From assembly GCA_028023455.1 (NCBI GenBank), contig JAQFVV010000006.1:19654001-19718000 (forward strand): 64,000 nt of DNA, given 5' to 3'. The translations under genes were made by a program, and so were the position numbers. This DNA is from Epiperipatus broadwayi (lineage: Eukaryota; Animalia; Onychophora). Numbering within the stretch: position 1 is the stretch's first letter; every line of letters begins with the position of its first letter. Under the pieces are notes generated by a model. It was not told the DNA's origin. It did not search any database and worked only from the letters and a program-made list of their open reading frames with translations. This document shows, piece after piece, positions 1 to 64,000 of this stretch.

Positions 1-834
1 GCTGCGCCTTTTCACATCCAGATCAATCTGCTGATAACTTTGTAATCATGTGATCTGACCAAAATAATGTGTACACGGATCTTATACATGATATTTTTCA
101 CAAGACTTGCAAAAAAAGTAACATGTACATGGATCTTGTATATATTTTCACAAGATTTACAAAGTTATCGGTAGATTGATTCAAATATGGAAAGGTACAG
201 CAGGTCTAATACATGCTTCGTGTTGCAGGACTAAAAAAAACATTTTCATACACAATTAAAAGTATAAAAAATAATAAAGATATGTATGATTTTGAGCAAG
301 AAATTGATACTAAAAAGACCATTTTAAAAAAATTTTGATTTGTCATACACAAACATATACAACTTTCACACTAATATATAAATTGATATAAAAAATAACA
401 TTTTACACAAATAAAATTGATGTGCAATCTTTAAAAATACATACTCTTGCCCCCCCCCCCAAATATGTAAAATAAATGATGCCATTATGCAACTCCCAAA
501 TGTTACTTTAAATGTGGACAAAACAATCACTAAATTATTATTTTTTTACATATTATTTAAAAAAGAACATCAAAAATATGCATATGCTACTTACTGTCTA
601 ATATATAACAGGAATTGTCACATTAAAACAAGCAATTTGGCATTTACTTTTACCACACAAAATGGAGATCTCAACTGACCCACCCTCAATGGAGTTCAAC
701 TGAACACATGATTGCACACTATAATGGCAAAACAGGATTTTCCACAGAAATGCTAATAAATGAATTTTTTTTAAATGAAAAAAAAAAATGCACAAAAATA
801 CAGAAATATAAATTGTAATAGTTTTATTAGCTTT

Positions 835-1137
835 TCATCCTAGCAAAAAAATTTCATTTCTGTCATTCAGGATGTAAATGAATGCATCATTTTTGTGAAA
901 TCTACACCACATAAATTCAGTCAGATGAGTCGATGTATTGCCTTGATGTCCCTCACTGCTCATTTTTTCCCATTCTGTAGACCTTAATTTGTGAACCCAA
1001 CTATAAATGAAGTGGATGGCTGTTAGAAATGGGATTCTAGAACCTTCCAACCACATTCTCTTACGAATGGCAATTTTACTGTTACAACCTTGAACGTTAC
1101 AACACCACTGCTTGTCCGAGATATGCACAAAACACAA
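835..1137 (-). mobile_element. Merlin (IS1595/ISXO2-like) transposase remnant, internally deleted in frame
   Basis: ORF joins a Merlin N-terminal Zn-ribbon region (WCC..QGC..KIAIRKRMWLEGSRIPFLTAIHFIYSW) directly to the Merlin C-terminal motif (HLTEFMWCRF..DAFIYIL). The DDE core is absent. Confidence 0.8.
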
Positions 1138-1361
1138 TAGCTATTGTCAGAAAGAGATCTGGACAATAACTGAAAATGTTGAAATATCAAAAAAAAGACC
1201 ATGTTTTGATAAACACGTTTTCACACAAAGTCGGATAATATCGCAGGGCTTATTTCATTTAAATTTGACATAATTGTAAGATTACACATTTATTGTGGAT
1301 GTGAAAAGGTGTACCATCTCCCCTACATTGCAGGACTAATACTCAAGTACCATCTTGAATA

Positions 1362-3330
1362 GTCATCATCAGCTTCTAAAGACAGCCTTGTTAATGCAGT
1401 CACATTGTTCTATCTTCAGCAATTTGTTTCATATCTGCATATAAAAAAAATTCAATGTCACTTATCACATTTTAAAATAGGATATTCTTTGTCTGCCTCT
1501 CAATCTTCTTCCTAAAATTTTTTCTTTCAAAATATTTTGTAAAAACTTATTAAATTTTAAAATATGACCAAAAATGGAATCTCTCATTTTTATTATATTG
1601 TCTTTTTTTTTTTTTTATTCCAAGTTCTATTAATATTTGATCATTAGTCATATTTTCCATACTTAACCTTCTCCAAAGCCGCATTTCCATTCCTTGCAAT
1701 CTTTTTCTTTCTTGTTTTACCAAAGACCATGTCTCACAACCATAAGTGAATATCATCCAAAGAAGGTTTTAATAAGTTTCATCCTCTTTTTTGTATCAAT
1801 ATTTTTATTTAGTAGTAAATTTTTGTTTTATTTTGAAAAGCATCTTTCATAAACATTATTCTACTTTTAATCTTAATAAGTTATTGTCATTGCAAATCAT
1901 AATTCTCAGATGTTCTAAATGTATATTATTTATCCACACATCAGTAAGTCTTTTTATCTTCTTTCTATCTATTATCATGACTCTAATCTTATTAATTAAC
2001 ATTTACCTGTAATTTAAATTATTTTATAAGTTATTCAATATCTTAAGCATTTTATTCATTTCTTTTTCTAAGTCTATAAATAATATTATATCATCTGCAT
2101 AATATGCTGTCCATTAATTTTAATTTGTTTAGTTTTTTTTTTTTATAATCATTATATTTTCAACAAATTAATTGAATAAATAGAATAGATAATATACATA
2201 CTTTCCTCACACATCTTTTTATATTAGTGCTAGTTTTATAACTATTTATAATTATTTCTGTATTTTTGACATTTATCTAAATTTATAATTAACTATCTAT
2301 TTTTTTAACCAGGATCTACTTCATCATTTTAAACAACAACTTCAATACTACTTTGACAAAAGTCTTCTCTAAGTCAATAAAATCCATGTAAGATTTCCTA
2401 TTCGTTTCCAACCTTCTTTGCAAAATCATTCTTAATGACATTATTGCTTCTCTACTTCTTTTCCCAGGTCTAAAACCATATTGATCTTCATCCAAATTCT
2501 CATCAATTTTGTATTCTATTTTTTTTTAATTATTATGAATAAAATATTTGAAGTGGGGGTTAATAGAGTTGCAGCATAATCTTTTTGGGGAAAGGCAATA
2601 GTTTTTTGTAGTCAAAAAATCAAATGGTATTTTACTTTTCTCATAATATCCTGTTATCACATCAAACAATTTATTTTAATGACATTACTACAATTTTTTT
2701 TTAATTTGATTGGAATATCATCTATACCAGATATCTTATTATTTTTTATCTTAGTAATTGCATAATCAAATTCTTCTCATTATTAAAGGTTCTTTCTCAT
2801 TCTCAAGAGCATATGTTCAGTATCTATATAATCTTTCATATTTATTATTTCTTCTCCTTTACACACATCTTCAATATATTCTTTCCAACAGTCACGCACT
2901 TTCATATTTTCAATAAGTATCTTTCCTTCATTATTCTTAATATTCCCCCTTTATAATTCAACATATACATGTTTAAACTTCCAACATTTATGTTGTTTTC
3001 AATTTCTTCACTTATCATATTTGTCCATTCTCTGCTATTTGTTATTAAATTTTTAACTATTTTATATTGATCATGGTCTTTATATCTAACTTCAATCCTT
3101 TTTTTAAATTAAATTCAATATTTCTTGAGGAATCAGTGTTTTCTTAGGTGCTAATGTCATTTCCCCCAATACTTTAGTTGCAGCTCTCTTTATATATGCT
3201 TTTAATATTCTTCCATCACATATTAACCATAGCCATCATATAAGTTTCATCATTAAATTTCCTAGCTATATCATGATTTTGTAGCTTATTTTAACATCAT
3301 TTATTTTGAGCAGATATAATTTTCCTCTTA
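1362..3330 (-). mobile_element. Degenerate non-LTR retrotransposon (RTE-like LINE), RT and C-terminal part
   Basis: Minus-strand translation gives DQYGFRPGKRSREAIMSLRMILQRR..SYMDFIDLEKTF (~2350-2495) and TYGCETWSLVKQERKRLQGMEMRLWRR (1550-1756). Many stops and frameshifts; GATGATGA-type 3' tail near 1365. Confidence 0.85.
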
Positions 3331-6300
3331 TAATTACGATCGCTATCCACATCATTATGACTAAATTGTTAAAATAGCATTCTTAAAATTTATCTGAAAA
3401 GCAATAAGAGAAGAGAACTGAGAGCTCTTCAAACAAAATACTCTCTGGATTCAACAAATCTGCTTTTGAACAGTTTCTCTTATACAATTGACATATCCAT
3501 CAACATCATTAAGTCATTAGCAAAAAAAATACAATTGTTCAAATTAACAAAAATAATAAAAATTGTAAAATAAAGAATAAAAAGTTAAAAATGAATTTAG
3601 AAATGACTACATAAACCAATACATAAATTCCAAACGTATTCACATATATCATATACTGGTCCTTTAGACTGTTAGTTGATATCTAACAGCATCTTTGATT
3701 TTCTGCAATGAACTTTATTAATGATTTCAATATCTTGCCTAATTGCAATACTCTGTTGATTTATTCTCAGTCATATCTACCCAATGAGAAATATCAATAA
3801 TTGCACATCTTAACAAAGTCTCTGGGATAATAAATAAACCAAAGTGAAAAAATTGGAAATATAACTTTTTATTTACAAATATTGATCGATATATTTATTT
3901 TAGATTATTTTGAAATGAGAAATAAATAATCGACATTTTAATTCATCAACAATGTTTAACAGTTGTAAACTCAGTCGTTAACAATAAAATAGACAGTTTT
4001 TTTTTTTTTTTGTAAAAGAAGCTCTCTATCAAACTGTTGGATATCAAGAGATGTATTTCTTGAGTATCTGGAAAGAATCTCTTCTTTACCACTCGCAAGC
4101 TTCAAAGCATCATCGGAGCTAAATGCGAGCAGATAAAGCAAATATAACTTCAATGTGGAGCTGAAAAACTAATGAACTACTTTTAATAAAAATCAACAAT
4201 TGCTATTTTTTGATAAAAATCAAAATCTTTCAATGGTAATAATAAATGTGTACACACACTATCTTTCTGTGGAGAGTATGTATAAACTCCTTCAAAGTTT
4301 ATATAATACCTATACAATTAATTTATATAATACCTATACAATTAATTGGCTTATATACTTCCATCTAACAAGAAACTAAATTTTACTGAGCAATAAAAAA
4401 AAAATGAAAATTATGAAATGATAAATTTTTCACCAGAGATTTTATGTCAAAAATTTTATTTATTTGTTTAGAACCTTTAGACTCTGTCAAAGAAGTCAGT
4501 TTTTGTAAACTATTGAAGTGCGGAAAAGGAGGAAATATGTATAAAAAATAATAGTAATAAATTATCCGTTAAAATAGATATTTTTTTAAGGTCACTCTTT
4601 GCAGCTAGAAAATTTATCAATTTAAGTTAGCTTTTCACCAGATGGCTAGATGAGAAAAAAATTTGAATGGGTGGAAGAGGGTAAATCTTGTGCATCTTAC
4701 TGACAAATCAAATTTAACCTTTTTCGATCAGTTAAAGAGAATGAAACAATCAGAGAAAACAAAAACAAAACCTTATATGTGTGAATATTAATACCTGTAA
4801 AGATCAAGATAATTAAAAAAAAGGACTTGGAAAATGGAATTATTACCATCATAAAAGAATAAATTTGATATCAATAACAATAATTTGTTATTGTTTATCC
4901 CTTTATTGTAAAATAATCAACCTAGAGTTAAAATATGCAAAAATATATCAGATATTAATAATCAATAATGTTTTGTTAGGGCTTAGTTAGAAAACAATAG
5001 CAGACATAATACAACTATTAACAATCTTTGTTTCTAACACCAACACAATTTCACATTTAACATGTTACTCTACAAAAGTTCTACCATTATCACCATACTA
5101 TTTATTTCATGGGTCATTATAAAAATAGTAATCAGCATGTCACATGTTAAGATCATGACTTAAAGTTCCAATTCAGCCTCAGTAAAACTTGAATACTTTT
5201 TTCACATTCCAAATAGAATTAGAACTTTTTCAAGTAACCATTTCATAGCCAATCCAGCTAACCACAAAAGTATTAATCGATAAAACAAATATTTCAATAG
5301 TCTTAATAAAATTAAAACAAAAATAAAAAACATTCAAACCATTATTGCCTTGGACTGCAATACAATCATAATAATAATTTATTTATTGTTGAAACGGTAG
5401 GTTTTGATCCCCTTTTGTTTCACCTAGACTTTGGGTTACTAGCCCCATCTGTGCTGGGTTTAAACCCACTAAAAATAGATAAGAGCACTATCATGGCCAT
5501 ATGCATTGCAGTATATATATACAAAAAGACACTATTAATATCAATTATATTAAAATATTACTGCAGTTACATTTCGATTTGTAATTAAAAATATTTATAT
5601 TATAAATGATATAACGATCAATTTATTAATTTGCTTTGCTATAAAATCGTATGTATATGTATTATTCAACCTATATAGTGATACATATATAGGATGGCAT
5701 GATTTAGTTTTGTTAAAAGTTTTAACTCTAGTAAATTAAAAATAAAATAGTTGTAAACAAATTAGCATTAAGCCACCGCACTTGCAGGAAAATCAGTTTA
5801 GATTTAGTAAATTTTGTACATAACCTTTCAATTTAATGAGATGCCAGAAATTTGACATTTGACCAATTCTCCCCCTGGTGAATTTTTTCGTAAGTATTAG
5901 AAATGGTATATTTTATTATATTAAATTTTTGCAAAAACTTTTACGGTAGAAGGCGGGAAATTCAAAATTCCCACTCTTACAATAGGTATAAGTCCCGCCC
6001 TAACATGTTCAGCCATTGTCTGTTGCCAAGGCTGTAAAACGTTCGGTGTTTTACGACATTTTTTAAGAAAATAGTTCCAATGACCAAAAATGTGTTTATT
6101 TGTAAATTTATTAAAGTTTTAGATTTTTGAAAAAAAAAAATTTACACTATATTTATTAGATATTGAAACAGTAAGATATGCCCTACAAATCTTAGTTTCA
6201 CTTTGCCTTCCTCTTACCTACCCTTATTCTCTATTTCAAATCCTAATTTTATTGTAGTGTGTGCGTACTGCGTATATTTACTGAAATACAGCCTATTTTT

Positions 6301-7456
6301 ATATTTCTAATGGGGTACCCATGGGTTTTATAACAATTAAATTTTCTTAACGGTTTTATTTTCAAACCGTCAAGTATATTTATATATATACTCATACAAC
6401 AAAAGTAGGTCACATATTCTCATTTACCCACATACAGCGATAATAGATTTAAACCTTTAAGCAAAATAATATATTTTAAAACTGTGAGTAAATTAATGTT
6501 TTAGTTATGAAGTTGTTTGGATCTGTTTAATTAAGTGTTATTATCTTCATTTTGATTTAGATTTTCATAAATAAAATAAAAAAGATTTGTTACCATTTAA
6601 TAAAATAATATCACTTGTAAACAGATTTAAACATTATGATTTTGAGAATAAGTTTTATGTAGATTTTAGATTTAGAATTAGGCCATTTTCTTTTTTAAAA
6701 AAATCAATGAGGGTGGACAAAGAGAACACTAGTGCTAATTTTAATCTGTTTACGCCAGTTTCACTAGTGGATTTTTTTTGATTAATTTAAGATAAAAGTT
6801 TAGTGAGCAAATTTTAATTAAATTAATTGGATCAGAACATCTGGGGATACCCCTTTTAATAAATTTTAATTAAAAGTGCATTCCTCGGTATGTGATATAA
6901 TTAATAAATTTTAAGTAATGGATTTTGCAGGACAAAAGTGATTGTATAATGCAAGAGTATAAATAAGACTGATTTTGTGATAAGAAGAGATAAGTTGTAA
7001 TTATTCAAGAGACAACTTGTAAACATATTAATATAGATTTTAGTTATCTAAAATCTGAGTTATATGTTTGAAATAAGTTATAAACCTTGGAATAACAAAT
7101 TTAAAAAAAGAAAAAAAGAAATCACCTTATTGGATTCTCTATGAGAAGCGAACTATATCCAGAAATTCCCATGGAGATCAACTTTAGAATGGCGGGGTAA
7201 AAGACAGTGGGCCGTCTTCCCTCAGAATGGCTTTCTCGCCGCTGTCATTCTCCATCCAAAGTCCTGCTATTGTGCTTAAAATGCTGACTAAACCTCAGAA
7301 GTAATGCTGCTTGTGGAAACTGGATTTTGAAACATCCTGAATTATGTTTCTTGTAAAAACTGTGATCACAGAGGAGAAACCAAAGTTTGCACAAGAACTC
7401 TATTTACGTTTTGGAAAAAGCTTATGGAATGTCCTCACAAAGTGAGGTATTACAAA

Positions 7457-8615
7457 TGTAACCCGAGATCTCGTAAGCCTTAAGCTATAGCTATCTTTAA
7501 TAATGTACTTTATACTATGTATTTATCATGTGTATTCATTTAATCCTTCCTTAATGCATGTTACGCTTCTTTTACTTGGGTTACCTTTTTTTATATATAT
7601 AAGTGTAACGTTTGATTTTAAATGCCTTATTATAATGTGATTTTTAAATTTATTCTTTCAAGCCAGTGTGAGTTGCGTAAGGAAATCTTATAAATGCTTG
7701 GTTGCCATATTAATTACTAAATTGCAAGCATGCATTCCCCCTCTCTTTTATTGACTATATTTAAGATAATTATTTTATGTATCACATAAATGATTTTAAA
7801 ATAGTTTTTTTTTTTTCAATTAAATTTTATTGAAAGAGGCTGGCCATAAAATAAATTTAAGAGCAAGGTATTCTGCTTTTTTGTGAACTACCTTTTATTT
7901 ATATATTTTAAAATTTAATTGTGTGTATTACTGGCGAACGTGCTGGAGTATTAAATTTCGCTTTACTTTTTCCAAGATTGTCTACGGCTGAGTCTGTGTC
8001 CTTGCTTTACTTTGTGATTCCCATTAGAGTGTGACATAAATGCCTTACTGGGGAATTTATTCGTGTTCATCCCACAGTCATGAAGTTACTGGGTGTGGGC
8101 CAGGTTTGGGCTGTGTAAGAACTAGAGATGTTCCAGATAAATGGTGAAATCCCTATCCAAACCCAATGTTAGTTTTATTTACTAGTTTTCTGATAAAGCC
8201 ACTATTCCAACTGATAGTACTCCATCCTTCGCACTTTATCTCATCACCACCCCATATTTCCATAAGAACTTATTATTAAATTTGATAAGATGAATTCCAG
8301 TAATGTACAGTATATCTTTATTTTAGAATTAGAATCAACATTCGCACAAGCTTCACTCATATTAACTTAAGATTCCCTGTTCTCGATTAATTAGTCATTA
8401 AAATTGCTTTAATACTTTGCAAAGCTCACACATACTTACCTTGTAATAGACACATTATAATATAAAATAACTCAAGTAAGAAGTACAAATATATGTTGAT
8501 TTATTTTGCTATCAAATCTGGAGGGCATACTTTATAACTTTATATGTTTCAATAAATAGTGTAGTAATTAAATAGTTACTTTTGTTTATTTATCCGGAGC
8601 ACAATTTAAGTTACA
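7457..8615 (+). mobile_element. Possible LTR remnant
   Basis: Starts TGTAAC, ends GTTACA, AATAAA ~60 bp before the end. No TSD found; another TGTAAC at ~7604 makes the start ambiguous. Confidence 0.35.
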
Positions 8616-8685
8616 TATCCATATTAGGCTTAGCTTTGGCACATTTATAAGTTATTGTTAGACAAACCTAGGGCTATTTTAATTT

Positions 8686-8897
8686 TAGAGCCTCTTGTTT
8701 CTTCCTGACCACCGGCACCGACAAGAAATTATACTATTAGTAGCATCAGATGCGTTATCACGTAGATGGCATTGTGGAGATTAGATTTGATTCGAACTTG
8801 GGATTTCTGAGAGGCAACCCTTTCTTGTGTTGAGTTCCATGTCTGGGGTTTAAATTCTGCAGTGTCTTAGCGAGATAGACGAATTTTGACCATTACA
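8686..8897 (+). mobile_element. LTR 3'-end (U5-like) remnant related to the 29.3/31.9 kb repeats
   Basis: Aligns by eye with 31871-31960 (tagag..ttgttt..cctgaccacc.gg..ga.aagaaa..attagtagca) and ends ttttgaccattaca, like ttttgactgttaca at 29523. Confidence 0.55.
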
Positions 8898-10043
8898 ATA
8901 TCAAGAAGTATAAATTATTAATAACTTATTTTGATTTGAAATATTTTATTTTCAAAAATATAACTTTATATTAGCAGCGAATGTAAGCATGACCTGAAAC
9001 AATTTACAAACTTAGTTTCTATGTAAGCAATCCATTTATACTTATGAGTATGAAAATATCACAATTTTGCAATAAATACTCAAAATTTTTAAACTTTTAA
9101 AGTATAATTCGTTAGATATAAAAGAAATAAATAATCATTTGGATGTTTACAAATAATAAGAATTAATAACGTCTAATCTCTTTGTTTTGTTTACAATCTC
9201 ATTTTTTTAATATTTTACAGAAACAAAATGTGAACATTTAAAATTTATTTTAGTAGTAAACAAAAATATTTATCAAATGAAGTCAAATTTATTATTTTCA
9301 GATAAGTAATAATTTTATCATATATTTTACATTGATGTGTGAGACAAAGAAAAACATCAGAAAATACAGTTTAAGAGAATTAATTTGTTTATAACATACT
9401 GTTGTATAATAAAATCACCGAACCAGCACTATTCAAATCCTCGGTGGGATTTTGGATACTTTGCAAATAATTAAACATAAGTCTAAAATCAATTTTGAAA
9501 TCCAAGATTTTAACTTAATATCTAACACTAATGGGTTCTCAGGTAATAATAATTATCAACCAGGTGACTGAGACAAATATTGTATAAATAGGCCATACTT
9601 TAAGATTGACACACACATATCAATATTTGCAAAAGAAATTGCCACCAGAATCCATGCCACTTGAAATTTTGATGTCTGGCTAAGGAGGGATACATTTTGC
9701 TGATTCTCTATGGGAAAACAGCAAGCTACTTACATCCTATGCACCTAGAAACCTGACCATCACAAGGATGAAATTCTCCAGCAACAACATGCCATCAGAA
9801 GAAGACATCATGAACCTGTACAGAAAAGAATGCTGTCATGCCTCAAGTCCAAGTGCCTACATCACCAGCTGCAATGAAGAATCGGTAATTTCATTCCAGA
9901 ATTACAGAGCTCTGAATCAATTAATATTTAATATTGAACTCTTAACTTTTTAAAGCTAGCTAAATGTAAATTAAAAAAACAATTGAACATTCAAATTAAT
10001 GTTAACTTTAAGCTGTGTTTAAATTAATTAACCTTTTAAATTA

Positions 10044-10453
10044 TGTAACTTGCCTGCCTACATCTGTAATTTCTATTTTATTTAAATTGAATCAATGTCT
10101 TATTTAACTATTTCTCTATCACTGTGGATGTGCCCATCCCTTTCTCTACATTTATTTTAAAATGTATTTTGTATGTTTACTATATGCCAATGCTTCGAAA
10201 CATCGAACCTTTAAATTCAGTAAAACTTAACAGATATCATTTAAAATATCTTAATTTAATTATCTTTATTAATGTTGCCAATTATGTGTGTTGTTTTGAA
10301 ATCCTATATTGTAATAACAACGAACTGCCATGCACTCGTTATTATTGATTATTTGTTTGTTATATACAGCATAATGTGCATTGCTTCTAAACTTAAATTA
10401 TGATTTTAATTATTGCTATAATAAATAATAGACTAGCCTTAGGGATAGTTACA
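10044..10453 (+). mobile_element. Solo LTR (410 bp)
   Basis: Termini TGTAAC...GTTACA (perfect 6-bp inverted ends); flanking 5-mers aatta/aagta (4/5 match, probable TSD). Confidence 0.65.
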
Positions 10454-11562
10454 AAGTATATTATTAAATATATTGCAAAACCCTTCCAAATATATTTTCC
10501 CCTCCTTAATTAATTAATAAAATGTAGCTCAAGTTTGTCAAACAAGATTGATAATACAATTTATTAATTAGCCTAAATATAAAGTTATTTAAGAATTGGC
10601 TTCTATTAACTAAACTGACAAAAGCTATCATTAGAGCACAGTTAATTTTAAATATATATGTTATATCATTTATTGCATTGCGGATGTGATTTATTAAGTC
10701 CAAATACTTTACATGTTGCTGCATCTTCTAAAATGGGACTCAGGCCATCCCATTGTACTATTTTGGGTTTGTGCATCAAGAGTATTCCTAAAGTTTAATG
10801 CCAGGGTTGTTTGAGTAAGCCACCCCACTCCTGAACTTCAATGTTCCTATCATTAGCAACAAGATGCTCGGTCGCAGGGTACCACACATTGGTTTCAAGA
10901 ACTCTTGAAGAATTATCCATCCACATGGCAGTGTTATTAGTAATATTTTACCAGTGCTATAGCATATATTGGCAGCCTAAAGCAGCCAGTGCTTCTCTCT
11001 ATCATTTTAAATATTCAGCATTGATCTGAAACCGCATCTTGGCTACTAGGTTAAACCTACATCAGCATGGCCATTTAGATAGAAATATATACATTTGTAT
11101 AATACTATAATGAATGATCTATCCAGGGCTAGTAAAATTACTTATCAAATAGCAACCCACAATGTTAAGATAGTTGGAATTCTCATTATAGGCATAATTT
11201 CAGTGACTGCACATCCATACACACACATATTGATTTAATATGTAAAAATGAGATTGATATGATACTTGTTTCATCCGCTGTGATACCCGTGAGCATTCAC
11301 TCACATCTTTGAAATTTCTGTTCTTTTATACTTTGTTTATTTTGCCTTGATTAATTAATAAATATGTTAAAATTACATTGGTTTCATATGTAATTCTCAT
11401 AGTCTAATTCCAATCCAATTTAATCTTAGTTATTATATTACATATGAGTGACACAAGCATTTAATGTTAATTTACAGATATTACTTCCATCACCATGCTA
11501 TCAGTCTATTTAAACCCTTTTAGTTTATATTGAGTCAGCCCCAAGTCTCATGTTTATCCCTG

Positions 11563-11729
11563 TGTTATGCCGGCAGTGAAGAAATGGAGATGTAACCTCA
11601 GATATGTCATTTATAGGGTATTGAGTCACAGGGTACTTGTCGGATTCAGGACTTCATCATCCCACTCTGATCAGCTTTGATCTATTTGCCTGGATTCTGT
11701 TGTGTGAATGAATAAATCTGACTGTTACA
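11563..11729 (+). mobile_element. Short LTR-like remnant
   Basis: TGTTA start, AATAAA at 11711, ends ctgactgttaca, the same terminus as the 29523 LTR end. No clear TSD. Confidence 0.4.
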
Positions 11730-12785
11730 CTGTTATGGCATTGATTCTTAATATTTTATTCACAACCCAATTTTTTTTAAAGATATTAAACCATTACAAA
11801 TTCTAACATTTTCTATTGTTTCAACTGGTAAGTTTTTTCACTTCTGTATAAAATCTTCTAAAAAATCATCTTTGATCTTTTTAAATATTTAAAAACTGGC
11901 TTGTAAATAAGCATAATGTATCATGAATATTACCAATAATGTTGGTATAAACACACTTTCAGAAAAGGAATGAATTCTTTTTTAATTTTCTTTTTTTAAA
12001 TATCAATGAAATTCTGGCAGATGACATTATACACTCAATAGTTTTCTTTGCTTATGTTTGTCAAATTTTATTCATTTCTATTTCTAAAAATAAAAAATAA
12101 ATGAATAAATTGAACATATACATGTTCATTTCTTTTTGTTTTAAATAATAATTAATCAATTAATATGTAAAAGTAATCAAAAATATTTTATAAATAAGCA
12201 AAAAATCGTATTTCTTTTTCCAAAATTTTGTGTGAAAACTAGACCTGAAGAAAATGAATGCCTTCTGGACACTTTATTGTTGTAATCAATAAAGACTTAA
12301 GATCTAAGATGCCTGTCTTGTTCAGATTTTTTTAAAATTAAAACATAAATAAGAGCAGTCCTGCAGAAACTGCATCACTTATGGTAATGATAAAACAGCA
12401 ATGTAAAGTAGCAGGATGTTTTTCAAAAGTTAACAAGACACAATTTCTTACAAATCTGAAAGTTATCAAGTTAAAGCAATCAAACACATTTTAGAAAAAA
12501 AAAATTAATTTATTGTTATGGCATTGACTCCTAATATTTTTACTCACAATCAAAACTTATCTCAAAATATATTGATGTAATGAAATGCTTATTAGGAAAA
12601 ATAGACTACTTTATTGTAAATAAAACAATAGTCCATAACACTTCCATTATGTTAATAGAGAATGTTCTATGTGTTTTACAGCAGTGACAGATTAATGGAG
12701 TTGAAGCAGAGATTTCCTGGATTAGTGCTCAAAGATCATTTCCTTTCATAAGTAGCAACGATTCAATAATCATATTTAGTCCTTT

Positions 12786-12862
12786 GCAGTTTAGCTCAGT
12801 GATAGAATGATAGACCTGAGATTAAAATTTTCTTAAATCACTGTTCGATCTGTCATTTCTGT
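12786..12862 (+). repeat. Degenerate tRNA-derived (SINE-head-like) sequence
   Basis: A-box-like TAGCTCAGTGATAGA and B-box-like GTTCGATC at tRNA-like spacing; no convincing cloverleaf. Confidence 0.35.
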
Positions 12863-14444
12863 AACTGGCATGTCACATGATCTCCTGAAATAAACATTCG
12901 ATTATTTTGATGCATGCAATTTAGCACAGTAGTTTAGACTGATGAAATCTTGAATCAAAAATTCAACAATTAAATTTATTTTTAAAAAGACAACTTTTAA
13001 AATGTTCATTAAAGTAAGCAAAGCAGTTTCTTCTGGGTTAAAAAAAATTGCTTAAGTCAAAATGGTAAAGAACATATTTTTTAAAATTTTAATAACAATA
13101 AATATTAACTTTTATAAAATTTTTTTCATTCTTTGATACTAACAACCCTAAATATATCCTTTTAATAACATAAATTCAAATATCTAAGATTTTGTTCTTT
13201 TAACTTTCTGAATAGATAAATTACATTCTATAATGCTGAGTGTCATTGGAAGAACTTCATTTAGATATTTGTTTTCATATTTTTAAAATGACAAATATTA
13301 ATTTTTAAAATATGTATTGCTTGAAAGGTTACATTTGTAATAAATAATGTTAAAATTATTTATATAGTAAATAGAAAAAAGATTTAATTGTAAAAAAAAA
13401 AGTTCAAATATGGAAGAATATTTAGCATTATGCTCACTACGTCCCACTGAAAATAGATAGAAGTTTTCATCTAAACAGGTTAAATAGCTATTTTATTTTT
13501 AACACATTTTTGTCTGATATAATCACATCACTGATTCTCATCTTTTATTTCTTTTCATTACATGTATTAAGCTATTTTATCCTATATCTTTTCTACTTTA
13601 TGAAACACTATTGTCACAATATATACATGTATGTGTGTATATATAAATTATCAAAATGCAGTTACTAATGTACATTTGCATTTCCAAATGATAATTTTCA
13701 ATGTTATTATTAAATAAACATTTGAAAATAAATTACTACATAAACTAATATTTATTTTGTTGAAAACTTTTTACACTAAACATATTTTCATAGATGAGTT
13801 CTAAATTAAAAATGAAATGTTAAAACATTTTCATTTTTTAAAAAACAATGACATGAAATATGATAGCCATGAGAATTTATAAGTCATTTTAATTGTAATG
13901 TTATATAAAAATAATAAAATAAACCTGTTAATAAAATTTCTGCTTTAAAAGTTGCATACCAAAACCCACAATTTAGAAAAGATAAAAATAGAAGACTATA
14001 CAGCTCAAAGCCTTTTATTTCCAGTGCATGTAAATTCCTAATCAATAAATCATTTGATTATTTTTATTTATTTACAATTTTTGACTAAATTTAAAATTAA
14101 TAAACATTAAAAATGCTTAATTCCTTCATTTTTTTTAATTTTATGACAAGGATTATATTTTCATTATTTGTTTTATGAGGTATTAACTTTATGGAACATA
14201 TATTTTAATTGTAGCATTATATAAACTGAAGTTATGAAATTTACAACATCAACCAAATACATAATTTCAATATGGTACTTTTAAATTAACAAACTAAATC
14301 AATATATATATATTGTGACATTATAGAATCTAGGAGGAATCTGAGGTGCTGGAAAATCATCATCATCCCTAAAAAAATATAAAATTAAATATTAAAGGAA
14401 TGACTAAATAATGAATATAATGTGCAGTGAAATGAGCCTGAGGG

Positions 14445-15345
14445 TCAGCAAAACTAACAATAACTACAAGTTCACTAGCATTACACAAAAATAATAATCA
14501 TTTATTCATCATCATGAATGATCAACGATAAAAATAAATCAAGAGTCAATCTTGTGACTGGATTTGAAATGGGTCTACTATAGACTAGGCTAATTATTTA
14601 GATCTTGCCAGCTTGGGGCAGATTATTTAAACAATAATTTGGATACACAACCTTAAATGTTAATCTATAAAAATATAAATTAAAAAATAATAATGCTGGG
14701 ATACTAAAACATGTTGATCATCATCAATGCCCTCTGGCCACTTAGTACCATTATTGTACTGGCTAACTATAAATTTAATTTCTAAATAAATAAAATGATA
14801 TGTAGTGCATGGATTTTAAAGAATATCCCCATTGTGCCATACAGCATTAGAGAAATAATGAAATAATCATCAACTGAATAACCATAAACACTAAATATAA
14901 ATAAACCCTTTTATATAACAAACCATTATACATCAATCTAGCTGAAAGAGCAAAAGCTCTATAATTGCTACTGCGATCAAGAGATAAAATACAAACAATA
15001 TTTTAGGATTAAATATACTCATTGGAATAATTTTAACAATGAAATATAAATTTATTAATTAGAAACAATAAAATGAAATTACAGTCTGCTGACTATGCAT
15101 AAATATAAATCCATCATTCTGATTTTAATTAATACAAAAGGAAATCCATAATTACATTGTAATTTAAATTAAATATAAAAGGAATGAGCATGTTATAGTG
15201 AACAGGAGAGATCAACACAAACACTAACTATAAATAACTATATTTTCACTAGCATTACACAAAAGCAATAATCATTCATTCAATATCATGAATGATTAAC
15301 AATAAAAATAAATCAAGAATCAATCTTGTGATTGAATTTGAAGAC
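14445..15345. repeat. Diverged ~130-bp direct repeat pair (14445-14570 and 15215-15345)
   Basis: Both copies read ttcactagcattacacaaaa..aataatcatt.attca..atcatgaatgat.aac.ataaaaataaatcaaga.tcaatcttgtga.tg.atttgaa. Confidence 0.85.
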
Positions 15346-15362
15346 AAGCCAGTGATCTAGTA

Positions 15363-15885
15363 CAGTGGTCTTCAACCTTTTCACCCCTGCGGACCGGTTA
15401 AAATAAGGATAAGGTTCCACGGACCAGCAAAAATAAGGATAAGATTTCGCAGACTGGCAGAAGTCTATAGATAAATTTTCTTAAAGATAAGCATAATTGT
15501 TATAACTGATCAAAACAACAATGTTAAATATATAAGATAAAGTTTTATATATATATGGAGTTTATATAATAAAAAGCTTTTTTTTCAATTTTTTTTAGAA
15601 AAGTAATAAAAAATTTAATTCTACACCCCCCCCATAAACATCTGTGATAACTAGAAAAACAAATTAATTTATGAATGATTGATTAGATTTTGTTTTCGTT
15701 CTGTTTACTTTTTTTTTTAATCGGGTAAAAATGAGATGGAAAAATAAATAAAAATTGGCTATATTAATTAAAAGTTTAAACTCTTATTATTTATTATTAC
15801 AAACTTTTTATTGCCCACACGCGGACCTGCAGAAAAGTTCCGTGGCCCGGTGCCGGGCCACGGACCAAGGGTTGAAGACACATCA
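15363..15885. mobile_element. Non-autonomous hAT (Charlie/Buster-like) MITE
   Basis: Left end CAGTGGTCTTCAACC, right end GGTTGAAGAC(acatc); subterminal gcggacc/cggacc motifs; left flank atctagta resembles the NTCTAGAN target. Right TIR and TSD are degraded. Confidence 0.75.
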
Positions 15886-16245
15886 TGAGCTATAGAACAT
15901 AGAAAAGCTTAGTCTTGCTTCCAAGTGAATCCAAACTCTACCACTGTGAACTAGCAGTGGTGGGTACACTGTCTCTTGCCTTCAGTTATAACTTCATAGT
16001 TTTCATGCTGTCATAATCTGTAAAAACTTTAAAAATTTCCCTAATCTTATTTTCAATCATTTTATAGTCAGATAGAAAAAAACACAATAATAAAAAGCAA
16101 GTTTTCTTTATCTTGATTGAAAAAAGTTAATGACTCTTTTCAATTTACCTTAATCCTTTGAAAAACAACTTTGTAGCATTTTTATCACAATATGTTATAT
16201 AAGCTTTAATTTTAAAAAAGTTCTTTAATGAAAATAAATAAAAAA

Positions 16246-16745
16246 NNNNNNNNNNNNNNNNNNNNNNNNNNNNNNNNNNNNNNNNNNNNNNNNNNNNNNN
16301 NNNNNNNNNNNNNNNNNNNNNNNNNNNNNNNNNNNNNNNNNNNNNNNNNNNNNNNNNNNNNNNNNNNNNNNNNNNNNNNNNNNNNNNNNNNNNNNNNNNN
16401 NNNNNNNNNNNNNNNNNNNNNNNNNNNNNNNNNNNNNNNNNNNNNNNNNNNNNNNNNNNNNNNNNNNNNNNNNNNNNNNNNNNNNNNNNNNNNNNNNNNN
16501 NNNNNNNNNNNNNNNNNNNNNNNNNNNNNNNNNNNNNNNNNNNNNNNNNNNNNNNNNNNNNNNNNNNNNNNNNNNNNNNNNNNNNNNNNNNNNNNNNNNN
16601 NNNNNNNNNNNNNNNNNNNNNNNNNNNNNNNNNNNNNNNNNNNNNNNNNNNNNNNNNNNNNNNNNNNNNNNNNNNNNNNNNNNNNNNNNNNNNNNNNNNN
16701 NNNNNNNNNNNNNNNNNNNNNNNNNNNNNNNNNNNNNNNNNNNNN
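16246..16745. other. Assembly gap (500 N)
   Basis: Run of N; both flanks carry the same sequence taaaaaagttctttaatgaaaataaataaaaa. Confidence 0.99.
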
Positions 16746-17599
16746 TAAAAAAGTTCTTTAATGAAAATAAATAAAAAGAATTTTATAATTACCAGTATAT
16801 ATATTTTAAGACAAAAACATGCTTATTTTATTTCCAAATCATAATAAAATATTAATTAGACCTTTTTTAAATGTTTAATGTATAACAATTTTTTTAAAAT
16901 TCAAAATTATTTATTCATTAACTGTTATTTCAGTATAATATAGAAAATAACTACAAAAAAAGTGTTTATTTCTGCTTTTCCTTTCAATTTTATATTGAAG
17001 CATTCTGTGTGTCTGCACACACAGAGCTTCATGATATTTATTTAAATGTAATATAAACCTAGGGTGATAGATCAAATAGCTAATTTTTCACCCTCTTTAT
17101 TATCAAAATAACATATATATATATATATATATGCAGGTGTGTGTATGATTGAATGATGTTGCACATGTATATATTGTTAACATTAAAATACATTTCAGTT
17201 ATATATTTGGAAAAGAAAATGTATTTTTTTGTTTTGTATGTTTTCTAAAAAAAGAAATGGAAAAATTAGGTTGACTCGTTTTTTTTTTTTTTTTTTGGTT
17301 TTTTTTTTTTGCAATTAACAGATTTTACTGATTTTTTTTTTTTTTCTCAAAATATGATTTATTAACATGATATCAATCTTTAAATTTACATGTCATATGT
17401 AGTGATATATAAGAATTAAATCATGATTTACAATGCAAAACATGATTTACCAAGTGAACAGAAAAACCCTGAATTGTATAAGCATATATCTTGCCATTCA
17501 TAGCTTCCCTTATAGTTTACCAAGTAACCCCTGACCTTAATGGCAATTAGATAGATCACAGCTACCAAAGGTCACATCATCTCCACAATCCAAAAGACG

Positions 17600-18975
17600 A
17601 GAAAGTGAAAACCCGTACTAATCCCTGCAGCACCCACGTCCCAGCCCCAATCGCTAAGGACTAGGAACCAGGCCTTGGGGTATTTCCAAAGCTCAGACTC
17701 TCTCATCCAATGCCCTTACTAATCCCCACAGCACCCAGATCCCCTCCAAAACCCAGGCTTGTGAGACTTTCCAAGCACCAGACCCTGCCATTCAAATGCA
17801 GAGATGAGCGACATAGCAGCCCTGATCCAAAGTTTAAGCCATAGCATTAATCAAAAATGTAAATCTCACATGCTTACATCATATGCCATCTACAGATTAT
17901 CACAAAGTCTAATAACCAAGCTATGAATCACATAGAGAACAAAGAGATTAAAACCACAATGCATCACGTCATCTCCACTGTCCTGAAGATGCAAGCCCAG
18001 GGAGCTCTCCAAGCAACAGACTGTCCTCAAGACCGCAAAGATGAGTGACACAGTAGCCCCAATCCAATGTTCAAATCACAGTTGAACTCTTTGGAAACTT
18101 GACTATGGTCCATCATGTTTCAGCTTCCAGACAACTTATAAAAAACTAGAAGCCTTAATCCATGAGGTCCTTAACTATTGGCAAAAATCAAATGATAAAA
18201 CGAGAAGAACAATCAATACGATGAGGAGCAACTGTTAACAATACAATGTCATAATAATTGCTACGTTTAAAATCATAGTGCTATTTTCATCGCTTTCCAA
18301 AATCAAGAACTTTAATGTATATGTAGTAACCAGATGCTTGGATTATGTGTTATACCACAATATAATTCTAGATCTATAGAGGAATCAAAGATGTACATAG
18401 AGTCATTTATCCATTAAAATTGCATATTGAGTAGTGTCCATCATGTTTCAGCGATCTGATAATCTATGAAAACCAGAAGCACTAATTCATATGGTCAAAT
18501 GCTAAAATGATTGATTTGTACAGTTCAGCATTCAAGATAGAAAAAAAATGTTTAATATAGAATGTAAGGTTGAATAATTAAGCAAAACTTGAAATCAAAT
18601 GTTCAGATACAGTCTAAAACAATTCACTATGGTGGAAAAAAATCTTTTTCACAAGTGAAATCTCAGTTCTAAAATGGAAGCACAAAACTGCAATGAATAA
18701 TGTTGTCATTTTTAACACATAAATGAGCCATCCAAATCTGGTATAACATTTTAAGAGACATAGTCAGTGATCCAGCTTCAAATGCATGGATAAAAGATAA
18801 AGCAGCACTTGAAATAAATGATCAGGTACAATAAGAAACAATTTACTATTGTGGAAAAATTCTTTTGAATAAAAAGCTCAGGCTTAAAAAGCAAGCATTA
18901 AAGTTTAAATAAATAACGCTACTATTGCTAACAAATAAATGAGCTATCCAATTCTGGTAACAATCTCCAGAGAAC
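17600..18975. repeat. Cluster of old, diverged direct-repeat modules
   Basis: Pairs seen by eye: ~17750-17835/17990-18075 (tccaagca.cagac..gcaaagatgag.gaca.ag.agccc); ~18105-18170/18435-18500 (gtccatcatgtttcagc); ~18620-18760/18840-18975 (aatt.actat.gtggaaaaa..aaatgagc.atcca..tctggt). Confidence 0.65.
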
Positions 18976-19699
18976 CTTTTTCCCAGCTCCACCCCATATA
19001 AAAACTAGTATTCAGGCCCTCAGGGGTCCTCCCAACAATCACACCCTCTCACCCAGTCAGCAAAGCTGCCTTGAATCAAAATATTCCCTGAAAATTCAGT
19101 CTTTCAATAAAAATCTCTTAGAAAATTTACGTGGCTGTCAGTTATTTTTAGCAGTGTTCCAAAGAAATATTTTAATCAAGCTTACTTGTTGTCTGATGGT
19201 GCCATAATTCTTGTGTATAAAGTAACCTAAAAGGTTACTCTGGTCAATTGGAAACCTTTTAGAGAAAAAAAATTTTTCTCTAAAATATAATTTAGGGAAC
19301 TAAAACAGGGAGTCACTAACAGAGTAAACTGGAGTCCCTGGAAGTCTTTTACAAAACATTTGGAAAAATACAGTTTCACTGGGACATGAATTATTTCATC
19401 TTGTCTTTCAGGGTAATTAAGTTTTCTTGCCTGATTTTAATCTTGATAAGTTTTTACAGATTGGTAAATTAAGAATTAGTCAACTGGTATATTTTCTTTT
19501 CCAGCAAAAGTGAGTCTGGGGAATTAATTAAAATGTTCTAAAATAATAAGAGTAAAGAAAAAACTCTAGACATTATAGCTGGAGGGATGACTAAATATGA
19601 TTTCTTAGTTTTTTGCTGAGTAAGATTTTTTTTTAATTTCTAGGCTTATAAATACTGGGTGATAGTTTCTCTTTTAAGACTCATTCTCTCTAATATACC

Positions 19700-19960
19700 A
19701 TTGAATGTAAGCAGATGTCATGTATTACCATTGTTTTTGAGTAGGACAAGCTTAGCCTTCCTTTTGGAAGATCTCTGGAGGGGGTGCATCTTTGGTGTAG
19801 TAAAACCTATTGATTCTATGATGCTGCTGCCAAGAAGGGGAGAATGTACTAGCTTCAAGTCCAGCCCTTTCCTGTGTCCAGTAAGCCAAGAGCCTGCCCA
19901 GAAATAAGTTTTAACTTGTAAGAAGACAGTTGTACCATCCTGCCTCATCAAAGTAATCAT
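19700..19960 (-). mobile_element. Possible LTR-retrotransposon aspartic protease remnant
   Basis: A minus-strand frame reads QALGLLDTG at ~19870-19897, matching the retropepsin (L/I)LDTG motif. The surrounding frame has stops. Confidence 0.4.
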
Positions 19961-22890
19961 CGAACGGCCTCCAAATGCAAGTATGAACTTTTAATCTTTA
20001 AAGATAAAATATTTTAAATGCCTTCTATAAAAACTCTATAATGTCTAGATTTAAATTCCTCAGATTCATAACTACTCAGTAAAAAAACTTGATCCCAAAG
20101 GAAAATGTAATTTAAAAAGACATTAATATATACATGAGTGTAGTAACTTTTATAATAAGTCAGACTATGTCAGAACTTAATTCCTAATTGTTATTGGAAC
20201 AAAATTCTATAAACTTTATAAATACAATTTTTTATTATTTATTTTGAAATATACCATGTCTTTTTTCTTTAGTTATAAAAATATATACTTTATTGATTAA
20301 CTTTATATTATATTGGTATGCCAATTCACAAGTATTTGGAGAGATGATATTTTAATATTTGATCAATTAATGCATAAGTGTTTGTCTTGTCTCCCACCTT
20401 TAGGTTGAAAATAATAATTATTTTATAACTTTAAAGTAACAAATGCAAGCTTGAATTTCTTAATCATTCATCCAAATCCTTGTGAGTTAAAATGGTGTCA
20501 TTTGTTTGATTAAAAAAAAAAAATGAAAATCAAATATCTGAATTAAAACTTTCAATCTATTGGTATTGTAACCTTTATAAATGGAAGAAAGAGAGATGAT
20601 GAGGGGAGTTAGGTGGCGGAAAAAAGGATAAAAATGATGAAGGAATAAGATAAGATACGAAAGAAAGGAAGAGAAAGAAATGAAAAATGATATGATAGAG
20701 GGTGCTAATTGTAACCTTTTAATGAAATGATGAGATGGGGGTAGGTAATGATGATGAAGACATAAGATAAGATGGAGATGAAGATAAGATGAAATGAAGA
20801 GGGAGATGATGTGATAAGAGACCAAAATGATAGAATGAAAAAATAAAATGATGAAGATAATGATAAACTAAATATCCTAATCTAATCTATTAGAGACTCC
20901 TAATGACTTGGCTCAGTGGGGTTACAATAAAATCAAGGATTAATAATGATCCAGAGATATACAATCGGACAGACCAAATTGAACATCACTGCAAACAACC
21001 ATTGTGGCATATTCATAATTTATCATAAATAATATAAAAGACGATTTAAATCATTATTTAAGTTAGTAGAATCAGCCTATTATCAAATCATACACTCTGA
21101 ATAAAGCAAATGATACTTTGTTGGAAGGACTATTTCACTAAATTATTATTAACAAGGCAACAAGAGTAAACACTCTCAGGGGTTTTAAAACTAAACTCTT
21201 GTGCAAGATAAAACTTTAAGTTGCCTACTAAATGATTGCTTGGATGAATAAACAAATGAGTGATATCTTTTATTTAATCTAAATTTAGACTAATTATGGC
21301 CTATTACCCAAGACATCACTCAAGCTGGGAAAAGGACAAAGGATACTTTTTATGCCTTTCCACATACTCACAGACAACCTACTAATGACATTAAATGCGG
21401 ATGGATTTTAAAATTTTAAAAATATACAAAATAATGTAAGATAATGTGCAGCTTTTAAAATAAATTCATAATGGGTTTTTTTCAATAATAAGGCTTTCTA
21501 CCTTTGTCCTTTATTCCATATGGATAGTGAGATGCAAAAGTCTCATGGAATTACCCCCGCCACAAATCATACCATTGTTCTATCAAACGCTCAAAAAAAT
21601 CAAAAAACGTGACCAGCTCCTTGCCTCCAGTAAAGTCTTTGCTGACACCTGGTCTTTAATTGCTCTTTCCTTTTCCTGATTATCAATTCCCACCTACCCA
21701 GCATTATAGAATAGTCATTTATAAAAGAAAATATTCATGTTTATATTAAAAATGCTAATACCATTAAACAAGTTCTTTGAATCTCTTCACTATATCTAAC
21801 CACATAAGAGTATAACATTGTGCTCTCATAACATAATCTAGCCAGATGACATATAGAACATTATATAATCATATTATTGTACAATTTATTCATTTATTTA
21901 TCCTTTATTAGTATGTAATCACTATTTATTGTTAATAAAATTTTTATTGAAATGAAATAGTAAAATATACTTCTGAATCACTAATATTCTTCATCTCACA
22001 TTGCATAATCTTCAGTCTAAAAAGATGTAATAATAACTTGAAAATCAATTTTAAAATGAGCATTCAATTAAGTATCTGTAATTATCTGTTACTGTGGTTC
22101 AATCTGGGGAATCACCAAGATTAGCATGGCTTTATATAATTTAAACCAGTATAAAAATATATTTTATATACTTTATGAAATTTTTGTGAACCTTTGGAAT
22201 TCAAGACAATATTTCATCTAAAAGAAAAACAAACAGAAACGAAACTTTTTAAATAATAAATTTGGTTTATTAATAACAATAAAGAATAAATATTTACAAA
22301 AAATAAATTACTGGAACAAACACTGCCGAGATAGCGCTGTTATTTTTTTTTAAACATTTTGTGTAACAATCTTTGTTTTGACTTATAGAAACTATAATAT
22401 TTTATTTGATTAAAGCTACTGATTATTCCTCTTTAACCTTTTTTTTAAACTGTTTACTTTGATAAACACAAAATAAATAAATAAAAGAGTAAACAGAGGC
22501 TATTTAATTCTATCCACATAATCTCCTTAAATAATTAAAAATTCTAAATCTCTTTATTATAATTATGGAGGTATGAGCTTAACAAACATAACCTTAAGTT
22601 TAATTGAAACATTTCATAATACTGTGGTGTTCTTTAACAACCAGAATAATACACTAATAGATTTATATTGTATACCATAAGCTAAGCAAAAGCTAAGCTG
22701 GGACTAGCATATACAGCATATATTTTAAATTATCATTAGTTACACGGACACTATTAATATTATAGATAGTGATGCATTTGAATAAATCTAAGCTAACTTT
22801 AAATTAAATTAGATGCATGGGGCATTCATCAGAGGTCATTTATACACATATTTTCAATAAATTCTGTCCACATAAAATTATTAAACCAAA

Positions 22891-22948
22891 TGTCCCAACT
22901 CCTCACTGAAGAGACCCATAGGTCAAAACCGGTCTGAGGATGGGGACA
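22891..22948 (+). ncRNA. Minimal type-I hammerhead ribozyme fold with G12A substitution (Penelope/retrozyme type)
   Basis: tcctca-CTGAAGA-GACC(cata)GGTC-aAAA-CCGG-TC-tgagga. Stem I tcctca/tgagga extended by tgtccc/gggaca, 4-bp stem II, palindromic loop III, GUC cleavage triplet ending at 22934. Confidence 0.8.
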
Positions 22949-25900
22949 ATCCAAGATAAAAATGATTTGAATGTCTTCTCTTGTAGTAGCATTTATCATA
23001 AATAAATAAAAAGCTTGTTTAGAGCTATTAGCACGCTCTTAATTTTACATATTTGTAAGTGCAAGCTATATATAAGTCATGTGACATCTGACTTGTTATT
23101 ATTACTATTAAACCAAATGTTGTAAAATTAGAATTTAAAAGACTTACAATTCCAGCGGTGAAAAACTCTGGATGAACATATTAAACTTAGTATGTGTGAA
23201 TGGCCATTTATAACCATATGCATAATCTACATACCCAAAATTAAATATAAATTATTGTTGGTTGGTTTGTGGATGATAAAACTATCATAACAACATAATT
23301 CAGACATTGATATACCTTTAAGCTAAATACAACCTGAAGAAACAAAGTACCTCAAAAAAACATATCTTGTCATTACATATTTAAAAACAAATGCAACATC
23401 ATTACTGTGGTGGAAATAGCATTAATATATCATGAGTGATAGGCCAAAATAAATACATATATGCTCCGCAGAGCTGAACAACTTCCTAAAAATGTGGTGG
23501 CTTCCAAAAATACTTATCTTTGAGGCAGAAAATAGGGTGCCTGTACCTTGTTTCAGCACATCAGGAACAGGAAAGACGCACCAGAAAAGTAGGATCCTCT
23601 CCATGGCATCTAAACACTTTCAAAATATGTGATTACAATCACTAGAAATACAATATCTAATACATAATAATCCTCAATGGGAATGAGCATCATCATCTCA
23701 TGGAAAGGCACTAGAATAAGGATGGAGGACCTTGTCTACACCAAAATATAATAAAGACTTGCTCTATGAGGCTAACAAATACTTAACTAATAACAAGACA
23801 TAAACATCATTTTAACTAAGTCATCATTAAAAAATTTTAAAATACAACACATATACTCAATGTCATAACCAACAATGCAAACTATGTCAACCGACTATAT
23901 AAGAACTACTTAAAAATTAAATGCATATAAAAATTCTAGGCAAAGATACAATGCACACATAATAAAATATCAAATATTGAAATATAGTGACTAGTGGACA
24001 TTTAAAAGATTGTGAATTAATTGTGAGAGAATTAATTCTCAATGCGTATATAAAAATATTTGTGGTTATTATTAATGTAGCATTTATAAAACAAATGAAT
24101 GGAAACCCTCTGATAAACCTCTTTGGCTGATTTATACAAAACTGAGTGAAATACCACACATTTAAATAAGCTAAGAATGAGATATTAAAATCTTCAGGGA
24201 TAAAAATTATTAAATATACATTAACTTATGAGATGCTTAACAAATACAATAATACTAATATTATTACCTGAGAATAGTAGAATATCTACTCATTCTAATA
24301 AACCCATTAAAACCAAAATTATATAATTTAAATTACCTGGAATATTTATACCAATAGTGTTACACATATTTATAAAATAAATATTGCATAAATATTTTTC
24401 TGGATTTCTTTTTTTTTTTTAAACCAATAAAACAAACAAAATAAAAATACAATAACTTTAGTTCATAGCTACAGCTTCCTCCATATTGGCTTTTCTGTTA
24501 AATACGTGTATATCATTCATTGAATACTATTTATCTGACAGCACAAAGCTTCTGGCCTAAACATTTAATTTAAACATGGCAAAGATTTCCAAACAAAACA
24601 TATTTAATGGTTCTTTAAAGTTAATGCAATTTCTTCCTTTAAAGATATTTTGAGTTCAAATAAGCACTATAATAAAACATGATACTAATACTAATAAAAA
24701 TAATAAAATGAGCCGGCGACCGAATGGAAGTAAAACAAATGATTCAGCTGATAATATTACTATGGGATCCCGCGTTTACTTAAACAATAATATAGCTTCA
24801 ATTTCATTCTATTTCTTTTTTTTAAAAGAACACATTTCGAAGCAGTTTTTTTTTTTTAAATCTACTCACAATATTTTTTTAAAGATGTTTCTAAATAATT
24901 TTTCTGTACTCTTCTTAAAATAATAGTGGAAACATTTTACAAATAGGAAATTCAATCTGTCCAATGAGTTAGAAATAATTGTCATAAATTTCACATATAG
25001 ATTTAAGCAAATATTTCTCAGTTCATTATAACTATACTTTAAAATCTAATAGATAAAAGTTCTTCCTTAAATAATTGCAGTTTATATTTTTATAACTATT
25101 TCAGAAGCAGATAATTAATATAACAAAGAATATCTTGGAGTTAATATCAGGCATCATTAATATAATATAGGTACTTGAAATCAGCTATAAACAAACTTAA
25201 AACAAGGATATTGAAGCTTTTCAAGTATATAATTAAATCACTATACATATTTTTAAACTTTCCTCGTTTAAATTTTCTTTTATCTAATAAATAACTGAGT
25301 AATTTTTGACTATAAAGTTTGGTGCAGTAACAGTCCTTTAGCTATAAATATATTAATTGTCTATATCTTAAATTCATTTCACGGAAGATATAATTTATAC
25401 GATTAATAGAGAAGATAGCTCATATAAAATTTCCTTTTAACATTTCTACAATAGTTTAAAGAGAATTAACTGAAAGTCAATGACAAGAATATGGGTTACC
25501 TCTTCTCCTTTTAGCAGTCACACATTATAATCTTGGAGTAATTAAATATACAATTTAACATACTTTTGTTTAAAAAAATAATAAACTTTAAAAATAATTA
25601 CAACTTATTTTAGAAGAAAGATTTCAGGAAACTTTAGGATTCAAATCTTAATACAGTAAAACTTTCCTATATATATCCTTATTCTTTTTTTCTTCCCAAA
25701 ATTTTTTTCATGTCAATTTATCTTAACACTTTAATAGATCACTTTCGTTATTGGTCAAGTGAAGTAAAACTCTGAAACTTTTAATTGGTCAAGTGAGAAA
25801 CTTTTTGATACAAATATTTTCATCTTTTAATATATATTAATTTTAGTTTCATTTTCAAAAAGTATATTAATTATTTGTATTTTATAGATATATTCAAAAG

Positions 25901-28599
25901 CGGAAAAATCAAAGAAAACATTAGGAGCAAATTAGAAGCAATGTAAATGTCATTTAGATCCCTCCCAGATTTCATGTTATGAATTTTTTAAGAATTTTTT
26001 AGGAAAAATCTTAACGTCTTTCTCAAAATAATGATACTTTCAGCATATTATTAAAAAAATACACCAAAAATACATTATAATGCCAGAAAAATATTCTAAA
26101 ACATTAATCTTTGTTTGAAAATCAAATAAACAGCTTGGAGCAATCTAAACTCTTGACAAGATCTCAAAAATTGTTACTAACGTTGATTTATTTTCCAATG
26201 TACGATCGTGTAAAGTATACAATTTTTTAATAAAACCTTACTACTTTTGTAAAATAACTATATTTTTATCAGATTTTATGAAAATTATTTATAATATGTA
26301 CGAAACATAATAAAAAAAACACTCCAAAATATATATTTTCATTTTAGTAGTGAAAAAATATTTAATGGAATCATCAGTCAATAAGAATTGAGAATAGATT
26401 GAGAATAGATTATCCAACCAATCAAAACTGGCCTTCTTCTTTTGTTCAACTTAAAACCCTCCTAGTATTGATTTTTTACTTGTAAAATAATTCAGAAGAT
26501 GGCAGCATCTTATAGGCCTTGCTCTAAGCTTTAATATGGGTATTTTTTCATCAATGTAACTAAAAAATTGGCTGAGTTAGAGCAATCTAAAGGTGACAAC
26601 CGCGATTTCACAGTTCAGGCTATTTTATTTTAACTGTAATTCCTTTTAAAATCAGCTGGAAAATTAATTGATTTGGTAAATGACATCAGTTTGATCTAAT
26701 TATTTGAAAATCACGTGGTTTAATGACTCTAAATTAAAAGTTAATTATTAGCTTTTATGTAGCCTTAATATAAAAAAATGTCTTACATAAAATAAAAATA
26801 AAAAACTAATATAAAAATTAAAACTTATCTCATTTATCAAAGAATTTTTAAATATTTAATCATAATAATTTTATTCATTTGTTTTCTTTTTAATTAATAT
26901 TATAGTTAAATTATCGATTCATTTTCTTCTTGTATCTCTATGCATGCACACACACAGGATGACCTTACTTAACCTTCACTCGTTAATTATAATTTTTTAA
27001 TGACTACAAATAAAAAAATATTAAAGAATATTATACTAGAAATAACTTTTAACAAAATAAGGCCAATTTACATTAAAGATTAAATTATTATTTGACTGCT
27101 TTAAGAAAACTAAAGATTAATTTTAAATCAATTTGATATTATTTATTTTATTTACAATATTAGTTCAGTTATTAGTTATAAACTAGAAATAAACAAAACC
27201 AAGTTATTTTATGATATAGTTAACATCATCTATTATTATTTTAAATACTAACTTAAATATTTATTTTGAGGAAAATGCTATCCCACATCTTAAACACAAC
27301 TAATTACAAATAGGTGACTTACTTTGCACATATAAAATTTACTAAATATCACAACATTACCAATTATTATTACATCCTATTCATTAATGAACTAATTTCT
27401 TCATTTTTTTTAAATAAATAATTATACAATGGTTTAGCTAATATAAATTCTAGCAGGTATTAGGACCAAGTGAAGTTTCACTTAGGTACAGTATATATGT
27501 AATTAAGCCAATGCCTCGTTAATAAAATTTAAAAATAAATAAGTGCTAAAATCATTATTTAAGTCCACATCTATTTAGTTTATATTTAGTTGAAATTGTT
27601 TATGACAATTAAATGAAATAATATATATATATGTGTGTGCATTTATTTACATGTTAAAAGAAATTATCATGTTTTTTTTCTTAAATGTAAAATGGGCAAT
27701 ATTCTTTATTATAAAATTATGTGTTCATCTCACTATATCTATTTAATAATGTATACATTTAGGGGACAAGAACTCTGTCTCAGCAGGCATATTGCCTCCT
27801 TAGCAATTTACTATTATAATTCATAATTAAGCTTTATATTTAATTAAGATCATAGACATTTTATAGCCTATAAAATATGGTTATCTTGATTTTCACATCA
27901 TTGCTTCTTTTATTAAATTTTAAATACAGGCTTAAATATCCAAGTATGAGTTAGGGCCTTTTGGCCAGTATATCAGTGTTACTTGGTAGAATAATCTGTG
28001 CCTACATACTTCCAATAAATGAATAGATTTCAAGTAATGCTATGTGAGCTGCTAGACGGATAGTTTACTGGTACTAGAAATAGCCATGTTTTTGAGCCGA
28101 TAAATGAGTATTCTATGACGATAGTGATTCATAATGCACGCTCCAGTTCCTGCACATACCATGCTGATGGCGGATGTGTCTACAGAGGAATATATATATA
28201 TTTCTTATTAATCAATAATGGAGATTGGCCTATCCAGCCAATGCCTATAATAATGTAGTCAGTACAGAATTCAAACCCAGATACCACTGTCTTCTGTAAT
28301 TAAGTTTATTAATAATACCTATTAGTAATGCTGTGTGGGATAGATAAACCATATCTATAATGTAATTGTTAATAATAATGGGAGCTAGAATTATGCTTTG
28401 TTCCATAACTTCTGCTGGGATTAATAAAATAAATAATAAAAAAAAATACTTAACTTCCCCTATGTATGTAAACATGCACATCAATTTGATATATATATAT
28501 TTCTGGCCTCTAACTTGATACATAACCAGGTATTGCCTACACTCGACAAATGGCATATTAATTTTATAGTGGCATACTTCTTGATCAAACTGGCATATA

Positions 28600-29040
28600 A
28601 TTTATTTGTAATGCTCATACATGTATCACACTGATATCTAAATATTGTTATATTAACTTCTAGTTTATTAGTAATGCTCAGACACGTATCATATTGATAC
28701 ATAAATGTTGTTATCATTATTAAAACAGTTTCTTTGTAATGCTCATACACATATCACACTGATACACAAATGTTATCATTATCAACATGTAGTTCTTTTG
28801 TAATGCCCATATACGTATCACACTGAATTCTAAATATTGTTGTTATTAACTTCTAGTTCATTTGTAATGTTCATATACGTATCATATTGATACCCAAATA
28901 TTATTATTATCATTATTATTATTAACCCACAGTTCCTTTGTAATGCTCGTTCACATATTATACTGATATCTAAATATTATTATGATTATTAATTTCTAGT
29001 TCATTTGTAATGCTCATACATGGATCAATGAGATCCAAAT
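28600..29040. repeat. Tandem minisatellite, 7 units of 63-76 bp
   Basis: Unit starts (t/a)gtaatg(c/t) at 28607, 28670, 28735, 28799, 28863, 28939 and 29006. Confidence 0.9.
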
Positions 29041-29295
29041 AATATTATTGTTATCCTATATCTTGCTGAAGTTATTAATATGTATATTTATGTTTATACA
29101 CTTGTCGTGTCTTTCTCTGGTTCACCACATCCACCCAACTATATCCACACTTAGTTAAGTGATTTATGAGTCTACTCAAAACCCCTTGAAGTATATAAAA
29201 ATAGTATTCTAAGCACTGTTAGAGTATTAGGTTCTTATGGGAGCTGGTATCTGATCAATTAATTTAGTAACTAATTCATTACTGAGGCTGAGTTT

Positions 29296-29523
29296 AAATC
29301 TGCAGACTCATTGTTTTTACCCTGACCACCAGGACCAAAAGAAAATCATTATCATTACTAGCATAAGAAGAGTTGATTGGATAGTGAAGATTTTGGAGCA
29401 CTGGCAAAGAAGTTAAAGCTTAGTACTGTTCTACGACTACCATATCCCAAACATGATGGGTTTGAAGTACTTTTGCTAGGTCTCTGAATCTTGTTGGCTG
29501 AACACACAATTTTGACTGTTACA
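29296..29523 (+). repeat. 5' LTR, 3'-terminal block (LTR may extend upstream; TATA-like gtatataaaa at ~29191)
   Basis: Roughly 85% identical by eye to 31870-32090; ends gactgttaca. Confidence 0.75.
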
Positions 29524-29545
29524 TGGTTATATTTTTTTATGGGTG

Positions 29546-29565
29546 TGGCACCCAATGTGAGGCTC
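29546..29565 (+). promoter_or_regulatory. Primer-binding site complementary to tRNA-Lys(CUU) 3' end
   Basis: TGGCACCCAATGTGAGGCTC versus TGGCGCCCAACGTGGGGCTC = 17/20; two of the three mismatches are CpG transitions. Confidence 0.8.
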
Positions 29566-30367
29566 TGATATATTTTTTTCCGGGTTTGGCTTCCCAACAT
29601 GGAACTTCGATATAGAAACCCACATACCCTGAGTAATAATTTTGATTTGAACAAAATAATTTTTTTTGTTAAGATGTGTAGAGATATTTTTGTTTTCCAG
29701 GTTTGATACCACAATGTGAGGCAATTAAATTATACCCCACATCCATGAAAGATAGTTTATTTTTCCAAGCTTGTTGCATAAATTTTGATGTTTTATCGGA
29801 TAGTGGTTAGTGACATGGCGCCCAGAGATAATCTTTAAAAAAAATTCAGGTTACTCTAAATAAATTGTCATCAGTCAGGAGTTTGATAATCACAGTGGAT
29901 ATTACTGACTTTGTTGCATGGATTGGTGATGATGGGGACACATAGACTGATGTGGATATAAACAAAAGATAACACAAGGGTAATAAAGTGAGATGATGGT
30001 GTAAAAGGTATCAACAAATTCTAATAGTTTGTCTAGGTGTAGTAGAGCAACCAATTTGTAAGCAAGGGGGCAGTGACAGATCTTAAGAGGGTAAGATAAA
30101 TTTATATATATATATATATATATCTTTATATATCTATGTTCTAGATTTTATTTTAATTATACATGTAAAATTTATCTCAAGTAAATAGTAGTAGATAGGC
30201 AGGTATGGACTTATTATGAATATAGGGAAAAGAATAGGCAAGGTATGGAAATGATAAAGAAGAGGATGAAGATGCAATGGGAGATTGGTAAGAGGGGAAG
30301 ATATAACATTTTATGAAAAAATAATAGTACAAAGAGAATTGTTTAGATGAAGAGATAGTTGTAGAAA

Positions 30368-30650
30368 ATGGAAGGCCATTATAGTATAAGTAAAAAAATG
30401 GGAGTGGTGCTTCAAGACGTATACCAGCTACTGATGACCATGAGGATAGAGTTCAACCAGATAGCAGAGGAAATGAGTGAATTCAGAAAGGGGGCTGAGG
30501 AACTAAACAAAAGAGTAGATAATCTGGGAAATGCTCTATGGGGGAACTTTGAGACCATCCATGAAGAAATGCAGAATGTACAAGGACATCAGTGGGAGGA
30601 CATAAGGACCTTGCAACATGATCAAGTGGAAAATATTGAGACAGTATTCC
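30368..30650 (+). pseudogene. Gag-like coiled-coil ORF segment of the LTR element
   Basis: Heptad-like helical sequence (FNQIAEEMSEFRKGAEELNKRVDNL) placed downstream of the PBS. No diagnostic gag motif seen; call is positional. Confidence 0.5.
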
Positions 30651-30654
30651 AAGT

Positions 30655-31495
30655 AATGATTCAAGTACCACCAATTGAATTTGTTCAGGTATTACCAAAG
30701 GTTGAAGCTATTGAAAAACAATGCTAAATAAGTGTGTGAAACTTCTAGTGAAAAAGATGTTGTAGAATGGCAGAAACACACTCTTACAGAGGGAGAGAAT
30801 ACAACTTTATTGCTGAAGATAGAAAAAGAATATTGATCACGAATTAGGTTACTATGGATGATGCAGGAAGATATGGTTATTCCATTGATAAAAAATATTA
30901 CAACATCTGAAATCAAAGACTTAGTCAAACCAAAAGCTCCAACTACTTCACAGGTAGTCAATTATGATAAACCTGCAATTACAATCAAATGGGATGAACC
31001 TGAGGAGGATGGTGGCAGTTCTATATTTAATTATGTCATTGAAAGATGTGATAATGTTGGTTTAAGGTTACATTCAATGCTGGTTTTGAAATAAATGAAA
31101 CTACTATACTGTAACAAGCTTAATTGAAGATTTTAGAGTATTGAAATTAATGAAACTTACTATATTGTAACAAGCTTAATTGAAGATTTAGAGTATGAGT
31201 TCAGAGTGATTGCTCAAAATGCTGCAAGTATGGTAAAGCCCTCATCCCCAACCCCTATCTATGATAAAAAATTAAATGGTTAATGTTTATATTCGTAAGG
31301 ATGTTACTCTTCAGTGCAAATTTAAAAGTGATCCTTTGCCTACAGTCATGTGGTGTATGGATGGAAAGGGACTTGAATCTAGCAATAAACACTTGATGAC
31401 TTGTATAAAAGCTATAACAATGATTATTGTTAAAGCTAGCATTGAAGATTCTGGAGAGTATGTCAGTGAAGAAAAAAATCATGTGGGAAATAAGT
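30655..31495 (+). pseudogene. Intron-less titin/twitchin/projectin-family fragment (Ig - Fn3 - Ig I-set), disrupted
   Basis: Ig1: PPIEFVQVLPKVEAIEK..CE....VEWQK..YNFIAEDRKRILI..VTMDDAGRY. Fn3: PKAP..VVNYDKPAITIKWDEPEEDGGSSIFNYVIERC..EYEFRVIAQNA. Ig2: VTLQCKFKSDPLPTVMW.MDGKGL..EDSGEY..N.VG. Frameshifts and stops present, no introns between domains. Confidence 0.88.
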
Positions 31496-31499
31496 GCTG

Positions 31500-31850
31500 G
31501 AGTTGGGTAGAACCCATTAATCATATTGTTAATCAGGCCACTAACTATATGCCAATCTGCCTTCATTTTGGTCATAATTTCCTGAGTATGATTAAAACCC
31601 TGCTATCAACAGAGGGAATGAAAATTGATAAAGGTCTTGGAACACCTAAAGAGAACTGCAGGAAAACAAAGAAAGAGGGTCATACAACCATACCATTTCC
31701 CAATGGGTGACCAGATGTGGGTATGCATGCTATGTGTTAGGGATTCATGGCAGAATCAATGTAAGAAATTCTCTCCACTATATTGTCGGTCTTTCAAGAT
31801 AAGAAAGCTTTGTGAAAAAAATCCATTTCTCATTCAGGACCATAAGGGCA
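31500..31850 (+). pseudogene. Gypsy integrase C-terminal region (end of core plus GPY/F SH3-like motif)
   Basis: INHIVNQATNYMPICLHFG resembles N..H..T.YTP..L.FG; FPMGDQMWV..KKFSPLYCRSFKIRK..NPFLIQD resembles F.VGD.V...KL.P.Y.GPF.I..N.Y. Confidence 0.8.
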
Positions 31851-31869
31851 TCAGGGGAACACATAATCC

Positions 31870-32090
31870 ATAGAGTCCTTGTTTTACCCTGACCACCAGG
31901 CCCGAAAGAAAATGATTACCATTAGTAGCAAATGGAGCGTTGATTGGATGGTGGAGGTTATAGAGCACTGGCAAATAGGTTAAAGCTTAGTACTGTTCTG
32001 CAACTACCATATTCCAAACTTGCTGGGTTTGAAGTACTTTTGCTAGGTTTCTGAATCTTGTTGGCTGAACACACGATTCTGATTGTTACT
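31870..32090 (+). repeat. 3' LTR block
   Basis: Direct repeat of 29296-29523; homology stops exactly at gattgttac(t). Confidence 0.75.
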
Positions 32091-33395
32091 ATATATTCAC
32101 ATATGCTATATTGTATGACATGAGATGCATAACCATCTCAATATATATATATTAATTGCAGGTAAATGATTCTTACTGCAGAACAAACAAGAATAAGCAT
32201 AAGAAGTACTTATGAGCAGATAGTTGTAAAATACAAAAGTCTTTATAAAAAGCTTTTAATTATTAAAACAATATCCAGAGTTGAACTAAAACCTAAGTGA
32301 GATGTCATTCATTTACAGTTCAATTTTTTTTTCTTCCTTTGTTTAACACAAAACAGCATTTTAATTGCATCATTTGCCATTAACAAAATCAATAGTTTGG
32401 AACTTCAGCATTAAATAATATATTTCAAACTTACAAATTCAGAACTGTTTAATGATTCTGTCACTAAAATAACTTTCCTAGGGAAAAAAAATTATAATGG
32501 AGAAAAAACAAGCACTGTATTTTTAAATCAATTTAATAGGGGCATGTGCTAAATATAAACTGTCAACTTCTTTTTATACAAATTATTTTATTAAAAATAT
32601 AGAAATTGCTAACTATAATTTTTTTTAAACAAAAAAATAAATAATACACATAACCTCAATAATAATAAAGGAAATTAGTTTATTACATATAACCTTGCTA
32701 ATTCAGAGAGGAAATGTCAATGAAATTTATATGGTTACCATAAATGTAAAATCCAATATTCATACTATAGTGAATGAAAATGCAATTTAAAATAGTTTCC
32801 GCCTACTGACTTTCTTTGTAAAAGGACTACTGCTAGATACCCTGATGCTATCAGTTTTTTGTGTAGAAAAAAGAAATTATGGAACATTATATTAGGTGTT
32901 AATCCTTACAATTCCATTATAACCTAATATGTATCACCATTCCTGAATATAAGAATAACTATCCTCATCTTTTCTACCATTTTGTGTGATGTTACTTCAT
33001 CAAACATCTAGAAAATTTCAATCACTGTTTTTAAATAAGTATAATAAAATAAATATCAAAAATCAGACTTTAGCCCCACTGTCTGATATCCTTACTGGTA
33101 CCACTGTAGTTACATGACCTGACTCAAAAACTAGGGTTTGTTTTTCCATACATACTATATTTGTGAAAAATTAATTTTCTAATATGTAGTATATTTCTTA
33201 TAGCTATTTGATTATGTAAATAAGTTACCAGTTCTCAACATAATTATTATATTTTACCTGATACTGAAGCTATACACATATATCCACATGTGTGCTAGAC
33301 CATTCACTGTTTAACTACTGACCCTAAAGTTAATTACAGTGAATGGATATTAAAAATAAATTATAAAATATTTAGTGAAATTTATCTGTATATAT

Positions 33396-34120
33396 AATTA
33401 AATTCCAACCAGTAACCACCTAAACATTCACAGTAAAATATAGTAATCAATATTTCTCACTGCTGTCTCAAGGCAACCTTCACACCTTCCATTCTTACTA
33501 ATGGTCCACTGAATATATATGGACACTTAAAGCTTGCAACTTGACTACAGAGTATGAAATATTGATACAATGAAGTTTAAATAAACCTCTTTTTTTTTTA
33601 AGTGTCACAGCATTGGCCGGGACGCAAACCCGCAACCCGGGCAACTGCCTGCAAGGCAGTCGCGCTGACCTTTCGACCACCAATGCAGGTAATAAACCTC
33701 TTTAAACATGTCACTGCAATGCAGACTAATAAATAGTCAATTAACATTACAAACTGCAATACTTTTAAATTGCCCATGTATTATTTAGAAATAATAAGCA
33801 AAATAGTGCCTAAAGCTAATCAGGGATAATGATGTAATTAAATTCCAACCAGTAACCACCTAAACATTCACAGTAAAATATAGTAATCAATATTTTCTCA
33901 CTGCTGTCAAGGAAACTTTCACATCTTTTAATAGCAAGAATGGAAATCCATTCTTACTAATGGTACATTGAATATATATGGACACTTAAAAGCTTGCAAC
34001 TTGACTACAGAGTATGAAATATTGATACAATGAAGTTTAAATAAACCTCTTTAAACATGAAATAAACATGTCATTGTAATGCAGACTAATAAATAGTCAA
34101 TTAACATTACAAACTGCAAT
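33396..34120. repeat. Near-tandem duplication (33396-~33770 and 33835-34120)
   Basis: Both copies start taattaaattccaaccagtaaccacc and are highly similar; copy 1 holds a SINE insertion, copy 2 is cut by an LTR at 34125. Confidence 0.92.
33593..33690 (-). mobile_element. tRNA-Gly-derived short SINE with poly(A) tail and 13-bp TSD
   Basis: Minus strand GCATTGGTGGTC..CCCGGCCAATGC (acceptor stem as in tRNA-Gly-GCC), then TGTGACACTT and an A tail; TSD aataaacctcttt at 33580-33592 and 33691-33703. Confidence 0.9.
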
Positions 34121-34124
34121 ATAT

Positions 34125-35087
34125 TGTACCGGTCGAAAATGTATGTCCATCCAACAAGATTTAGAATCTAGGCAAAAGTACCCCGAATCCAATCATGTGC
34201 GAGATACACAAGTCAGGAGCAATCATGAATTCTAACCTATTTGCCCATTCCCCAAATTACATTCCGGCCCGGTGCTACATTTTACATGAGACTCAACTGG
34301 TGATGATGATGAGAGATTGAGTGAACCCAAGATATTAAATTACGAGTATACATAAATATAAATATCAATAATGAGATTCGAACAACTCAACTGGATTAAG
34401 TTTAAAATATAAATGTTTATTTGAACATAATTGATAATGAGTTTAGATATATATAATTGACTCTATGCATATAAAACTGTTTTGATTATACACATTAAAT
34501 AATATTATTAAGATTATATTGATATTGACAAATATTAAGTTAGTGCGGCGGATACAAGAGACGGATTTGTCGAGTGGTTTGGTGGCCGTTTTATACATAA
34601 AAATACATTTATAAAGATATAATCGAGTTTCGCTCATTAAAAGATTTTAATACATAAGTTTATTGTTTTTATTTAGATATTTCATTTATAATAATTACAA
34701 TGCGGATCCATTTTTGATCGGCAGTATAAAACATTATTTCTTCTATATTTTCAACATTTAATGATGGGATTATAGCAAAAATTCAATATTTGCAGGGAAA
34801 GTTTATTTCAGTAAAGAGGGAGGGCAGCTTCGTGAGAAGTTGGGTTTAAACACCAACAAACAGAGAGAAAACAGAACGTTTTATTATCGCATATTATTAT
34901 GATTTTACTTTGCTAAACAGGCTGAAACTAACTATAAAAAATGGCGGTGCTAGCATAATATCATCGAGACGAAATGCACAATTGGCCAGGATAAGGTCAT
35001 TCTCCAATTTTTCCTTTTGTTCTTGTTATTTTATACCTATAATGCATTTATATAAGCATTATATGTAGCCAACTAAATGTTATTTCA
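34125..35087 (-). mobile_element. LTR of the 29.3-kb family in reverse orientation (probable solo LTR; far end uncertain)
   Basis: 34125-34210 (tgtaccggtcgaaaatgtatgtccatccaacaagatttagaatctaggcaaaagtac) aligns to the reverse complement of 29440-29523. Possible tatat TSD at 34120-34124/35088-35092 is weak because it lies in TA repeats. Confidence 0.55.
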
Positions 35088-38000
35088 TATATATATAATG
35101 GTGATATGGGTATTCTAGCAATCAAAGTTTTTTTTTCTTCTTGTTATATATATAGAATGTTAGCATAACTACAAAATATCAATGGGTCTTTTCCTCTTCA
35201 TTATTTATTAATTTGATTTGGAATATATAATGGTGAGAAGTTGGATGACCCATTTAAATTAAAATTTTAGTTTTACCCTCATCCCGCTATTTAAGGGGTA
35301 ACCCATTTGTTTAAGTTATAGAATTTATTTTTGATTCTAAGAAAACTTTCATCCACCTTCTTCAGCATTTGCTTAATTATATGATTTTTGAAAGAGAAAG
35401 AGATATGCATTGTAATTTTATTTATTCATTTCATCATATGTAGTTAAACTATATATTTCTTTTCTAATTGCACTATGAGAAAGATGCTTATATATGTGTG
35501 TGTGTTTATTTAACTTACTAATTTGTTTTTAAAAAAGAAAGGTATCTTGCAATCTTGATCTTTGTCTATATATATTATACATAATTAAACAAATGCTTAT
35601 TATTCAAATATGTTATTGGAAGACACTAGTTTATATATGCCTCTGTTAATATAATTAAGTTGTAAAAGAAAAAATATACAGCAATTTTGTATCTATGGGT
35701 GTATAAATAGTTAAACCAGGATAATTTACTAATTAACTACACTATGGATAACATGCTAATATAATCATGTATCTATTTAATTTAATGATCTTTAAAAAAA
35801 AGGTTATTTAATTTTTTGTATAACAGATTTTCTTTATTGCATAGTAGCATACATTGATTATATATTTTCACGTTGAATTGTAATCAGGCTTTAATATTGA
35901 GGTCATTTGATCATATTTAAGCCCAGTAGTACTTAGTGATAGTATCATGTCTTTGTGTTCTTTCCTTTTATTTGCGTTAAATTACTTCATTCACCATTCC
36001 CTAAATACTGGAGATAACAGTCACATGGAGTGAACTCCTAATAAATGAGCAAATAGAAAATGGATATAAGGCTATCACAACACACTTCATTTCTAAACTC
36101 AAGTCAACTAAGGATAATGAGTTCCTTCCTTTAAGTAATGATTACTAGAAATAATGCAGCTATCCACAAAACAATGAAGATGCTATGGTAGTAGCGATAT
36201 GGAATTATATATATTGTACCAATATTGAAATTGGCACATATTAATTTTATTTTTAAAAAAATATATATTAAAAATAATAAATAACTTATAAAAATCCAAA
36301 AGGTTTCTTTAGTAAACAAAATCAGTTTGCTGTCAAAAGTAAAATTAAAAATCGGAGTTTTAAAATAAAAATCTTTTGTGAAAGTTTTTGAAATAAAAGT
36401 TACAATTAATTAATTAGAAGGGGAGAGGGGTGTTTCGTTAGAAAAGTCAAACTAAAAGTTTTATAAAAGGAAGTAGAGTTTTTCTTATTACTATTCGTAA
36501 AATATAAATAATTAAAAGCTTCAAAATACAAATCTCTTTTCATTCGGAATTAAAGAACAGTAATCTTAAAATTAGTTATAAATGTGCGTGCGAGTGTAAA
36601 TAAATGTATGCGTGCTAGAATATTATTAAAAAATATATAAATGAAAGTTAGAAAGAAATTATATTTGGAAAACACAGTGATGGCTATTAAGTTAAATAAT
36701 GATTTAAAAAAACCTCACCAGTGGTGGGCTACTGATTAAATATAAAAACAACCCGTTTATGAAAGCTACTACTAATTAAACAATCTTCAAAAAGACGTTG
36801 TCAAAGGATTAGGAATTTCGACAACACACATTGCCGGAGGATATTAAAACAAAAACACTTTGCATATATAAATAGCCAGATTTTTATCGGACGTCAGTTT
36901 CAGCCTAGTTTCCAGTGACAGTCTTGTTTCAGTTCAGATAACAGTGCAGTTTATATTATGTATCCAGAAACAGAAATGCGGTGCTGAGCAGCTTTTGGGA
37001 ATATACACTCTTACTTCAGCCCTTTAGTCCAACAAGATCATCAAAACCCACCCATGAAATAATGTCTGCATAACAGCTCAGAAATCCTTGCCAATGTTCA
37101 ACTGTCTCCAGGAATAAAACCAAGCGGATTAGCATCAAATCTCTTCAAGAAACGTCAAATCTAACCGGTTAGATATACTCCGTCAGAAGCAGCCAACAAC
37201 AAGCAATATCCACGTTCCAAAAATCCTAGGTAAAACATTATATTGTTCTCTTTTATATATAGTAGCCACCGCTGTAATTCGTAAATCCTACAGAGACAAG
37301 TAATTTGGATTCTATATCATACATAAAATGAACTATTGATATGTGTGTTTAAGTTTCAAATGCTATGTAATACTTTATTATTATATATGTGAGTGTATGA
37401 GTTAACATGTGCGTGATCATTATATGTGTTATTAGTTAAATTAGATAAATACCAGTGTTATATTATTAAAATCTACAAGAATATTTAAACTAGTTTAGAA
37501 ATGTTAATTTAAAATATGTGTGTGTTTTATTAGAATTATAAAATGTTTAAAATTAGTAAATAAATTGTCTTTAAAATTAAACTTTATTTGTCGGTCAATT
37601 CTTTTTATAAATTCCTTTTACAACTCTTTTATCAATTCTTTTAACCACTAATTATGTATAATCTATTAGTGATTACAAACAGCTGAGCTAGTCATGGATA
37701 TTTAGGCGTTGAGTTAGTGACCATTGCTCAAAGCGCATTATTTATTCATTCTTGGATAATTAACTAGCGCCCGTGTTTATACACAAACAAAAAAAAAGTG
37801 CTTTGAACTCTGGTGTTGAACTCAACAGTCGAGAAGAAGTTATGTCCTGGAAATGTAACGCTAGTTATATATTTTATAGCTATCGTTTGGGCATACATAC
37901 TCTCCGAGTATGTTATTCTCTGCCTAAAAGGCCGGTGTTTCAAAAGACACATATTCGAACCCGGTACAATATATGTTTATTAAGTACCATGTTTAGTCAT

Positions 38001-38479
38001 CTTTTATAATAATTATGCCTATAAGTATATGTTCTGTATGTGTTGCTATGCAGATTTATTGTTCAAGATCCGTTAGGATATAATATATATTTTAGTATAA
38101 ATGAAGCTAGATTTTAAGTTAGGCTAACTGTCAACTTATTTAATTATTAAGGAATATTCAGGCTTATATGTATCTGTTCCATAGATTGAATTACACACCT
38201 CCTCTCTATAGATGCAAACTCATCATGGCAAATAATTTATATCAAGGTGGGTTTTTTTTGCTTTATGTATTTTTCTGATATTGTAAACCATAGCAAATCT
38301 GAAGTATAAATGCCAGTACTCTCTGCTTGTCAGATGTATTTGTAAATATTTGTACATAATCAAATGTAAACATTATTAGACTAATAATAAATAGTAGTAT
38401 GTAATAATAATATGGTGAAGGTGTCCATCAATATATACTATGTTAAAATCTGATCATTACATTAGCTAGAATTCCTGAA

Positions 38480-38645
38480 GAGTCTGATCTCTACCTGACC
38501 ACTGGACTGCATTGAGAAAATTAACTCTTGTGAGGTTAAGGCACTGTGATGCTTAGATAAGATTTAGAGATGTGGATGAGATTCGAACTCCTTCAACTAT
38601 ATCTTTGGGTCTGGTTAGAGCAGCCTTACTTTCTGACCATTGTAG
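38480..38645 (+). mobile_element. Diverged LTR 3'-end remnant of the cctgaccac family
   Basis: Shares cctgaccac.gg, gattcgaact and the terminal ttctgaccatt motif with 8686-8897. Confidence 0.4.
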
Positions 38646-38899
38646 TTTCAATACATTTTATTTTAAAATTAAAATACAAATGTCTAACATTTCAGGCAGA
38701 GTCCAAATAGATCACTTCTGAAAGCTCTGTACAGAAAATATAAATATCACTTCATACACTAATTTATATTGTCAGAAATTCACATAACATATATAAACCA
38801 TGAGAAAAAGTGAGAATATATGCAAATAATAGATTAGAATATTTTTGTAAACATTAAAGATCTATGCTCAGAAAGTTTCCATTAACTACATATCATTAA

Positions 38900-40450
38900 T
38901 CAAAATTTTAAAGAATTATGATAGAGACATGGTAAAATTTTATGAAAAAATTTCCTAGTTTCATAAAACTCAAGAAAGAAAACAAAGTGTCTCCTATAAT
39001 TGCTACATTTTCAGAATCCAGTATTTTAAATGAAGAAGTGAGACATGCAATTGAATTTATGAAAAAGAAAAAAACTTCTGATGATGATGGAATTATAATT
39101 GATAGCTTAAAAAAGTAGGTGAAGAAATAAACAAATTGTTGGCAAACTTATATAACAAATATCTTAATGAGAAAAATTTGCCAGATGATTAGAAAAATGC
39201 AGTACTAATTTTGATATTTAAAAATATGATAAAGAAGATATTAGGAATTTCAGACCTATCAGGCATCAATTTTATACAAATTTTTAGCCAGATAATAACA
39301 ACTCATCTACAGTGAATTTTAGATTTTATCTAACCAAAAGAACAAGCAGGATTTAAAATTGATTTTATCACAGTAAATTACATTTAAGTATTGAGAGAAG
39401 TTATAGAAAGAATTAATGAACATGAATTGCCATTTTGTTTTGGATTTGTGGATTATAAAAAGGCATTTGATTCTATAAGCATTTCTATGGTGATTAAAGT
39501 ATTGGATCATTAATATATAGATCCACTTTCTAGATTGCATAGCCATGATTAAATTATGTAGTTATATTAAAATTAACAATGAAAAGGGGTGCAGTAGGGT
39601 GACTCCATATTTTCAAAATCTTTTTTACACCAGTTGTGCGAAAAATATTTTATGATTTAAAATGGAAAGCTAAGAGATTAAAGCAAATGGAGATTATTTG
39701 AATCATCTAGATTTTGCAGAATGCGTAATTGTTTTTGCAAGTAATGCTTCATAGTTTTAGGAAATGTTCCAAGAGTTATCAAATGATAGTCAAAAAAATA
39801 AAATTAATGATAAATGCTAAAAAGACTGAAGTAATGTTCAATGGATTTTCTTAAAAGAAGAAAATAAAAATTGATAATGATGAATTAGAAGAACTTAACA
39901 ACTACAAAAATACCTTAGTCGAAATATTGATATAGATAGAAACATAATAGATGAAATTAATCCTAGAATTAAATTTGGATGGAGTACTTTTGGTAAAAAT
40001 AATTTAATATTAAAATGAAATATGCCTATATATTTGAAATGGTACATTTTTAATAAGAGTGTTTTACCAGTCATTACTTAAGAATCTGTATCTTGAACAC
40101 TTAACAGAACAACAATCCAGAGACTTCATATGAAAAGATATATGTTAGAAGTAACAAGAAGGAATCAAAAACAAAATACAAAGGTAAGAGATAAATAAGT
40201 ATTACTAACAACACTGAAAGAATTAAGTGAAGCAGGGCTGGACATGCTGCAAGAAGATATAATATATAGACAGTTGAAATCTTAAACTGGACCCCAAAAG
40301 TTTGTAAATAACATAACATGATATAATGGATGAAATACGGAAGTTTGTTGTATCATATGAAGAAGTGAGGCTAAAAATCAGAAAAAATGGATTACTCTTG
40401 GAAAGATCTTTATCCTGAAGTGGATCAATAATGGCTGAAAATGATGATGA
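38900..40450 (+). mobile_element. Degenerate RTE-clade LINE (5' truncated)
   Basis: EEVRHAIEFMKK..DDGI; KEQAGF; LREVIERINEHELPFCFGFVDYKKAFDSI; YLNHLDFA; ends in a gatgatgatg tail at ~40441. Confidence 0.88.
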
Positions 40451-41860
40451 TGTACAAGTGGGATTCGATAAAACTGTGGGGCAGTTCTTTTTTTTTTAAT
40501 AGATAGGATCAAAATCATTGGAAAACAATTGTATATTCAGTTTCATATGAATTGATTACTCTCTAGTTAAGTGGCAATATAACCAATCATTGTTAGATGC
40601 TGAACTGTTATCAACAGTAAATACTGATTCTGCTTCCAATTTCATCCATTCTGCTTCCAATTTCATCCAAGTATCAATTTAGTATATCTTGTACATTAGA
40701 TCAATTATATAATTGTGAGCTACAGACCTGGCATCTGCTTTCCAGGATTATAACATGTTTAAATTAGAGCTAGGTAAAACTTGAAATTTATGTTCAAATC
40801 AAGCTTGATTTTTTATTTTTAGTAATCAGTTCAAAGTTAACTTATCCAACCAGCCATTAGTAGGCAATAAATACGTATTAATACAGTTACTCTTAGCTAA
40901 AATGTAAATCAAGGATGGAAATCAAACGCTCAAACTCTCAACACCTAACAAATGCAAGCTTGGTAATACGTTTTCTTTCACTATTACTAGAGGGCTGTTG
41001 AAGAAGCTTTTACTTTGTAGTGAGTTATTTAAAGATTGTTTTACCTATATAGTAGTGAATAATTAAATCAAAGTGTCTCAAGTATCTGTGCAGAAAAATA
41101 GAGGTCTCTGGAAACGTGTATGGACAAATGTAGTTTCTATTTTCTTTTCTTTTTTCAACTGACTTAGTTTTTTTCTTAATAAAGTTGGCATGACAACAAT
41201 ATTGATGGATGTCCATTTTGAGCAGTTCCTGAACTTTTTTTCAGTTGTTTCTCTTAGATAACTTTATATTTTAATGGATTTTTGTTTTCTCTCTCATCTG
41301 CCAAAAATAAAAAAAATAAAAAGAAGGGGGGAGGGAAAATGAGAGAACAGGATTGATTTCTTTTGCTGGCAAGACATATTTGCCTTCTTTTGTATCAATT
41401 TGACTTTGAAATAATCCCTCAGCTTTTGGAGTAAAAAATAAAATCCGATAAAAAGGCTGTTTTCTAAATATTTTCATGGCACAAAAAAAAAAAAGCATTT
41501 TTAAAGTATAATTTTATAGATTTGCCACAACTTGTATCATATATATGGAAATGTTTTTTTAAAATATATATATTAGCTTTTTAAACTATTATTGGAAAAG
41601 TTTCTTACGAACTGAAATAATAATAATTTAATAAATTATTACTATTATTATTATTTAATTAAATAATTAGTACATTTACTTCTAAGTTAATTGCTTTTAA
41701 TTATAAATTTCTGCAGAACAATGAGATAACTATGTTCCTTTTATAAGAAAATAAAAAGTATAGTATTTAAACAAAAATAATAATAATCAGGATTGGTTTA
41801 GCACATGTGTGTACTCACAGTTTTTTTTTAACTAAAAGTATCTTCATGCTTAAGAAGTGG

Positions 41861-41977
41861 CTTTTTTTTTCTCTCTCTCTTTTTTTTCATGTGTCATAGC
41901 AACAGCCGGGAAGCGAACCCGCTAACCCGGGACAACTGCTCATAAGGCAGCTACGCTGACATCTCGACCACCAATGC
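41861..41977 (-). mobile_element. Second copy of the tRNA-Gly-derived SINE
   Basis: Minus strand GCATTGGTGGTCGAGATGTCAGCGTAGCTGCC..GGGTTCGCTTCCCGGC..TATGACAC followed by an A/AG-rich tail; alignable to 33593-33690. Confidence 0.85.
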
Positions 41978-42699
41978 TTGATGTACGTAAAGGAATCTAA
42001 TATGGCTTATTAATTGATGCAACTAAATACATGAAATTTTGGCTTAGTAATTATGAATCTTTTGGATGTAATATAGTAGTCCCCCTATTTGCTTCCAAGC
42101 TATCCCATAGATATCTGAAATTATGGATAAAAACTAACCCTGTGTATATTATACATGTTTAATATTTACACAAGCCTGTGATGAAATGTAATTTTTAAAA
42201 TGTACACATTTAGACATCAATTAAAATAATTAACAAAAGTAGATTGTCAGTTATAAAAAGTGTAACTACATGATTAACTGAGGACACAAGATGAAATAAT
42301 AACAAACGGATGATTAATGATAGCACTCTTACAGAAAGATGTTTATAAATTTTTGATTTTTTATATTTTATTTAATACTTTTTCAAACCATGAATAAATG
42401 AAATCATGGGTAGTCAGTTTGTGAATACTGATAGATTACGAAATGTTATTTTAATTGAAATCTGGTATGTTCTATGTGATTTAAACTAAAATATGAATTA
42501 TGTAATAAATAGTCAGCCATTACTAGGGATCTACCCTTTTAGTGCATATAATCATAACTTAAATAATAATAAAAGCATTTTTAAAATAAATTAGGAAAAT
42601 AATTTATTGTTAATTCATAATTAAAAACAATTAAAATTAATCACTAAAACATCACATGACTGCCATTTCCTATGCTTACACAAGCTGTTAAAACAGTAA

Positions 42700-42772
42700 T
42701 GTGATGTGATGCACTGTGACTTCTCCTTAAACGGAATCAGGAATCTCTCGCAACTACGCCCAAACTCTCTAT
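42700..42772 (-). mobile_element. Isolated 3'-end fragment of the LINE family at 45.2-46.9 kb
   Basis: gtgatgtgatgcactgtgacttctccttaa..aatctctc.gcaacta.gcccaaa matches 45170-45238. Confidence 0.7.
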
Positions 42773-44894
42773 ACAGTAATGCCACCCAATGCACTATTTT
42801 AACTAAAATTAATTTGCCTTTGTTGTACTTTTTATCTATGATTTCAAAACTGTGCTTTCTATTTTAAAAATGACACCTATAAAAATTAATTTTTCATTTC
42901 CTGTGCATTTGAAAACAGTTTCAAGAGGTAAAAGTTTTCGGATTGATTTATAGATGAGATACACAAAAAAACTTCTGTTGATGAAATAAGTAGAACTGTT
43001 CTCCTCAGTCCATCATGTTAATGTTTGATCACCACTTATCTCTCAAGTAAAAAAAAACACATGATTATTACTTTTCAAGTTGTACTAACTCCTGAGTATG
43101 TAAATCAAGATGGTTCTTTTTTGAAAATCTTTGAAAAAGCCTAAACAAAAGATATGACAGTATAACAATAGTTTTCATTTCAAAAAATATTTTAATTATT
43201 TAAAAAATAAAACCTAATTTATTATTATAGAATAGAAAATAATTTCATCTAATTTTTTTAAAGATTTTTTTTTTCTTTCAATTCTTCATTCTCACTCTAA
43301 CAATTTAATGAAATTATCTTTCCTTCCAGTCTATATATCTTTATTCAAAATATTCAACAAAATAACTTGATTCATTAGTTCAAGCATTTTCAAGATTTCA
43401 ATTTGCCATGAAATTTAAGTGGATATAGGTTGAAAATATGCACATTTAATATTAGAATTTAGCATTTTAATAAAAAAAAATATGTAATTGACAATGAAGA
43501 GAAAGATTATATTAATAAACAATTAAAAGTTTATCTTTAGAATGGTAAGAAATAAACATTAGGAACAAATAATGGAAAAAAGAATTCTTAAAAAAATGAT
43601 GGGGGTGGGTGTAAATGATAGAAGTTTTAATGAATATCTTTCAAGCACAAACACTTAAATTTCTTATTAAACAATAGACATTCACGCTATTTATTAAGCA
43701 AATTGTTGCAGTCACAGAAAGAATATCAATTATTCCTATGTGAGTGCAATGCTACAAAGCTATTGTAACGTGTATAAGAAACCGTATGCTGATTGATATT
43801 TCATCTTCAAAATAAAATATTGGTTAAAGAAATATTACAATTTTTAATTATACAAAAATCATTACAATTTCTAAATGAATTTATCTAAAACCATACTTAA
43901 TTCTGTGTGTGAATTAAAGCGAATTGTGAATTAATAATAGAAACATACAGTATACATATATTGATAACCTCGTTGTGAATAACATTGGGTCAAAAGCAAT
44001 TACATTTTATCACATTGCAACCATTTCAAAAATATCTTATGTAGAGTTACAGTCTGGATCAGCCATACTCAACCTACGGACCATCCAAGCTTTTATGTGC
44101 GACCAAGCAATAAACTGATGCTTAACAGATGCGACAACAGTCTTCTTAATTAATGAATAATCATGTGCGATTGATTTATTTTTTTGATGCACTAACAACG
44201 TTATCTGGCCTTTTTTTTTAACTTTACAGATCTGAAAAACCTGCCAAGTCTACACCAGATTAGAAATACTCGAGTATCTTCATATACGGCTTGTACTTGC
44301 TCTCAAACCGCTATGTCTTTAGCACTATTTTGCTGATTTTAGCATCTTCAGTATTTTTTTTTTCAAGTAAAAAATCAATAATATTTAAATTTAATGGTAT
44401 AACAATGATATAAATACATCTTTTTAAGCTTCTGACTGGTTGTTTCTTCTTTACTCCACAAGGGTGCACCAATCCATGACTTTGACAATTATATTTCTAC
44501 ATTATGAATTCGAAAATGATAACATAATTTGCTAAACTTTTTTTTTACCCACTTGTTTGTTTTTTAGATTTTAGTCAAAAATATTTACTTTTATACTAAA
44601 ACATATTAATAAGAAATTCAATGAATTATATCTGGAATTTATAATTGGATGGTAAGCATTTATTTTAATTTGACCGCATTAGATTATTATCATCAATTAT
44701 AAATAAAAATTTATTTTTAAAAAACCTTTTTGTTTATTACAGATTCTATAATTGATCAATGAGAAGGTTGAAACTTTAACTCAATCTGCCAATAGTCTGT
44801 GTTTTTGAAGGCAAGGGGAGCCATGACAGTTTTATACGTGAATTAGTATAAATACAAATTCATAGTATTTTATATCAAACTATAATTTAAACAG

Positions 44895-45160
44895 CATATC
44901 AACAAATCAAAATTATCTGTTGAAAATACAATATTTCCAGACAACTGGAAGAGGAATATTTTGCTGTGTTAAATAACAAAAGTTCAGCAACATGTTTGAT
45001 TTGTTGAGAAAGTGTCATATTAAAAAAATATAACATCGACCGTCATTATTCCAAAAAACATAAATTGTTTAATGACACTTTTGCTCATGGGTCTTTAATA
45101 AGAAGTGAAAAATTAGCTTTCTTCAAGAAATGATTGCAATAACAACAAAATGTTATGACA
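44895..45160 (+). pseudogene. Buster/SPIN-type transposase N-terminus (BED-finger region)
   Basis: EN.IF..W/EEYFAV..ATCLIC*ESVILKKYNIDRHYSKKH..SEKLAFFKK*LQ*QQN, with a frameshift and stops. Confidence 0.8.
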
Positions 45161-45164
45161 GTGA

Positions 45165-46893
45165 GTGATGATATGATGTGATGTACTATGGTTTCTCCTT
45201 AAGCAAAGTCAAGAATCTCTCAGCAATTATGCCCAAAGAAACCTGTTAGCCATTTTATTTTCCATTCCCCACTCTAAGTTTTCCCATATTCTGCTCCATC
45301 CCATTTCCACAACATAATCTTTGTCAACTCTATGGCCTTTATAACTAAATCCCCCTTATCTTTTCGCAAACCCAGCATAAACACCAATAATCCACTTTCT
45401 GTATAATCACTTTTTTTTCATATTTACTCTTTCATAACTTCATTATATGTATCCTTTCTGTTTTCAAGCATTTACATTTAATTAACAGATACTTAATATT
45501 TTCTAACCCTCTTTACACAATTCACAGATTAAATCACCCATATTTTTCCCATTTGCATGTACATTCTCTTGCAGCTAAAGATCCTGTTTGAGCCTTAAAC
45601 AATAAACTACTTTCCTTATTATTATCATATATTAACTCGCACCTAATATTGTTTACTTCTATATATACTTAAACTCTTTTTACTCTCCATACTAGTTCTC
45701 CATCTCTCTAATTCCCTATTCTTTACTAATAAATCTATTCTTTTATCCCATTCCTTGCCACTATAACACCCAACAATCCTCCTAACACAATCATTCCATA
45801 TTTTGTACAAATATACTGATATAAATTCTTTATCCAAATCTTTGGCATACTGCATTACCTTTCTCACCCATCTTGTTGCCTGCCCTTTATTCATAACCCA
45901 ATTAAATACTATTTTGGCTATTCTTTTATTATCCATAAACTGCAATCTACCAAACATTTTCATTTTACTTTTTGCATCTCTCATATAAAAATTTGACCAT
46001 CCCATTTCTCCTTGAATTGCCTCCCTTGCTGTCTATACATCTGCATCCAATGCATGTCTTCCTACTTTCCTTTGAACTTTTTCTAAATAATCTTATACCC
46101 CCTTTACTAACACATAATACATCATTACCATATGTTAACACTGCTACTGCAACCCCCATATAATTCTGGCTACATCATATTTATTATATGATAACACTTA
46201 ATTTATTTATCAATCCCTTTCTTTTCTTTGCTTCATTTATCTTTTTTTTTTCTCCCATTCATCAAAACAATTTTTCTGATTACTTAAAATAATTCCCAAA
46301 TAACTATATCTATTCACCACACTTAACTTAATATCTCCCAATAAAAATTCTACATCTTCTCTTTCCCCAGTATTAACCATCATTACTTTTGATTTTTCTT
46401 CACTAAATTTAATCCCCATCTCTTTACCCACGCTTGCACATGTGCTCACCATAACTGCCATATCTTCTCTTCTTTCTGCATACAAAAATATATCATCCAC
46501 AAAAAAAAGACCTGACAAAATATATACGCCCTTACCACCTATTAACAGTATCTCTATCCCTCTTCCTAATCTTTCTATTGCTCTTTCCATTTCACTCAAA
46601 TACAACACAAACAAAATAGATGACATAGGGCATCCTTGCCTTAGTCCCACCTCATTTTTCACTTTAACTGATTCTATATTCCCTAATTGATATATATAAT
46701 AATTATTTTCATATAATTTCTTAATAATATTCACCCATTCCCAAATTTGCTAAACTTATCCATAATCTATTTCTATTTACTCTATCACATGCCTTCTCTA
46801 TATCTATAAAACTCATATATAACTGTCTACCTGAATTCCTACTCATATCCATAAGTTGTGTAACTACAAATAAACTATCTCCTATACGCCTAT
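45165..46893 (-). mobile_element. 5'-truncated non-LTR retrotransposon (RT to C-terminus, clade not determined) nested in the hAT
   Basis: DRRIGDSLFVVTQ..FIDIEKACDRV; GLRQGCPMSSILF..LFFVDD; TYGNDV; SMESKKSLSIYR..YDNNKESSLLFKA; (CATCA)n-like 3' tail at ~45165-45182. Confidence 0.9.
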
Positions 46894-46931
46894 CTGCATA
46901 CTTCATGCTAAACCAGCACTCATCAGTTGGT
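46893..46931 (-). ncRNA. Minimal hammerhead ribozyme copy (intact CUGAUGA, GAAA changed to GAAG)
   Basis: Minus strand accaa-CTGATGA-GTGCT(ggttt)AGCAT-GAAG-tatgca; the 3' stem-I strand is replaced by LINE sequence. Confidence 0.7.
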
Positions 46932-47477
46932 CCAGACTATCATCTCTCATACATATAATCATTGATCAGTTTATATTAAGATAGCAAATCTTCACATTTA
47001 ATGGTCAGGCTTCAATCTACTCCAACCTCCAATGTTTCAGCCATCCATATCATTAAAAATCTGATGATGGAAAGTCCAAATTTCATGTTGATGCCAACAT
47101 TATTGCCATATGTTGACTTCAAGTCACTCTGATCCCTCATATATAGGATCTTATTTAAATACATAGAAGAGGGATGGGCAGGATACAAGCTTCATATGTG
47201 AATATTTGAAAACCAGACACTCTTCACAAACCTGGAGCTTAATTGTAAAAATATAAGGGAGTTAAACTCAGACTTTCAAGCAGCCTTCACCTATCCACAT
47301 TATCTTATACAACTGATACAATGACCACACACATGTAGAAAAGATAAATAATCACCAATATATGTATTTCATTGGAGGTTGGAATAGATTGAAGCCTGTC
47401 CATTAAAGTGTGAAGAGTTGCTATCTTAATATAAACTGAGCAATGATTATATATATGTGTGAGAGATGATAGTCTGG

Positions 47478-47521
47478 ACCAAATGATGAGTGCTGGTTTA
47501 GCATGAAATACGTATATTGGT
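47478..47521 (+). ncRNA. Minimal type-I hammerhead ribozyme fold with C3A substitution
   Basis: accaa-aTGATGA-GTGCT(ggttt)AGCAT-GAAA-T(ACGT)A-TA-ttggt; palindromic loop III; AUA cleavage triplet ending at 47516. Confidence 0.8.
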
Positions 47522-47685
47522 GATTATTTATCTTTTCTACATGTTTCTGGTCTTTGTATCAGTTGTATGAGATAGTGTGGATAGTTGATGTGCTTAAAAG
47601 TCTGAGTTCAAATCCCTTATATTTTTACAATTAAGCTCCAGGTTTGTGAAGTATGCCTGGTTTTCAAATATTTACTTATTTTAAA

Positions 47686-47822
47686 ATGAAATATGTGAAC
47701 AAAATATATAGAAACAAACTTATACACACCTTGATGATATATTAAGAATAGCATGTAGCACTTATAAACCCGATTTATCTAAAATTGTCAAAAATTTCTC
47801 TCAATATCGAAAATTACTTTAA
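47686..47822 (+). pseudogene. hAT transposase C-terminus (dimerization region)
   Basis: MKYVNKIYRNKL/HLDDILRIACSTYKPDLSKIV resembles Buster K..R.RL.D.HL..LRIA....PD...LV. Confidence 0.75.
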
Positions 47823-49010
47823 TATTTAAATAAATGTTTATATCAAATAAAAGTGTTTGCATTTTATTAATATGTTAATTCTAAGATATAGTAAAATGAT
47901 CTACAACCTGTGGCATGCATAATTGAAAAGTCAGACATTTTTTCATGTGATACCAAGTGTTTGTTGATTGCTTATATAGCATGTTGTGGCCCATTTGATG
48001 TAGCACACAAATATATGTGGCCCAGGAAAGAAAAGGATTGAATATAGCTGGTCTAGATAGTTAAAGTATTACCTTAAATTCAGAATACAAGAACCTAAAG
48101 GTCACTGACCAGGCTTGTAGCACCTGAAGAAGTGAGGAGAATAACATTACTTGAAACATAATGTTATACCTGTGTTTTATTATTAATCATTGAATGCATT
48201 TGAAACTGTAAATAACTTGAATTTTTCTAAACACATCTAACAATTAAATTAGCTGATGGCGATAGTCCAACAGACAGTATAATTACAAATATTTATATAT
48301 ACGTCTGTGTATAGCAAATAATAAGCAAACAATTTTCCACATTAATCAACCAAGTATAAGAAAAAAAATTTCATTATAAATAAAAATCTAAAAATATCCT
48401 GCCCTGAAATAATTTGAAATAAATTTACTAGAAGAGAAGAAGAATGTCTTTGTTCAAATATGTATCATTAAAAATGTAATACTGCATCATTTCAAAAACT
48501 GAAAAGCTTTGTTAATTATGATGAAGCTGTGTTCTTTTTTAATTTTATGTATTCATTTTATTAAGAGATATTTTTTAAAAAATGAATTTGCTTCCTCTTG
48601 CCTAATACTTGGCAACAATTTTCTTTCATTTAAATGCAATCATCCATCTTCAAATTTCCATCATTATATCTCCCATTTATCAGATTATACAAATGCCAAT
48701 CGTCATATTATACGGAAGAGGAGGGGGATAAACTTTCATTTTCGTCTCTTTTTTTCTCAATTTCTTAATGAAAATCATATTTTTGCTTTTTTTTTTTTTT
48801 TAACTTCTTTCGCAACATGGTTATTATCTCTGCCACTATCTCCCATTCATAAGTAACCTTTTAAAGTCATTTAAATGTCCTTTTTAAAAAAAAAAAAAAA
48901 AAATCGTATTAATAATCTAATTTCTTGTAACAGTAAATAAATAATCCAATTATTGTTAAAAAAGTCCAATTCAAAATTTTACAGTAATGTGGAAAAAACC
49001 ACATCCTAAT

Positions 49011-49382
49011 AATAGTAATTTTATTTTAGTTTTTTTTTTTTTTCAAACAAAAAAAAAAAAAAAACAGTTGTTTACTAGGATAATTTCAATACTTAAAAAT
49101 CCTGAGAAATTTTTTTATCTCACTATCTTCTTTTCTTTCCCCTTTCGGTAATAATAATTATCAATACAATTACTAGGTATCTTTAAGTCGACATCCTAAT
49201 AGTAATTTTATTTTAGTTTTTTTTTTTTTTCAAACAAAAAAAAAAAAAAAACAGTTGTTTACTAGGATAATTTCAATACTTAAAAATCCTGAGAAATTTT
49301 TTTATCTCACTATCTTCTTTTCTTTCCCCTTTCGGTAATAATAATTATCAATACAATTACTAGGTATCTTTAAGTCGACATC
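49011..49382. repeat. Exact 187-bp tandem duplication
   Basis: 49011-49195 is repeated at 49198-49382, identical by eye including homopolymer runs; acatc occurs at both boundaries. Confidence 0.95.
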
Positions 49383-51848
49383 GATTCTTAGCAATCATAT
49401 GTAAAGCATTGATCCGATCATCTGTTTAATTTTCCAAGCAGCTCAAAATGATATTTATTATTGTGCTAATAGAGTCAATATTCCTGCTGTTTATTGTCCT
49501 TGAATTTAATGCAATGATAGAGTGGAGGGCTCAAAAGCTAAACAACCATAGATCACAGCTTAGTTTTGTTATTTCTGGTGCTCAAACACCATTAAGATCT
49601 TTTGTTAACTGACAAAGTATTCAATTATTTTAATACTGAGAACATTTTTCTTCTTCCATCACCAACTTTTCATCTCATGACAAGAAGAAAACAGAACAAT
49701 TTCAGTCTGGATACTGCTGTTTCAAGTGAGATTTCAGATCGAATTGTTAACTGCTAATATAATATTCATTTTTTTGACACTACTTAAAGTATTACATTCT
49801 TTTCTTTAATGCACAACTTTGCTTTACAAACAATCCCTACAATAAATGTCAGGAGAAAAAGGTATATTTAAATACATACATAAATTATAACTTAGCTTTC
49901 AAATCCAGATCAATTAAAACTGAAAATTCTTTTAGATTATTAGAAGGCTTAGCATTGTTTTATTTTCCAGAAGATGATCAACAATCAATCCAATCAGCCA
50001 TTCAATATTTGGTGGGGAAAGAATATTAATTATTCTCAACTAGAGGTAAAATAAGATTTAAAAATGTGCTCATCACACTGTTGTCAACATTTATCCAAAG
50101 GGATTGAAGGAATGGCCTTTACTTTGCCTTACAGTGAACTATTTTGGTCTGTGCATGGTAGCAATAATGCAATAACAATGCCTCTAAAGAGCACCAAAAA
50201 AGTGATAATGATTTCAAATATTTAAAATATTAGATATCAGTATTGTATATGCTCTACACTCATTTGTTTTGTCTCCTGCTTTTATATATTCTGCAGAGAC
50301 TTTAAAGCCAAATAGAAAATAGAAATCGGTAAGTATAGAATATACATTTACATTTTTACAATGAGATGTGGAAACAATAATTGAAAAATTGAATATTTAC
50401 CTGTATATTAAAAAAAAAAAAAAAGAACATTTACCTGTATTTTATAATTAAAAAATAGAATGACATTTTCCAATATTTTCTTTGGATTGTATTGTTTATT
50501 TTTTATAAAGTAAGCTAAAAATAAGTATGTAAATAGTGAAACATATATTTGTACTTTTATAATATTTACTTTGGATCAATGTAAAAATACAATGAATACA
50601 ATTCAAAGGGAATAAGTTGTTTTTCCAAAGAACTGATTGTCCATGGATGGGGCGATGGGGGAAGAAGGACTTTGTGATCTGAAAGGGAAACAAAATAAAA
50701 AAAAGCAATAATATATATAAAAAAAATAAGGTCATGTGATCTATGACTCTTATTTTGACCATTTAATAAAAGCTTTTATTTATTATGGACTAAAAAGTCA
50801 AAAAAAATAATTGTTTTTTTTCAATCACAATTAGAGTTTTTGTATTTAAATAAAAGCATGGAGAAATTAATTAATTTAATCCTTTGGTAGAAACAGTAGT
50901 ACTTGAATTAATTAATTTTTGGATACCCACATTTTTATTTGTAGTTAAATCTAAGAACCCTAAATGGGATGAAGAAACAATTATTTTTTGGTTTTTCAGT
51001 AAATGAAAGCATTTATTATATATATTATTTTTAATTTTCTATTAGTTGGATATTTTCTGCAATTATTCCAATTCAAAATTTAAAAAGAAGATTAAAACCA
51101 CATTGCTGCCTGCTTAATACTTGAAAGGAAAATTGTGTGCATTAAAGGTTGTTTACAATATTATTTGGTTTATGAAGAAAGCATTTTTAAAAAATCAATT
51201 TTTACAATCAAAAGAAAATAAAATTTCATTAATTTTTTAAAAAAGGAAACTTTTATAATTAAGAGAAATCAAAATTTGCTTTTATTTCTAATCTTAAATG
51301 TTCCTTAAAACGATTTTTAGTCTAAGCTTTATTTAACATATATATACCATTCTGTCATACGCATCACTAAAAACTTATTGAACTGATATTAATGTGTTTG
51401 AAATTGATCTGCCACATCTCTATAGTAAACAAATAAGGATTTTAAAAGTATTTCATTGCTATATTGCATTGTTATCAATTTCTAAGTCGTACAAAATTTA
51501 AAATTTGATAGAAGTATATAAATTGTTGATTTTTAAATTTTATCTAAACAAACAACAGAGTTTCTAGCTTAATAAAAAGCACTTTAAAAAAAAAAGACTT
51601 GTTCTCAAATTGGAAAAAGAAAAAAAGGTCTTGTGATGTCAAACCACTGAAAAATAGAACACATCCCCCTATTTACTAAAAAGGGTCAATGTAAAAATAA
51701 TACCTGATTTTTTATAAATTAATATAAAAATATATACATAAATAATGGAACATATTTTGTTATTGTAACAAAATATTGTCTCATCTGGATCACATAGGCT
51801 GGAAAATGTACAGCAAAACAGTAGCAAATTGGACCATTTTCTAGCCTT

Positions 51849-53226
51849 GATAGTTTTATATTAGTGTGTTGAAACTGCCTGCAGGCATTATTACTATGCC
51901 AGCACATAAAAATATGCTGTTTAGGCGGCCTCCACTATTGAACGTTCTATTTCTAATGTGTAAACCTAGAAATAGTCCATTGTACGTGCTGGCTGCGTCT
52001 ATTTCTATGCTAACGCACAGAAAATAATGTTTAATCTGTCGCCGAAGCCATCATGGTCAGCTTACAGCTCAGATTTGTGTTACGCATTTTTGATGTGCAA
52101 TCACATTTCACTTTTGGGTACAGTATTGTGTGAGGGTGGCTGGAATTTCGACTGTCAAAACTATTTTAATATTTATTAAGACCTTCTTTCCTTCTATCTC
52201 CCATGTTTTATGAATGTCTACTAACAATTATGAGCATAGTCTCATGCTACCTTAGCCCAGCTTTCCAGTTCAAAAAATTCGGCAAATGTAAGTCCAAGCG
52301 CAATTTCTATCAAATCGTGCTCTAAGTCACGTTTGTGTGAGAACAACTGTGATCTTTGTAAAATGGCTGAATTAAAGTTTCCAAATGTCAAAGTTTGGGA
52401 TTTGCCTTGCTCCGAAACTGATGCCATCACATTTTTACAGCATTTTGGAATAGTGGCATGTGTGAAGTAGTGTTCATGTGGAGAAGAAATGAAATTATAT
52501 CATTGCAGAAACTACTAGTTCAAATGCAAGTGCGGTTCATGTGGGCGTCAATGTTCGATTCGCCAAGGGACATGGCTGGAGGGATCATGCTTTGATTTCA
52601 TGAAGATAGTACATCTATACTATATTGGAGCCGTGAGGAGCTGACAGTGTCAAGGACCATTGTTGACTTGAACCTGTCTCCAGGCTCCCTTGTGCACTGG
52701 GACCAATGGACTCCAAGAGCTTTGTCACAAGAGTTTAATGTCTCGGCCGCGCCATCAAATTGGCAGTCCTGGCTCGATTGTTGAAGCTGACAAGACCTTG
52801 TTTAGCAGCCGAAAGACTAATGTAAATATTTGTTTGTAATCTGAAAAGTTATTCAACCTTCGAGTTGCATCCCGTTAATTTGCATGTTAAGAATTCAAAT
52901 CACCCAAAAGGTTGGTTTTTTGTTTTGTTGTAAATGTATTGATTTCATCGAATAACCGTTAAATGTAAATATTTATTTATCATTTTTTTAAAAAAAAGTT
53001 GACTACGTAGAATATCAAACCAAAAATAAGTAATGAAAAGAATAAAAAGTAAGTACTTTTTAAATTCATTTTGATTTATGTATTTTTTTTATAGATTTAT
53101 TTGATATTATTTTTAATGTAATAACAAATAAAAAAGCAAGGCCGGGCCCTGGCAACATTATATTTATGTTTGTTTACAAACAAACCACGCCCTCAGGCGG
53201 TTTCAACACGCTAATATAAAACTACC
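51849..53226 (+). mobile_element. Non-autonomous Merlin DNA transposon (1378 bp) with 33-bp TIRs and perfect 8-bp TSD
   Basis: TIRs gatagttttatattagtgtgttgaaactgcctg / rc ggtagttttatattagcgtgttgaaaccgcctg; TSD ctagcctt at 51841-51848 and 53227-53234; transposase remnant inside. Confidence 0.9.
52363..52825 (+). pseudogene. Merlin transposase N-terminal half, truncated just after the first catalytic Asp
   Basis: MAELKFPNVKVWDLP..AITFLQHFGIV..CSCG..CKCGSCGRQCSIRQGTWLEGS..QIGSPGSIVEADKTLFSSRKTNV (cf. IGG.G.IVEIDES.F.RRKYN); stops and frameshifts. Confidence 0.88.
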
Positions 53227-54569
53227 CTAGCCTTTCTTCAGGACATTCACTCTATTAATCACTGATAATCAAAAAGTATTTGCTTTACCTTTTTTTTTTA
53301 TTACTAACCTTTGTGCTACATTAAGATCATTTTTATTGTTGTTTACTTAAATCCCAAATTTTTAGCACAACTTTTTTACAATTTGTGCAATTTTGAAAGA
53401 TAAATTTTAAAAAATGCACTTATACAATTACTACATGCTTTTGTATCGTTTTTATAAAACTCAATATTTACAGTTGAAAATTTTTGCCCGTTTGAAAAAA
53501 AAATAAAAAATATGTAATTTAAAATTGTTTTTATAAAAAAAAATATCACATTTTATGAAATTTTTCAAATACTACTTTCAGTACGGATTCAATAGCTCCT
53601 CTGTTGTGTAAAAGCAGAAATTAAAATAAAAGTGACCATAGAGCACATACTATATCTATATGAAATATTATAAGAAAGTATCTTGAAAAAAAAACTTGGA
53701 ATCGTTCTCTAATGGGTGGACCCATGCCAATTCATGTTTCCACTGCTAATTACCTCTTGCAGGAACCCTCTACTGCAGTTTGTTGATTGGCATCATAGTA
53801 AAGTCATGGAGTCATGTGCTTATTTGTCTATTTTTTATAATGGGCTGAAAAGTTATAATAATGTGAAATTCTGTTTTCTATTAGCAAAAACAGCAGGGAA
53901 AACAATTATAATGCTTAAATATGTAAAACTTTAATAAGTGTTAGTATTAAATATGCACACATTATATAATTCAAATAATATATTGAACAATGATATTGAA
54001 TAATTCTATAAATAATAACAATTTTATTAAATCTTCAACCGTTTTGAAAGGCTTACCCTTCATTATCAAGAAGTATAAACTCTCGTTTTTTTCAATGATA
54101 TACTAATATGCAAATATCCGACCAAACTGGGTAAATATGCAAATTAGAAATAGAGCACCTACACTTGCCATTTCTTTGACAAGGCGTAAAATGACTCCCT
54201 CTTGTTCATTGCGTGTTCATCCGATATTATGTAACACGCCTCCTTAACCTTCCTTCGCAAATCATTCCACTCCCTACACAATACTCTTGGCCTATCAGGT
54301 CTGCACTGATGACCTACCACCATTGCATGCTGAACGAAAATTGAAGGGTGGGATGAGTCCGCTAAGGCCTTATTGTATGCATACACATGCTGGGACAATC
54401 TCGTTTGAACCGATGCCCTTGTCTCCCCATAATATGCATCAGGGCAATTGTTTTCACTACATGCAATCTTGTAGACCGCCTACTGTGCTTGTATTGGAAG
54501 AATATAATCTTTGTTGTTGTTTATACACCTATTCAGATTAGGGGATGAACGAAAACACACACAAAGCTT

Positions 54570-56719
54570 AATAAATCAATTCACAACATTAACTGTGATT
54601 AGGAGACAAGTTCATGTGCTCATTCTTAATGGAGTTATAGCAGAATGTAGAAGAGAATTGGCTAGAGCAAGCAACAGACTTAATATTATTTACCGTAACA
54701 GAGTACCATTGGCTGACATAATTGAAAAATGCAATAGACTGAGAGTACAGTTGGAATTGAAATTTAACAAGAAGTTCCTATTTTTATCAGTCAAGCAAGG
54801 CATATAATTGCAGCCGCAGCAGCAAGATGAATTCGCAAATTTATCAACGTCTCAGATCCCTGATAGAGTGAAAACAGTTCTTAATAAAGGCTCTAGATTT
54901 GTTGGGGAAGGATGGAAGTGTCCTAAGATGGAGATGGTAGCTGATACTGAAGCTGGTTTGGAAAAGAACCCGCTTAAGGATGCGTACATAGCAAAAATTG
55001 CAAGAGGTTTGTGACATAAGGCTATATATCCAAGGAGAGATCAGTGGAGAGATAGGATAGCAACAACACAAAGGTTTATGAGTCAACAGAATATTACGGT
55101 TATGAAAGAGGACAAAGGTAATAGATTTGTAATTGTGGATACTGCAGATTATAGGTATAAAATTCAGCAACAAAATGACAAGATAAAATTTAGAAAAGTG
55201 CCTGAGATTAACTTTAAGTTAAATAAAGATAAATTCGTATCGTTTGTGCTTAGGCCTTATATATCCAAAGCATTTTCTAAGGCTGAATACCTGCAAATGT
55301 ATCCTTTGGCCACTACTCCCCCAAGAATTTTTGCAAACGCCAAAACCCATAAAGAAGGTGTGCCTTTGAGGTTGATGATTGACTTCGGCGGAGTACATTA
55401 CTATAAAGCAGCCAAGATCATAAATAAGTGGATCACTCAAACTACTGGATATGGAGAGTATGCTGTTAAATCATCGTTTGATTTCGTTGAGAAATTGAAG
55501 AATGCTAATCTGGATCAAAACACAAGGATGACTGCACTGGATGTAGCAGAGCTAAATGGATCGATTGATAGACCTAAGTCGATCATAGTGGTGAGAGAAG
55601 CACTCATTAATTATGGAATGAATCTTGAGCAGGTCAAGTTTATTGTTGCATTGCTAGAATGGATGAACCGAAATATTTATGCAGTTTTCAATCATGAGTG
55701 GTATCATATGCTCAACAGTTGTCCAATGGGTCTTCCGATGAGTGGAATCATCGCCAGCATTATGATGAATGCATATGAACGTATTATTGTTCCTAGATAA
55801 AGGAATAGTGGGTTAGTACTGTATGCTAGGTATGTAGATGATATTTTTGTGGCTGCTCTAGAGGAAACCATAGAAGACATTAAAACTGACCTTGTAACAG
55901 CTTCAGGCCTAAACATAAATGTAAGTCAGGAAGAAGCATCGAACAGTATTAAATATTTGGACCTGCAAGTGATGATTGAAACTAATCGCTTTTACTATAA
56001 AATGAACATTAAGCCTATTAACATCAGAGGTCACATACATCACTTATCAAATACACCAGATATACATAAATTTGCTGGCCTCAAATCATTCTTACATAGA
56101 AATAACTGTTTGTGCAGCTTTGAAGCTGACAAAAGAAGCAATATAGAAACTTATAGAAATGAGCTCATCAAGGAAAAATATAATCAAAGAGCCATTGATA
56201 ATGTTATTAAGAAATTTAAAAAAGGGCCTTATCATGTGTTGAAACAAGATAAACTGTACATTTTTCTACCATATATCAAAAATATTTATAGAAACTTACA
56301 GACAATTTTTTGCTCGGAGTTTAGTGTGTGTTTTTGTTCGCCCCTTAATCTGAATAGTGTATAAACAACACCAAAGATTACATTCTTCCAGTACAAGCAC
56401 AGCAGGTGGTCTACAAGATTGCATGTAGCGAAAACAATTGCCCTGCTGCATATTATGGGGAGACGAGGGCATCGGTTCAAACAAGATGGTCCCAGCACGT
56501 GTATGCGTACAATAAGGTCTTAGCGGACTCATCCCACCCTTCAATTTTTGTTCAGCATGCAATGGTGGTGGGTCATCAGTGCAGATCTGATAGGCCAAGA
56601 GTATTGTGTAGGGAGTGGAATGATTTGCGAAGTAAGGTAAGGAGGCATGTTACATCATATCAGATGAACATGTAATGAACAAGAGTTATTTTACGCCTTG
56701 TCATAGAAATGGCAAGTGT
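54570..56719 (+). pseudogene. Penelope-like polyprotein (RT + GIY-YIG endonuclease), few stops and frameshifts
   Basis: ORFs at 54511, 54808, 55078 and 55849 share one frame: NLST..LNKGSRF; KEDKGNRFVIVD; KTHKEGVPLR; ALDV; PMGLPMS; YARYVDD. Then VYKIAC..YYGET..RWSQH in a shifted frame. Confidence 0.93.
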
Positions 56720-56811
56720 AGGCAGTCTGTTTCTAATTTGCATGTTTACCCAGTTTGGTCGGATATTTGCATATTAGTATATCATTGATAAAACCGATGA
56801 GAGAGTTTGTA

Positions 56812-56852
56812 CTTCTTGATAATGAAGGATAAGCCTTCGAAAACATTTGAAG
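56812..56852 (+). ncRNA. Degenerate hammerhead in the Penelope pseudo-LTR (mirror copy at 54033-54073, minus strand)
   Basis: cttc-ttgataa-t-gaagg(ataag)ccttc-GAAA-acattt-gaag; the core differs from CTGATGA at two positions in both arms. Confidence 0.45.
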
Positions 56853-59382
56853 ATTTAATAAAATTGTTGTTATTTATAGAATTGTTCAATATCATTGTTC
56901 AATATATCATATTCGAATTATATAATGTGTGCATATTTAATACTATTACATATTAAAGTTTTACATATTGGATCTAAAACACACATTTAATTTTTTGTAT
57001 ATATTATAATGCTTAAAACAAGTCACAAGCAAGTAGCTCTGGGAAAACACAAGTTTAGGAATGATTTAATGGAAGGCAATTTCACCAATCCCAAAAAGAA
57101 CGGGAGTAAAGTCCAATATCAAGATGCTGCTGATTTTTTTTAGGCAAACAATATTGTTCGCTCAGAATTCATTCATAATGGTTATGCATTTTAACTATAA
57201 CTTCTGAAACATTTGTGGGATGTGGTAAAATGAAAATATCCCAATTCGTGGCAAAGTGGGAATGCTAGTTTAACCACAGGAACATGCCAGCGTACAAAGT
57301 CTTGAGGGTCAAATTTTTTTTAATTAAAAACAGTATGACTAACTTTTCTATCTGCTGTGTTCGCCCAACCTCTATCTGTGTCCCCAAATGTAAAAATGCT
57401 TCAAAGTTAAACATTTTACAAACTTGGAAGAGGTGAAGAAACAAAACAACAGGCATTAAAAGGCATTACTTTGCAAGAGTTTTAGGACTGCTTCAAAAAT
57501 GACAATCACATTTAGACAGGTGCATTGCATCAAATGGACAGTAATTTTAAGAGGATACAATTCATAACACCTAAATATAAATAAATAATTTTTTATTACA
57601 AAATTTTGGGGTATACCTCCATGAATATATATATATATGACCAAAAGACTTTTTTTTGTTTGTTATTATTGAAATGTATAGATTATCACTTGTTGATCAT
57701 AGGCATCTTATTTTTTTTTACATAATCCTAATGCTAACATATCAACTATCTATTCATCTAACCATTTCCAAAATATATAATTGTATACAGACCTGTATCT
57801 GAGCTAATGTCATCAATATCAGAAAAAAATCCAATATCGCTGGATTAGTTTACTCTTTATTTATAAGATAATGGCAAAACAGCCTTTATTATAAATACTT
57901 CACTGCAGGGCAAAAATCCCGTTTAACAAATTCTCACAGAGAAAGTGAAGGAGAAAACATACTCACTAGGCTTGCCAATTGTAGGGTGGTGACTTTCCAT
58001 CCTTGTTTATACTCTAGTTAAGAATAGCATATCCATTAACCAATCAATGCTGGATGACTAATTACCTGAAAAAAAATCTTTTTATAAGGATTTCAATTGG
58101 CCCAGATTCACATAAATAAACATACCCTGAATATAAACAAAAGCAGTGCCTATATTATGTTTTATCACTAATCTTTCTTAAGTTTCAACATTTAGATTTA
58201 AAAAATTATTGGGGAGAAAAAAAAAGGTAATTCTGTTTCAAAATATTTTTAATAATTTAAAACCTAACCGCCTGATACTTCCCAATGGCTCTGGACTTTA
58301 ATCATAATTGAGCTGTTTCTTAGGGAGTGCAATGTTCAAAGAAAAAGCAAAAAACATATTACATTTTGTATAAGTTATAATTAATACTTAGACTAATTTA
58401 TTTATTTCTCAATTCTTTTTAATTTTTGTTTTTTAATGTTTAAAAAAAAAAAAGGCAAAAAAAAAAATGTTTTTTAATAATTAATTCCCTCCAAAAAGGC
58501 AAAACAACTTCAAAATGACTTTTAAATAATTCAATAAATTATTTCTGCTAGTAAAATTTCCCAAGAGTTTCATATCAGATGGGGAAGACTCAAGTTCTTG
58601 ATAAAGATTTAAACCTATTTCTTGATTTCTCTATGGTAATAAAGCATGAAGAGAAAATCAGACAGGAGGCCAGGACTCCAGAGACTGTTCAATATTATCT
58701 ATTACTCCATTGAAATCTTTTGCAAGTTGCAGATTGTTAATTTCAAATTAGAAGCTCAATATCTTGGGAAACATTAAAACAATGCAATAACATTATAATG
58801 ATAAATTCAATATTTTTCTTAAATATATATCACACATACTCATATATATATATATACATGTGTGTATATATAGAGAGAAAATATACAAAATGCCAAGTTA
58901 AATTTTCTTTAAGCCATTAAAAAGCTCTGGCAATTGAGTGCAGAAGCTAAAAATATCTGACTTAAAGGTCAATTGTCACTTCTGGTGTTTAAATATTACA
59001 AAATTGCCCCCTGCCCGACTGACAAATTAAGCCGATTTTTTAAAAAAAAAAAAAAGTAAAGTTTTTATCTACAACTAGATTTGCCTGAGTAACTTTGATC
59101 CAAAAGGATTATTATTAGATGTTATGAAATCAACAATGATTTTTAAGAGATCAAATAAATAGTAATTTTCCAGAATGATCAGTTGTTTTTTCAATTGCTT
59201 AAAATTACATTCATTATTGTGATGACAGACTTCATTCATCTTATTGATGGTCACCCATTGTTTTATCACTAAGCATTATATATATATGAATTATTATCTC
59301 ATGATGTCACTGCAATGAAAAGGAGGCAATTTTATTCATTTTTTTAAAAAAAAAAATGAAATTCATAAACTTACTTGTTTCA

Positions 59383-61020
59383 AGTGAGTTTTAAAATTGA
59401 CATAAAGCCTTGCTTATTTGTTCCATTTTATAACCAACATCAAGCAATTCCTTGGCAAATATCTCAATATTTTCCAGTTTATCACTTTGGTAAGACATAA
59501 TTTTTCATTAGATCTAAAACTTGCCATCTTATGCATAATTGGTACTTTTGATTTACAATTTATATATCCTCTTTTTTGCAGTGGCTTAATTATTATATTA
59601 ATTTATAATTTAATATACTGTTATCTCTTATAATAATTAAATCTAAATATTTAATATTTTTGTCCTGTTTCTTTTCAATAGTCCATTTTAAGCCATTCAA
59701 CTTATTTAATTTTTCTACAAGCAAATTTATAGTATTAGTATTTCCACAAACAAAAACAGCATTCACATATCTTTTGTAAATTTTAATATCTCCAAAAGTA
59801 CACCTATTTAAAAATACTAAATACTACTACATATGAGAATAGTATTTTAAATAGGTGTACTTTTGGAGATATTAAAATTTACATAAGATATATGGATGAT
59901 GTTTTTGTTTATGGAAATACTAATACTATAAATTTGCTTGTAGAAGAATTAAATAAGTTGAATGGCTTGAAATGGACTATTGAAAAGGAACAGGACAAAA
60001 ATATTTAGATTTAATTATTACAAGAGATAACAGTATATTAAGTTATAAATTAATAATTAAACCACTGCAAAAAAGGGGATATATAAATTGTAAATCAAAA
60101 GTACCAATTATGCATAAGATGGCAAGTTTTAGATCTTTTTGTTTTGTAATGAAAAAGTATGTCGTTACCAAAGTGATAAACTGAAAAATATTGGGATATT
60201 TGCCGAGGAATTGCTTGATGTTGGTTATAAAATGGAACAAATAAGCAAGGCGTTATGTCAATTTAAAAAAAGTTATAATGGTTTAAAGTGAATCAAGATT
60301 AATAGTAAACAATGGAAATCTATTCCATTTATTTCAAATTCACAAATGAAATTTTTTAAGGATATATATAAGAATGTGTTTAATGTTTCATTCTACGTTC
60401 CAAACAATATTAATAAATTAGTCAATAATTCTAAGGATGTCATACCTGTCAAGCAGAAAAGTAATGTCATATATCAAATTTTTTGTGATTGTATGCTATC
60501 ATATAGAATCTAGGTGCAATATTGAGAAGAGATTGAGGGAACATGAATTTTTATATAAGTGTGTAAGAAGTAAAAATAATGGTGATTAAATGTCTCCTTC
60601 AGTTTTCTTTGATCATGAAAAAACATGTAAATATAAATTTAAATTTGATTTTGAAAATGTGAAAATTCTTCATGAAGAGAGAAACCAAAATAATAAAAAA
60701 ATTAAGGAGGCAATTTTTATAAATAGAAATAAAATGCATTTAATAGAAAAGCTGCTAACATTAAAATACAAGATTTGTGGGATTTAATTGATGACGTTTG
60801 CTTCCGCTTTGGTTTTTTTTTTTTAATTTAATGGCAGTTGAGGCAGATTTAAGAAATTAACCGAAAGTACTTCTGCGGATTTAATGAATGTTTATAATAG
60901 TTTGTTACTGTTAAATTTATTATTTTTATTATAATATATATATATAACACATTTATGCATTGATCATTGTGAAGAATAATTGTTCTTCTCATACTGTATT
61001 AAAATTGTATAAATATATTG
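59383..61020 (+). mobile_element. Second, 5'-truncated Penelope-like element with fold-back inverted duplication and candidate 11-bp TSD
   Basis: Plus strand from 59840 reads YIRYMDDVFV..KWTIEKE..SNVIYQIFCDC..REH..FDFENVKILHEE..KEAIFI. Arms 59389-59819/59840-60270; tacttgtttca at 59372-59382 and 61021-61031. Confidence 0.85.
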
Positions 61021-61569
61021 TACTTGTTTCAGGCATTACTACTTAAATCTTGTATTTAATGCTGACTGTTGTATCTTTGCACTGCACAGTGAAGATATTT
61101 GGGTTGATGAATTTGTAATTAACTTACGCATCATTTTGATTTTTGAATGAAGGAATATGTATCATTGTCTAACTACATACAGCTGCCTCGATTGTGATGA
61201 GCCAATTCTTGCCTATACTGGTCATACAAATGTGAAAAATTTATTTCTTTTATATATAGTTATTTAATTTAGCATAATGTAGCATTAGAATTACTATTAC
61301 TTTCTCATAATTCAACCAATCACTTCAAAAGGTCTCCAATGCTCACAATCAATTCTTGGCCAACTCCTGATTCGTATAATCTGACATAAAAAGGAACAGT
61401 ATCTAGGCAAAAAGCTCAAAAATGAAACATGTCTAAGAAAAATTTCCAAAAATATTTTAAAAAGTATTCAGCTACTTGTGTTTAAAATGTAAACTTACAT
61501 GAATTTTTTTTTTTAGAAAATCAGTATATAATTAATAATAAAAATAGAAAGCTAGAGAAATAAAGTAAA

Positions 61570-62350
61570 TAAACATTATTTGAATCATCTAGACTTTGCA
61601 GATGAAGTGGTATTTGTCTAAATAATGATTCAGAACTTCAAAAACTATTGCAAAAATTATCTGATGAAAGCAAAAAAAGTACGATTAAAGATATTAATCA
61701 TTTGGATGAGATAGACATAACATTGCAAAATGGCAATCTAACACTGTGGTATATTAGATTGATCAACTAAAGAATTTTGGTGCAATTTTGAGTTGAATGG
61801 CTTCATTATTAATACTAGCCATTCTAAATTTTCCTTTATATTTTTCTCAAGCACTTAAAAAACTTAAGTATTTTTATATATTTCTATAACAATTATTTTA
61901 ATTTTAAATTTATTTTCATTAATACATAATTATAAAAATAAAATATGTCTAGCATTAAAAAGTAAGTTTTTTTTTTTTTTTTTTCATGAATATACATACA
62001 CTAATGCATTAAAAAATATAATTTTTTTTTTATATACTTTCTATTTTTGCAAAGTGATGTTTAATAATAAATACACACAAAAAAAGTAATTTTATTTTGT
62101 CATAAACTCTATTCAATCTGAAGACTATATATTTATTAAAAATGTTCGATTTGAACCTTGATTTTTTTATGTTTAATTCCATCTCAAAGGTAAATTAATA
62201 GGATTTATGAGTACTTATACATGAATCTGAAACTAGAATATTTAATTTTTAAAAAAAAGTATAATAAAAACTTCCAAATCATGCATTATAGTATGAGAAA
62301 GGATATGTTAAGAATAACAAAAGATCAAAAGCAAAATACATGGACGAGAG
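61570..62350 (+). mobile_element. Scattered RTE LINE fragments
   Basis: YLNHLDFADEVVF..ELQKLLQKLSDESKKV (61570-61690, like 39690-39790) and an MLRITKDQKQNTWTRE-like C-terminal piece (~62310-62355). Confidence 0.6.
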
Positions 62351-64000
62351 AACACTCATTATTTTGTTTTTGATTAAATTTGCTAAAGGTGCAATTTCTA
62401 GAAACAATATTATTAGTGACATCACTGTAAAAAATTTTGAAAAAGACTAAATGTGAAAACAATGGTTAAGAAAGTTGGTGAAGTGTTTTTCAGAAAATAA
62501 ACTATGGACTAGTAAAATTTGGTTAAACTTGGAGAGACTTTTAACCTGAAAATCAAAATAATTATTGAAAATTGATAATAATGATACTTTAACATGCTGC
62601 AAAAAAGATATCTACCTAAAAATGATACATCTATATTATGATCAAGTATGGATTGATTAGTTTCATAATTTATTTTGGTGGACATTAGTTAATAATGTCT
62701 CATAAATATATAGTTAACAAATGTCTAAATGATCAATTAATAAAAAATAAATATGTGTATCAAAATACATTTAGCAGACATACGCATGTATATATTAATA
62801 TGAATACAGTATATTACTAAGTAAAAAATTTCTTTCCGTTTTTAACAAAAATATAAATTCACAATTTTTACAGCTGTTTACCTTATAATATAATTAAAAT
62901 CCAAAACAATACCATCATTTTAAATTACATATATATATTTTTTTTCCTTGTGAAAATTCAATGTGTTTCTCTACAACAATTTCATCTAAAAAAATATTTG
63001 CATAGTCAGGATTTCAATGGGCACTAAACATTGAAACATACTTCAAAAAAGTCCATACTGTATTGAAGAAAGTCTTTTGAAATTGCCTTCTTCAAATGTT
63101 TACTAAGACACAGCTATTACAAAAAATAAAAAGCAAATAGAATTTTTATTATTGTAAAGCAAAAAAAAAAAAGTAAATGAAAAGTAGATGAAATTTTATT
63201 TTGAATAAATTTTTATTGATTTCGCAATTTCCAGTTCAAATGGATAAAAAAATATTGATTCAAACAGAAAATATATATATATGAAAGACAGAAAAGGGAG
63301 ACAAAAAAATAAAAGAAACTTCATCAATTTTAAAATTACTATAAAATACCACCTGAAGCCCAGTTTATGGATTTAATACAATGATAAATAGCAACTATTT
63401 ATAATAATATATGTCAAAAGCGGTCTGATCAGAAATGCCATGAGGCATAACAAGATCAAATCAATAATATCTTTAATTATCAATGGTGAAGGATGTGCTC
63501 TCTCTAACACTAAATTAGTATTTAATATTTATAGCAAGGTCATGTATGTGTATGCGTGTAATTGCAATACATCATGTAAGAGAGTGTGTGTGTATGTATA
63601 CTCACACATTAAAAACGTCTCACTAAAAGTAATGTAAGACTGTTTTAAATAGTACATCCAAAGCAAAGATCTCTCCTAACACTTCATAGAGTAACAGTGA
63701 AAGAGAGACTACTCATCCGGTTAGACAACTGCAGGATAGTGGGGTTTGAACAATTTTCCACTGTAATTTTATCTTTTAGATACTCATTATCAGGCAATAT
63801 TGGATCAGTAGCTATAGGATGGCTGTGTTAAAAAAATTCCTCTATCCGAAATCTGAAAAAATGTTCAAGACTTGAGCCATTTTGTAGGCATTGCAAGAAG
63901 CCATGAAGTCTGTAAATCTAATACAGAGCAAATTTTTGAAGTTGAACAGATGAACAGACACTAGTTGGACAATAAAGGCTTACGAATATCTGTTATAGAG

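What the first reader, a model, noticed from the sequence alone, without database searches (positions are those of the whole stretch)
29296..32090. LTR retroelement that captured a spliced titin/twitchin-family mRNA segment in place of pol
Seen, in order: LTR block, tRNA-Lys PBS, gag-like ORF, intron-less Ig-Fn3-Ig muscle-protein fragment (~840 bp), integrase C-terminus, LTR block. No protease, RT or RNase H. Known: LTR elements can package host mRNA and incorporate it by RT template switching, common in plants but reported for few animal loci. Inference: a host-gene transduction, possibly a once-mobile non-autonomous family. Caveats: the 3' repeat covers only ~220 bp and I found no TSD or clean PPT.
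Basis: partly seen in the sequence, partly recalled or inferred. Interest (0 to 1): 0.9.

Follow-up and report, generated by a model that had tools for sequence, protein, structure and literature searches.

The report
LTR element carrying captured titin-like exons
This is an old, broken copy of a mobile-DNA family that swapped most of its own genes for three spliced exons of the host's giant titin-like muscle gene, and the exons sit in a scrambled order that suggests they may have been copied from a circular RNA.

Summary
The two ~215-bp "LTR blocks" are only the tails of ~3.7-3.8 kb LTRs. The element really spans window 16996-32090. Its 5' LTR is split by two nested insertions, and one ~3.9 kb deletion at an AGAGT microhomology removed the PPT region and most of the 3' LTR.

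It is an old, dead member of a family with over 100 copies (~10.3 kb). At least 8 young copies keep an intact 556-584 aa reading frame: gag N-terminus + Ig + Fn3 + Ig + integrase C-terminus.

Autonomous relatives in the same genome have the same gag N-terminus and integrase C-terminus ~4.15 kb apart. The ~0.84 kb insert therefore replaced the rest of gag, plus PR, RT, RH and the integrase core.

The parent is a giant Ig/Fn3 gene on contig C6208. Three neighbouring exon groups are 57-84% identical to the insert, against 26-38% for that gene's other exons (up to 48% over short stretches). The insert lacks a 4.7 kb intron and a ~0.1 kb intron.

The exon order is circularly permuted, with a back-splice-type junction. 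That points to a circRNA or another scrambled transcript as template. The parent DNA could not be fetched, so splice sites remain unchecked.

The parts
16992..16995 (.). Candidate 4-bp target-site duplication ATAT, 5' side
   Evidence: ATAT precedes the LTR start TGAAGC and follows the LTR end. Copy C6239 shows the same ATAT. Low-complexity sequence, so weak evidence.
16996..17381 (+). 5' LTR, first segment (LTR positions ~1-405). The LTR starts TGAAGC.
   Evidence: blastn against the 3' LTRs of C103 and C6299, 64-68% identity. Sequence shown.
17382..19418 (.). About 2 kb not aligned to the family LTR. Likely a nested insertion, or LTR sequence decayed beyond recognition.
   Evidence: a gap in the otherwise collinear LTR alignment. 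Not characterised.
19419..20592 (+). 5' LTR, second segment (LTR positions ~400-1640)
   Evidence: 64-73% identity.
20593..27492 (.). About 6.9 kb nested insertion inside the 5' LTR, with no long ORF
   Evidence: Not characterised.
27493..29523 (+). 5' LTR, third segment (LTR positions ~1630-3811), ending GTTACA. It contains a 63-76 bp tandem array at 28588-29058.
29524..30367 (+). 5' untranslated leader, with repeated degenerate PBS-like motifs and a (TA)n run
   Evidence: collinear with the other copies.
29546..29563 (+). PBS-like 18-mer TGGCACCCAATGTGAGGC, 22 nt after the LTR end
   Evidence: Young copies read TGGCGCCCAATGTGGGGC. The match to the tRNA-Lys1,2 3' end is from memory and was not tested here.
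30368..30646 (+).
   Evidence: the family's N-terminus is 62-70% identical to the start of the 460-510 aa gag-like frames of autonomous relatives; predicted as a long helix at modest confidence.
30647..30667 (+). Window containing the 5' junction between gag and the host insert
   Evidence: Homology to autonomous gag ends at ...NIETV. Homology to the parent exon starts one residue before PP.EF.
30668..30920 (+). Ig domain 1, frameshifted here. Matches parent exon C6208:5212719-5212985.
30921..31272 (+). Fn3 domain. Matches parent exon C6208:5207083-5207391. Its 5' edge at 30920/30921 is the non-collinear (back-splice-type) junction. It carries a window-specific 56-bp tandem duplication (31089-31133 / 31145-31189) and a 38-bp deletion at its 3' end.
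   Evidence: 84% identity to the parent exon over 49 aa..
31273..31494 (+). Ig domain 2, lacking its last strand. Matches parent exons C6208 ~5212128-5212244 and ~5212340-5212489. The exon-exon junction lies at about 31351-31360.
   Evidence: I-set 6e-11; 74% and 67% identity.
31495..31871 (+). Integrase C-terminal remnant (end of the catalytic core plus an SH3-like domain), fused in frame to Ig2 and frameshifted once. The junction lies within 31490-31505.
   Evidence: homology to autonomous integrases starts at residue 6 of this part. Atlas score 0.94 to SH3_Tf2-1, Integrase_p58_C and MLVIN_C clusters. SH3_Tf2-1 at E=4e-4 in copy L013.
31872..31876 (+). AGAGT microhomology at the ~3.9 kb deletion. 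The deletion removed the last ~335 bp of the internal part (PPT region) and the first ~3.59 kb of the 3' LTR.
31872..32090 (+).
32091..32094 (.). Candidate target-site duplication ATAT, 3' side

Best explanation
Window 16996-32090 holds an old, dead copy of a non-autonomous Ty3/gypsy-like LTR retrotransposon family.

Family structure:
- Complete members are ~10.3 kb: two 3.7-3.8 kb LTRs and a 2.8 kb internal part.
- The internal part carries one chimeric reading frame of ~560 aa. It consists of the first ~136 aa of the element's own gag, then ~278 aa of Ig-Fn3-Ig, then the last ~120-145 aa of its integrase.

Origin of the insert:
- The Ig-Fn3-Ig part was copied from spliced RNA of a giant titin-like gene of the same genome (contig C6208).
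- The most likely mechanism is reverse-transcriptase template switching inside a particle.
- The insert replaced ~4.1 kb: the rest of gag, protease, RT, RNase H and the integrase core.

How it spreads:
- The chimera kept its LTRs, PBS, leader and PPT, so related autonomous elements in the same genome can copy it in trans. This step is inferred.
- The family reached over 100 copies, some of them very young.

What is shown and what is inferred:
- Shown: the anatomy, the family, the autonomous relatives, and the coordinates and identities of the parent exons.
- Inferred: the template-switch mechanism, mobilisation in trans, and any role of the chimeric protein.
For: Structure and family:
- copies share the whole unit, and complete copies have LTR pairs 81-97% identical.

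Chimeric frame:
- one copy (L029) has a 539 aa stretch without stops.
- at least 8 copies have uninterrupted 556-584 aa frames.
- Pfam I-set and fn3 hits are above cut-off in five copies.

Autonomous relatives:
- together. At C6346, C853, C6559, C117, C6506, C6212 and other loci, a gag-N homolog (62-70% identity) lies ~4.15 kb upstream of an integrase-C homolog (52-57% identity) on the same strand.
- At C6346 these sit in open frames of 462 and 1113 aa.

Parent gene:
- dozens of single-domain Fn3 exon matches on C6208 (+ strand, 5.2-7.1 Mb) at 29-38% identity. One exon, 5207083-5207391, matches at 70%.
- the same exon is 84% identical to the window copy, more than any other element copy is.
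- the Ig2 pieces at 5212128-5212244 and 5212340-5212489 match at 57-74%.
- the Ig1 exon at 5212719-5212985 matches at 66-71%.
- The match starts (5207083 and 5212719) are identical for different queries. Element copies, by contrast, match straight across these points.
- The older copies (window, L016) are closer to these exons than the young copy L029. This fits a gene-to-element direction.

Outside relatives:
- the best outside matches are proteins that their sources name titin-like or twitchin-like.
Against: - The DNA of C6208 and of the autonomous copies could not be fetched. Exon status rests on coordinates, identities, open-frame lengths and sharp match ends. Splice sites were not seen.
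- One Ig2 piece contains a TAA. This is plausibly the alignment running into a GTAAGT splice donor, but that was not seen.
- Pairwise dN/dS among copies is 0.7-1.0, and AlphaFold2 gives no confident Ig or Fn3 fold. The chimeric protein is probably not under amino-acid constraint.
- The PBS-like motif lies 22-26 nt from the LTR end, not next to it.
- The TSD is low-complexity ATAT.
- The RT class of the autonomous partner was not examined.
Confidence: 0.85

Rival explanations
1. The capture happened as in the best explanation, but from an ordinary linear mRNA. At the time of capture the parent gene had a tandem duplicate of the Fn3*-Ig2*-Ig1* exon block, or a different exon order, so that Ig1-Fn3-Ig2 was collinear. 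The duplicate was later lost, or the gene was rearranged, or the assembly of C6208 is mis-ordered here.
For: - Giant Ig/Fn3 genes grow by tandem duplication of exon blocks (established knowledge).
- The capture is old: 57-84% aa identity to the parent.
- The 424 bp between the neighbouring Fn3 exon (5206354-5206659) and Fn3* was not inspected.
Against: - No second close copy of any of the three domains was found in the genome. All other exons of the gene are 26-38% identical, up to 48% over 48 aa.
- The Ig1|Fn3 junction coincides with exon ends on both sides. This fits splicing, but it also fits this rival.
Confidence: 0.2
2. The three C6208 pieces are not exons. They are rearranged old fragments of this same element family that landed inside the giant gene. 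The true parent is then unknown, lost or foreign, and the exon-junction argument falls.
For: - Some old element copies also lack stops over 200-280 aa (C34, C6206).
- One of the pieces contains a TAA.
- The DNA was not seen.
Against: - The pieces lie within a gene that occupies only about 0.03% of the genome, on its coding strand, 424 bp from another of its exons.
- Matches stop sharply at domain borders at identical coordinates for different queries.
- The Fn3 and Ig1 pieces have lengths that are multiples of three (309 and 267 bp).
- No gag-N or integrase-C match lies next to them.
- Their order is not collinear with the element.
- The window copy is more similar to the Fn3 piece (84%) than to any element copy.
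Confidence: 0.07
3. Capture happened at the DNA level: an element inserted into or beside the gene and recombined with it. RNA was not the source.
For: None specific.
Against: The insert contains no sequence from the 4.7 kb or ~0.1 kb intervals between the parent pieces. The pieces abut without unaccounted residues.
Confidence: 0.03

Closest known systems
circRFWD2-derived pseudogenes associated with MMERVK10C LTR retrotransposon sequences in mouse (Dong et al., Cell Res 2016, PMC4897178)
   Same: Host exons with a non-collinear (reversed) exon-exon junction, present in dozens of copies and flanked by LTR-retroelement sequence. The authors read this as retrotransposition of a circular RNA.
   Different: - Here the host piece is fused in frame to the gag N-terminus and the integrase C-terminus, giving one ~560 aa ORF that is still intact in young copies.
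- The carrier is a gypsy-like element with 3.7 kb LTRs.
- The parent is a giant Ig/Fn3 muscle-type gene.
- The back-splice has not been seen in RNA.
Gene-fragment-carrying LTR retrotransposons of plants (for example maize Bs1; reviews PMC13317346 and PMC2774510, titles and abstracts seen; Bs1 itself recalled from memory)
   Same: A non-autonomous LTR element in which spliced host gene fragments replace gag-pol sequence, amplified in trans.
   Different: - An animal genome.
- A single parent gene.
- Permuted exon order.
- In-frame fusion on both sides.
Acutely transforming retroviruses with gag-onc fusions (established knowledge)
   Same: A replication-defective LTR retroelement in which spliced host coding sequence replaces viral genes, is fused in frame to gag, and depends on a helper.
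   Different: - This is a germline-amplified genomic family.
- The captured domains are structural Ig/Fn3 modules, with no sign of amino-acid constraint (dN/dS 0.7-1.0).
- No disease link is implied.
LARD, large retrotransposon derivatives of plants (established knowledge)
   Same: Very long LTRs (~4 kb), a short internal part without RT, and dependence on a gypsy-type partner.
   Different: LARD internal domains are non-coding. This family carries a long chimeric ORF with host domains.

Membership tests
LTR retrotransposon | Two long direct terminal repeats bounded by TG...CA around an internal part | tested here: met
   - Complete copies: in C6239 the LTRs are 3.8 kb and 96.9% identical, running TGAAGC/TGTATT...GTTACA. 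C6299 is 96.6%, C103 88% and C12397 81%.
- Window: a fragmented 5' LTR and the last 219 bp of the 3' LTR.
LTR retrotransposon | Target-site duplication at the element's ends | tested here: inconclusive
   ATAT is found on both sides in the window (16992-16995 and 32091-32094) and in C6239. It lies in AT-repeat context, and only two elements had both ends available.
LTR retrotransposon | Primer-binding site complementary to a tRNA 3' end, next to the 5' LTR | tested here: inconclusive
   TGGCGCCCAATGTGGGGC (C6239) and TGGCACCCAATGTGAGGC (window) lie 22-26 nt after the LTR end. By my recollection of tRNA-Lys1,2 these match 17/18 and 15/18. No tRNA-Lys gene of this genome was available for comparison.
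LTR retrotransposon | Polypurine tract before the 3' LTR | tested here: inconclusive
   Only a short GAGGGA lies directly before the LTR. A longer A/G run lies ~75 nt upstream. This region is deleted in the window copy.
Ty3/gypsy (Metaviridae) lineage | Pol domain order PR-RT-RH-IN and RT phylogeny | not testable with these tools
   The family itself has no RT. The autonomous relatives (for example C6346:4885-9476) could not be fetched.
Ty3/gypsy (Metaviridae) lineage | Integrase C-terminal SH3-like (Tf2-1 type) domain | tested here: inconclusive
   - Pfam SH3_Tf2-1 scores E=4e-4 (20.8 bits, below the cut-off of 30) in L013 and 0.15 in L025.
- Atlas feature score 0.94, with 179 shared features, to clusters carrying SH3_Tf2-1, MLVIN_C and Integrase_p58_C.
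- It is 52-57% identical to the ends of long pol-size frames in this genome.
Host-gene-transducing retroelement (spliced RNA capture) | The insert is homologous to a host gene well above paralog background | tested here: met
   57-84% identity to three neighbouring exon groups on C6208, against 26-38% for that gene's other exons, up to 48% over 48 aa.
Host-gene-transducing retroelement (spliced RNA capture) | The insert joins parent exons without the introns | tested here: met
   The pieces lie 4.7 kb, ~0.1 kb and ~0.25 kb apart in the gene and are contiguous in the element. This is based on coordinates; splice sites were not seen.
circRNA-derived retrocopy | An exon-exon junction in reversed genomic order | tested here: met
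   In the element, the end of the Ig1* exon (to 5212985) abuts the start of the Fn3* exon (from 5207083, 5.9 kb upstream). Both borders are sharp and coincide.
circRNA-derived retrocopy | The corresponding circular RNA exists | not tested
   The one reads call was used on the element itself, and the runs were contigs of unknown kind.
Thymidylate synthase fragment (considered for the 'gag-like' ORF) | A reproducible match to PF00303 across copies | tested here: not met
   - Only the window copy matches (E=1.1e-6).
- Eight other copies scanned do not match.
- Against the host's own TS, 11 of 2000 shuffles reach the observed score.
- A genome scan with PF00303 finds only the real TS gene on C6608.

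The most novel reading that the evidence does not exclude
The host insert was reverse-transcribed from a circular RNA made by back-splicing four exons of the giant titin-like gene (Fn3*, Ig2*a, Ig2*b, Ig1*). The reverse transcriptase went almost exactly once around the circle between two template switches. This created an in-frame gag-Ig-Fn3-Ig-integrase gene that then spread as an LTR-element family. It would be a germline record of a circRNA packaged and copied by a gypsy-like element in a non-mammalian animal.
Probability: 0.4. Interest if true: 0.85.

Novelty: new variant of a known kind. Interest (0 to 1): 0.7.

Why it matters
Capture of host coding sequence by LTR retroelements is classical for oncogenic retroviruses and common in plants. 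Documented germline families in animals are few.

This case has all the pieces in one genome: the chimera, its autonomous relatives and the parent exons. The two switch points can therefore be mapped to within a few codons.

The permuted exon order gives a concrete, testable case for circular or otherwise scrambled RNA as a substrate of retroelement reverse transcription. This extends the mouse circRFWD2/MMERVK10C observation.

Practical consequences:
- The family scatters over 100 titin-like Ig/Fn3 pseudo-exons, several in open frames, across the genome. These can be mis-annotated as genes.
- Such pieces could in principle supply ready-made domains for exon shuffling.

Tried and rejected
- **Thymidylate synthase origin of the 'gag-like' ORF.** The window copy hits Pfam at E=1.1e-6, but PDB matches are weak. 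The shuffle test gave 11 of 2000. There is no hit in any other copy, and a genome scan finds only the real TS gene. Rejected as chance.
- **Reading the 215-bp repeat as the whole LTR, or the unit as a tandem repeat.** Rejected by the flank comparisons.
- **Purifying selection on the chimeric ORF.**
  - Pairwise NG86 dN/dS is 0.7-1.0 for all three parts, with the integrase part lowest at 0.4-0.9. There is no clear amino-acid constraint.
  - A rough calculation gives 270 stop-creating changes, so P(no stop) is 7e-2 to 8e-6 for K=0.03-0.13. This hints that the replicating lineage was selected to stay open. It is an inference only.
- **AlphaFold2 of the intact 539 aa stretch with 13 natural copies as alignment.** Mean pLDDT was 33.5 and only the N-terminal helix was moderately confident. 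The model was not usable, so no fold search was run.
- **The search for homologous proteins with the Fn3 part.** No candidates. This genome's ORFs do not appear to be in that collection.
- **Representative search.** Only distant titin- and twitchin-like proteins, 25-39% identity per stretch.
- **Sequencing runs.** The family is present under two organism labels (A and B). The runs are small contig sets of unknown kind, so nothing can be said about transcription.
- **Fetching C6208, C6346 and the young copies.** I did not try another route.
- **Consensus lines.** The alignment tools printed consensus lines on their own. I did not use or reproduce them.
Full report
**1. What is at the given coordinates**

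- The region holds a direct repeat of 208-219 nt (29309-29523 and 31872-32090, 87-88% identical).
- After the left repeat comes TGGCACCCAATGTGAGGC (29546-29563). From memory, this is the tRNA-Lys1,2 type of primer-binding site.
- Translation and Pfam show four parts in order:
  - a helical N-terminal frame (30368-30724);
  - a frameshifted Ig domain;
  - an Fn3 domain (C-half E=1.6e-4) with a local 56-bp duplication;
  - an I-set Ig domain (E=6e-11) that runs in frame into a sequence with the look of an integrase C-terminus.

**2. The boundaries were wrong**

- A search of the window's own genome (5.6 Gb) gave many copies at 72-80% identity over the whole unit.
- None of about 25 copies with 1.5 kb of 3' flank had a second '215-bp block'.
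- Instead, the flanks of the copies are homologous to each other on both sides.
- In 20-kb stretches around four copies, the 215-bp block is the end of a 3.7-3.8 kb LTR running TGAAGC...GTTACA.
- LTR pairs are 96.9% (C6239), 96.6% (C6299), 88% (C103) and 81% (C12397) identical.
- The internal part is ~2.8 kb, and the whole element ~10.3 kb.

In the window:
- The 5' LTR begins at 16996 and is cut into three segments by insertions of ~2 kb and ~6.9 kb.
- The internal part is 29524-31861.
- A single deletion of ~3.9 kb at a shared AGAGT (31872-31876) removed the PPT region and all but the last 219 bp of the 3' LTR.
- ATAT flanks both true ends, here and in C6239. This is a weak TSD.
- A 500-N gap lies 250 bp upstream of the element.

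**3. The family and its reading frame**

- Several copies keep long open frames. L029 has 539 aa without a stop, within an open frame of 563 codons.
- Genome searches with this frame and its parts found 123 places for the second Ig domain.
- At least 8 copies have uninterrupted frames of 556-584 aa at 92-100% identity.
- Pfam finds I-set and fn3 above cut-off in five copies.
- The window copy has 2 in-frame stops, at least seven frameshifting deletions and a 56-bp duplication. It is about as far from every other copy as they can be (72-80% DNA identity). It is an old fossil.
- Pairwise dN/dS is 0.7-1.0, and AlphaFold2 does not fold the domains. The protein sequence seems free to drift.
- The replicating lineage has nevertheless stayed open, which is unlikely by chance. 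This is an inference.

**4. Gag N-terminus and integrase C-terminus: the element's own parts**

- The last 121 aa match other elements at 52-57% identity from residue 6 onward. These matches lie at the ends of open frames of up to 1113 aa.
- The first 144 aa match at 62-70% identity (residues 11-136) to frames of 460-510 aa.
- At C6346, C853, C6559, C117, C6506, C6212, C203 and others, the two matches lie on the same strand, with the gag-N match ~4.15 kb upstream of the integrase-C match.
- These are autonomous relatives with a gag frame and a pol frame.
- In the chimeric family the two parts are ~0.85 kb apart. The insert therefore replaced ~4.1 kb of gag-C, PR, RT, RH and the integrase core, in frame at both ends.
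- Integrase identity is supported by the Atlas search and weakly by Pfam SH3_Tf2-1.
- The thymidylate synthase hit of the window's N-terminal frame is not reproduced in any other copy and is chance.

**5. The parent gene**

- Outside this genome, the best matches are proteins named titin-like or twitchin-like by their sources, at only 25-39% identity per stretch.
- Inside the genome, the Fn3 part matches dozens of single-domain, stop-free pieces of ~290-310 bp on the + strand of contig C6208, from 5.2 to 7.1 Mb (Ig exon matches reach down to 5.17 Mb). It matches a second set on C73. Identity is 26-38%. These are the exons of giant Ig/Fn3 genes.
- One piece stands out: 5207083-5207391, at 70% identity to the young copy L029.
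  - It is 84% identical to the window copy, closer than any element copy is.
- The Ig2 part matches 5212128-5212244 and 5212340-5212489, at 68% and 57% to L029 and 74% and 67% to the window.
- The Ig1 part matches 5212719-5212985, at 66% to L029 and 71% to L016.
- The match starts at 5207083 and 5212719 are the same for different queries, even when the query extends further. Element copies match straight through.
- The pieces account for residues 2-270 of the 278-aa insert without gaps.
- I read them as exons of the parent gene. The insert lacks the 4.7 kb, ~0.1 kb and ~0.25 kb intervals between them.

**6. The scrambled order**

- In the gene the order is Fn3*, Ig2*, Ig1*. In the element it is Ig1, Fn3, Ig2.
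- The Ig1|Fn3 junction of the element (window 30920/30921) joins the end of the exon at 5212985 to the start of the exon at 5207083, which lies 5.9 kb upstream.
- That is the signature of a back-splice.
- The two ends of the insert are neighbours in the gene: the end of Ig2* and the start of Ig1*. The insert therefore looks like almost exactly one turn of a four-exon circle.
- A precedent exists in mouse. Dozens of circRFWD2-derived pseudogenes with a reversed exon junction are flanked by MMERVK10C LTR sequences (PMC4897178).
- Alternatives are a lost tandem duplicate of the exon block, exon-repetition transcripts, or a mis-ordered assembly.
- I give the circular-RNA reading about 0.4.

**7. 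Verdict**

This is a helper-dependent, gypsy-like LTR family with very long LTRs. Its gag-pol was replaced by spliced exons of a titin-like gene, fused in frame, amplified to over 100 copies and recently active. The window holds an early, much damaged copy.
- The kind of event is known. The in-frame double fusion, the size and youth of the family, and the back-splice-type junction make it a new variant.

Noticed in passing
G000:C6198:4852544-4853499 (minus strand; coordinates only): A gag-N homolog (79% identity) and an integrase-C homolog (57%) lie only ~215 bp apart, with no Ig-Fn3-Ig between them. This looks like a different deletion derivative of the same element lineage.
   Followed up: no
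G000:C6208 5.17-7.10 Mb and G000:C73 5.52-5.84 Mb (+ strand; coordinates only): Two giant genes made of single-domain Ig/Fn3 exons. The C6208 gene spans at least 1.9 Mb by exon matches.
   Followed up: partly
window 28588-29058: A tandem array of seven units, 63-76 bp apart, inside the LTR. The same LTR region is repetitive in other copies too.
   Followed up: partly
window 33392-34121, including 33609-33686 (-): A duplication with a ~360-460 bp period, 95-100% identical. It contains an ARAGORN tRNA-Ala(TGC) call, so it may be a tRNA-derived repeat.
   Followed up: no
window 46240-46734 (-): A 165-aa ORF with a reverse transcriptase match (RVT_1, E=1.2e-14) from another retroelement.
   Followed up: no
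window 16246-16745: A 500-N assembly gap 250 bp upstream of the element's 5' LTR. The 177-aa 'ORF' at 16228-16761 is an artefact of the Ns.
   Followed up: yes
L037:5154-7884 (C6239 copy): A 2.7 kb insertion inside that copy's 5' LTR. It carries its own 523-bp direct repeats at 99.6% identity, so it is probably a young small LTR-type element.
   Followed up: no
G000:C12440:2358963-2361140 (-; coordinates only): One family copy has a 741-aa open frame with the N-terminal and Ig1 parts matched twice. This is an internal duplication within the chimeric ORF.
   Followed up: no
G000:C6608:93071-146235 (+); L039-L044: The host thymidylate synthase gene, with its exons spread over more than 50 kb. 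This illustrates the ~10 kb introns of this genome.
   Followed up: partly
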